Shown: positions 1 to 64,000 of the stretch, one piece after another
Layout of the letters: each line of letters starts with the position of its first letter
Position numbering within the stretch: the stretch's first letter is position 1
NCBI GenBank assembly: GCA_002633005.1
Contig: NMRA01000069.1
Coordinates: 282,203-346,202 of the forward strand
Reading direction: 5' to 3'
From: Phoronis australis
Lineage: Eukaryota > Animalia > Phoronida
Length of the DNA: 64,000 nt
The notes under the pieces: generated by a model
Told to the model about the DNA's origin: nothing
Databases searched by the model: none
The model's input: the letters and a program-made list of their open reading frames with translations, nothing else
Program-made: the position numbers and the translations under genes

Positions 1-917
1 GTTCCAAATGGAAATTCTCTTTTTTCGAAAAGGTGGTACTTATAGTTGAATATATTATAGACACTGATTTTGAAGTCTCAGACTCTTCTAACTTCTAGTT
101 CTAACCTGATGCAGTCTATCCAAAGACGATACATTGGTCATCCATGGATTTTTGTCTAGTTTGTCATATTTAGTGTCGAACTGTCTGCTACTTGGTGCTG
201 CTTGATCGAGTGGTGATGACAATCAAGTTTATGTCACTTTTAGCCTCAGTTGATTGATAGATGGTATATTTTTGTCAAAAATTCTTGATTGAAATTATGT
301 ACAAGTGTGTTCTAAGCCATTTGTCTTGTCACTTTTACTAGGTTTAGTTTTAAATTCTACTGAGTCTATTTGAAGTTGGCGAAGTGAAATTCAAAGTGGT
401 TATGTGAAGTTGTAAAATGTGGACTTTCAATAGTTATGTCAAAAACTGTATGTCTTGCAAAGCTAGCGACACAAGTGCTTGAGGGATTTTCCAGTTTGAG
501 AATCTTTGTTGCATAGTATAAAAACGTATGCATGATTTGTAAATACTCTGTGAGCTGTAGTCTTGTCTGAAATTAGGGTGGTAGTCAAAACAATGGACAA
601 ACATCTCTTGTGACATCAGTCTTTCCTTTGGCTGAGTCATTGGCTTGAGCCAAGAGGTCAGAGTTCACCTGTGACCCCACTGTGTTTGCATTGTGGCCTG
701 ACCTTCCTAAATACAAACAAAATAAATTCTGTCAACAGTAGTATTCAACACCCAGGTCTTTGTTTAATTGGAGGAGTTCAAATATAAATCTGAATGCCTG
801 CTTACTCTGTTCATTAGTAAGTGCCATTGTGTAAGATTTGTCGATTTGATTCAATGTTTGCCTAATTATTGCTAGATAAGCTAACCAGAAGCTACTTTAT
901 GGAAATTACCTTCAAGT

Positions 918-1011
918 TGTTTACCTGAGATTTGTACCAGATGGCCTAACAAAATCTGAGGTGGTGTTTACCTGAGATTTGTGCCAGATGGCCTAACGAA
1001 ATCTGAGGTGG
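918..1011. repeat. Tandem duplication, 2 x ~46 bp
   Basis: tgtttacctgagatttgt(a/g)ccagatggcctaac(a/g)aaatctgaggtgg occurs twice head-to-tail. Confidence 0.85.
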
Positions 1012-3378
1012 CCTTGCCATGAGCTAAAATATATCAGGGTAGCATGTAAGGCACATCTGTTTCTAAATTCTTTTGCCAAAGTTCATGTCAACCATGTGAA
1101 TGCTCCATTTACTGAACTAGAAAATCTGTAGGCATAAAGCAAGTGATTTATAAGCTAGATGGCCATCATTTGTTGACAGCTAATTTTGCTACTACGCTAT
1201 GCCATCACTACACAAAAGCCTCTAATAGCACTGGGCAATTAGATTAAGGTCTTGGTGACCTGCCAAACAAGTACTGAAGAAGTGTCACGCTTGTGATCGT
1301 GATTTTTAGTGCCGCACAGTTTCGGATACCAAAACCTCATCTACGAAGCAGCTTACCTTATTTGCACTGAGTGCACCCAGAGGGGGCTGGGGGTGGGGCT
1401 TTCTTTTATTCAAGAAATGTTACACTGTTGTTTATAACTGTCAGTTAGTTCTTGTTTCTCTTAAAAATAGTCATTTGTTCATTACTGGTGTTATTATACC
1501 AATAAATGTTGTAATATTTAGCAGTGCCTGAAGGTGCTTTTGAACGGATACCTTAAACTCTTAGAATTACGTCATTAAAAATGACACCTAGATGTCAGAA
1601 AAGGAGTTAGTGATTAGGGCAAACAAATAGCCCCATCCCTTGTCATGTTTTGCACAATTTTTGTTAATTTATTTAGAAAGACGAAGACATCATGTTTGGT
1701 ATATTTTCAACTGAATCTGACCTCTGGGAGATGGTTGTGGACTGTGGAGCCAGTTAAGAATTTGGGGCGCTGTCTTCGGAACTACCTCTTGTCAGATTTT
1801 GGTCAGATTTTGCACAATAATTGACTTGTAGAGGAAGACGTGTACCATGAGTTGATTCTGCTCTCTGGTATTTGGGATGGATAATTCTGTTGTTTGAGAG
1901 GGAGTAATTCTGTATTTTGAGGTCCAATGTATTCCCATTAGTATGTTTTGACAAGGAAGGCACATTGAACGCCCTGCTCAAGTCTTCTGAAAACTCTACG
2001 AGGAGGCTTCTAAAATGCCTAAAATCTTAAAATTTTCACTCTTCACTGAGAATCTGTTCCATACAGTAGCTAGAATTGGCTCCACTGTCTTCTTGCTGAG
2101 GCAGAACCCATGTGATTGTTTACCAGTTCAGTTGTCATTTTGAAATTTAATGTTGAAACTGGAAATATCAATTTAAGTTTTAAGTTTCAATGCTCAGTCT
2201 AAAATTGAAAAATGAAATTTTGATAGTCAATATTTCAGGGTTCAGTTGAAGTTGAATCATGAAAATAGTTTGACCAATGCTCCAGTGTTTCGTTTGCCAA
2301 TCTAAATTGCAACCACACTTGCAATCAATATTCCATTTCACTGGTGTTAAGACCCCACACTGTTGTGATTGTTTGCCAAACAGCTAATAGGTCAACAATT
2401 ATTGAGGGTTGCTGCTCGTATACCCTGCTCACCCCAAAACTGTTGTAGCTTTTAAAACTGACTTTAAAGTTATCACTCTCAGTCTGAACTCTTTAAAACC
2501 GGGTTTAAATGTTGGAACTGTAACGCGATTATAACGGCAGTAACTTGGTGTGAACGTGGCAGCTGCAAAACTGTAACTCTCATTGGAAACAATAGGTCAC
2601 CCAGCCAAGCACTAACTGGGGGGAATTAGAAGCCTATAGTACTGATTGATTACTACCGTAGTTAACTAGGGACTATATGTAAATCTTGAACTGGCGTGGT
2701 AGACCTATCAGTCCGGGGCCGAAATGTTCATTTGGTCACTTGCTGTGGTCAACAGGTGGCGTGCAGGCCAGACTTCAAATGTTTTCGATATATTTCCACG
2801 CTGGTTCAAGATACATGTGTATGTACTCGCCAATTTATGGGTTGCATGCCCACTGCTAAATCTGATTGGGTTTCTACGTTTGACCGGAGGTCCCGATGAC
2901 TCAGTGTCTAGAGTGGCTACACAGCTAGAAGGAGGCCCGTCGTTCGAGTCCCGTTCGGGGGTAGAAATCTTCGCCTTAGTGTTCATTACGTCATGTGATG
3001 TGGCCAACAGGTGGTGTGTACACCAGTTTTAAAATGTTTGAGAACACTTTTAACTGTTGTTGTGAATGGTAATGATTACATAATGTAACAGTTACATAGA
3101 AAAAGTTACAAGTGGGTATAGTTGGCCTGAGCACAGCTGTAGTGCTATAGTAGCAGGGATGGAACTATTAATTGACAAAGTCTGGTTCGAACAAATAGAC
3201 AGATAAATTGGCGTTTGGTAGGACAATACACTCTATCCTGCCATGAATTTAATTATTTTTTAGAATTTTAGTGGTATGATTAGTTGCAAGGGTGTTTAGT
3301 GTTATTAAATCATGGAATATTGGTTGTCAAATTTGTCTTATTCAATTTCTGATTATAAGTACTGTAGAATTTTAAAAT

Positions 3379-3480
3379 TCAATCACAGGTGCAGTTCTTA
3401 ATAACATGTATCAATTTAAATTGAATTAAAATCCAATCATAGATGCAGTTCTTAATAACATGTATCAATTTAAATTGAAA
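3379..3480. repeat. Tandem duplication, 2 x ~54 bp
   Basis: caatca..g.tgcagttcttaataacatgtatcaatttaaattgaa is repeated. Confidence 0.8.
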
Positions 3481-3947
3481 ATCTCAGGTTTGATAATTCG
3501 ATTGGAATTGAATGGAGGAACTGGAAACTGCCTGGCGTATTAAACAGCCTGTCAGGATTATCATTTTGGTTTGGCCTTCAGGTTAACCATAACTGGATTA
3601 ATGAGCTATATCATTATACCTCACTGAGTGGACCATGTGCCTGCGGTAGTTTGCAGGTGTTTCACCTGGTTGTAGTGTACCACCTAAACACAAGCACTAG
3701 CACCATCTTTGTTGAAAGAATTTGTTTGATCCCAGATGAACCTCAATGAAAAAATGTACAACATGTTTTATATCAATGTTCGTTTTGTTATATTTCACAT
3801 ACTTTCAGCCAGTCTTATCGTTGGTAACCTCTTTTAACATCTTTTATTTTCTTTAGAAGATTGTACCAAACACAAACCCCAGCTGTTCTGTGGGACTGTC
3901 CATTTGTAAAGCATGAAATCATTGGTCATTGCTAACAGCCTGCTGGG

Positions 3948-4425
3948 CAGGCCTTTATGCAGCGTAGGTCCTGGGCGTCCAAATGGACGCCCTAGCACTA
4001 ATATGGACGCCCTGGCAAGGACGCCCAATGTATCATTTGGACGCCCACTATCAATAGGAACCTTTCAAGTTTGGACTCACACATTGTAATGATCACTAGG
4101 AAGTCTATAAAGACTCAGAGTGGTGGCTCTTTTTTCAAAGCAGGAAGAAATATACAAAGTATATACAATGTTGCTATGCTCACACTTGGTTAATAGCATT
4201 GTAAAAGTCTTGGTCTACACAGTTTTTTTAGTAAAAATGCTCACTACAGAAGGCTGTTTTGTAAATTTAGATGTAAAAAACTTATTCTATGCATTTTTGT
4301 AAAAAAATCTGTGTGTTTGGGGGGATTGCTGGGGGTGAGGGGTTACGCGTCGGAATCATGGACGCCTGGAATATTGGGAACCCCATTTTGGACACCCTAT
4401 TTTCGAAATCCTGGATAAAGGCCTG
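3948..4425. mobile_element. hAT-type non-autonomous element (MITE) in the last ABHD17 intron
   Basis: Termini CAGGCCTTTATGCAG...CTGGATAAAGGCCTG; perfect 8-bp TSD CTGCTGGG at 3940-3947 and 4426-4433; internal tggacgccc subterminal repeats. Confidence 0.85.
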
Positions 4426-4584
4426 CTGCTGGGCAGTGTAACAAGCAGCGACAACATTAGTTTACAAGGGAAAATGACTCCTTAGTGAACAGTGAAGACA
4501 AACTAGCAGAAAGCACCAGTGCAAAAGTGTCAGATGTGAACTAAGTTTGAATGCGTATTAACCTGTGACCCTGTCTGATTTCAG

Positions 4585-4807
4585 CATCGAGAAGGCACCC
4601 AAGATTACCTCCCCTGTCTTGGTAATCCATGGCACGGATGATGAGGTGATCGACTTCTCGCATGGCTTGGCCATTTACGAGCGATGTCCGCGCACGGTGG
4701 AGCCGCTGTGGGTAGAAGGGGCCGGTCACAACGACGTAGAGCTCTACGGCCAATATCTTGATCGTCTGAAGCAGTTCATCAATGTTGAGTTGTCTAATAT
4801 ACCATAG
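4585..4807 (+). CDS. ABHD17: ABHD17-family alpha/beta hydrolase (protein depalmitoylase), final coding exon; upstream exons lie outside the window
   Basis: Acceptor tttcag|C at 4584/4585; [69 protein letters not shown] is near-identical to the ABHD17A/B/C C-terminus, with catalytic Asp (HGTDDEVI) and His (GAGHND); TAG at 4805-4807. Confidence 0.96.
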
Positions 4808-6885
4808 ACATGAGTGCAGTGTTCGTAGTTGGGCAGCAGAGGGGGGGAGTGTGAGACATGTGAAGCAATGGCAACTATTTTCTTAGGAATGATGATTTCT
4901 CATGTCCAGTAGATGATCTGACTAGGGTTTGATAAGAGATTTGGTGTTATACCTAATCTGTTTCATGGCGTTTTGCCTCAGTTATACGAAAATGACTCCT
5001 CAGCTAGAGTTATTTTGCGAAACTTTGACCTTAGCTTCAACGCTGACTCATTAAATATCACATCTGTTTCATGGTAATATCTCACCAATTTTCGCAATAA
5101 ATGAAGACCCGAATTGACCCTTTTCATTTTTACAAAGCTTCCGACTTTTTTATGAATATTCACATTTTTCATAACATTGTCTCATGGTACATAGGTATAG
5201 TACAGAGCTTGGAAATTGTAAAACATTACTTTATTGCTACTTAACATTCATTAGAAAAATACGAAACTAACTATTCGTTATTTGTTTAAGATAATGTTTA
5301 CTTTTGTAATATAATTAAATCTCCATTGAGCAAAAGTGCAAAGTCTCTGAGAATTGCACATCACCGCTTGTTGCTGAGATAATATCTATAAATTATTTCT
5401 AGGCTGACACGCTAAAACTTTATTCTGAAATTGTGAAGTGAGGAGTAAAGTCAAATTTCTGTCTTAGATTCTAAAGTCAGTTTCATGAAACTGATCCAGG
5501 AGTATAGTCTTGGCGTACAAAAATGAAGTACAGTAAAAATGCAGTCGGGCATGCACGAGTCGGATTTATACTTAACTGGGTCAAAGTTCAGCTGTACCGT
5601 AGTTCTAGTTAGGGCTATTGGCCTTTCAGATAATTAGGATTTATAGTATTGCTGTGTGCTTGGGTCCAACTTATGCCAGTTTTACTGTATTTCTCGTTCT
5701 CCGCGTAGAAAGTATTGGAGTCAGTCATTCTGAGGTCGCCATTATTGAGTAATCTTGAATCTCCTAGTTTATCAGCGGTGCATTTGCTAGAAAGGTTGGA
5801 AGGAATAGTTACAAATTTAAAGCCGGTACTGGGGGGTGAGGTGATGGCCTAGGGTGTTCTGCTGGAATATGTCTGGAGTGTTGTTGTATACCTCTTCGTA
5901 ATTGCAAAGAGGTCTGGAATCACTAGTGGAATAGAATATATGCGTATCGTGCAATGTCGTCTTGTTGCGTGACACTGAGTAGTGGTGACAGCTTGGGACT
6001 AACATTGATGCACGTCATTCCCACATGACATCATTGTACATTCTGTAATTTGAGTAAAGTCTTGCAGAGGAATCTTTCATTATACCATGCGACCTTTTTA
6101 TGGCCGTCCACACCTGTTGCGCAAGAATCCCTGAGCAGACAGGTATATTTCATTTAGCCTCCTGTTTGGGAAATGTACTACGTGTTTCATCTACTCCAAA
6201 TAAACAATTCCCCTTGGTCCACATTTGATGTCTCCCTCTTTTGGTGAAAAAGCCAATTCAACTCCTAGGTTTAGTTACTGTCGTGGAATTTTTGTTTTTG
6301 AACTTAACCGTGCATGTCAATCAAGCTAAAATAATGTTTGATGTGAGAACACGAAGATATTTTGTTGATAATCAGCTTCAAAATGTTTGGATGCTCGGCT
6401 AACAAATTTCTCTTTAAAGACCAGCTTTTGTTCTCGTGTGCTTAAGAGTTCCATTAGGCAAAATGCATCACTGAAATTAATTAATTTTGTATCCTAATTT
6501 TCACTTCGTGAGCATTTCTCCTCACCAGGCCTTAATGTTGAATCGCTGTGACTTCATCTTTTACAACACCTAGGTGGGTGGTGCTCTGCCTATTTATGGA
6601 CAGGCATATTCCCCCATAGATTTGAAATTCCAGTCCTGTTGTCCCTTCTTTTGCCAGTAAAATTCAGCCCCCCTCCCCCCGCCTTCTAGTCATCACCAAC
6701 AAAATATAACCCTGCTTTCCTGGCCCTGTCAACCTTTCTGGAAAATATTGAACTACAATTATGGATGGTACGTTTGATAAAAATGACTGCTACAGTAGTT
6801 AGCAGCAAGTTATTGTGGTCTAGTACCAGCATTCTCACCAGGGGCTGTCCTCTAATCTTTGTACTCTAATCCGAACTCCAACTTG

Positions 6886-7163
6886 TTATTGTCGTTTTCC
6901 ATTCTTCTTGAATACAAACTCAAAATATGTGTCTGGTTTACGTAGACGAGTTCCTGTTCCAAGTTTGTGTTTCATGACCCCTCGATTTGAGCTACAAACT
7001 TGAGTAAAAACTCGAGATTTCAAATAAAAACTTTTGAATTCAGACTCGAAGAAGTCAAATGCAAATTAGGATTAGACAGTCACCCATGTAAACTGTAACA
7101 TACTCTAGCACAAAATCGCAGATGCTCGAGTTTGTATTAAAATAGAATGGAAAATGTCAATAA
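6886..7163. mobile_element. Degenerate MITE / inverted repeat downstream of the ABHD17 stop
   Basis: ttattgtcgttttccattcttcttgaatacaaactc pairs with gagtttgtattaaaatagaatggaaaatgtcaataa; related sequence near 53500-53670. Confidence 0.6.
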
Positions 7164-10100
7164 GTATGATTTTGAGCCCAGGCTTAGGCCTTTTGACTGT
7201 GGGGGTGTGCCACTTTGAAATTTGAACCCCTACGCCGAGAATTTCTAGGGAAGATTTTGTTCATTCGTGGTTGAACTGTTCCCTCAAAAGTTTAGTGTTG
7301 AGTGAAACGCTGTCTCCTGGACATTACATGATATTATCCTGATCCGATTGCAAGCATGTTTGTTTTGTTGTAAACTGAAGCATTTTTTATGACTCCGTTA
7401 AAGGTTACACCTGCTAACATATATTTAACGAAATGAATCTCCGTAAATTACTGAGGCTTGGTATTAAAGATTTAAGATCACTATGCATAGCTAACACCAT
7501 TAGCTCTGGATAGCTTTGTGTTTGTGATTAACTGATCCTCGTGGAATAGACCGTTTTTATGCTGCATCAGATCAATTGGTACTGATGCGTGTGTTGAGGT
7601 TGCACTGTTTGTATATAATTGACTTTTATTGAGATGGATGTTGAGGCTATTTTGAAAACATTTCTTGTTATGTGTAATATTCAAATGTCAGTTGGGTTCT
7701 GAAGGCAAAATGTTATAGACAGAACCGCTTTCTGCGATGTCGGTATAAACAATTATAAATTCTGAAAAGAAAAGTGTTTTGTTTTCTAGTCCCTAACTTG
7801 AAGAGAGAATGCCCATTAGTGAGCAATAAATAGTTGTTAGGTCAGTTCTGTATTGGAAAAAATTGCAAAGTTGAGGTCAGTCAAAAGATTAAGGATTATT
7901 TATTGCTAGTTAGGATTTGACTTCAGTGTTAACCTCCGGCAAAAAAGTTCCATTTTGTGCATTTCTTCAGTTTAGATTAAAATGTTAAATTTTAACTCAA
8001 TGTCTTGAAGCAGTTCCATAATTTTAGACACCATAATAATTTTGTATGCTTCAATAGCCAAATAGTTTCATTTCAAAGTCTTTAGACAAATACTGGATAT
8101 TTTGTCTGTATCTTATTTCATAGTTTGGTTCAGTGCATCAAATTTAAATGTGCACAGGATTAACAAAGTTTGGTGTGTTGTGCATGCATTTTGAATTGGT
8201 TCGGATCTAGTGTTATGCCCAAAGGGTCTTACAATGGTCTTACAATGGTCTGACAATGGTCTGACAATTGGGGGCACTCCATATGCCTCCTTTAAAACAG
8301 CGTAGATGTGGTCTAACAGTGCCGTCCAGACCATCGTGATCTCCTATCAATCTGCGCCTGCGAATGTTAGCTGAAGTTTGGATTGTAAAAATATGACCAA
8401 GCCTGTCATTGAGGGACCAACTCATTGGCTCTGGTGATTTAAATGTGCAGTGTCTTGCAAGGTTTCCTAAGTGTTCGCATAGTGTTGACCAACGTGTGTG
8501 TGACCGATTGTCCGTTCTACGAAAATTGTATCATTTCAAGTGCTTACCGGGATTCTGAGTTCTTGAATAACTAATGATTTAGAACAATTAAAAGTATGTC
8601 TGGCGGCTGGCAATTTGAATGTGGAAATCGGAACTACTGTGTTGTCACACCCACGGACATTGTACTTTAGAAACACTGACAAGACACAGAGTTTCAGGTT
8701 CAAAGTAATACATTTCCTTTAGCTGCTGTTAAATCTCGTCAATTTGGGACACAGTATGGCAAGCAGTAAAATTCCATTAACGTAAATTTTTATTAAAGTT
8801 CTACAAGTAACACTAAATTAATGTCTGTTGACAATATTTTGAAAAATTGTCAGCATTAACAATGTTGAAAGCTTTTGAAAATCGAAAATAGGTCATTCTG
8901 ACATTTATTTTTGGCCGAAATTGGGGAGATTTTACTGCATTTGAAATGATGCATCTTCAAAGTTTAACATTGTTTGTGTTTTTAATCTCACATTTCACTA
9001 TGTGGGTTCTGTTTCATTAAAAGTGACTTAACTTAAGACTTTAGTCAGAAATTTTGGTTTTACGATCCGCACAAATATTTTTTAATAATATTTTTTAATT
9101 TCATTTTATCTTGAGCAGAAAATGGAAAGTCTTGAGAATGTACACATAACTGCTAGTTACTGACTGAGATAATTTTGTATAACTTGTTTCTAGACGGTGA
9201 TGGGCTCATTGTTACTTGGCTAAATCATTATTCCTAATTGGGAAATGGGGGCGTAGGGCCAAATTACTGTCTTCAGTTTTGAGTCAGTTTCCATGATGCA
9301 GATCCCTGAAGTTGTACATATATTTAGAACAGATAGTACCAAGAGTAGGTTTTCAGTGTTTTAAAATGTTTTAAATGTGAATTGTTTTTGATAGACAACT
9401 TATGAGTTTTAAGTTGACTGGTTCTTGTTATTTGGTGAGATCTGTGGTGTTTGGTTGGTACTCTTTGGATACAAGTTGCTGTAGCAACATACCCCTCTGC
9501 CATCAACTTGTTTACTTACTGATTTAGGGAATTGGTAGGAATTTTTAGCTCATTGGTTCCTAACTTGTGAGAGTTTGGCATGGGTTGCAGGTCATTTTTT
9601 CATTTTAAAGATTTAAGTAATCTTGTGCTACTTAATATGTCAATAGGTGAATACTGGGTTTGGTATATGAGTTTCTGGGTTTAATCAGGCAAGTTTCGTT
9701 TGCAAATGCAATGAGTCACCTTCAGCTGGATCCAACTGGACCTAGAGTTTTTACATAAGTAAGGGGAAATTTGACTGAAGATGCAGTGCACAAACTAAGC
9801 TAAGAACAGCTATACCATGGAACTTCGTCCAAACACGGCAATTCTTCAGTTATTTTGCATAAAAATAATTGGAAAAATTGTCATTTTTTTAATTTTCAAA
9901 GGTCAATTATTTTGCTACATATAATTCTAACTTTGCCAAATGTTGCTTTTCAACATCGTATAAGCCCAGCTATTGATGGACTAGAATTCTCTTAATCTTT
10001 ATTTTTATTTAATAAGATTGAAAAAAAATTCATCAGTTCGTTATATTGTGTGCTAAATTGGCGAGGAATGACCGTATGCAAATGTCTTACTTATCCGTGA

Positions 10101-10639
10101 CAGAATTGGAGCAATTTTTTTCGTCAGCAAGCTCGGTGTTTCCTCACCAATTTAGAATGTAGGGCAATGTGTTTGTGCATATACCACGCTAGTCATGAAA
10201 TCTGTGTAGACATATTGATCAAAAGTTTATTTTTCCGTTCGCTTGCTTTTGTTTTGAAGAGATCTATCACTTCAAAGTTTTAGTTTTGTTTGATTTTTAG
10301 CAGATTCTTTTGATTTGGTAACTGAAGGTCATTCATGACGCGCATAACTGTTAGTTCACAGTAGCATCTATCTGTCAAGGTAGGTTTAATATGCAGTAAG
10401 GCCCACACAATCATTTTTCTGTTGTATTAGTGAGAAAGGGTTTAGTGTTGGAATTAATTGTAAATATTGTAAATTATGCGTGTTGTTGGTGTAACGTTGA
10501 AAGTGTAAAAAATCTTACAGATTAAATATTTGTTTTATTTTACATTTAAAAATATAATTTAGAAATACACTTATTGTCTTTGAATTTTACTCCACGTGTG
10601 GCGCAATGATGTCGACTGTTACGGCATTGATGCAAAATG

Positions 10640-10960
10640 TTCCAGGTGAAATCTCAAAATAACTTTCCAAATTATTCTTCGTTTTCGCTTCATGCAACTT
10701 GTGAGTTTATTCACGAGTCATATACGTTCCATTTTTGGATAGCCCCTCGTGCAAAAGTGAATTTTTTTAAACAATTCCAAACAATGTTTTGGAGAATAAT
10801 GCATAAAGCTAAAGCCTGGTATCTCCTAGTTTCATGTGAACCTGTTCAGCCATTTCTGAGATCTTTAAGTAATGTTTCAAACTTAGCCACATTTGGACAA
10901 TTTTCTACGGTCCTATTTGACCTTAAAGGGGCAATAAAGAAAATTATTTTGTACAAAAAA
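10640..10960 (+). repeat. Interspersed repeat family, further copies near 22470-22650 and 51560-51830
   Basis: Shared block ttttgatagcccctcgtgcaaaagtg followed by ...gc(c/g)atttctgagat. Confidence 0.6.
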
Positions 10961-11540
10961 ACAACTTTTGACTTCGGGAGCGTTCTCATATTACGTCATC
11001 ACTTAAGGGAGAATTTGGAAAGAGGACGATTTACAACAGAGGTGATAGTGGGTTGGACTTACGGCGACTTCATCATATTTATTAGAACACCTCCATCACG
11101 GCATATATCGTTGGGAGACGTGTTCACATTGAGAATTGATCTATTCCAAAACCGGGACCTGCCATTTCATGCTTCCAGGATTTCATGTATCAATAGGCTT
11201 GCATGTACCTTATAAACATATGCACAGCTGCAGGCAAACGACAGCCCCACTCTCAGTACCTAAACATATCACTGACCATCAACAGTCACCTAGTACATCG
11301 AGGCATGATCAGGACGTCCAGCGATGGGCGTGGTCACGTTTTGCAGGGGGGTGGGATTTACATTGTGAGCTTGACATCCAGCCTTGTGATGGAATTTAAT
11401 TTTTCATGTTGTAATTGTTTTACCTTTCATACCATACCTCAAGCTTCATTGTTAAATTTCAAGTTTTGCTCTGCACAGTGCTGATTCAGTGGAGACTGGA
11501 CACAGAGTAACAGATTGATGGCATTGTTAGGAGTCCTTAT

Positions 11541-13886
11541 TAAAAAATTTTGTTTCCCAGCCTTATCTTCACTCCTCTGACGTAGGTAGCAATGTACTTT
11601 CATTATTTTATGTTTAATTGTAAGAAATTGTACTGCCATTGAGTCCACTTTTCGTGTTGGGGTTCTCTAACTGTTGAGCTAAAACATTTTTTAAAAAATG
11701 CAGGCCTGCAAATAAAATGTTCTTGTGTAGCAACAATTGTAGGATGAAAACCTACGATTCCTCAAATCATTTATTATAATTTCTAAAAAAAATGATTTTA
11801 TCCATGAAATATTCTAGTAAGCATTAGAAGATCATGATTTCATAGTTGAAATGGCGTACTTTATTTCATTGCTGACTACAACAGCGGTAAGTGTAACTTG
11901 CAATGAATAAGACATTAGTTTCTCATGAGAATCATCAGAACTGTTCTTCCAAAAACAGGCTGGATGGTGTCTTTATATCAGGACAACTGGTGACGACAGA
12001 GGATGGATGGGGTAAAAAGTGGAAAGTTTTGGATGGTGTAATATGTGAACGCTCCCGTAAGCCATTAACTGCTAAAATTAGTCTCTTCTTGTTCCTTAGT
12101 TAGTGAGATAAAAATGATGAACTGACATGTCACTGCACCCTCCCTCACACCAGTTGCTTGATACAGTGGGTTAGTTTCAGTGGCCAAAGCAGTATGGTGA
12201 TCAGGGAAATTCTAGGCGATTTATTGAAACGGATACAAACATGATGACCCTTTGGGCGACCAAACACTACTGTGAAGAAATGTAATGTTTTTAACAACAG
12301 TTACCGCAGCTCTATGTTACGTTCAAACAGTCGAATATGGTACTCCTCAGTTACACCATAGACACTACTTGCAAGTATTCACTAGCGGCACCTGGTGTGA
12401 TGCACCTCTTATTTCTGGCAAGCTCATCAGCAAAAGGTACCCGCTCATCCAAAACCTTTACGGCAAACAGATGGCGCTTCTCATNGTAAGCATATACATG
12501 CCAATTTTCACAATCATCCTTTGAGCGATTTGGTTGATAGAGGGGTGGATGCACAAAAACAGACTCGAAAACACTAAAAATGGCCACTAGGTGGCGCAAA
12601 CTATGTCGAATCCATCTGAAAACGGGAGGATAGCGTCATCTCACTAATAGGTGCCTACATACCAAATTTCATGAAAATCCGTTCAGGACTTTTGAAGATA
12701 CAAAGGTAAGCGTAAAAAACTAAAATTGCCACTGGGGGGCACACCGGTAGTTGGATCCGTCCGAAAGTTCGCACATGCCGTCCCATTCATGAATGGAACA
12801 TATGTGCCAAATTTCATGAACATATGTCAAAGGGTTTTGGAGATAGAGCAGCGGACGCCAGACGGACGCTGCCCGGACGAACGGACAGAGATGACGGCAT
12901 AATGCGTCCACATATAAATATGTGGGCGCATAAAAATTGTGTTTCCCAGCCTTATCTTCACTCCTCTGACATAGGTAGGAATGTACTTTCATTACTTTAC
13001 GTTTTATTGTAAGAAATTGTACAACTGATTAACACTAGTCAGCAACAATAAATTATTTCAATGTTACGTCTTAGGTCATGTTTAAATCTGCCACTGAGTC
13101 TACTTTTCGTGTAGGGGTTCTCTAACTATTGAGCTAAAACATTTTTTAAAAAATGCAGGCCTGCAAATAAAATGTTTTTGTGTAGCACACAACATACGTA
13201 TCAACAGTTGTAGGATGAAAAGCTATGATTCCTCAAATCACTTACTACAATTTAAAAAAAATGATTTTATCCATGCAATATTCTAGTAAGCATTAGAAGA
13301 TCATGATTTCATAGTTGAAATGGCGTACTTTATTTCATTGCTGACTACAACAGCGGTAAGTGTAACTTGCAATGAATAAGACATTAGTTTCTCATGAGAA
13401 TCATAAGAACTGTTCTTCCAAAAACAGGCTGGATGGTGGGTTTATATCAGGACAACTGGTGACGACAGAGGATGGATGGGGTAAAAAGTGGAAATTTTTG
13501 GATGGTGTAATATGTGAACGCTCCCTTAAGCCATTAACTGCTAAACACTAGTCTCCTCTTGTTCCTTAGTTAGTGAGATAAAAATTATGAACTGACATGT
13601 CACTGCACCCTCCCTCACACCAGTGGGTTAGTTTCAGTGGCCAAAGCAGTATGGTGATCAGGGAAATTCTAAGCGATTTATTGAAACAGATGCAAACATG
13701 ATGACCCTTTGGGCGACCAAACATGACTGTGAAGAAATGTAATGTTTTTAACAACAGTTACCGCAGCTCTATGTTACGTTCAAACAGTCGAATATGGTAC
13801 TCCTCAATTACACCATAGACACTACTTGCAAGTATTCACTAGCGGCACCTGGTGTGATGCACCTCTTATTTCTGGCAAGCTCATCA
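11541..13886. repeat. ~0.9-kb direct duplication (11541-12429 and 12931-13886) spanning a single-N join at 12485
   Basis: Long near-identical text in both copies with scattered SNPs and indels; probably two haplotypes or a tandem duplication. Confidence 0.85.
12486..12935 (+). mobile_element. 3' part of a Helentron-associated (HINE-like) non-autonomous element with ~145-bp internal subrepeats
   Basis: Subrepeats containing (g/a)ccaaatttcatgaa and gccactaggtggcgc; cggac microsatellite-like tract; terminal hairpin atgcgtccacatat-aa-atatgtgggcgcat followed by an A-run. Confidence 0.6.
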
Positions 13887-14155
13887 ACTCCTAACAGGAA
13901 GCTGATCTGTGTGTTGGAAGAGACTGGCGCCTCTTCTTGGAATTTCATAGGAACATATCCAAGTAGCGAATTCGTGCCCATGATTTTACTGATTATGTAC
14001 CACTTCTTGGCATGATTTAAAAAGGTCTTTAAAAGAGCATGCTGACTTGACTGAAATTACACAATCTGGGCCATCCTAGACCTCTCTGGCAATGATGCAC
14101 TTGCAGACCCTCGAGCTCCCTACACAAGTATGAATTCTAAAATCCAAAGTTGACT

Positions 14156-14881
14156 TCACCGCCTTCTTACTGACGTGGAGTGTCTGGATCGGCTTCTACT
14201 TCTTGATCGACTGCGTTTGTGCTTATCCACACTGCGGCTTCTCGATCGACGACTATGACGGCGATGTCCCTTATGGGAATAACTGTCTCTGTCGTTTCCT
14301 CGCTTTGAATCCTGACTTAACCAACGACTAGCATCTAAGTCCTTATCCGCACGTGACTTCATGGAAATTAAAATGGGTTTCTTATGCGGCCTATCAATAC
14401 CGCCAAATCTCAGTTGGCCAGCTTCTTTTTTCCCGCCAAAACCGCCGCCAAGTCTCCGTGGAACCCATCCTTTTAATGTCCTTTCACACTCAAAGTCGAC
14501 AAACAACTCGTTTCCATCAACAAATAACTGATGTGCGTGTCTACAGGCCTCCTTCGCTGAATGTTGCTCCTCATACTCAATAAACGCGTAACCTTTTGAG
14601 AACCCTGTCACAATGTCTCTCACCAGCCTCAATCGACGTATTTCTCCCCATTTCTTGAATATTTCGCGAAGGTCACTTTCCGTAGTTTTGGGGCTAAGTC
14701 TGGCAACAAACACTGTGTACGCTGGATCCCCAATGACATTTTTGTTTGGCCGGTACTTGGCTGTCATAGCTCGTACGATGCCCCGATCGTGTGGGTCGTC
14801 ATCTGTGCCATCTATACTACCTACTGTTAAGGGATTGTACACCTTGGCCAAGGCCGTCCACTCACTGGCTTTGCTATCCAT
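14156..14881 (-). CDS. SNRNP35: U11/U12 snRNP 35 kDa protein (minor spliceosome), 241 aa, single coding exon
   Basis: N-terminal YNPLTVGSIDGTDDDPHDRG, RRM (TVFVARL; RDIVTGFSKGYAFIEY), RTLKGWVPRRLGGGFGGKKEAGQLRFGG and an RS-rich tail; acceptor ttttacag just upstream at 14902. Confidence 0.97.
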   Translation of the reverse strand: MDSKASEWTALAKVYNPLTVGSIDGTDDDPHDRGIVRAMTAKYRPNKNVIGDPAYTVFVARLSPKTTESDLREIFKKWGEIRRLRLVRDIVTGFSKGYAFIEYEEQHSAKEACRHAHQLFVDGNELFVDFECERTLKGWVPRRLGGGFGGKKEAGQLRFGGIDRPHKKPILISMKSRADKDLDASRWLSQDSKRGNDRDSYSHKGHRRHSRRSRSRSVDKHKRSRSRSRSRSRHSTSVRRR

Positions 14882-15042
14882 CTTCTTAAATGACGGACTG
14901 TCTGTAAAATGTCACATCTAAAATTACATGTGTTGCCACGGTGTCACAAATTGTTTCTCTTAAACTTGTGACTGTATACTTTTCAATATTACAAATGATG
15001 CTTTAATTCACAGTTTACCTTGAAAGCAATGAAGTTCATGCA

Positions 15043-15316
15043 TATAGGCCGTGGAAAGGGCAAAAATAGTAAACAGAAAAATCAAACCCAATTCGTAAAA
15101 ATCAGACCTAATCCATAAAATCAATCTTCTAATAAGTAAAAATCAAAACTAATTCGTAAAAATCAACCCTACATGTAACTCGTAAAAATCACACTTGTTT
15201 GGAAAATAAAACTTGTTGGTGGAAATGAGAACTAGCTAATTGCACAGAAAGGGCAAAATTACAAATTAGGTTGGATTTTTTTCTATTAACTGTTTTTGCC
15301 CTTTCCGCGGCCCATA
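15043..15316. mobile_element. MITE with ~56-bp imperfect TIRs and internal ~20-bp subrepeats
   Basis: tataggccgtggaaagggcaaaaatagt... versus ...actgtttttgccctttccgcggcccata; repeated aattcgtaaaaatca. Confidence 0.7.
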
Positions 15317-16251
15317 CATACACAAAAAGAAATTTCACATAAAGCCCCTCCGTGGTACTTGCTAATGGTCAATTACCTATTGACCGATCGGTAAGTGGTC
15401 TAAATCAAAAGTTTGCTTCTAGCAACAGTGGGGATCAATTCTGGGCCTCAGAACAGGCTAGACGTCATTTTATTTCAAGGGGGCTTTATACTATACGTAC
15501 TGGTGCTAATACTAGCACTAAGACACTGACAATATTAGACAGCCCCACCCCTCATCCTGCCCTAGACATGTAACCTGTCTGTCTGTAAATAACTATTAAC
15601 ATGCTCCACCTGTGTTGCCTCCCAAAGGCATTGTAAGAGACCTGTCTATCAGCAGTACAGGGCTTGATTTGGAAACTTGCAGGTAGCCAATACGACCTCA
15701 GACTTTTATTTGGAGACCAGGTAAAAATCCCAGGTCGCCATGAAGTTGTCTCGAGCATTCCAGTAACACTCAAAATACTACAAGAAGTAAACAGATTGAT
15801 GTTGCAATTGTGTGAGCCTGTGGGCAGGATAATGGTTACAGACAAAATATGTTGGGTCGACACCAAGCACAAGAGACACTCCAATTTTCCATTAGAGCAA
15901 AAAAAGAAAAAATATGTCTCAGGTGGCTCACCGGACATTTGCAGAGTGCGCCAATTTTTCAGGTATGTTGTTTACTTCATTTGAATCGGCTCTTGCCAAT
16001 GCCAACAGGGTTTGGCGACCTATGCCATGCTATGGCTATGGCTCGGGCTCAGTTCCTGTTTGATGACCTGGGAATATTGTGAAGTCACATTTGGCAGCGA
16101 GTCGACGTTATGCTACGCAAGGAACACTAACCACGGCTATATGTTTTATTGATGTCAGTGGAAGCCCAGTGCCAGTGTCACTGGCAGTGATAAGACTTAG
16201 CTTAGCCTAGAGCTAGAGAGCTAGAGTATGGTAACTAGTCTAATAAACTAC

Positions 16252-17180
16252 TAGGCAATGACCATCGCCTCTGTTGGCCCGAACCAGAGGCGATGCAGAG
16301 GCTATAGGCGCTCTGTACGCCGGAAGCTTTTCGGCGAATTATGCCTCGCACCGACTAAACCATCAAAGCCACATTGTTATAAATACCTTTTGCGCATAGA
16401 GGAACACCTTAGGAGGTTGTCGATGTGTTTAATTCCTTCCAACTCGAACAAATACTCCCGTTATCAAAATTTTTCTTCGAGCAGTACCTATTTCAGTTCC
16501 CAAAATCGTGAAATCAAAATTTTCATTTTTTTTAACCAGGCCGAAGGTCAGAAGTTGCGATCCTACCGGCGAACTTTGAAAGCTGAAGTTCCCGCCGTTT
16601 GCGTACGTGCTGCCAGGAACCAGCCGTGCATTTGCCGTGTTGTTAAACATTAAAATGTCAAATATGTGCACAAAGACTATTAAATGTCACATCAACAGCA
16701 TTTATTTTTATCAAATACAAACAATAATTCATTGAAATACAAACAGTTTCAAGTAACGCCAATTAAAGACAAGTATAAGTGGTGGCATTTTGGAAACGAA
16801 CATTTGACTGACAAGACCGCAATGGCTAACCTTTGGCCTATTTAAAAATTGAGGTGATGAAGTCACATCACCTAGCGAGCGCGGTAAAAATCGTGGAGCG
16901 TGCGCAGTACAAAAATTTTGATTTCACGATTTTGGGAACTGAAATAGGGACTGCTCGAAGAAAAAGTTTGATAACAGGAGTATTTGTTCGATTTGGAAGG
17001 AATTAAACACATCAACCTCCTAAGGTGTTCCTCTGTGCGCAAAAGGTATTTATAACAACGTGACTTTGATGGTTTAGTCGGTGCGAGGCATAATTCGCCG
17101 AAAAGCTTCCGGCGTACAGAGCGCCTATAGCCTCTGCATTGCCTCTGGTTTGGGCCAACAGAGGCGATGGCCATTGCCTA
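16252..17180. mobile_element. Non-autonomous DNA transposon with ~270-bp TIRs and 9-bp TSD (Academ/AcademH- or Mutator-like)
   Basis: TAGGCAATG...CATTGCCTA termini; TIRs ~16252-16523 and ~16911-17180 highly similar; TSD ATAAACTAC at 16243-16251 and 17181-17189; diverged partial copy ~18810-19020. Confidence 0.88.
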
Positions 17181-17539
17181 ATAAACTACCAGAGGCAGAG
17201 CCAGGGCAGAGGCAGAGGAACCGAACAGATAACTCAACTACCTGCCTGTCGTACAGTCTAGGAAGGGAGTAAGCCCAGTAAACAAAGTCAGTGCTAAGTG
17301 AACGACGATGAAAAATCGTTACCTCGTTATAGAAAGTACAATAAGAAACTAGTTTTAGGGAAAATCAACTACGTATCATGCTCAAATAATAAATCGTGTG
17401 CTATCCCAGACGGTCGGCAATAAACTTTTTCCTGTCTGCACCTGCGCCCTCTGCCGTTCCTTGTTTTTAAATGTCTGTTTTTGTCACAAAATCTAGTATA
17501 ACTTAAATTTCCACGGGAAAATGCGATCAAATAATAAAT

Positions 17540-17710
17540 CAAATATTTATACCATTTGTTGTCTTTGCGAAATCAGTCCACTATTTGTTGAAATTAGTTG
17601 GTGACCTAATTTACGACAACCGTGAGTCACATATGTGTGTGATAAACTGAAAGCAGAACGGAGGTGTCCTGCTCATTTAGCAGTTAATACCTCGTTTTCT
17701 GGGTATGTTT
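17540..17710. promoter_or_regulatory. Probable shared head-to-head promoter and non-coding first exons of SNRNP35 (-) and FKBP8 (+)
   Basis: Divergent donor-like sites: minus AAATG|GTATAA at 17553/17552 (alternative GAG|GTAACG at 17323) and plus CTGG|GTATGT at 17702/17703; both genes' ATG exons start with acceptors, so upstream exons are required. Confidence 0.4.
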
Positions 17711-17838
17711 TAAAAGTTTGTGTTTTCAGCAACTTTTGAATAGTGTTATGGCGTTTCGCTTTATTTAACTTTAGTTAATGAATTCAATTTTAACTGATGA
17801 AATAGTTTTGTTGGAGTTTGTACTCTCCAGCTCAGCCT

Positions 17839-18740
17839 TGCCCTGGGCCTGGACTTGGTACAAAGCTGTATACTAAATATACAGCTTTGCTCCGATGTGG
17901 GTAAAAAAGTGGTAAGATAAAATCTGAAACAAAATTAGTGTCATTAAAAACTATAGTCTTCATTGAGTAAACTAAGTTATTTAACGGTGTTGGAAAAAAT
18001 GGCGTTCTACCGTTATTCTGCTGCTAAAGTTGTGGAGTGATCTTTAGGGATGGCTTTCGGTGCCATGAAATATTGCGTCACCTATTGGCCAGTTTCTTTT
18101 TTCGCCGATTCTTCAATCAACTGTTCATCTTTCACGAGGTTGCGTACACGTCACAACAATTTATCGGAACTAGTTTCACTTCATTATAAGTTTTTAGAAT
18201 TTCGATACCAAAAAACCAAATTTCAGAAGAAATTTTGCTGCTGCCAAGCTATCATCNGGTTGCGTACACGTCACAACAATTTATCGGAACTAGTTTCACT
18301 TCATTATAAGTTTTTAAAATTTCGATACCGAAAAACCAAATTTCAGAAGAAATTTTGCTGCTGCCAAGCTGTCATCATCTCTCTCTCTCTCGAGAATTTA
18401 GGAAATGGCGCATGCGCGCGACACGAGTGTACTTTTTTCAAAGCGATGACATACTTTTCATTGTTAGAAAAGGCGGAGAGTCGCGTACGCCAGAAAATGA
18501 TGTTTATTGCATTGTTTTTAACTTAAACGGCTGTAACAGGCAAGGTGAGTGTCGGTTGATTCCCAGACTTTGCATGCACCCCGTCCGGTCTTTAGATTTA
18601 TATGTTGATACAAGTTTCACAGCGAGGTGACGAGTAGAACTACCCTGGCTTATGCAATTTTGGGGTCTACGGAAGAAATACACACAGTGGTACCTAGCTG
18701 TATTTTGACGACAGTCTTCATACAGCTAGCTGGATGGCTA
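17839..18740. mobile_element. Non-autonomous element with 9-bp TSD and hairpins at both ends
   Basis: GCTCAGCCT at 17830-17838 and 18741-18749; terminal hairpins caaagctgtata...tatacagctttg and tagctgtat...atacagcta. Confidence 0.6.
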
Positions 18741-19069
18741 GCTCAGCCTCATCAAGTTGCTAGACACTGACCACCATCTCTAGCTGGCCCCAGTAGATAC
18801 GAAGAAGTTCCTATAGGAGCTTCATACTTCAGAAGCTTTTTGCCGAATTGTGACTCACACTTATTAAAACTTCAAAGTCACGTTGTTATAAGTGTGTTTT
18901 GCGCATAGAGAAGGACACCTGAGGAGGTCGTCGATGTCTTTAATTCATTCCAACTCGAACAAGTACTCCCGTAATCAAACTTTTTCTTTTATCAGTCCTT
19001 CGTTCAGTTGCCCAAATCGGCAATTTTTACCACTGCGCGAGCTCCTGGCAGACGAGGTAAAGATAGTAG

Positions 19070-20380
19070 CGCATGCAGTATTAAAAATGGCCAGTGGTGG
19101 CAATTTAAAAATTTTTGTGTATATTTTTGACATCCGCTCTCCTCTCTGCCAAGCCACTCAAAGGATTGGGCAAATGTATTCCTGATGAGAAAACCGCAGC
19201 TGACACACTTTTTGGACGGGTTCGACTATTGTCGCAACCCCTAGTGGGAATTTTTGTTTTTTGCATCCATGGCTGTGTCTCCTTAACTCTTTGCCTTTGG
19301 AATGTCTTTGTGAAATATGGAAGATGGTAACAAATGACGACAAATTTCAACTATAGGTGGCAGTTTTAGTTTTTTATGTTTGCGTCTGTATCTTTGGAGT
19401 TCATTGGTTCATTCTTCTGAAATTTTACAGATAGGTTTCTATCAAGGCAACAACTTTCCTTATTCGAACAGATTCAGCATATTTTGCACCACCTAGTGGC
19501 CATTTTTATGATTTTGAATTTGTTTTTTAGCATCTGCCTTTTGTCTGCCAAACTCAGCAAGCATCATCAGGAATCATACCAGTAGCAGTTGTTTTCCTGA
19601 TGAGAAGACCATGACTGACATTGATTTTTGGCGGCATCCCTTTGTGATAATTTTTTTTATTTTACGACCGTGGCTGCAGCTCCTGATTTCTCTATGCATG
19701 ATGTTGATGAACTCTTTCAGGTGTTTTCCTGTATAGGTGTAAAAATGGCTGCCTGTAACTTTTTGGACGGCTCTGACTACGGTTACGCCCCCAGTGTTAC
19801 CAGTAGCAATTAGATTTTTACTTTTGCCTCCATGTCTTCTAAGTTCCTCAATGTTTTTTCATGAAGTTTTGTAAACAGTTTTCTATTGTGGAGATGAAGG
19901 CATCTTGCCAATTTGTGATGGATCCAACATATACTGCGCCTCGTAGTGGCCTTGTCAATTATTTTTTAATCTTCTTTTTTGCCGTTTGCTTCTGCATCCG
20001 CCAAACCGCTCAGAGGATTGCTATGAAAATTGGCAGACATGTTCCTACGGACATGAGCACGACTGGCGTGTATTTTCAAATTGGTCCAACTATTGTGGTG
20101 CCCCCTAGTGACATTATTTTTGCATTTGCCACTGTATCTACTAAACCCAAGTGCAAGATTTGAATTTGTCAAGAAGTCTAGTCCTATTCTTATTAACTTG
20201 ATGGACGGATTTAACTAACCCTGTACCTTCTAATTGCTGTTTGTTTATTTTTATACATCTGCCTTTGTATCTTTGGAGCTCCTTGGTAGATGTTCATGAA
20301 AGTTAGCAGTTAGTTTTTTAATAGAGAACATATTCTGCACCATCTGATGGCCAGTTTTATTATCCTAAAAAACACCATTA
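19070..20380 (-). repeat. Degenerate array of ~120-160-bp HINE-type subrepeats
   Basis: Recurring reverse-complement units gc(a/g)cc.c.tagtggc and ttcatgaa(a/g)ttt matching the family at 12486-12935, 46050-46680 and 60440-62066. Confidence 0.6.
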
Positions 20381-22919
20381 GGAGCATACTGTTTTCATTG
20401 CACTCATGGGTGCATCTCAACAAGATGGAGCGTTGTTCTTGCTGGTAGAATTTTAAAGGTTTTAATTAATGACGAATTCATGTTACTCGGACATGATGAA
20501 GTCAAACGCACAATGCTGGTCCCCCACGATGTGAAAATGGGTACACCTGACTGACTTCACCGTTCCCTTGGGTCAAGCGGCCAAGACATCTGATTGGCTC
20601 TCAGTGACTAATTCCGGCTAACAGACCTATCAGATGCCTTATCCGCTTGAAAATGCAGAATCAGCAAAGTCAATCAGCCCGCAACCTTTGACACCAATTT
20701 TACAATGGTAAATCATCAATTAGTTTTTGCATTGTGTTGATAGCTGTTTTCAATAAAAAATTTGAATTGTACGCAAGACACAAAAATGCCCTATGCAACA
20801 TGTGTACATATTTCTGTTTCTGTTGACTAAGGACATTATTATATCTGAAAATTTCAGTTGATCCATTCTTGTTGTTTTATTTGCCTATTTATATATTACA
20901 CATAGGAAGAAATTAGTTGATTCCAACTACAAGTAGAGGCTAAGTTTATGGGTATATATTTATGCAAAACACTTGAGGGGAAATATTTCCCTTTGAAGAA
21001 GTGCGTCATTTCTGATTGATAGACTGACATTGGCATGTATATGGGCCTGTGTTGTAGGGTATAAATTGGACACAAATAGAGACTCAAAAATTAAATGTTT
21101 CAAGCATTTGAGTTTTGAAAATTCAAGCATGGACCCAGAGTATGAACGGGACTTGATAAGTGTCCTTCATTAGATAGCTGATCGTCCTCCGACACTAGGG
21201 TTGAACTCCATTCTTCTCTTTCGTAAAATTTTTGTCATGAAAACAATTCTTTTCTCACGTCATATATTTGTATTCTAGTACAAAAGTACTTAACTTTTCT
21301 GTTGATCATATTTCATTTCTCATGATTAATAGTTTGGTTGCGGTTCTTGGGGTATGAAATTGAATTAGTAAGAACTTAAGAAGAGAATGATGGTTCACAA
21401 CCAAAGTGTGGAATGAATGGTATTGGAAAATGTCACCAATTTGAGACAAAAGAATTGCCAAAAATGACCTTTTTCCATTTTCAAAGGCTTCAATTATTGT
21501 TTTGAATATTTACAATTTCTTTAAAGTATCTGATGTTAGCTACAGTGTAACTTAACCGCTGCTCATTACTTATGAAAAAAGAAATAGAATTTCACTTGTT
21601 CCCCACACTGTGACCTAAATTGATGAGGGATTACCATATTCATGACAAATTAAAACTGTTTGGGAGGTCCTCTGTTGTGCATGATAATAAGTTAGCTTGA
21701 TGCTGCCTTCTTTTATTTCTTTAGGAAGACAGATGTTAATTTGTCACAGCCCCAGTTTCCTACAGTCTGTACTTTTACACTATTTTAATTTCCACCTTTT
21801 AAGTTCATTGCTTTCGTGCAGCTTTGCCCGTTGATGTCATAAATAGCCTTTTGTTGCCATGGAGACTCGCCTAGGGCGCAAGTCAGCCCTATATTTCACT
21901 GCCATTCGATTCCGACCTCAATCAATAATTAGTTTCAATTACACGATAGCTCTTAACTCGTCAGATGTCATTTGTCTGTCACCAGCAATGAATATACCGA
22001 TTACTGCTTAGCTGAAGGTTCTTGCCATTCAGGGTGCTGTAGAACTCTGAATTAGATGTTTGATCTATTCCAAGGCCAGTTTCTTCTATTCAGCTATCAC
22101 TCTATGTGCAGATTTTGAGCATTGTTCATCCGTTGTTAATTTTTATTTCGACGTGGGTCTTTTAATCAGAAGTGGTAAGTGACAACATTTCTTCCTTGCT
22201 TAAAATTATGTAGGACTTTATTGACAAGTCTTCGCATTTAGTTAAGTATTTAAAAAACTGTAAATTTTAACTTTGTGGAAGCATATATTTTCTGAAAGCA
22301 GAATTTGGTTGATCTGTCATTAATTAGGTCACATGATAATGTTTTTTGTTAAGGTTAGCGAAAAAGAAATGTACATTGATAACAAAAATAACTTTAGTCA
22401 ATAACATTCAGAATGAGATCTCAAATGCCTTGTTACAGTTTTCTAAAATATTTCATTTTCAGTCGATGCAAATTTTGTCATGAAAGTCATGACACCTGTA
22501 TTTTTGATAGCCTCTCATGCAAAAATAGAACATTTTAAATTATTGCTAAGGGCATGCATAAAGCGCAGTAACTACCAACACTTCATGTGAATACGATTTC
22601 TCAGATGATGCTCCTAACTTAGCAGCCAAATTTGTACCTTTTCTAGGATCTTAGTGCGACACCTTAATTTCACTTGGTCAGATTCTTGGCTGTGGCCATG
22701 TTTCACAATTAAAGACGTCAACGGTATATGCAGTGTGTAAGAGTTCACCTTTAGTACCAACACTATGAGAGATGTTATTCAAATGTTTTTTTATTGTCTG
22801 ATTATACCCTCATGTCACAAGGAGAAAAAGTGATGTGTTGTGGAATGGAAATAAAAGGCAAAGCCATGAAGGAGTACGGAGCATAGTGTTGGCACCGAGC
22901 TGTTGATTTGTTCATGGGA

Positions 22920-23145
22920 CAGGGCTTAGAATTTTCCTCTTTTAAGAGGATTTCCTCTTTCTTAGTTTCGTTTTCCTATTATTTGATTTCCAGTTTCCTC
23001 TTTTTATGTCTTTTTTATCATTATTTTGACTTCATTTATGTAAAAACATTTATTTCAGTTAAATTTCACAACACAAAAATATTTCTATCACACAAGCCTA
23101 TTTATTTGTGGAACGATACGTGACCTGGAAAACTTTCCTCTTTTT
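22920..23145 (+). mobile_element. hAT-like terminal fragment (CAGGGCTT...), inverted copy at ~50410-50626
   Basis: cagggcttagaattttcctcttttaagag...cacaagcctatt matches the reverse complement of aataggcttatgtg...ggaaaattccaagccctg. Confidence 0.6.
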
Positions 23146-26100
23146 TGTCGTCGGTCATTCAAAGTACTGAATGGTTCATACTAAACTTTAAGCTCTTTAA
23201 TTTTGAGCATGCCTGATTGGCACTGTGTAATTCGTCCGTCCTACGACCGCCTACTTCTTGTGTCGTGTCAATTTGTTCCGGCTCAGCTGTTCCATAACAA
23301 ATCAGTGCCGTATAAAATTCACATAGGCATTGAAAATTTGATATAAAAAATATGAATACATGTAAAGGGACTGCATTATTGATGTCTGTCTATGTGGAAA
23401 CTCATTTACGTGTTCTAAATTCGCAGTAATAACAGTCGTTCGTGTCTTCAACCGCATTGTACTGTGAGTCTTAGTATTACTTTGATTTCACTGAAATTAA
23501 ATAATCAATATGAAGCACTTTCAAACAATGTGTAGCTTGATTTAAACGGATAAGGCTTCTATGTGTTGTCTTTGTTTCTAATTAAAAGTTGAAATTCAAC
23601 TCCGCTGCACGGTATCTCACAGTGCCTGTTTTTGTCATTCAGATGAGGTGGCCATGTTGCCTATTTTCTGCTTCAAAGCATTCCATTTCAAGCCACTCAC
23701 CAGTTACTCAAAGCATTGATTACTTAATTAACTGGAGTAAAGTCTAGGTACGTCTGTGAACTTCATCAACTTGTCTCGTGCGAGCATCCGAACATGTCGT
23801 GTGTTGCTAGGGTGAAGTGAATTAGATAATGTTTTTTGTAGAACTCATTCATAATCTTAGAAGCAAGCCCCTTATGATTGGTGCATGAAAATTTCCATGG
23901 CAACACTGACTGTGATAGCTCAACTCTGGCCAGTGCATTATGGACTAAGGTCAGTGTACAAACATTCTTTCTCAGCCATAATCATTTCAGACCCAATGCG
24001 AAAAGTGATTTAGACCTATTCTAAAGTTAGGATGCTAATAAAGTTTATACGCTCGAATAGATTAGCCTAGCAGTTGGACCAAAGTTAGTCCTATTACTGT
24101 ATGTGAGTACAATGCGAAAGGTTTGGTCTGGACTATTTTTCTCCACCGTTCTAAATTGTCTTGCCACTTCACGCGAGTGCTTTGTTCTTCCCACCATTTC
24201 CCATGCCCTTGACATTGCTCACAGTATATTGTCTCTGTACAATTTTAAACATGTCTCGAATGAATTCAACAAGAATCGAAGTGGAAACTGGTTATCAGAC
24301 AAAATCAAGATCCTGATAAGGGCTCTGGTTGGATGTACACTTGGCCTCTTGATCTAGTGAACCAGTTTCCACCACTGAAAAACGGACCTGTTATTCAGTG
24401 GTTGCCTGGTGCCAGCGTAGCGACATCTCGTGTTTAATATGTTGAAGCTTTAAATTTATGACTGTGGAAGCTTAGCATGCCAAGAATTGCACCATTACTC
24501 TTGGCACCTCAAAATCCAACTGCTGCCAGGTGGTTTGGTAATTGGCCCAGTTGCAAACCACCAGAATTAATGAGGAACATCATGTGGTAACATTATACAA
24601 AAAAAAAACTTTTAGGTTGTATAAGCCACATTTTTGTCCGATTTCCAGAATTCAAAAACTTAATCATGTGTACATTTCACATTTCTAGTTAAAATCTTTC
24701 AAAATGAAAATTTAAAAATGCCATTGTCGCCCGAGTGTGTTTATGATGGGTGTACGGTAAGTATCTGTGGAGAATGAAAACATTAGCAGCCTGAGGCGAT
24801 ATAATTGTCTACAAGTGCATGGTGTCTTTGATCTTTGCGGCAGATTCTGCGGTACGCAAACCAATCTCTGAGGGTTTCGATGTAGGATTCTTTTCTTTGT
24901 TCAGTCATGTGGGAAGGGTGATAATTTGTGACAGTAGGTTACCATGCTGAACTGAGATATTTTGCGACTGCGAACTAGTCAAGAATAATTAATGTGAGAG
25001 CAGTTGTATACAAGGATAATGCATAGCAGCTGATCAAAATAAGTTGTCATTGGCCAAAACAACAATGTAAAGGACATGAGTTTAGATGCACTCACACACA
25101 TATGAAGATATGGCCTACTCCAGAATCTAATCAAACAAAGGACATAAAATGCAAATGTCACTCTCTTTCAGATTACCCCCATAGAGTTGAGGTTCTGTGG
25201 GTGAATTGGCCCATACAGTAGCCACATTTTCTGGAACATAACTGTTAAAGGATATATACAGTAGACTCAATTTTTTGTTTAATGTATCATAAATTCGCAG
25301 TTTCAAAGAAAATAAGGATGTCCAGGCTATTGGAAATCATGTAGACTGTTTTGACCCTGAAAATTCGAAACCTGATTTGTAATATTACCGTTATATCTCC
25401 GTGTTTGTAAATAGAACCAGTATGAAATGCAAAGTTGGATTGAATAAACCTTTCAAATACCATAGTGTATGAGATTAGCCTTGGCAACTGCGAAAAAGGA
25501 AAAATTATAATTAGTTCTTTGACACTATTTCTAGGATGATGAACTATAAGGAAGGTGCGTGTTTATTGGAAACCCAGCCTTGAATGTTGTCATTTACTAG
25601 CTTGTTGAGAGTATTCATGTTTTATTAAAGAACAACATCATTTAATGGACTTATTCCATACATTTCCTTTATGGAACCATTATCACTTCGTTTTATAGAT
25701 CTATGTCGGCTTTTTCATGATGACACTGGATCCCATATGCTGCATCGTAATAACTCTTGTATATTGCTACGCAGAGACTGTGGTTGTTAAAGCATTAGAA
25801 GTGATACGATATGTTTTTTAAACAACTCCACGTTACATGGCTTCGAAATGTGTATATGCATGCATGTACTGGTAAATGTGATTGACCTTTCTAACATTTT
25901 ATGTTTCCATGGTGACATTTTAAAAGCTTGGAAAATTAATTTAGTATTGCTGAACGTCTATGTTTTAAGCAGTCAGTGGAATTGGAACTTTTGCTATTTA
26001 AAGATGTATTTTGTCCTGTTTACCTGACTAAAAAACATAAATCAAATTAGGCCTTCGGGGATGTTCCTAACCAGGTTTGAACCTGTGCCCTTTGTGTGTA

Positions 26101-27356
26101 CCTGATGATAAAAAGTTTGCCTGTTTTTCAAAACTTTGTGCCCAGCAGGCTTAACTAATGTAATTAAAATGGTAACATATGAAACAGAAACCTCAAGGGC
26201 AATCAAAATAAGAACAGAGTCAAGTTCATGTAAAAGTTGCAATTTCATTTAAAATTTGGAGCCAAGAGATGTGTTTTCATTAATGTAAACAGGAATGGTA
26301 ATTTACAATCAAATATTGGAAAACCTAAATGGCCTGTTAACTTGAAATCTGTGACCTATATGTTACCCGACTGACTCTAAGTTGACTAGAATCTTGCATT
26401 TTTGGAAGAATGTTGCCTGGGGGCGCACTGCTACAATGTACTTCCGCCTTTTTATTTTTTTGCGCTGATGGCGCATAGGCACTGTCCAGGAATATTCCTG
26501 GTCCTTTTAGTAAAAGTTTACGCTAGTAAAATTAGTCTTTTTAAAATATGCCCTACCCTATTAGGATTCCATTTGCATTACCAATTTAAATCACTGGTAA
26601 TGTGTACAGGAACCATTTTCAAATTCACAATTTAGGGCTGGCCAACCCCAATAAGCTCTGAACCGTTTTCTTGAGCGGCTGGTGGGTTCAATGCTTTTAA
26701 TTGTAATGGAGATAGAATCTTGTCATGGCAAAGATTATTATGAGACCAATTTCATGAGGAAAAAGGCCTAATTCGAATTCCGTTTTTAGCCACCTAAACT
26801 GGGTGATGTGTTGTTCAGCAAAGAGTTTTTGTATTTGATAAAAGTGTACAATAAAATCATCCAGCTGCAAAAGGGATTTCGACTTTTAAACAATGCGTTG
26901 CCAATAGTTTCACCACCAATCTAGTGTGTATGGAAACAAAAGGATTTTTTGGATGCCTGCAGTATGAAAATTGATTTAAAATTACTTTCCTTGATGCACA
27001 TCCCTCCAAAATTCCCGTACTTCGGTTGACTTCACATATTCCTTGTCATGGAGAGATATGTGACAGAGATTCTCAAAGAAATTCATACCATAACTCAACT
27101 GGTAGACCAGTGTCCAGTGTAGGTACATGCGGGTCAACTTCCTTGTCACTTCGTTTATTTTAATTCTTGTGGTTGTGTGGGGGTGCCTTACTGCGGAGTT
27201 CATTAACCTACGCAGCTCCCTAGCATTGAGGCTCATGTCAGTCTATAACTTCCGTTTGATGATTTTGTTTGCATAATGTTGTACTGTCTAAAATATTATT
27301 GAATTGGCCATTTCCAGAACCCAAATTCTGTTGTCAAGGTTGCACATGTTGGCAAA

Positions 27357-27528
27357 ATGAGTGAGACAGAGCAACAGAGTGACGCGAGTTTTGCACCTCC
27401 TTTCGAGGGAGACTCTCTCAGCAAGGAGTCTCCCAACCACCAACAAGATGTCTCGGAAATCACATGTCTCAAAGAGAATGGGTTAAACGAAGAAACAACA
27501 GAAAAGGTCAACGGTGCCTGCAACGAGG
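27357..27528 (+). CDS. FKBP8: FKBP8 coding exon 1 (acidic N-terminus)
   Basis: Acceptor tttccag at 27317, aaaATG at 27357, MSETEQQSDASFAPPFEGDSLSKESP...GACNE, donor G|gtacgt in phase 1 matching the next exon. Confidence 0.75.
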
Positions 27529-27754
27529 GTACGTAGTTTCTAAAAGGTGGGCGGTTGGGTGGGAGGGGGGTGTTCAGGCAGAGGAAGAAGCAGAGGTGCG
27601 AGAATGAATGAAAACTAATAGAAACCCTCTTTTCGTCACAAATACCAACTTCTGATTTAGACCTCTTATATGAAATTTCGAATTTTTCTTTAGATATGAT
27701 TTCAGGGCTTTGACAGATCTGACAGCTCATTGGTTGAGACCAGGGCTCTGAAAA

Positions 27755-28455
27755 ATGACTTGAGACTTAAGACAGGAAATTGGTCTTACGCTCCACATAA
27801 CTATTTCTAAAAATAATGCTATAATTTATTGAAAATCACTTTTAGAAAAGAATGAAGTACCGGAGAATATACCCATGACTGTATCTTACTGAGAAGAATT
27901 TGTACAAGCTGTTTTCAGGCAGTGATGTGGTCATAATTTGATGACTCAACCTTTATTTGACAACTGTGAATTGGGAGTGTAGGAAAAATTGTCTGTCTTA
28001 AGTCTTGGGTCTGCTTCAGGAAGTATCACTCAGTGGCGGGTCTAGGATATCAACAAGGGGGGGGCCAAAATTTTGTCCGAGTAATTATGGCCGCATCACA
28101 GTCCGGTTATGATCGATAAAAAATATCTCAGTAACCAATAATTATCAGCAAAACAATTAGTAATCCTAGACTTACATTTCAACTGAGTAACGTTGTGTTC
28201 TCATCGCGAGGACTTTCACTAGCAACTGGTGAAAGTCCTCGCGATGACGCAACGTCGCTCAATTGATATGTAAGTCCAGTATTAGTTTTAAGCTTTTGCT
28301 GATATCTATCGACTGGCTGTCTAATATTCACCAACTAACTACTAGTCATGGGTATATTCTCAGATATTTTGCATTTTTGCTTTGTGAGATTTAATTATTT
28401 TTCAGAAATAGTTATGTGGAGCGTAAGATCAAATTTCTGACTTGAGTCTGTCAAT
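27755..28455. mobile_element. Nested inverted-repeat elements: outer MITE arms plus an inner ~160-bp palindrome (28143-28304)
   Basis: tcttacgctccacataactatttct / agaaatagttatgtggagcgtaaga; gagaatatacccatgact / agtcatgggtatattctc; tcatcgcgaggactttcac / gtgaaagtcctcgcgatga. Confidence 0.75.
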
Positions 28456-31236
28456 TTTCATTAGAAAGACCCACAAAGCTCTTCAAGTTGTCACAGCAGG
28501 TCATTTTGTATGGCGAGCATGGTCGTGAGCAATCAAGAGCCTGAGAACTACTTCTCATCTGAGTTAGGATCAATTTGAGATCAGTTTTATATAACTCTGT
28601 AAAAGGTCTTAATCCAAAGTTAGCTTCTCAGACGTGTTGCGAGTTTATAGACGCTTTAAGCAGTTAATGCATTTATGCATGATACTAGCTGACAGCGTAA
28701 CATCGAAAGAAGTGTTTGCATTAAGAATACAACACTGGAAAAATTCACGTGTCCATACGCCTATATTCGAAATGATTCGTTTTTACTGAGAATTTTTTAC
28801 GTCAAGTAGTTTACTTATGTAAGGACAAACAGCTATTCCTTGCAAATGTGTATTTTCTAAGTTGATTGTTATTGTGTATGTTTTGTAATTTCTTAAAGAA
28901 CTTCCCATTTATATTTAGTGTTTAGTTTAATACATATTGACCCCTATCACTTTGTTATGGATATTAAGTGTCAGTGATCTAATATATTTGAATTTTTTCC
29001 CGTGGATTTACTCGTTTCACGTACAGCTACATGCACGTAATTCTGAGCAAAAAATCCAAATGTGGCGGAAAGCGCACGTTGTTTTCACGTCCTAATCAAG
29101 TTCTGCGGGTTTTTTTAGTTTCAGAAAAAATGTGCTTTTATCAATAGATAGATTTGGAGATATATGGCTAAATACATGGAAATGTCTACAAAGTCCTAAC
29201 TTTTGTAGCCATCTCGCCTAAGTGGATAATGTCTAAGTGTTCAACCGATGCAGAACTCGCCATTTTGCACTAAGACCAGGAGTGTTACATTTAAAATGTG
29301 TATCCCACGAGTGTATAGTTTCTTGCTTAACGGCACAGCATGGGTGACACGTGGCTAGACCTATCCCTTAAACAACGCTCCTTCGTTGTTTTCTTTGCTT
29401 CATTATGAACCATCGATAAACAAACAGCAGTCTGACTGATGGCTTTTTACACTGAAGATCATAATGGCTACTGTACCAATATGCCTTGAATGAAAGTCTG
29501 AGTAAAACTAGTTTACGTCTTGGTAAGGTGAGCGAACTTGATGGTCGTGCATGGTGTTCATTGCAACTGGACCAATCAGGTAATGAGAACGCAGCTGTAT
29601 CCTGGCATCAGATCGCCTGCCATGAATCATTCCTTACCATGACATCGTCTCCCAGAAGCTGTGTATTAATTTCCAATAATGAAATTATTATCATAAACTG
29701 GTCATTCCATACTACATTCACTTGGACGGCTTCTTAATCATTTGCTGCAGTTTCAAACAGCCATATAAAACATGCTTCGCAGTTTCACCTTCTTCGGAAT
29801 GGTCAATCTTATTTCAAAAGCTTGACTTCCCATTTTTGAAGACCAGTTTTTCAATTCTCTTGACCTTATTCCCTAGGCAGTAATCGTGATGTCCCTTTCA
29901 TAATTCTTGTGTGTGTGTGGGCTGTAATCTTGTGTTGACCCTGATATAAAGTACTTGACAAAGGTAATCAAAAACAATACTGTTTCCCAGGCATGATGGC
30001 TGAACATCAAGATCATCGGATAATTGCTATTGAGCTGGCAAAATTCTAATTACATGATGGCACAGCCACCGTACGGACTTTTATGTTAATTCCCTTTCAT
30101 TCTTGGTCATTGGGGGAAGGCAACTTTGATGCCGAATTTGAATTTCAGCTAGCCATCGTGACAGGGATATCTGTGTCATTTTATCCGACTACTTTGTCCT
30201 GAACTGTATAATGGCTCCAGTTATTACACTTCCTTGTACACAACAAAGTCATCAGACAAGTTACATGTCACAAGTCATCAACACAGACCATTATAGCTGC
30301 TATGATGGTGAAGTATGCTTATATTCAGTCATCATGAGGGAATCGTGGGTCATTTTGTCTGGTGTGTTCTGTATTTACAGTGCCCTAGAAGGTTTGTATA
30401 TTTTACGAACTCGGGATGTTCTTCAATGAACTCAGTCTTACTGATGGCATAAAATGTTCCAATTGTATTACTTTCTTAGTTATGTAATTGCCTATGTCAA
30501 GGCATCTTCGTATTTCAAGTTCAGTAGCATTCAGCTGTGAGTTAAAAAAACAGTTGTCAGAAAATAACACGGTCTTAATTTACTGTAAGTTTTGTGAATT
30601 AAAACAATGAGGCGTTTAGTCACATATACCGGATCAATGTTTGAGAAAGTTTTTGTGTCCATATTGCTTCTCAATCCAAAAAAAATAAAAATTTGGAACC
30701 ACTTGAGTTCAAAGATCTCTAAGTACTCATGGTTTAGAACTTAGATTTCAATATTACAAGCCTGTTTTGCCTCTACTTTTGGTGCTTGGCTCAAAAACAA
30801 AAATTAAAATACTTTATAGGTTTAAATAAACTGAGAGCTCGAAAAAATTCATTCAGCACAAGCCAAAAGTATTCAAACAAAGTGGCCCGGAATTTCCTGT
30901 CATGATGACTGGGCAGAAGCCGAATTCACTGTCAGATTGGCCTTGACCTTCCATTATGACTGACAATGAAGATGAATCAACGGGAAAGTTAGTGAGGTGG
31001 CTAAACCATGCTGTAATTAGAATTTTGCCACTGTAATAGCCATAGCCATTTTTGCTGTTATCAGAATGTGCCGTCATCACAGGGAAACGTTGTCTTGTAC
31101 TGTAGTTGCAAATTAGCGTATCCCTATTTTTTGTTTCAAACTCAAAAGTTGCAAAGCATTTCGCACCCTGGCTTGTTTTCAATTCAGTCATATTGCTGGT
31201 GCTGACGTTGAATTTTGCTTCGTGTGTATCATGTAG

Positions 31237-31475
31237 ATGAAGAACATTCCAACACAACAGGCCACAGTGAACGTGAAGTGCCATCGAGCACGGCTAAGTC
31301 AACAGAGCAGACGATCACGCAAGACTCTCCCGTGGTGGATTTAGAGCATACAGAGGGTGCAGGAGGAGGGGGCGCCAAAGTAGACCCGAATAATGCAAAG
31401 GAGCCTACCAAATCGGAACAAGAAACGAGCGATGGATGGACAGACATCTTGGGTTCGGGCAGCTTAATGAAGAAG
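31237..31475 (+). CDS. FKBP8: FKBP8 coding exon 2
   Basis: tgtag|AT GAA...; ends DGWTDILGSGSLMKK|gtaac (cf. human EEWLDILGNGLLRKK). Confidence 0.9.
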
Positions 31476-32784
31476 GTAACGAACACTGATGTCCTGCTGT
31501 ACATTCACATATTATTTAGACCCACACGCCCCTAGTCAAAATGGGTTAAAAATAATTCAATCTAGGACATGATGCAGTGGAGAAGGGGAATTTCTCTGTC
31601 ATGTTTCTCCACAGTAATGACTTTCAGAAAAATGTTGAATCCAGCTTGATTAGTATGGTACAGCTATTTCTGTACAACATCTGGGCTGTGTTCCATCGAC
31701 GCAAGAATCTCTGGGAAAGTGCAAGATTGTGCAAAACTCCATGAGATATCGTCATGCGTGTGACGGCACTAGCTTTTCTCACACGTGTCTCGAATGTATA
31801 GAACACAGCCCTTGTAGATTTGTTCTACCAATGTTGTAAGCTTTTAAAAAGTCCAAAAAATATAATACTAGCATTAATCTTTGGCCCAACCCCAATGATT
31901 TTTTTAAATTGCTGCCATAAAATAAGAACATGCACCTAAGCTTTCATTGATGCACACACTTGTGAATAACATTGGTGTAAGTAACTGTCTAGCAGCAGAC
32001 TTTGTATTAACGTTTTTTTTTCTATCAGACATCTTACAAGTGCAATGAATCTGTGACTTCAGTCAAAAGAAAACAATCTTTGATTCAGTCCACTTACCAT
32101 GATTATGAACTCAATGTCATCTTGTTCCTTACTCAGATGAGATATGATTTCTAGGCTTGAGTAGAGGTGACAGGGCCATTAGGTTGCTTGTCGTGATGAG
32201 TTAGGTACAGTCGCGGAAGCTGCATGGTCGTCAGGGAATTCTGGGAGTTCTATTGTTAGCCAAGTTCAGTTCCAATGAAGGATAAGAATGTGGTGATGTC
32301 ACTATGGAGAAGCATGTATGCAGTACAAGACAAGACGAGACAAAAACATTCAGACAAAACACCATTTTCCCAGCTAATTTTTTAACAACACCAACTACTG
32401 GTAACAAATACTAGGGCGGCAAAATGTTGGTATGACAACAAGGAGATTAGGTCAAAGAACAAAGGTACATTCTAAAAGTGACAATAGCGCCTCCTGTATT
32501 CATTCTATGGTAACAGGCCATGCTAATCCTAAAATTCTTTTCAATGATGTAAATGAGATTGGTTATTAAGGAGAGCCTTTCCATTGTTGGTCTAAATGCC
32601 AGGACTTCACTGAATGGCAACCTAGAGTCAGTGCAGCTCACTCTTTGGGGATATCTTTGACCTTTGTATGTGACTGCTTTACAAGTGAGTTTTGGTTGAG
32701 TTGATTTTCTTACTTGTGACCCTGTTGTTGGGTTTTGGTGAACTCCTTGAGAATGATGATTTGATCTTCTTGGAAACTTGGACT

Positions 32785-32875
32785 TGTGTATACAATGTGT
32801 ATACAATTTGTATACAGTGTGTGTAGAATGTGTATACAATGTGTATACATTGTGTATACAATGTGTTTACAAAAT
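32785..32875. repeat. Degenerate (tgtatacaatg)n minisatellite
   Basis: Repeated tgtatacaatg/tgtatacattg units. Confidence 0.8.
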
Positions 32876-33659
32876 GTTAATAACAGTTGTGTTGGGGTTT
32901 CTACTGCTTATTTGACCCAAAGCCAACATTGTCAAAAGTCAAAATTCTATGGCTTAGCATGGCATGGCTTGGCCACCTTACATTCTGTTAATTCACCCTC
33001 ATTCTCGTTCATGAGGGAAGGCTACTGTCGCAATGAATTCCGCTTCCGTCTGACACAGGCATTTTTTCCGTGTTGGTAAATAACGTAGAAAATATATCTG
33101 AAACTAAATAAGGCGATCCAGATCCTCCCAAGAATACTATTGTTTCGTGAAATGAAGAATATAAATCGGTAAATAAAACAACAAGAATGGATCAACTGAA
33201 ATTTGAAATTTTCGGAGGTAACAACTTCCTTTATCAACAAAAACAGAAATAAATTAATAAATAAATAAATAAATGGCCGCATCTTGGTTCCGTGTTCTCT
33301 TTCGTTTAACACACAACTGTCATAGACTGTACAACAGTGAGTAAGACATTGTGTTGGCTTTATGACTTGCATGTAGAACCAAGATGTTGCTATGGTGTTT
33401 ACATCTGTTCACCTTCTATTGTTCGAGTGATAGTGAATGTATACGCGCCAGGGAAACGGGATTTAAACACAGAAAATATATAATTTTATCCAGGATAATT
33501 GTGGATGTGTATTCGATCTGCTTTAAACGCTTGATGGATGTGTTGAAAAATCTTGCCACTAGGTGGTGTATGTCAGCTTTTTCTCAAAATAAGAGCCAAA
33601 TCATTTAAATATTATATGAATCTATCCGGTCACAACCAACGTTGAACTGATAATTGCAG

Positions 33660-33807
33660 GTTATGAGGAAGGGCAAAGGTCAGCACACATGTCCATTCAG
33701 CGGATGTGTTGTCACGGCCAAGGTCGAAGGTCGTCTAGAGGACGGGGTAGTGGTGGACCACGACAATGAACTGAAGTTTACAGTCGGTGACGGTGACGTC
33801 ATTCAAG
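33660..33807 (+). CDS. FKBP8: FKBP8 coding exon 3 (FKBP domain)
   Basis: ttgcag|VMRKGKGQHTCPFSGCVVTAKVEGRLEDGVVVDHDNELKFTVGDGDVIQ|gtaacc. Confidence 0.92.
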
Positions 33808-34000
33808 GTAACCGTTACTGAATAGACAACATAATATTGACTTTAAGATAGAAAAGGCTGTTTGAGGGTTGGTAGTCATTAATAAGATATTGTTGAGTCA
33901 ACTTTTTACTTCAAAATATACTTGCAGTAAGCATCTAGTACTTTTATTGCATTCTTTCTTTTATAGCCTGTCATACATTTTATTCAAAAATCGGTTTCAG

Positions 34001-34088
34001 CTCTCGAACTTTCTGTTCCACTCATGGAGGCTGATGAGATAGCTGAAGTCTACACAGACGCAAGATTTGCCTATGGGGAGATTGGCAG
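34001..34088 (+). CDS. FKBP8: FKBP8 coding exon 4 (FKBP domain)
   Basis: tttcag|ALELSVPLMEADEIAEVYTDARFAYGEIGR|gtgaga; phases 1 to 2 consistent. Confidence 0.92.
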
Positions 34089-34865
34089 GTGAGACAAGAT
34101 ATGTTTTGACTAGTCCTTCCAGTTTGCGTTATTTTGTCTCCGTTGGTTTATACCTAAGGTGTTACGTGCTGTGTAGACTGTTGATAATTATTGCCATTTC
34201 CATGAGTCTACAGTTTTTCCTGACTCGCTCTTTCCACCACGAAAGTGTACTAAGCTTTGGAGCATTTTTTTACATGTTTACTTGACGTATGTATTTACAT
34301 AGATTCTGCGTATGGTCAGTGCTGAACATAAACGTGGTGGTAAAATAAAACAGATTTTCGCACAACTCTTGTATGATTTTCAGTGTGAATCGTGAATAAA
34401 TGAAGCATTGACTTATGTCTTCTTATATTGCCGGGTTTATGACGCCAGCAGTAAGTGTTGGTCTGATGCATATATTTTCTGCATTTGTCAAAAATGGCAT
34501 GGCAATGATTGTGCATGGCCCTGTGAGTGTTGATCCAACATAGTTAGGTTTTCACATCGTCTGTTGTTATCTTTAAACTTTCGTCATAAATAGAAATTAG
34601 CAGACGTCTTAAATATGCTCAAAAGTGTTGTTGGGCTCTTCAGTGCTATTCATTTATTAATTGTTTTAACCAGTTATCTGTTGTCTTCCTTCTAGAGAGA
34701 GTTATATGGGAAAAGTATGAGATTGTCTTGAATTTTCATGCCAATTACACTGCACGCCAAAAGTAATAAAACATAATTCCCCAGAACTCTCTGCAGCAGC
34801 GAAAATCCTGCAGTAATGAGGTCTTCTTCCTTACTCATTTTCACGGCAATAGTCCGATATAAAGT

Positions 34866-35185
34866 CAGTGGCGGACCTAGGATACCATAAGGGGGGGCCC
34901 AACATGTTGCCTCGAAGAATTGGGCAAATCGTATACACACGCGCCCCGAAAGTTGCGGGGGGTAGCGTTGTGACCACTGGTGTTCCCAAATCCATTGGAG
35001 GACTAAAAAAACCGCGACATGATTCCGCCGCGCCCGGTCGTGAGCCCCCCCTTCGTCCGCTCCCGTTCCTAGTTAGTGTACTCCATATTTCCTCACGCTG
35101 TTGTTGTTTAATTTTGCTTCCGCCAGCCAAGGAGGGGGGACCCGTTCCCCCTGGGCCCCCGTCCCCCCCCCTAAATCCGCCTATG
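34866..35185. mobile_element. GC-rich hAT-like MITE
   Basis: cagtggcggacctagg...ctaaatccgcctatg imperfect TIRs with G/C runs; related end at ~28031; no clear TSD. Confidence 0.55.
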
Positions 35186-35373
35186 AACGTGCCCGTATTT
35201 TGAGAACCAGTTTGATGCCCAGTATTCAGTGGAGAAAATTCACGTCTGGTTCTCAAAGTTCGGGCACATTGTATCCGGAATTACCATTCACAATAGGGAT
35301 ACAGTAGCTTTGTGCTTTGTATCCATTGCGCCATTTAGATATAAATATTCATTGTGCCTCTGTCTATTTTCAG

Positions 35374-35484
35374 AGAGCCAGACATTCCAAAAGACAGCAG
35401 TGTTACTTACACTATTGAACTGCTGAACATAGATAACCCTGTGGACATAACCAAGTTGAGTGCAACTGAAAAATTTACATTGGG
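35374..35484 (+). CDS. FKBP8: FKBP8 coding exon 5
   Basis: ttttcag|EPDIPKDSSVTYTIELLNIDNPVDITKLSATEKFTLG|gtaagt. Confidence 0.92.
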
Positions 35485-36597
35485 GTAAGTCAATGACAGT
35501 GGCATTGTGCAGTCAAGAGGAGGGCTTAAGTTTTGTGGTTGGGGTTGTAATTTTTGAAGTTCCTGACGTTGACCCAGTGGCACTTAAAGCTGTTATGGTC
35601 CTGAAAACGACAACTTTCTTCATAGGCTAGTAACATGTTCGCTTTCTGAAATCAGGATTCAACATTAACGACTGTCCAATTGTCTGCGACAGCCAAAAAT
35701 TAGGTATAGACAAGTTGAATTTCTAACCTGTTGTCCAAACGGACAATCAAAAACATTTTCATAGTCGTGCACTCGGGTCACTCTCGTCTTGAATGGACGC
35801 GCAAACAAAGTACTTTCTGTAACCTCTCTGCAAGGTAAACTAACCTTCCATGTCAAGCAAGTTATTAAGTTAACAGGTTGCCTTTGTTACCAGTGACCAA
35901 TATAAAAAGTCTTCAAGTATTAAGGTTGTGCAGGACCATAGGAACATGACCAAATTTGGCTTTCTTCGCAGCATTGTATCTTAAAGTGACTGATCTGATT
36001 GATATGAAAGTTTCAGATTGTGTGAATTAGACAGAGTTCTCCAAATCTCTGTTTGGAGCTGTTTCTAAAGCGTCCCACTTTCACATGAGGCTATAAGAAA
36101 TAGGACTTGTGTGAAGCAATAATGATCAGTCAGTTTGTCTCTAAAGGCTATCAGAAATAGGTCTTGTCTGAAGCAATGACGACCAGTCAGGTCGTCTCAA
36201 CTCTTGAAATCATTTCTAATCCGAGATAGGTTCAATACGAGATCAATTTTACATGAGGAAGTGGTCAGCAGTTGTTTTTTGACTGAGGCGTCTTGCTTAT
36301 TAGCTCTCTGGTAGTGTCAAAGCCTGTTCGTTTGTGGTAACTGGTATTTTGGGTTCACTCAGCGTGCATGTACATCACAAAATTGGTGTTACGTGTATCT
36401 TTAACATTCTTCAGAAACCTTTTGGGTGATTTTTACATTACGAAAAGTAATGCTAACGTGTCATTTGAAAGTTGTCATTTACATCCACACATAAAAAGTT
36501 GATTTGTGTTAGTTTTGGATTACTATCTGGTTGTACACGTTGAAAACTCATAAAAAATGTCTGGCTTAGTCATTTTCCTGTTATCTGTTGTTTCCAG

Positions 36598-36672
36598 CGA
36601 CCAGAAACGAGAGCGTGGTAACTATCTGTACTCCAGGGCCGAGTTTTCAGGTGCAATAAACAGTTACAGGAA
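36598..36672 (+). CDS. FKBP8: FKBP8 coding exon 6 (TPR1)
   Basis: ttccag|DQKRERGNYLYSRAEFSGAINSYRK|gtaagt. Confidence 0.92.
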
Positions 36673-37097
36673 GTAAGTGTCACAGGCCTACGTTGGTAGT
36701 TGGAGTGCGCCGCATTTGACCGTTTTGGTTGTCCTGATTTGTAGTAACTTGCCTTATTCACAGATGTCGTAAGGAATCTGAACAGTGCGACTGTGTTGGT
36801 TTCATTTCACTGGCCAACAGAATGCGTAATTGGTCTGTGCCCGACTCATTTCAAAACCTGCACCTCAAAGCTGCCACCAGGTGGCAATGGGTAAAAACAA
36901 AACAAAGAAGATCTCAACATTTGACTTGGTTTAGGCGACTTCATTTTTGAAAATGCGAACTGCATCAATCAGAAAAGAACACCAGAAGCAATAATTTTGC
37001 TATTTGTTGGGTTTAGTCAAGATTGAGTGCATTGTTCAATGCTGTTAAATATTGTTTAATATTGTTCAATATTCATTTACTTTACCCTGGCTTCCAG

Positions 37098-37215
37098 AGC
37101 CTTGACCATTTTAGAGGATGACACCACCAACAGTGAAGCTGATCCCTCCCAGTTGCAGCTCTTGATTGACACGCGTGTCAAGTGTTACGGCAACCTGGCC
37201 GCCTCCCAGCTCAAG
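37098..37215 (+). CDS. FKBP8: FKBP8 coding exon 7 (TPR2)
   Basis: ttccag|ALTILEDDTTNSEADPSQLQLLIDTRVKCYGNLAASQLK|gtgact. Confidence 0.93.
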
Positions 37216-38176
37216 GTGACTGTTGACAATGACACCCTCTGGTGGAGGTAGTCAGAACTAACTAAGGGCCAGAACAACAGTTGTCATCTGTTTTTGTTTG
37301 CTTTTCATGTGCTGATGATTCTGTTCATGACGTCAAACATTGAACTTGTTCTTAGTCTGCCAAGTAAAACAAGGATTTTTTGATTTTGCCCTATTTGTTT
37401 GCTATGCTCTATGGGATGCGTTGTTGCAGGTTTTTGTAATTGATATATTAATGAGGTAATGAATTGTCACAACAAATCTGTTGTCATGCATTGTGTGTTT
37501 TTAGTAAAGTGTGTCGTTACCTCTCTTTGAACAATCTGATTTTTGCATTGTGCTGTGTAGGGACGTGACAAAAAATGCAGCACATTAAAGATGAGTATAT
37601 GGTGAAAATAGCAGAGTGGATTCCCTTTGACATGGTGACATTCTGTGCCAAAACTCATTTGCCAGAAATTCTGTGACATTTTGAGAATTCTGTGACAAAA
37701 TGATAGAAATTTGCTGACTCTAGTCGGCCGTTAACGTTTTGTCAAGTTTACAGAAATTTTATGCGGCATCAAGTGGTGGTTCCTTTTTTTCACAAATTGT
37801 AAAATTTATGGAATTCATCATTATCACTGATATAACGTGTCTTGCATATATGACAAAAGCTAAATTTTTGTGTCACATACATGCAAAAAGTACTAAAAAG
37901 CTATTACAGTTGAAGTTTCCTTGTGACATTTTGAAAATTTTGAGATGTGACAAATTGAGACTTCCCAGTAAATGTAAATCAATGAAATAGCTCTGGGTCA
38001 TGAATTTATGCCATCAGCGCTTAAGTAATATAAGAATGCTTTGACTTGAAAACTTTCAATTTACGCTCAACTCGATCGGATTTGGCTGACAAATTAGTTT
38101 AGACATCTAGTTTGTATTAATTGATACGCAAAAAAGATTAATAGTAAATTAATCTTTTAGAACTGTTTGTCCTCAG

Positions 38177-38266
38177 ATTGAAGCCTACGATGCAGCCATC
38201 AAGTCATGTGACTGCGTGCTCAACATCCACCCACAGAACATCAAAGCCTTGTTCAGGAAAGGGAAG
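38177..38266 (+). CDS. FKBP8: FKBP8 coding exon 8 (TPR2-3)
   Basis: cctcag|IEAYDAAIKSCDCVLNIHPQNIKALFRKGK|gtgagt. Confidence 0.94.
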
Positions 38267-39183
38267 GTGAGTGCTGCTCTTGTTCAATGGTTGTTTTTCA
38301 GTTGTTTTGCACAAAAATAATTGCCTTAGTTGTTTTTTCCAATTTTCAATGGCAGACTTGAATGTTAAATTCATTTAATGACAGCTGTGCAGTGCAAACT
38401 GTGTTAATACCCCTGTTGAATTTTCTTAAAGCGGCACTTCCATCACAAAATTAAATTTGATTTAGATGACTTGCGCAAATGAAATTGGTCTCAAATATTG
38501 TTACTTAGTGAAGTTTAAGATGACTTCGGGCTTGGAAAGGACTGACGGTTTGTTATTGATTGAGAAACAGCTTTAGAAATTAGCTTGTCATGGTGTGTCA
38601 GGGCCTGAGAGAATGAACAAACTTTCGGGTCTCTGCAAGCCGGGAAATCACTTTCCATCTGAGTGAGGAACGAGACAGGTTACACTAATTCTATATTGAG
38701 TCTTTGACAAGTGGTCTAAATCAAATTTAGGTTCTTTGATGCTACCTGTGTTTATAGCCGCTTGAGTGCTCATTTTTGTTGAGACATTTGACAATGTAAA
38801 ATTACATGTTTCCAGCACATCGTGTGCCAGAGGAATTAATGTAACTTAAGCTGTCGTCATTAGAGTTGTAGGATTAATTTTATTTTCGATATCCCTGGGG
38901 TTTGCTTGGAATAATTCAACCAATGGAAATTTTTGTTTCGTCATTCACCTGTAACTGTAATCGGGAAATCCCCTCGTTGATGTACCAATATTTACCTGAT
39001 AAATCTGATTAAAATGTTTCTTTCAGTTTGATTACGTACCTTGTACTTTACTTTTGTGTTTAATTGCGAAAATAAACATCTGTAAGCTTTGCAAAGTATA
39101 CGGTTCTGTGCTAAAGCATCGTGGTCATTTAGATTTGCAGTTTGTGTGTATCTGGTGACAAGGTGAATTTTCATTTTCTCCAG

Positions 39184-39261
39184 TCTCTCGCTGCGAAAGG
39201 CGAAGTGTCTGGTGCCATTACTTTGCTAAGGAAAGCGCTTGGCTTTGAGCCTGAATCAAAG
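39184..39261 (+). CDS. FKBP8: FKBP8 coding exon 9 (TPR3)
   Basis: ctccag|SLAAKGEVSGAITLLRKALGFEPESK|gtacgg. Confidence 0.93.
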
Positions 39262-39632
39262 GTACGGTACATTGGAATTTGATTGTCATTGAAGATTTAG
39301 GGTTCCATATAATGAGGATAAACGTCTTTGTTTTTGTATAAAATGACCCAGAATTCCCCGTCATGGCAGCTGGGCAGAAACTGAATTTATCATCAGAGTT
39401 AACTTCCCTCGTGACTGAGAATGACTGGGAATTAACAGAAAAAGTAGTTAGGTGGCCATAAGTCATTCTGTAGTAAGAATCTTGCTGTGATAATTTGCAG
39501 TTGCCTTTTTTCTCTAGGAAACGTACTCTATACGTGTAACTTTTCACGGATGGCGTGTGTTCAGTGTTAATGGTAATTTCATGAAAGTGTTGAACTGGAA
39601 TGTATTGCAAATTTCTACTGCACTGTTGCCAG

Positions 39633-39767
39633 ATACTACACGTCGAGTTGGCAAAGTTGGTCAACAGGATGAAGAAAGAAGAACAGAAGACTAGAGCCAT
39701 GTACAGGAAGATGTTGGGAACTGACAACATTGATGGACCCATCTATAAACCTAACGATCAGACACGG
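39633..39767 (+). CDS. FKBP8: FKBP8 coding exon 10 (calmodulin-binding helix)
   Basis: tgccag|ILHVELAKLVNRMKKEEQKTRAMYRKMLGTDNIDGPIYKPNDQTR|gtaggt (cf. human IHAELSKLV...LYRKMLG). Confidence 0.92.
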
Positions 39768-39985
39768 GTAGGTTGGGGGAAGGGTGACTATGATGTTGTA
39801 AGATATTTGTATAAACAGGGAGACTGACAACATTGTTGGTGTGTTGTATAAACTCGAGTGTCAGACTTGGGTAGGTTGGGGAAGGGGTACAACGGTGTTG
39901 TAAGACATGTGTATAAACAGTGAGACTGACAACATTGTTGGTCCTGCATGCTCACCCAGTGATCAAATAAGGTATGTCGGGAACA
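39720..39985 (+). repeat. ~103-bp tandem repeat (about 2.5 copies) spanning the exon 10 3' end and splice donor
   Basis: actgacaacattg...gggtaggttgggg(g)aagg...tgttgtaaga.at.tgtataaacag.gaga is repeated. Confidence 0.8.
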
Positions 39986-40265
39986 AGGCAGCTGTGGCTG
40001 ATACGGAGAGAGGGGGCGACGTAAGCTGCTTAAAAATTCGGGGTAATGTGTGAGTAAGGGTTAGCAGTACAATAACTCTTTAGAGAGACTTTGTATGTGA
40101 CAACATTTTGTTGATAATGTTGTACAGAATGTACTGCTGAAAATGGGAGGATTTAGAATGGGCTAGTTCTAGAAATGGACACAAGGGGGGTGAGCGCTAA
40201 GTGTTCGTTGATTGTGCAATTTTTGTCTTTATGAATACGAATGAGTGTAATTATAGTAAGTTGAT

Positions 40266-40340
40266 AAATGAGTATGAACAAATGAGTATGAACAAATGAG
40301 TATGAACAAATGCGTATGAACAAATGAGTATGAACAAATG
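40266..40340. repeat. 14-bp tandem repeat (aaatgagtatgaac)n, about 5 copies
   Basis: Direct reading of the sequence. Confidence 0.9.
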
Positions 40341-42987
40341 CGTTGCATGTCACCATGTTCTCAACACTCAATCGGCCCGTTTTGTAGGTTAAAATACTTT
40401 CTATGTCATTTTTCAAATTGCTTTTATTGATTTTTGCAAATTTGGATATCTAAATTTGCAGAAAAGAAAATACGGTTGTCTGAAACAGGTGGGAGTGGAC
40501 TGCGTTTGGTTAAAATGATTTGTTCTTTGGATACTGCCTCACTTTAGGTCCATGTTCCAAGTTTAATGGAAATAAACTGAGTACTGTTGCCTCCTAGTCT
40601 TTGTGGAGTAGTCCCTTGGTACTAGCATATACTGGTTTATGACTAGTTGCCACTACGTTGAACCTCTGGATCCCAGTTTATTTGTATTGTTGAATGATTC
40701 AATTCTTCATAATCTCGAAAATTCAATACATTCGAAGACTAGTAAACATCTTGTGCGTGGTCATAGTTCTGACAGAGCGGTTTAATACTTGCTGTTCAAG
40801 CAAGAAGGGTATGGTCTGACGATAAAGTTTCAAAAAGTTCCCAAAGTCCTACATTGGGGGGTCACGTTTTTAGGTGGCTACTGGAGGGAGCGCAAATTTT
40901 GTTGGTGAAAGATGCTTTGATTTGGGTAACTGTTTCCAAACCCCAAAGTGTGCCTCTATTCAAAATCGGGTCAATGGCTCACTGGAGCTGTGAATATGTA
41001 TGGTTGTAATTGGTGTGTTCTTGGGTGGGAGGGCACCAAAGTGGATGATTGACAGCTGACACATTAATCCGTATTGCAAATTAGTTTTCAGAGAAATTAA
41101 TTCTAGAAGCAATTGCATCCGATCGTTGTTTAATTCTATCACCCAAACATGGTACATGGTCCTCAAAGTGGTTATGCCTGTTTAAATTTTTTATTTGTTT
41201 TTTTTTTCTTCTGAAATCTGCATTTCCCCTTGTTTGCCTGGCTAAAATAACAAAAATCGTCCTTTTACTCTCATGATGTCAGTCTGAATATTCCTTATCG
41301 TCGTAGGATACCATTTCCATTACCAGTTCAAGTTACAGTCAGTGCTTACTTATTTAGTACATTCGGCATTTTCAAATTCGTAATTTTAGGGTTCACCAAC
41401 CCCAATAAACTCTTGATGGTCTCAATGAGAGTGACAGGGATCATTTGATTTTCGCTTTTAGTCAGCTAAATGAGGCAAATGCACCTTCAGTTGTCTTTAT
41501 ATACGTGCATTTTCTTTATCTATTCACTAGACATAGCGTATTTAATGACATGTCATCATATTGATTTGCATCGTTACGTAATGGACCTTGGTTGTAGACA
41601 CAGCTCTTTATTAGAATTAGATTGCATGGTTTATTGTGTCTTCGCTCATTTAGTTTATGACTGACTACCCCTTGCAACCAGCAAAAAGACACGACTGAAC
41701 TTCAAAATGTGTGGACCGCGAGTACAGTTTTAATTTGAAGCGGTCTGGTCATGGGTTTTACTTGTAGTGGTCAGTCATTTAATCGTGGATTAAATCTGGC
41801 ACTGTGCTCCTTATTCAATGTGGCATTGCCTATTCCTTGTTCGTGTCGAGCCCATCACTCTTGTGTTTTGTAGAAATCAGAATGACATGAGTAGCACCCT
41901 GCTGTGTGTTTTGCTCCATGCATCTCAACAATTTCTGATGAGTAGAAGGAAACCACCATGATAACCCTCTCATGTTGGCACATTCCCCAGTTGGTTTTTC
42001 ACTTGACTGGCAAAATTCCACTCTACAGTTGTTGTAATTTGCACCCACGGCTCTTTCGACTAAACGGATTTCACGTTGCCCGGATAAAATTTCTCTGTCC
42101 GGTTGAATTCGACTTGTACTAGTTTCACTGTATCTGTTTTTCAAACTCAGCTGAAGATTTTTAAATATGGCTTTGAGCCTCATTTAAAAACCTCATGGGA
42201 ATATCTCATTAATGAAAGGATCTAGAGGCCACTGTAGTCTGAGGGTGAACACAGCTTATGGACTGCGGTGCTTATTTCCCAGCAGTGGAAGAATTCCATG
42301 ATGTTAAACTGTCATGAGACACTTGTCGCTTGGAATCCTGATTTGTTGGAATGCAAAAGATTTTGTTTTCTGTCATAGTTCAAGTTTCTGGCTTGACTTT
42401 TACGTCAGTTCTGAGATGTTCATTTTGCACATGTATATCTGTGAAGTTGAAACACTTGATGCGTATGAACTCGTCTCTCATCACCAAGAACAACTTTTGA
42501 TTTAGACTGCTTACTGTTATGAAATTGGCCCCAATCTGTTCCTTAGTAGTCAAATCTTTTGAGGACTTCTGAAAAACTGGCCATTCAGTATTCCGTAAAT
42601 CCAACTTTACAAGTTTTACATTCCATGGCATGTGATTTTATTTGCCCGGCATCGTCTCAACAAATAACGAACTCGCAATTCTCCTCTCTGTTTAGACGAT
42701 TACACAGCTTTATGGTCACTTTAAATGTGGTCTTACGTGATGACTTTCTAAAACCACTTGGAGGTGGTGGCGTGTTACACATAATCGAACTCGTTCTTCT
42801 AAGAACGCAGGAACACCTGACGATGGCCAGAGAATAGACCGACCGAAACGTCGTGACAATGTAAATAGACAGGAGGTTGGTGTGAATAGACCAAGAGATT
42901 GTAATAATAGTCTTACATGATCTTGCCGAGCTGGCAAGCCTCAGTGAATGTCCTGCATTCCCTGATGTCGTCTACTTTTCATTTCAG

Positions 42988-43077
42988 TTCACCAAGTGGG
43001 GCATCTTTCTGGGTGCATCAGTGGCACTTCTTCTGTCTGTCGGCGTGGCAGCATACAAGTATCGTCTGTGGCCGTGA
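42988..43077 (+). CDS. FKBP8: FKBP8 coding exon 11 (tail-anchor transmembrane segment)
   Basis: tttcag|FTKWGIFLGASVALLLSVGVAAYKYRLWP*; hydrophobic helix flanked by basic residues; phase 0 matches exon 10; AATAAA downstream near 44700. Confidence 0.88.
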   Translation, partial: FTKWGIFLGASVALLLSVGVAAYKYRLWP

Positions 43078-46049
43078 GGTCATCAACGACAGATTTTTGG
43101 ATGGTGATTATATTTTTCACCATAAAAATTCAATTGGTCATTACTACAAGAACTTCACTTCAACAAATCAGATCATAGTGTGGGATTTCTGGAGTGGATT
43201 ATATGACTCTAGTCAGTCTTGAAAAACACGGAGCAAGATATCTTGGCTTAGGCAACAGAAATGGTGGACATTGTAGGAATTTATGTATCATTTCTCTCAT
43301 AGGTCAAAAGTCCCAAGGAACCGTCCAGTCAATTTAGTGGCAGCAGGTTTGTGGGTGTAAACTGTGAAGTTAGTGAGCTCTTGGGATTTGTGAGTGGTCT
43401 ATACAAAACTGTCACGGCATAAGCCTTATTGAACGTATAGCTGATTTAGATGCCAGAAAGATTTCATTTTGAACAGTCACAAATTCGAATAATTTCAGAA
43501 AGTAGGTAGGTTGTGTCAAAGGTGAACGTTGATCTCATCACTCAATCACTCTTGGTGTACGGTTGTCGACCAAAACAAGTTGATACACATGTGGCGGAGT
43601 GCTTATTTTCAAATTGTAAGGACTGTATTATCTTGTTGAGTCTTGTATTACAAGCAGTACTTATGAAGGCAGACTGAGTGTTCTCACCAGGTTTTAAGTT
43701 GAGCGTGTCAGGTGGAATGATGGAATGTTGTCAGTCACAATGTTCAGTTAAGTACTGAAGGTACACCACTGTGTTGTGAAATTTGTTAAGTATAATATTT
43801 CATGCTTTTGATGTACACAGGAGACGTTGGTTGTCATGGTGAAATTTTTTCTAGTATGAGATTGTCACATCGTAATGAACATCCTAACAATGATACTAGA
43901 GTCATTGGCTTTCAATATTTGAACGTTTGGAGTGTTGCCAAGATTGGTGCTATTCAAAACTTCTAAATATCTGGAAATTCCCACTATTACAGCGAGGAGG
44001 CATTGTTATAAATTAAAGTTTTCATGTTGGACACAGTCCATCAAGATAGTGCACGTTTCGTGTTGAATCGGTTGCCATGTTGTTGACCACATTTGGACAA
44101 TGTCCAGACGTTATACCTTAACCACATATGTGGATTAAGTGCTGATTTTTTATTTGAACATTGAAGTTTTCTGATTCAGTAGTCTGCTCAACTTGTAAAT
44201 GATTGTCTTCGTAATCAAAATGCTTGTTCCCCCATTCTGTTGTTCTAGCTAGTTTTGCTATTGGTTTAACCTGCTGTGATCTCTCTTGGTGGTCCTAGTT
44301 AGTTTCAGACAGCCAAAAAGTTCTCTTCGATCCATTTTCAGTACGTCTGCGCAATATTTTGAACTGCGTTTGCATTGGTTCAGTGTATTGTTGTCTCTAC
44401 ACCCCAAGTCAATTTTGTAAATTGCCCCATCTCCTGTCCTCACTCTTTAAGAGTTTGCCCATCTCCCTTCACTCTCTCTTTAAGAGGGAGACCACCATTA
44501 TAACTTGTTGCACAGTATTATAACTGTGATTTCATGACCTGTATGTGTGTATTGTTGTCAATAACTATGATGATAAAGCCCATCTTGTTGACTTTTAGAT
44601 TTACAAGTTTTAAAGATGATACTTAAAAATTCGTTAAGAAATAATTGTCCTGTTAAAAGCATCATTCTAATATCCATAACTTACTTAAAACCAAAATTCA
44701 ATAAAACTAACATTCAGATTTTTACTTATTAAAGGTCGTGTTGGACCCTAGAAAAACGTCTAAATTTGGCTAACTTCAAAACATCGTATCTCAGATAACT
44801 CAGCAGTTTTCCAAAATGCTGTTTGGAATTTTTAATGGTCCACTAGGAGCTACTAAAAATAGCACTGATAAATTTCATGAAAAAAACTCGAGTTGCATAA
44901 AACTATTAAGCAAAATCATATTTTAGAGAACTGTAATTATGGAGATCTTGTCTTGAACTGTTACATTAAATAAAATTTGATCACGCTATGCCTACTGTTG
45001 TTTTGCTATCAACGTATCTTTTTTAAACCTTACTTAAAAATACATGGTCACGTGACCCACTTAACAACTGATTGGATAAGAGTCAAAAATAGTTATTCAG
45101 GCTTTCTTCTTTCAGAAACTATATTACTTTCACCAAGTTAAAATACATTACTTTCACCAAGTTAAAATATATTGTGTCATACATATTTGACTAAATCCGC
45201 AGACCTATGTCAATAAGTTCGTACATAACACAAACAAGGACTTCTGGGATACTTTGGTTCTACTTACTTCACCCTTTATGTGCTGCAAAGTTTTTTTAAA
45301 TTTAGAAAACAATATGCCGGAACAGAAAAAAATTGTCAGCAAAAAGGCAATTTTACTTTCAGTGACTGTTTGAAAAATTTATTAAGTACAGCTGTCGGCA
45401 ACAAACACGTGATGAAATTTTGAACATTTTTAGCAAACAGCGAGCATTTGAAAAATGAAAAAATAAACTCGATTTGTCTGTGAGATGAGACAATCTAGAA
45501 TAATTTACAATTAAAATATAGATTCATCTGTAACACAACGCATGTCACAAAGACCAACGCAGAGTGTTGATATGCGCCCACTGTGTTCATCATGTATTGC
45601 AGATAGGCCTACAAGGGATGATTACTAACATTCCCACTAAAGGGGGCACTGCTATTAGACAAAAAATAGCCTCTAAGAGGTGCATAGCAAATCAGAAAAG
45701 CTCTCAATAGGTACACACCTGCCAAGATCGTAAAAAATAAGACTGGTAATAGGGGGTACAGCGGTAGACCCAGCTGTAAACCATGGGTGTCCACACAAAA
45801 TAGGCCTGAATTTGACATGCAAGACCAGTGAAAGCAGTTCTTTGTGAGCACTACTCCTTGGTCATGCACCATTCCCAGTTGGTCTGTGTAGCTAAACGCA
45901 GCTACAAAAAGGGTTTACGGTCCTGGCTGAGAAGAGGATTGTTTTATTACTCCCTATGTATAGCTGGGTAGCCTAGCCCTGGATGGAGTGCGAAAGAAGT
46001 AGGACTGCCAAGATGAGGCACCACAAAACCTAAAAACTCGTCATCGTCA

Positions 46050-46680
46050 GCCATGCTCTTCCCAGTAAGAATACATATGCCCATTTTCATGCTTCTTTAC
46101 GTGGTTTGGGCAACATAGATGTGGATGTCAAAAAAAAAACGATTCAAAAATAACAAAAATGGCCACTGGCAGGTGTACTATGTCAAATCTATCTGAAAAA
46201 GAGAAGCTGCCATCACCTCTTATTAGAAACCTTTTTGGCAAATTTCATAAAGATCCGTCAAGGAACTTCAAAGATACAGAAGAAAACGAGAAGAAAAAAA
46301 TAAAATTGCCACTAGGGGTCTCAGCAGTATACCATTGTAATCATCCATTGTTAATTTCTTACAAATACACCTGCCAAATTTAACTAAGATCATGCAGAGG
46401 GTTTAAGAGATACTGCCATAATAATCTTTAAGATAGGTTAAGTTGAAGACAGCTGGGAAGACAACAAAAAAGACTCAAAAGCAGTAAAAATTGCCACCAC
46501 AAGGCGCAAAATACCTTGGATCCAACCGAAATTGGGAAGGTGCTGACATCTCTCTAATAGATACCTATTTGCCAAATTTTATGAATCAAAGTCCATTAAA
46601 GGATTCCGAAGATACAGAGGTAAGCATAAAACACACTAAAGAGCACAACGGCGCCCTCATATAAAATATGCGGGCGCAAC
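46050..46680 (+). mobile_element. HINE-like element, same family as 12486-12935
   Basis: Subrepeats with gccaaattt and gccactag; terminal hairpin gcgccctcatat-aaa-atatgcgggcgc. Confidence 0.6.
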
Positions 46681-47040
46681 ACACTTTTCAGTTACTAATA
46701 AGATTACTCAAGAATTTTTGACAAGCAAATATATTTAGCACCTGTTTCACTAAAATTCCGCAACATCTTGATGTTTTTTTCTATATGGAGTCCAAAGAGA
46801 GATTCAGACCAGACATGGCATGTCTCTGCTCAGATTATAGAAAATAAGGTGTAAAGCTATGACATTTTAGTGAAATAGGCTCCTGTAGACTTATTCAAGC
46901 TGACTGAGCAATGATTAATAAGGAAGCAGCCACATAGAAGAATTAATAAAAACATTATACTCAATTATTTGATGAAATGTTAAAAAATATCCAGCATAAG
47001 CAAAACTCTGGAATGCTAGTTCGAAATTATTAATAATGGG

Positions 47041-47196
47041 CAGTGGTGTAGTGGTAAAATTAGAGGTAAGTAGGCGCCCAAAGCCCACCACGTCACCTTG
47101 AGCACTGAACGTAACTTACGGTGCATTGGTACCACGTTTAAATGCCAAAAGGTGGTTGGCTGCGCCCACATGCGCCTACGCCCCACTACAGAACTG
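47041..47196. mobile_element. Short hAT-like MITE
   Basis: cagtggtgtagtgg...ccactacagaactg imperfect TIRs, internal taggcgc/gcgccta. Confidence 0.5.
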
Positions 47197-49569
47197 CTAA
47201 CACGAAACATACTTTGGAAACGTAGGGGACAAAGTCCGAACACATCAAACACAGTTGAATCAGTAAAAACAGAGCTCTCAAACTAAGCTGAACAGAAGTA
47301 TGCTAAAACAACACATTACAAGCCAAAATTAATCAGCAATGAAATGGACCGCATTGTTGTCAAACTTAAGTACGAGATAAATTTGACGTTGCTATTTCTG
47401 TGCCTGAAGCAGGTGGATCACTAAATAGGCAGCCATAAAGTATCAGAGACTTTGATGAAATTAAGTCAGTACTAAAAGCCCATTTTTGTACAAAACTGAC
47501 ATTTGGCCATGTTTCCATGTGTTCAAACTTTGTCCAAGTTTGACGTCCAGTTGATTTTGAAAACTGCTATTATATTATATTAAACACCATGTAATGAAAT
47601 TTCAACCATTACCACACATCACTCCCAATACTGAGCCCTCTTGCACAATGCTCCAGTCTTTATGTATTAATATAGATACGCGTAACATGTAACGTATTCA
47701 GTGCAAACCACACCTCCCTGAGGGCCCAGAAAGAAACACATAATACAGTATATACACCACCAAAGAAATCTAAATCATTCACACAATCTAAACAAAAGAG
47801 AACTTTGGATAAATAACAGTCCTGAAAAAGAATCCAGTGCAATAAATCCTCTAAAGTTATAGCAATACTTTTTCTTTAACTGTACCTTAGGTATATAAGC
47901 TGTACTTTTTATTGACAGGCACTTAAACCTAAATATTCATTACATTTACATTGCGTCCTCAGAGTCCGGATTCCCATACCAAATGACGTCGTACAGAGGT
48001 CGCAACCTATTTTTTAACTTGCAAGATCCATACGACGGGCCTAAGCACATCGCATGGTTATCGCCTATGGGACACTACCATTGTTTTGCTTTGTTGCGTC
48101 TGATATTACAATACAGGTCGCACGGATATCCTACCACGGGTGCACATCAGCCGGTTACCAACAAAAGCTTGCCATTAACTTGACAATACGAAAGAAACAC
48201 AAAGTAAACAATGGCAACGCCTCTCTACCGATATCTATGTGACGAGCTTGCGACCCAGTTTCCCATGGGATACTAAAAACTTTGTTAAAGTACAGTACCT
48301 TATAAACTACCAGACTGATACTTCTTTAACTGTTGTGCCTTCCAGTTTATAAGTGATATGTCAACACGGTCAACACTCAGATGATACACCGGGTTATTCA
48401 ATGCTTAGTTATGAGCACAAGCATTTGAATCTAGTTGTTTATTACATTTACATGGTCAGAATTGAGTGCCTGTGTCCCCACTGTCCAACTTACTATTCAC
48501 ATAACACAACTTTGTTAAGAATGGTCCCACAAATTCCTCTCAATGTATTCTCCGCACGGTGTTTTACCAGTTCAACACAGATGTGAAGTAATACCTGTGG
48601 TTTGACCATGGTCAGTAATACCCTTTCATTCTCATGAAGTGCATTTAAGAAAGATCAACCAAGACGTTCGGTAAAAAGTGATGGGGCTACTACAGAAATT
48701 GTACTGCCACCCACAGCGCCCTCATTCAGCCATGAGCAACAACAATTAGGATACACTCTCTATTACTTCAACCATCTGAGTAGATATGGTTCTTTTTTGC
48801 ATGCCCCAGCTCAATACCACATAAGTCTGAGAATGGATACCCTGTAGAAAATAGCCATTCTTTCAAGAACACCGTTTCTGCCCGCCAGTACAACTGAATA
48901 CATCCCAATCATTTGGCACCCACCTCCTAATTAGCAAGGCATGCTGGGAAGGGCAGAGTGACTTGAAAACTGCTAATAACAACACAACTGCTCTACATGT
49001 TCTGTACTGTTCAACTCTCCCCAGCTCAAAAGTCTTGTAAATCAAGCTCAGGCTCAATTCATTGCTAATTGAACCATATTCCTTGGTATTTCATCAACTG
49101 AGAGAACTGTCTTCCCCAATCAGTTCCATATTAAGCACATTGTATTTTCTCTCAACAATTCTTTAAAAAATTCTATGATTGCTGACGGCTGGCTGCACAT
49201 CCTAGTGTTGCTTCGATATCCGAATTATTCGCACACATAATTCCTCATTCCTAATGTGACATATTGTGCTTTTCGCATGCTTTTATCATTTTACTCCTGT
49301 CCGTAACAACAAACAAATCTACATTCAAAGATCCGAAATTAATACGTTGAAGTCGACTGTTGTTTAAGTCTATAAACGACCAGCTGCTTAATGGGCAAGT
49401 CCACATTCCGTGGCTCCATTTGGTAAGCTGAAGCGCAGTGACTGTACTTAATACATCAGATTGTTACCAAAACATGTTCTCCCTCTATGGAAATAATTAA
49501 AATAGCTGGGACATTATCCATCAACAGCTCATGGGCAATACCAAGTCTCTCATTAACACATTAAGCGCA

Positions 49570-49764
49570 TTAACTTGTAACATGTGCTTGAACGCCCTCT
49601 GCAGGCTGTTGCTTCCTCACATACTGCACTGTAGAGTCTTCGTCCAGCTGCGAATCAGGTCTTGTCACATAACTTCTGTTAGAGTCGCCAACCATCAGGC
49701 TTATGTTCCCAGAATTGTAAATGTGAATCTGCTGAGGCTGGTTAGACACGCAGATATTGCTGCT
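49570..49764 (-). CDS. TICAM/TRIF-like adaptor, last coding exon containing a RHIM-like motif
   Basis: ttctacag|SSNICVSNQPQQIHIYNSGNISLMVGDSNRSYVTRPDSQLDEDSTVQYVRKQQPAEGVQAHVTS*; phase 0 matches the previous exon; TAA at 49572-49570; not listed in the ORF track. Confidence 0.78.
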   Translation of the reverse strand, partial: SSNICVSNQPQQIHIYNSGNISLMVGDSNRSYVTRPDSQLDEDSTVQYVRKQQPAEGVQAHVTS

Positions 49765-50060
49765 CTGTAGAAATAATATGCAACAATATATAATTATTTA
49801 CCATGCAACAAGGTGGGGAAGAGAAATGTTTTGTTAAGCCTTCATTCTTGGCACAGTTTCTACTTGACAGCTGACGTGAAGAACACTTATTTGGTAAAAA
49901 ATTCAGTCCTTATAGCCAAAACACTCATTTCGTATGAAAATAACGAAGGCATTTAACATTAAGTACAATAGCTGTTTAAAGAACATCTTCCCATTTTATT
50001 TATTTATGTATATCAATTTGTGGTACTGAGGATGTTATTGACAGAAATAGAATAAACAAC

Positions 50061-50170
50061 CTTTTCAGGGTCCATCGATTCAGTGACTGGGAAGGAAGTT
50101 TTTAGCCCAGTTTGCTCGACTGGCTGTTGAACATTTTGGGCTCTTGGTCTCCCACTTCCTTCATCACCAC
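50061..50170 (-). CDS. TICAM/TRIF-like adaptor, coding exon 5 (low-complexity linker)
   Basis: tttctag|GDEGSGRPRAQNVQQPVEQTGLKTSFPVTESMDPEK|gttgtt; phase 1 to 0. Confidence 0.7.
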
Positions 50171-50829
50171 CTAGAAATACAGATTGTGCAAACAAAAACA
50201 AAATGTGAAATGAGATGTCATGGACTGTCTGCTGTTCAGTCAAGCAGTGAAATTACCATTAAAAAAAATAAAAGTATTGCAGATGGTCAGGTACACTTTG
50301 TACCAGATGTGTGCAGGCCGCTCTAGGGGGCCCAATGCACTGACCACCTGGAACTATTTTTATGCTTACCATCACCAGAGATCCGAACTTGGAATGATCC
50401 ATTACAAAGAGAAGAAAATTTTCCTGGTAGCGCGTACTTCTACAAAATAGGCTTATGTGATAGAAATATTTTTGTGTTGCAAAATTTAACTGCAAGAAAT
50501 ATTTTTGCATGAATAAAGGCAAAATAATTATAAAAAGATGAAAAAGAGGAAACTGGAAATCAACTAAGAGGAAACTGAAACCAAAAAACAAGAAATTCTC
50601 TTAAAAAAGGAAAATTCCAAGCCCTGAGAGATGGTAACAGATGGGACATCACATGAATAATAAAATAAGTACCATCTAAGAAGCAAACTATTGACTTAGG
50701 TCACTAGGTATGGATAATACAATTGGTAAAAAATTGCTCCTCACTCAGATGAAAAGTGGGTTTGCAAACAACTGACTGTTCATCATACCTTGAGAACACG
50801 CTCGGCATACAAAGTGACACGCTGTGATA

Positions 50830-51020
50830 ATTGACCTATCGCAAGCTCNNNNNNNNNNNNNNNNNNNNNNNNNCTTGCGAGGTCGACAAACAATAAGTTT
50901 TATCCGGCAATGCGTTGTTGGTCAGGTAAAATGGCGGCATGGATATGAAAGTGCGTCAAGAATGTTGCGTTCTGATTGGTCAATTAAGCGGTCACTCGTG
51001 ATCCTGGCGATAGGTCAATT
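50830..51020. mobile_element. ~190-bp MITE containing the N gap; inverted copy at ~62810-62995
   Basis: TIRs attgacctatcgc / gcgataggtcaat; shared internal gtcaagaatg.tgcgttctgattggtca. Confidence 0.7.
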
Positions 51021-52014
51021 AGTCAAAAAGAAGAGCCTGATCACAGGAAATAACGAAATGCCAGTTCCTTGAAAACTCTGAAATCACCACTATTAAGTTG
51101 ATTAAAGAACAATTTGAAACTAATTTCATAACTGTAATTGTTTTAAATCAAAAGGTGTTTTGGTGATGGAATTCTGAGCTCAATTCCATAAAAGTTATAA
51201 TCCGTACACCAACAATGATGTCGCATCATCACGCGTCACGTTGTTTTTGTTGAACAATGAACCCGAGGTCATGCAACAATCACACTTTATCCAGCGGATA
51301 ACTTTGAAGTTTTATGCAACCCAGCCCTGGTTTGCAGCCACCTTAAAGTTACATAGGACCTAATCATCAAGTCTGTATGTTTCTAAAAATTTGATTTTTG
51401 AGTATATACCAATCTTCCACTAGATGAGTTGTGTGACCTTGATTTTACGAAAATATACCAAAAAGAAAAGTACATTACACAACAAAACGACATTATCGCT
51501 AACATGCCTGATGAAATTTCGTATGAATGTTCAAGATTAAGTCTCAAAAAAGCTCTAGTTTTCTAAATTATTGTTTCGTTTTCGTTTTAGTTTTATGCAA
51601 CTTTGAAATTTTTTCATAAAAATCACGTAAGTCCTATTTTTGATAGCCCCTCGTGCAAAAGTGGAACATTTTAAAAACAGTTCCTAACAGCGTATTGAAG
51701 AACAATCATGTATAAAGCGTAGTATCTGTAGCTCTCATGTCAACACGACCAGCGATTTCTGAGATAGGATGTTCCAAAGTTGGCCAAAATTGGACATTTC
51801 CCCCATCCTCCATAACCACAGTAAGGAGCAAGAAATGAAATATTTTCTAACTTTTTATGTAGGCTGGACCATAACACCTTTAAATTTGCACCACAACTTT
51901 ATAATATTGGAATGGAATCCAGCCATCAAGCACAACACGCAGGTACAGTAGGTAAACAAGATCAACAACGCACCCACATAGATCTAAAACCCAATATCAA
52001 GGGGGAATAAAAAT

Positions 52015-52510
52015 TGGTCAGACATCAAAACCATTTGCCTGGACTTCAAACCCAGTCAGCTGGACTGCAGAACCAAAGGGCCGGTGGTCAAACAGGTTGT
52101 CCAGACTTCAAAACGCAATGACCTCACCCACAAATAACTAGTTGGCTGGACCCAAAACACGATGGCCAGTGCTATAACCAGGTGGCCGGCGATCAAACAT
52201 GATGGCCAGACTTTCTAACAGACACGCTTTGAACGTTTCGAAGGATTCACGTGACATCTAGTGTATATTTTTTGCACCTGTTTGTTTCTTTTAATAAAAA
52301 TCAGCGATTTGTTCCACCATTGTGTTTGAGCACAGGCCAATCCCTTCTAGGTCTGGCCAATCAGATTTTTGGGTGCAGCCATCTGGTTTTGAGGTACCAG
52401 CCAACCTGTTTTGAGGTCCGAACACCAAGTTAGTACACAGGCCATTAGGTTTTGAAATCCACCCAGCTGGTTTTGAAGTCTGGGCAAGTAGTTTTGAAGT
52501 CCAACCAATT
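52015..52510. repeat. Foldback-like element with inverted arrays of ~22-bp subrepeats
   Basis: Left units (t/c)ggacttcaaa.c, right units ggttttga(a/g)gtcc. Confidence 0.6.
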
Positions 52511-53973
52511 GCTGATTCCGGCCCATGAAGAGTCCAGGTGTAATACGTTCACTGTTTCACCACAAGATAGTATATATCGTGCCACATACCTCTCGGCGAT
52601 GTGGAGTCCTTTTGTGACGTCTTTGTCCTTTGGCCACTATCTAAATTCAAAATCAATCTATTTTAAGCAAAATTAAAACAGTCACATGTCTTGTATCTTT
52701 AGACATAGTCTGAACTAAATTTTTTGAATATGTGCGACATTTTTTCCGACCCAAGCATCAACTTCTTTAACGGAGCATTTCATTCTGTTCATCTGACTAA
52801 TAAAGGAAAATCACAATATGCTCTATCAAGATAGCATTCTATTAATAAGAATATCAAGACCAAGCCCAAAATTGCAAATTCGAAAATGACAAACATACAC
52901 ATTGCCTGTGACTAAATCTGGTAAAAGAAACAGAACCCTATCAAGGTAAGGAACATTATGATACCAATGTTATATCAGTATAATACCTAACTTCGATTTT
53001 CATTTTAGCCAGCAAAATGCAGCTTTAATTCATGCAGTATACAACAGGAAGCTCGTTTCTTCAATGAAAGGGTAATAATAACAATAGTAATAACTGAAAT
53101 GAACAATAATGTTACAAATAATGTGTGGTCGACTTAGTTTGTGCGATTTTCAATCCATCAGACATTGATGCCAAACTTTACGATTCAAAAATTGTGGAAA
53201 ACACTCACTAGAAATTTGCTCCCAAAGTTGCAATGTCAAGGGCTTCATCTATTGTGTGAACATACCCAGAGAAAAGTTTTGAGTGTTTCTTCCAGAAATG
53301 TTTAACTATAATAATTTTTCGCTTCACATACTTCACAGGGACAAATGGTGATGTGCGCCACCATTCAGGAATTCTTAAGTCCATGCAATACATCTAAGTT
53401 ATGACTTTAGCTTAACGTCCAATCACTGATTTTTGAAGTTCCCAGTTTGAATGCTTTGGGCCACGGCAGTCTAATCTTTTTATACCAGATCGAACACAAA
53501 TTATTGTTGTCATTTTCTATGTTCGTGCAAACTCAAGAGAAGAGTCAATTATTTTATGCCTGAGTACATAACGGCTGAAATGCATAACTTTCTAGTCCTA
53601 GTTTGCACTAAATGACCCCATCATTGAGGCTAAAAATTCAAGTCTGAACTCGAAATTTCAAATTATTACCAAGCCTGGGTGTTGTCATATCTTGAATTTG
53701 GCCATTTGTGTGTCTTGCTATGTACACACTAAAATTATTTAAAGATACCCTTCGCGCTAGTCTTTCTTTTCTGAACAAAAACGAATCCCTGAACCGAAAA
53801 ACCAAAGCTGAATATTCTTAATCGTTTCAGCACAACCGCGAACATGCCTTAAGTCTGTAATGACCATGTGCTCAGACATATTGTGAAGCTGTTATATGTT
53901 AGAATCAACATGCCATAATCCCCCAGACTATCGCAGGAGGGTGGTGTGTAGCAAACAAGGTATCGCCACATAC

Positions 53974-54102
53974 CCGGGTGATCACTACCATCGGCTGCTC
54001 CTCGTGGGTCCATATCAGCAAGAGGTGGACCAGTGTGGCCATGCGTGTCTGCTGCGTCTTCTTCAAGGTCCGCACTGGCACCCAGCATCGACTGCCTACT
54101 TG
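53974..54102 (-). CDS. TICAM/TRIF-like adaptor, coding exon 4
   Basis: ttattacag|ASRQSMLGASADLEEDAADTHGHTGPPLADMDPRGAADGSDHPG|gtatgt; 129 nt, phase 1 to 1; GC-rich relative to flanks. Confidence 0.75.
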
Positions 54103-55320
54103 CTGTAATAAAAAATACAAACTTGTAAAGACTGACTGTTGGCTTGGGTGCTAAGTGTTGCATCAAGAGTGAGATTCAAAACCAGTGAACATGTTGTCAC
54201 TGTGAACAGACACCATAATGAGTCTTGCAGTTTTTAGTGCAAGCCCATTGCACTGAGGCTGCTACACACTGGTGTACAAAGGGGGGTACTATGGGGGGCC
54301 ACGTCCCTCCTGCTCAGTCAAACAAACCCTCCCATTGTAACTCATGGACACCCTATTCATTGCAAGTGCCCCCTAGATGTCACCCATGTCACCTTCTCCC
54401 CCACTTCCCTGGTGGGCAACAACTTCATGCTTGGTCCCACACTTGCAGCTATGCCAGCACTACTAGATGCGTCTTACAGAAGTATTGGGTCTTTGTTAGT
54501 AACTAGACATTTGAAAACTACAGCTTCTATAAAAGCGGTATCTTTATAAGTGAATGCACAAAAGCTTCTGATCATAACATAGAACTGTAGCCCAGTAATG
54601 CCAACTCACACACGTGACCAATGTATTCTATTATTAGTGCTTGCAAACCCAAGATCAGCCGTGAAAGTTTTCACTGAGTATTTCCAGCAGCCTGTTTGAC
54701 TATGTTTTGATCGGGAGTTGTAGATATCAAATCAAGTCTAATTTCATTGCTTCATTTTCATTTTGTTATCATTGTTCATCAAGCAAGACTCTTGAGGTAT
54801 GGTTCTGTACAATAGCAATTTCTCGCCATCCCAAAGGGCTGTCTAATGATATTACCCTTATGGAATTCAGCTGAAAAACGGCGGAGTTGCGAAACGTTTT
54901 AATGACCACAAAGTCCATAGCAAATACACACACCGGAACAAACGAATGCGAACAACTGTCATGCATGTGCGGCGCAACCTCAGTGGCCACGAGATTGGAG
55001 TTGGCATTCCAGGTCCAGAGTTCTATGCCTCATAACAAAGGCTTCTTCCCCTCACTAGATTCAGGCATTGAGTTTTGAAATAGGGAGCACTGAATCCACT
55101 AGGGGGTGTCAGGGAGACTACACTCTTACCCGACGCAGGTACTCATATGGGTCTAATTGTCAACAGATTTCAGCTCTTCATCCATCCATACAACAGAAAG
55201 AAACCAATTCTTCACTAACGCCACCTAGTGAATCCCGAGCTTACTGTTGCCAGGACCACCGAAAGTAAGCCTTAGGTTGCACAATCTTACAATTAAATCA
55301 CAAAATTTTCAAATGTTAAC

Positions 55321-55402
55321 CTTTTTCTTCGAATTTGAACGAGTGCGTTGCTTCTTCATTGGGATGCGGAGTTACGCCAACAGCCTGCACCGGTGCGTGA
55401 TC
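55321..55402 (-). CDS. TICAM/TRIF-like adaptor, coding exon 3
   Basis: tttttatttaaag|DHAPVQAVGVTPHPNEEATHSFKFEEK|gttaac; 82 nt, phase 0 to 1 bridging its neighbours. Confidence 0.65.
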
Positions 55403-58400
55403 CTTTAAATAAAAACACAGTCATTGTCAAATCACTGGTGAAATCCAGAACCATTACATTAATTAACTTCAGAGCTAACCTTTCTTCTTCTGACTACAGG
55501 CAAACTGAAACAGAACAAGGATAGTTAATGAAATACATACATGTTATGTTCAAAAATTGTACTTATTTACCTGCCCCAGTTGCGTACTTTTAGTATGCCT
55601 TTGAGTAAATGATGTTGCTAAAAAGTATCTCAGGAATTTCTCTATGTCGAGCATCAAAATGTTACACTTCGTATAATATATTTGTGAACGCTGAATGGCA
55701 CTTTTCAGTAACAATTGATGCCACAGACAGAGCCACAATTCACAAACTTGAAATTCTTTGACAAAGACAAGACAGTACGAACACTGACTGGAAATAATGC
55801 TTGTGTGAAGATGTTTGCTTGAAACTTACAGACATGGCCATACAGCCTTGTGGAAGGGGAGAATTCAGTGTTTTCCACAGTAAAAATGGCAAACTCGAGG
55901 GAAAATGTCATTTGACTGTACATCAGATGGGATGTCCAAGATACAGTAAAGTAAACATTTTCATAAATTTGGACAAGGGGCAATTCATGTTTTCAAGTAT
56001 GTACACCAAGATTGGCGTTTCAAAAGACTTGTTTTTCAGTGACACTTGCAAACAGGACAGTTGTCTTATTTTAGCCACTAGGTGTCACCATAAGATAATT
56101 TAACTCAAAAATTCTAGATATTATGTAAAAGCTATACAGCTGTCTCAAAAAGTTTTGTTAATGAAAGAATTTTCAGACCATGGAGAACATTGAATGAAAG
56201 TGATGCGGCCTTTTTGTTTAGCTGGTCCAGGGCTCGACATAACGAGCTGCAGGATGCATTTGAGACCCGAAATTTGAAATGCGAGCTGAGATTTTGGCCA
56301 ACTCACAGTAGTCAGACTTAGGCAAGACGAATTTTCATGCCAAAGGCCAATTACATCTAAGTGCACTGATGTGAAACTTTTAATAACCCTAGAACCAATG
56401 ACATAATTGGCGTACCAATTGTCAGCTAAAGGCGACCACTGAATTAAATGGACAATTGTCTTCTACTCAGGAAACTTGAATAGCTCACTTGCGAGTTTCT
56501 CGCTAGTCACTCTGACGTCACCGGAAAGGGGGCAAAACCCGCCATATTGCTCTTGTTTTGCCCCGAGTCTTTGCTACACACGAAAAAACTTACTGGAGTT
56601 CTTATGGTGAATTTAACGCTTAAAACGTTAAAACAACTTAAGATATGGTAGATGGGTCGTGGAATAACTGTGATTAGACGAAGAAAATGTGACCTTGTCA
56701 TGTAGTGCGAAGCTGTGAACGGACTGAAATTGGAACTTAACCCGCTCTAGGCCTGAATGGCGCAGGCATACAGGGGCGATAGTGTATCCCCATAAAAAGA
56801 TATTCACTTCAAAATACAGCAAATGAAATCAAATGAAACATGCATGTGTGCACATGAAGTTATAATTAACACATACCCTGACTCTGGACACAATTTAGTC
56901 TACAAATAACTTTAGCATATTCATGAAAACCTCGCGGTTCTCTCGAGTTTCTCTCACTACAGAGCCGCCATTTTGAAGAAGTTACGTGAAATCACGCCTG
57001 TTGACGAACAAAAAGTCCAAGGGACACAAATCTTACAAATTTCACTTGATATTTTCTCATGCTATTTTGCAAGTGTCACGCGCCAGGTCACGCGCCAGAT
57101 CTCGCGCTTCGCTCAGTCTCGCGCTAGCCTTTGCCTCGCCTTACTCAGTTGAACTACTTGATTGTGGTAATCGCGCGCGCGGACAAAGTTAACAGTAACC
57201 ACAAAGTGGAGTTGGAATTCTTCGCCTAAGTCACCTGAATTCCCGTATATATGCTTCATCGAAGATATACTTAGAAGCAGAAAGAGTCACTGAAGAAAGT
57301 AAGAGCCTTTTAGGTGCTAATTTTAGGTGTAGAATGTATTTTCGACGAGGTGAAAACTTTACCAGTGAGCGGATTTCGCCTACCGCCCGTTTAAAATACA
57401 CGGGACGTAATTAGTACAGAACGCGATAGAACGTATTGTAGTGCGAATCTGAAGTTCATTTGCCATAACAGCAATGCTTTTGGACATTTTTCGAACTAAA
57501 CGGCTAAAAACTCAAAGACAATAACAGAATACACTCTGCTACCGTATTGGGCAAATGACCAAACGACAAGCTTTTGCCCCACTTCCCGTGACGTCAAAGT
57601 TAAGTCTCACATAATCTCGCGTTATTGTTATAAACTCGCAAAAGGCCTATTTCCATCTGCCTAATGTCTGTCAAGAAAATTGCGAGCTGGGGATTTTAGC
57701 CAGGTAGCTAACAACGACCTAGTGATTTGCATATCATCAATGACTGTGTTTGTAATATTTTTAACAGGTTGCAAGCCATTCAAATGTGTCACAAGGGCAG
57801 GCTAACAGGTGCAACCGACACATTATAACAGGTTTAGGAAGACACTGCAGATGCCCCCTTTCTTCAGAATCATGAAAACTTCCAGCAAATAAAAAATTAA
57901 AAATCCATCATTCGGTCCCTAACTGAAAAATATGCTTACGTTCATAGGTATAGCACCAAGTACGAAAATTTTGCTTTCACTTAAGATTATGTCAATCAAC
58001 AAGTTTTCTGACACACAATTTGCCTTAACTTCCCAACCGTAACACTAATGAATGAACAATACCAACCGTCATGTAACGGTCCAATAACGGTCTTGGCCAT
58101 GAACCCCCTTTCCCCACACAACAAAATTAATAACGAAGGGTATGCAAGCTTTTGATGTTACCCTCAGTAAAACGACACAGATAAGTGCCAATGTTGGAGA
58201 GATATTTATCTGAGTTCCAAAGAAATAATTATAAGATGATCAGCGACATATTAAACTTTTTAAAAATTTTGTTGTTACTTAAATGCCAACTGAGCATCAA
58301 AACTGCAAATGTCTGACACGTTTTGTCAGTAGCAAATTAGTTTCATTGGTCACCAATTCCTCAGAGATTTATCTCATAGTTCCGTGCTTTCAAAAGCTTA

Positions 58401-58666
58401 AGGAAATTATGGTAACATAGACAGATTCAAAACACCTTGAATGACTCCGAGACTATTTCGAGAGGAAAATTTTCGAAAATTTTGCAAATATAACAGGTGC
58501 AAGGCCCTACAAGGAAATCGAAAACTTCCGAGTGTATTTTAAGACTTTTTGGAAACGCCCTCGACAGCGTTACATGCAAATTGCTCACCCAAAGTTTTCT
58601 TGCACAGAAACACAAAAACACAGCGTTAGGCTAACAAGCACATAAGAAGCAGAACATCTTAATTAC

Positions 58667-59373
58667 CTTTCCATTAAAACCTTGATCAAGTAACAGTAAC
58701 TTTAGCAGCATCCTCTCTTTTTTCATTTCCTCTTCCTGTCTCTTCTTCCTCTCCTCCTTTTTTCTTTGCACCGGATGACTCGGATCAGGTCGGTACGTTT
58801 TGTAGTTATCTGGTGACGTAAGTCCAAACACAGTGCAGAGGTGTTTCTTGTAATAGTAGCCCTTCTCCTCTAGGCCGGCGATCGGTGCAATGTGGAAGGG
58901 TATCTCCTGTAAATCTTTCTTCACCGTCGGGTAGTACGGGATGAAGAGATTTTTATACTGCGTGTCCATCAAACACTTGTACAGTGCAGCATAATTTGCT
59001 TGTTTGAACATCTCGCCCCCGTAACGATTGAATAACCTCATGGTCTGACACAGCTTCTGTGACATGTAGAGCAGATAGACAGTGCTGTGCTTAAAGGCAT
59101 ATTCATACGTCTCCAGATCATGTTTGAAAGCAGGACATATACTCACATCATCATACATACACCCAACCAGTCCATAAGTTCCCAGCTTCTCATGCAACCT
59201 TTCTGCACCTACTCTATCCTCCTCAATGAAAATCAGAGTGTAATCATATTCTGTTGGACTATGTGCCTCGATCACTCCATTTGGTGGCTGGGAATACACA
59301 GCTACAATGGAACAGTCAGAACGTGATTGACAATCATGGTTCCAGCAAGGCTTTAGCATATAAGAAATGCTGC
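58667..59373 (-). CDS. TICAM/TRIF-like adaptor, exon 2: TIR domain plus charged helix
   Basis: tttttag acceptor; YDYTLIFIEEDRVGAERLHEKL...AFKHSTVYLLYMSQK...YAALYKCLMDTQYKNLFIP...EIPFHIAPIAGLEE aligns by eye to the TICAM2/TICAM1 TIR (FVILHAEDD...YTSLMNSVNRQHKYNSVIP...TPFALQTINALEE); donor AAG|gtaatt. Confidence 0.85.
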
Positions 59374-60577
59374 CTAAAAATGCAACTGCAGAACAAAAGT
59401 GAAGTACATGAAAAATGAAATAACTCGAGCAAACGGTGCGAGGCCCTCGACCTAAATGTGTAACTGCGATAAATATTCACTTGTTTGGAATAATCTCTAA
59501 AATTTGGAACACTGACATTCAAGTCGAAATTGCACTTATTGATGCTGACGATGAGGAAATGGGCAAATTTTTCATTCATCATGTTCCTTAAATTTGGGAG
59601 ACTGCATTTTGCATCAACTGAATTTGAAAACTCTAACCAACACTCAGCAACTTCTAAAATCTTCCAATAAGGCCGCTGACACGTTGGCACGTGTTCCCAT
59701 AGAATGTAATGTCGAGGTAAATATTTTCCAACCATGCCGGGATCTTCTCAAAATTCGGATAGTGCATATGGCTTCAAACGTTATAGTTTTAAGATCACAA
59801 TATTATTTGCGAAAATAGAATTCACATTTACGTCGCTTAGTTTTGTAAATTTGCAACTGGTGGCAAAAGCGTAGTTAGTGTGTTGTTCTAAGACAAAAAT
59901 CACCCTAATTTTGGTTTAAAACCGAAAACCGACTTCGGGGTTATGAAACGAAACAATCTTGTCTGAATTTTTGTCTGTCTTAACAGAGCCGGAATTTCGG
60001 TCTTAACAAATATCATGAAAAGGGCCCCTGGGCTTGAACTCAAATCAGCCATTAGGACAGGCACTCATCCCCATTCTTGTTAAAGCCATGTTCAGCTTAA
60101 TGCCCAAACCAATTTTGAGATCTCAAAGTGAAGGCCTGGGGCATTAACATTGATGAATACCGTTAGGTGGTTTTAACCAAAAAGAAAAATTGCACATTCT
60201 CACAACTCATATGACTATCACGTGGGAACAAAACAAGATTTTGGGATTGTCAGAAAAAAATTATTAAAATTCCCAAAAGGGGGAGTTCGGAACAAAAAGC
60301 GTAGTTGGTTCTAGTCCGCGGCCCACACAAATGTAGGCTAGTGACCTTATGACGCGGGCATAACCACCTGATCAATGTTCATCAACGACCCATTACGTTG
60401 CACACATTAATACTGCCAGCACTCACCCTACAAGCAAAACAAAGCATTGAAATGTGCTCACGACTGCATCGTAAACTGTATGCTTCTAGGAGTGTTGATC
60501 AGTATCACAAAAAAAAGGCTCTGTCGATTCCCTAACAGGAATCAATTTGCCAAATTTCATCAAATTTCCCTCAGGAA

Positions 60578-62066
60578 CTTTAAAGATGTGGGGGAAATGA
60601 AAATACAATTTCCAGTACAAGGTACAACAGTAGTGGGATACATCTGACTGAAGTTGGTCATTGTTCTTACCTTCATAGGAATACACTTGGCAAAATTTCA
60701 CAAAGTTCCCGATGGACGTTTAGGAGATATAGCGGGTGGAAAAAAATGGCATTAGGGGGGACCACAGTATTCAGGGCCGTTCGAAAATCAACGTCAGTCG
60801 CGTTGTCAAAAGCAAAACAAAAATATCTGACTGGCAATTTTCTTGATCTTCTGAGAATTTAGGCAGAGGTTAACGCCAAGAATAGAGACACAAAAATATT
60901 ACACAAATGGCCACTAGGTGGCACACTCTATGTCAAATCTAACCGAAATTAAAAAGGGGATGTATTCTAAATAGAAACCTATCATGCAATCCTGTCACAG
61001 AACAATGAAGAAACAGAGGTTAACAAAAAATAATAAATTGCCACTAGGGGGCATACCAGAACTTAGTCAGATGCATCCAAACCAACCCTGCCTTTTGACA
61101 TCACAGTTTTCCATGATTACACAGCGTATGGGNACTCACACTACTGTCACTGTGATACGGGTCACCGACTCCAGCCATTTTCAGCTTACAACACTCTAAA
61201 CAATCCCTAAATCCAACGTAGTTGAGTTCTCTACTAACCTATCTTGCCGCAGAATACTCGCCGATAGAAAGTGGTGGCGACAATTGTTGAAAAACAGCAC
61301 AAAACAAAAGTAGAATAGAACAGATTTGCACGGTAAAGTCAACGCAAAACCAAGTGGCAGGAAACGCTTGCCTCCTAAAACGTCACTTCCGGAGTAGCAG
61401 ACGAGTGTTTAATAAAATTACGAAAAGCTGTAATTAAATGGAAAATATGTCTAGGATAACCAACCAACCTTATTTTAGCTCAAACTGGCATGCAAAAAGG
61501 TTGCCTTCGCCTTTAAAGATGTGGGGGAAATGAAAATACAATTTCCACTACAAGGTACAACTGTAGTGGGATACATCTGACTGAAGTTGGTCATTGTTCT
61601 TACCTTCATAGGAATACACTTGGCAAAATTTCACAAAGTTCCCGATGGAGGTTTAGGAGATATAGCGGGTGGAAAAAAATGGCATTAGTGGGGACCACAG
61701 TATTCAGGGCCGTTCGAAAATCAATGTCAGTCGCGTTGTCAAAGGCAAAACAAAAACATCTGACTGGCAATTTTCTTGATCTTCTGAGAATTTAGGCAGA
61801 AGTTAACGCCAAGAATACAGACACAAAAATATTACACAAATGGCCACTACGTGGCACACTCTATGTCAAATCTCAACCGAAATTAAAAAGAGGGTGTATT
61901 CTAAATAGAAACCTATCATGCAATTCTGTCACAGAACAATGAAGATACAAAGGTTAACAAAAAATAATAAATTGCCACTAGGGGGCATACCAGAACTTAG
62001 TCAGATGCATCCAAACCAACCCTGCCTTTTGACGTCACAGTTTTCCATGATTACACAGCGTATGGG
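60578..62066. repeat. ~555-bp direct duplication (60578-61132 and 61511-62066) of HINE-type subrepeat sequence, single-N join at 61133
   Basis: Near-identical text in both copies, containing gccactaggtggcac and gccactagggggca. Confidence 0.85.
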
Positions 62067-62241
62067 ATGGTGGCAACATGGGACATTTTGCAGAGTTGAA
62101 CTATGTTAACATTTTCTTCCATCTCAGTGTACTAGTATATTAACTCCTAGGCTGTATTTTGGCATGGTAAACAACCTCAATCTGTCTGGTTTTATATTTT
62201 GAGCAACGTTTTGACCCTAAATCCCTAGTCTAATTGCTCAC

Positions 62242-62293
62242 TTTCTCTTCTGGCGTCAACTTCTAAATCCTCATCAGGCAAACAGGCAGACAT
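62242..62293 (-). CDS. TICAM/TRIF-like adaptor, probable first coding exon
   Basis: aacATG MSACLPDEDLEVDARRE A|gtgagc; phase 1 joins in frame to exon 2 (S-SISY-MLKP...). Confidence 0.55.
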
Positions 62294-64000
62294 GTTTCTT
62301 TACGTTTTCAGATGCTCAGCCAAAACACATCTCGTCTAAAGCCTCACTATTTCATTTCCTCTCCACCAACGTGTAAACAATCCAACGCAAACCTTTTTCC
62401 GGTGCACTTTCAACACCCTAAAAACAAAAACAATACATAAACATGTGTACTCATATTTACTAACCAAATAATTTCCTTTACAAACACAAGTTCAATGACG
62501 TTTGAGTGTGCTTTGGGAGGATATTTCTCACACGGCCATTTTGTGTGGCTTCTTGCTCTTGGTTCCAAATCAATCATCAGACGAGAAAATCTCATTCATC
62601 TTCATAGAGATAGGCACCAAAATGTAAATCCGTGGATGACGTCCGTAATGCTGAGAAAGGACGCTTTACAGCTGTAGTTGTGGTCAAATTTACAAGAATT
62701 CTTTAAAAAAAAACATTAAAATTTAGACCATGAACTTTTCAAATGTCTTATTTCAAAGTGATTTTGCAATGAACAAGTTACTCATCCCTGTTCAAGTAGC
62801 TAATTGACAGACCTATTGCCAGGATTTTGAGTGACAGCTTAACTGACCAATCAGAACGCAGCATTCTTGACACTCCTTTGTTTCCAAGACGCCATGTTCC
62901 CCGACAAACAACAAGTTGTCCGGTAAAACTTTCTGTTTGTTTGTCGGGTACCACGTGACTTTTCGCAAGGAGGTGGAGCTTGCAATAGGTCAATTTGAGC
63001 GCATGTGTGAAGACCCCGTGGTCTGTTTCATGAAAAGCGATTATAACTTAGAACAGAAATTTGGTCTTACGTTCCCAATTCAAAATTGTAAAATGAAGGT
63101 TTCGTAACGTAGTTATTAATACACCACTGCCTGGAAATAATTTGTACATTTTTTCAGTAATTAAAAATGATGGGTCTATTCTCTGATAGTTAATTCTTTG
63201 GCTCAAGTGAGTTTGGATTATTTCTCAGAAATATTGATGTAGAGCACAAGACCAAACTTCTGTCTTTAAGTTTTAAGTCACTTTTCATAAAACAAATCCC
63301 TGATTTGACGTTTTCAAAATCGGACAATATGCTTTAGTAAACATATAATGTCTGCATTCTTCTCCATTTTGAAAATGAGGAATACATTTCAATAGTCCAA
63401 AGTAATAACAAGAACAATTATATCTTTAGTAGAATTTGACAACAGTGTAGAGCTGCCATCTTTTTAGTCAATACCGAATCTCTGCATAAACAATGTAGCT
63501 GATTGAGGGGGTCCAAGTTATGGCCCACTTGATACACTACACAATGCACGAATGCAATGTGTGCTGTAATTTTGCCAGTGCCATATCTGATGGTTGGTGG
63601 GGTGTTTTTTTTAAGTGGTCACTAATTTTTTAAACAGGTCTGTCCATAAAAGAATCGGCAAATGTCTGGACTAAAATAAAATCAAGCCTACATGTTGAAA
63701 ATAAATCGGACCCAGTTGCATGGCCAACAAAATATTATGTATATTGTGTGCACAAACTATCTCAGTACATTCAGTTAAGCCACTGAAACTCCTCGGTGCC
63801 TTCATTCCGGTTTGATTTCAATCTGGTGAATTGCCGTATTGAAATCAACCTTACAAAAACACTCGGCCCCTGAAATTTCATATTAAACCCTCTCCTATGG
63901 TGGGCACTGGGCACGATATGTTTTTTCTCTTAAAATGTCAGTCTTTGCCTTAATAATATCATGACTCAAATCCCCATTTGGTTTGATTACAGTAACCAGA

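Follow-up and report, generated by a model that had tools for sequence, protein, structure and literature searches.

The minus strand of the window (the whole 64,000-nucleotide stretch of DNA analysed) carries an expressed six-exon gene for a 400-residue soluble protein, which we read, with a probability of roughly 0.55, as a non-chordate invertebrate's adaptor of the TICAM (TRIF/TRAM) family; it is predicted to pass TLR signals on to NF-kB without MyD88. The features of the gene and its product are as follows.

62242..62293, minus strand: coding exon 1 (ATG, residues 1-17); donor 62242 seen in reads and contig
59302..59373, minus strand: 72 nt of exon 2 as given in the preliminary description, intronic in the main transcript; depth fits acceptor 59301
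58667..59301, minus strand: exon 2 with corrected acceptor (residues 18-229), TIR-like domain and charged helix; junctions 62242/59301 and 58667/55402
58826..59251, minus strand: TIR-like domain, residues ~35-176; Lingula match, TICAM1 profile, Foldseek, ESM Atlas
59132-59134, minus strand: BB-loop Pro74, aligned with TRIF P434; profile alignment
58688..58768, minus strand: charged helix after the TIR, residues ~196-222; helix pLDDT 70-90 in both models
55321..55402, minus strand: exon 3, linker; both junctions seen
53974..54102, minus strand: exon 4, linker; acceptor junction seen, donor inferred
50061..50170, minus strand: exon 5, linker; donor junction seen, acceptor inferred
49570..49764, minus strand: last exon, coding part (residues 337-400 and stop); junction 50061/49764
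49681..49731, minus strand: RHIM-like motif, residues 348-364, with tetrad LMVG at 359-362, then xxN; pattern and alignment
48215..49569, minus strand: 3' UTR, at least about 1.3 kb; one-orientation coverage about 9-26x

Splicing of the open reading frame and RNA-seq data from one organism (three stranded raw-read runs, X2-X4, and one contig set, X1) both showed that the gene is real and spliced. All six exons of the preliminary description have GT-AG ends and consistent phases, and as first predicted they spliced to an ORF of 424 aa whose only stop codon is the terminal one, and the ATG is preceded, at a distance of 9 nt, by an in-frame TAA. Four of the five junctions were seen in RNA-seq. 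Exact joints were found at 49764/50061 (12, 21, and 12 reads, 45 in total), 54102/55321 (1, 2, and 10 reads), and 55402/58667 (5, 4, and 8 reads), each also present in a contig. The exon 1 donor at 62242, however, was joined to an acceptor at 59301 (8, 8, and 8 reads and a contig) and not to the predicted one at 59373, where no joint appeared among the joints listed (15 of 63). The observed bin depth of 3.48/1.72/3.92 compares with 3.41/2.34/3.30 expected for acceptor 59301 and 6.2/4.25/5.99 for acceptor 59373, which may be used rarely. The correction is in frame and removes 24 aa, and thus the protein has 400 residues rather than about 424. The junction between exons 4 and 5 (53974/50170) was likewise absent among the joints listed (15 of 63), and the intron holds a 25-N gap at 50849-50873. 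We infer this junction from the phase, from an X1 contig that extends 113 letters beyond exon 5, from an intron scan that yielded only one weak candidate extra exon of 48 nt, and from the presence of both parts in one Lingula ORF. Reads in bins over exon 2, the last exon, and the 3' UTR had one orientation, fitting a minus-strand mRNA. AATAAA occurs at 48443 and 47913, and Rfam and tRNA scans returned no matches.

Among 1,835,955,588 representative proteins, a single match at E<=0.001 was obtained, namely the uncharacterised Lingula anatina protein XP_013408459.1 (E 9.7e-9, 35% identity), of which a second copy, XP_013385928.1, is 97% identical. It has the same layout in one ORF, with a TIR-like domain, a charged helix, and a RHIM-like motif. 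Compared with the window protein, its linker is shorter, its tetrad is IHVG instead of LMVG, and it lacks an alpha-C insertion of about eight residues; moreover, its motif lies mid-protein (271-288 of 385) ahead of a long acidic tail, whereas that of the window protein lies near the C-terminus (348 of 400). A word-indexed homologue search for longer proteins confirmed 0 of 485 candidates, and with a profile 1 of 3034, which was Lingula itself; none of 240 pattern matches in metagenome contigs was confirmed as a relative. These homologue searches thus found no relatives in other invertebrates or amphioxus, and none of the six Lingula accessions turned up in the papers searched. The nearest relative, of the same layout, comes from a brachiopod, and the Lingula protein alone thus places the family outside chordates by sequence, as the preliminary description had supposed for a lophotrochozoan or ambulacrarian host.

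The domain in exon 2 is supported as TIR-type by the comparisons that follow. Pfam TIR, TIR_2, and TIR_3 gave no match at E<=1 for exon 2 or at E<=10 for the Lingula protein, and Pfam returned only weak DUF6937 and EAD10 matches for exon 2, the last exon, and the Lingula protein. This miss reflects divergence, so that HMM surveys would overlook the protein. With phmmer, exon 2 retrieved one unrelated PDB match and no TIR. A three-sequence profile, with Lingula as the bridge, was then compared with 177,635 PDB sequences, which include MyD88, TIRAP, SARM1, IL-1R, plant, and bacterial TIRs. Of the seven matches at E<=10, human TICAM1 took the first three places (E 0.0024, 0.043, and 0.11) and was the only TIR, TRAM being absent as well. 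The TICAM1 alignment spans the whole TIR and continues into the following helix, which is also the charged helix common to the Lingula protein. Lingula alone ranked alpha-actinin (E 0.0057) ahead of TICAM1 (E 0.53). In Foldseek, TRAM, TICAM1, and TRAM occupied ranks 1-3 (E 0.018-0.039), and TICAMs made up five of the top seven. In the ESM Atlas, the top cluster for the Lingula TIR was TICAM2 (0.90, 173 shared features), with TIRAP fourth (0.89, 157); the window TIR scored no higher than 0.88, against unnamed and bacterial TIR clusters, and all ten best family-assigned matches share the TIR clan. TICAM was therefore weakly favoured as the nearest characterised family by profile, Foldseek, and ESM sequence comparison, three methods that are not fully independent because all use sequence and the same Lingula bridge.

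The structure model had an overall pLDDT of 48 (41 for a single-sequence fold). It showed flavodoxin-like alternating strands and helices at low confidence, with TIR/SEFIR chains as the top six structural rows. In a purely structural search, TICAMs scored Z 3.7-4.4 and were not separated from SEFIR, plant, bacterial, or IL-1R TIRs or from flavodoxins (top Z 5.2). The TICAM-type assignment of the preliminary description thus came first in three rankings, but each is weak and the purely structural search does not discriminate. At the residue level, the alpha-B pattern E-x-x-C-x-x-x-A-I-x-x-S is common to Lingula and TRIF. Of E-D-F-x-x-P-G, the BB-loop motif of TICAM TIRs (PMC7075850), an acidic pair and the proline occur, and the phenylalanine and glycine do not; the proline aligns with P434, which a passage of PMC11745336 places in the TRIF filament interface.

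The C-terminal motif is only suggestive of a RHIM at the sequence level. Both proteins have a beta-strand-like I-x-I-x-N stretch before a hydrophobic-x-hydrophobic-G-x-x-N, that is, an uncharged beta-prone segment followed by a tetrad-like core and x-x-N. This pattern, written after both proteins had been seen, occurred in 4 and 14 of 50,000 tail shuffles, and an equally strong uncharged 20-mer rich in I/V/F/Y and N/Q/S/G in 18 and 50 of 5,000. The canonical tetrad is (V/I)-Q-(V/I/L/C)-G (PMC9444067); the strict pattern had no matches in the three proteins, as LMVG and IHVG lack the glutamine. The window motif is two residues longer than that of Lingula, and the tails did not align significantly (1215 of 5000 shuffles). 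Pfam RHIM and PDB RHIM entries were unmatched, and the region gave no PDB matches alone and two unrelated ones with a two-sequence profile. The layout of TIR-like domain, charged helix, linker, and RHIM-like motif recurs in Lingula, but Pfam detects neither the TIR nor the RHIM. Furthermore, the protein has no transmembrane segment (maximum 19-residue hydropathy 0.81) and no ARM domain, and death, SAM, LRR, and transmembrane domains had no Pfam match in exon 2, the last exon, or the Lingula protein. Two matches to the TRAF6-type motif PxExx(acidic/aromatic), at residues 6 and 33, were treated as chance, since they are missing from the Lingula protein and one overlaps the first TIR strand.

By analogy with TRIF and TRAM, the non-enzymatic TIR would be nucleated by an activated receptor TIR and would polymerise head to tail via the BB-loop proline. 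Polymerisation would bring together the RHIM-like motifs carried on the helix and disordered linker, and the clustered motifs and a RIPK1-like kinase's RHIM could then co-assemble into amyloid. Passages of PMC12119088 report RHIM-bearing RIPK1 in Lingula and zebra mussel, and in the latter the RHIM is needed for full NF-kB activation. The predicted output is NF-kB activation and not interferon, as for amphioxus TICAM, which, according to passages of PMC6043800, uses its RHIM to activate NF-kB through RIP without inducing interferon.

The protein might instead combine a TICAM-family TIR with a degenerate or non-functional RHIM and act through the TIR only, as a TRAM-like bridge or a dominant-negative regulator. 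We consider this unlikely. The non-canonical tetrad, the unmatched Pfam and PDB entries, and the non-significant tail alignment would fit it, as would the first place of TRAM in the Foldseek and Atlas rankings and a reporter assay, described in part of PMC12119088, in which the human TRIF RHIM was dispensable for NF-kB; yet the same motif pattern is retained in two otherwise unalignable tails, Lingula has a RHIM-bearing RIPK1 (same source), and a Gly2 for TRAM-like myristoylation is absent. Rather unlikely, too, is an ecTIR-DC-like or TIRAP-like orphan TIR adaptor peculiar to one lineage, which would resemble TICAM through long-branch similarity and would have gained its amyloid motif independently, so that it works like TRIF without being an orthologue. 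In favour of this reading, every TICAM score is weak, TIRAP trails by just 0.01 in the Atlas, structure search fails to tell the families apart, amphioxus TICAM did not surface in the homologue searches, and invertebrates have numerous orphan TIR proteins (passages of PMC9334734 and PMC6321704). Against this, TICAM came first in all three rankings, the TRIF profile alignment covers the entire domain, including the alpha-B pattern, and the following helix, and the domain order is that of amphioxus TICAM.

It is very unlikely that the host is a chordate (an unsequenced cephalochordate) and the gene an ordinary amphioxus-type TICAM. A quick SNRNP35 tree, with no named cephalochordate row, puts the window on a long branch, but no Branchiostoma was among the best 120 of 505 SNRNP35 matches (identities 51-70%), the TIR search gave Lingula and no amphioxus protein, and the Lingula protein would still place the family beyond chordates. 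The host is thus probably not an amphioxus. An enzyme (a SARM1-like or bacterial-like NADase) or a SEFIR-type domain seems barely credible, even though the top structural row, tied with others, is a prokaryotic SEFIR (Z 5.2, rmsd 4.2, 106 aligned) and the window TIR matches bacterial TIR/SEFIR clusters in the Atlas. The alpha-C column aligned with the TRIF glutamine, which we take to be the catalytic position of TIR NADases, is occupied by His in the Lingula protein and by Gln or Ala in the window protein (register ambiguous by one residue), not by Glu, and SAM and ARM domains are absent. According to a passage of PMC11745336, the catalytic Glu is missing from TRIF and TRAM as well.

The preliminary description rightly noted that TICAM signalling is usually called a chordate feature; passages of PMC6043800, PMC9334734, PMC4892480, and PMC6321704 confine TICAM/TRIF to chordates, and PMC7075850 restricts TRIF-like TIRs to jawed vertebrates. 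In the titles, abstracts, and passages covered, no description of a non-chordate TICAM was found; Gerdol 2017 (TIR proteins across Metazoa), Gerdol 2018 (Lingula immune system), and Tassia 2017 could mention the family. As a protein of an invertebrate, with a relative in Lingula, most resembles TRIF/TRAM adaptors, the usual view probably makes this branch of signalling far too young. In oyster, most of the TRIF pathway was found and an unknown adaptor was proposed (part of PMC4892480), and the passages of PMC12119088, in which the RHIM of spiralian RIPK1 was found to matter for NF-kB activation, do not name a partner upstream of this kinase. We give about even odds to a TICAM-RHIM-RIPK1 axis, that is, a MyD88-independent TLR branch, in the last common ancestor of protostomes and deuterostomes, kept in lophotrochozoans as a fast-evolving, Pfam-invisible adaptor that would be the missing upstream partner of the spiralian RHIM-bearing RIPK1. 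If true, a TICAM-like TIR and RHIM-like protein in a brachiopod and in the host would date the branch back to the bilaterian ancestor. Lingula now offers a named gene pair, adaptor and RIPK1, testable in one reporter assay.

TRAM is myristoylated at its N-terminal Gly2. The window protein shares with human TICAM2/TRAM (PDB 9dlg and 9dki) a short N-terminus, and TRAM was its top Foldseek row and the top Atlas cluster of the Lingula TIR; unlike TRAM, which the sequence profile left unmatched, it has no Gly2 (it and the Lingula protein both begin Met-Ser), and its long C-terminal tail carries a RHIM-like motif absent from TRAM. Human TICAM1/TRIF (PDB 2m1x, 8rlm, and 9dk8) was the best profile match over the whole TIR and following helix, and both have the BB-loop proline, a C-terminal RHIM-like motif, and no catalytic Glu at the aligned position. 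In contrast to TRIF (~712 aa), the window protein of 400 aa, with its multi-exon coding region, lacks the tetrad glutamine, the N-terminal domain (its TIR is preceded by just 34 residues), and pLxIS, which is also missing from Lingula. Amphioxus TICAM (bbtTICAM) differs in that the window protein is too divergent to retrieve it, and the window family occurs in a probable non-chordate and a brachiopod with a non-canonical tetrad. Without the TRIF N-terminal domain and pLxIS, the window protein is nevertheless closer to amphioxus TICAM than to TRIF, and both combine a TIR with a RHIM or RHIM-like motif in a soluble adaptor, with NF-kB output through RIP predicted here.

The TICAM-like gene at 49570..62293 on the minus strand is genuine, with one splice site corrected. 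Four public RNA runs from one organism were aligned to window positions 48000-64000, and because they differ from the window by approximately 3-4% over the TIR exon (two contigs mismatch at 9 of 302 and at 9 of 233 letters), the runs are judged to stem from other individuals or from a very close species. Read orientation was single over exon 2, the last exon, and approximately 1.3 kb of 3' UTR, which fits a minus-strand mRNA. The preliminary description had proposed six exons splicing to an ORF of 424 aa. Their GT-AG ends and matching phases stood, and the junctions 49764/50061, 54102/55321, and 55402/58667 were reproduced to the base by RNA reads, but the end of the first intron, which had been placed at 59373, lies at 59301 (24 reads from three runs and one contig, with consistent bin depth). 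The protein is therefore 400 aa long. The exon 4-5 junction was absent among the joints listed for the RNA runs (15 of 63); we infer it from phase, from an RNA contig that extends 113 letters past exon 5, from a scan of intron 4 that returned a single, weak extra-exon candidate, and from the Lingula anatina relative described below. Intron 4 contains a run of 25 N (an assembly gap) at 50849-50873. Intronic and upstream repeats at 50136-52271, 56010-58145, 60816-61883, and 62418-63485 were covered by reads from either strand, with numerous loose ends; they are dispersed, non-coding, and present in many transcripts.

Layout of the window protein
34 residues: N-terminal segment
Residues about 35-176: TIR-like domain
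Residues about 196-222: charged helix
Between the charged helix and the RHIM-like motif: low-complexity linker
Residues 348-364: RHIM-like motif

No transmembrane segment was found in the protein, and its sequence had no TIR match in Pfam or in a single-sequence PDB search. When phmmer was run without filters against 1.84 billion representatives, it yielded one match, L. anatina XP_013408459.1 (E 9.7e-9, 35% identity), of which XP_013385928.1 is a 97%-identical copy in the same species. Its parts follow the same order, with no TIR or RHIM match in Pfam. A further profile search of 3034 candidates recovered Lingula alone; at these database sizes relatives below approximately 30% identity would escape, and absence elsewhere is not implied. 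Neither of the two Lingula records (LOC106172349 and LOC106155575, 97% identical) has an annotated domain, and they are either alleles or recent paralogues.

The TIR had been described as TICAM-type, and TICAMs did come first in the profile, Foldseek, and (for the Lingula TIR) ESM rankings, although a purely structural search showed the fold only. Seven of 177,635 PDB sequences matched a three-sequence profile at E<=10. The top three were human TICAM1 constructs (E 0.0024, 0.043, and 0.11), and no TIR other than TICAM1 was among the seven; six PDB matches were obtained when the first row was trimmed. The TICAM1 alignment spans the first strand through the helix past the domain and sets the BB-loop proline of the window protein against TRIF P434, and the alpha-B pattern E-x-x-C-x-x-x-A-I-x-x-S is common to Lingula and TRIF. 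With an AlphaFold model that was poor (pLDDT 48, shallow alignment), Foldseek ranked TRAM, TICAM1, and TRAM first to third (E 0.018-0.039, none at E<=0.001), and TICAMs filled five of the top seven rows. The structural search (Z 5.2 best overall, 3.7-4.4 for TICAMs) confirms only a predicted TIR/flavodoxin fold and no finer class. By ESM features, the TICAM2 cluster was nearest to the Lingula TIR (0.90, 173 features), with TIRAP close (0.89), and the window TIR fell nearest to bacterial TIR clusters and clusters without a name, none scoring above 0.88. Counting against a TICAM placement, Lingula as sole query scored alpha-actinin above TICAM1, and the profile, Foldseek, and ESM rankings have sequence signal and the Lingula bridge in common. 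We put the probability that the window protein is a TICAM-family member at roughly 0.7-0.75.

The canonical RHIM tetrad is (V/I)-Q-(V/I/L/C)-G (PMC9444067), and an extended pattern is [IV]Q[ILV]GxxNx[MLI] (PMC9440496). Of the RHIM-like motif in the preliminary description, a two-part motif common to the window and Lingula proteins survives, but the strict pattern had 0 matches in all three proteins, and no RHIM match was found in Pfam or PDB for the window or Lingula sequences. The tetrad regions read LMVG-x-x-N (window) and IHVG-x-x-N (Lingula), each preceded by I-x-I-x-N, with two additional residues between these parts in the window motif. Local alignment of the two tails selected exactly the RHIM-like segment, at an ordinary score (1215 of 5000 shuffles). 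Among shuffled tails, 2.1% and 3.7% contained a relaxed tetrad plus Asn by chance; the two-part pattern appeared in 4 and 14 per 50,000 shuffles and the composition peak was reached in 18 and 50 per 5,000, the last two having been composed after the sequences were seen. PMC9440496 reports that lancelet sequences gave no RHIM detection, which illustrates how easily the motif is overlooked. Judged from its sequence, the window motif is reasonably likely to be a functional RHIM.

Other features of the window
4562-4804, plus strand: final exon of an alpha/beta-hydrolase gene (Hydrolase_4 in Pfam, E 6.4e-6)
14159-14878, minus strand: SNRNP35 (U11/U12 35K), single ORF, 240 aa, RRM
16255-16653, plus strand: ORF-like stretch
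16872-17177, minus strand: near-identical ORF-like stretch in opposite orientation
About 31212-43077, plus strand: scattered exons, read by eye, with FKBP, TPR, and a C-terminal membrane anchor

The two ORF-like stretches are probably inverted-repeat arms or a MITE-like element. The hydrolase presumably resembles ABHD17, and the scattered exons, convergent with the TICAM-like gene, we take to be FKBP8, the name given in the preliminary description. Human 19p13 carries ABHD17A, FKBP8, and TICAM1, with TICAM2 at the paralogous 5q22. If these neighbours are rightly named, linkage across 4562-62293 would lend weak macrosynteny support to TICAM orthology.

The TIRs of TRIF and TRAM assemble through the BB loop into filaments of two strands and are without the NADase glutamate (PMC11745336). 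The window protein retains their BB-loop proline, and its aligned alpha-C residue is not Glu; the N-terminal domain and pLxIS motif of TRIF are both absent from it, and no myristoylation site was found. In amphioxus TICAM, the RHIM binds RIP and leads to NF-kB activation, independently of MyD88 and with no interferon induction (PMC6043800). RHIM-bearing RIPK1 is reported for Lingula and zebra mussel, and RHIM mutation in mussel RIPK1 attenuates or abolishes NF-kB activation (PMC12119088). Because of these retained and missing features, we infer, at every step, that most likely a receptor would nucleate TIR polymerisation, RHIM-like tails would become clustered and co-assemble with RIPK1, and NF-kB would be activated, a sequence that as a whole has slightly better than even odds.

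A protein acting as a TIR-only bridge or decoy is doubtful; RHIM tetrads endure some change, with Gln retained in every variant tested in PMC12119088, and the window tetrad region has no Gln, while its two-part motif recurs in Lingula. A convergent orphan TIR is rather unlikely given the three rankings with TICAMs first. An enzyme or SEFIR is hardly credible beside the missing alpha-C Glu, even if the fold itself gives no finer class.

A chordate host is very improbable. SNRNP35 had no close relative (identities 51-70% in the best 120 of 505 matches, among which no Branchiostoma name occurred), and a quick tree of 121 rows, none of them named as a cephalochordate, ambulacrarian, annelid, or lophophorate, placed the window gene on a long, poorly placed branch outside a 91-row vertebrate clade (SH-aLRT 99). 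The Lingula match points to a likely lophotrochozoan host, and the evolutionary claim is independent of host placement, since the Lingula protein already comes from a non-chordate.

TICAM/TRIF is described as chordate-only in the available text of PMC6043800, PMC9334734, PMC4892480, PMC6321704, and PMC7075850. No description of a non-chordate TICAM, or of the Lingula accessions, was found in the literature searched, and priority is not certain. According to the accessible part of PMC9835746, molluscs and brachiopods yielded no RHIM-containing PGRPs, and RHIM surveys of two nemerteans were negative; RHIM families occur in several invertebrates in PMC4262963, whose accessible part does not mention TIR. 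We regard the window protein as a probable non-chordate adaptor of the TICAM family, whose RHIM is plausible but not proven. Its architecture is that of amphioxus TICAM, and the novelty is the place of occurrence, not the architecture.
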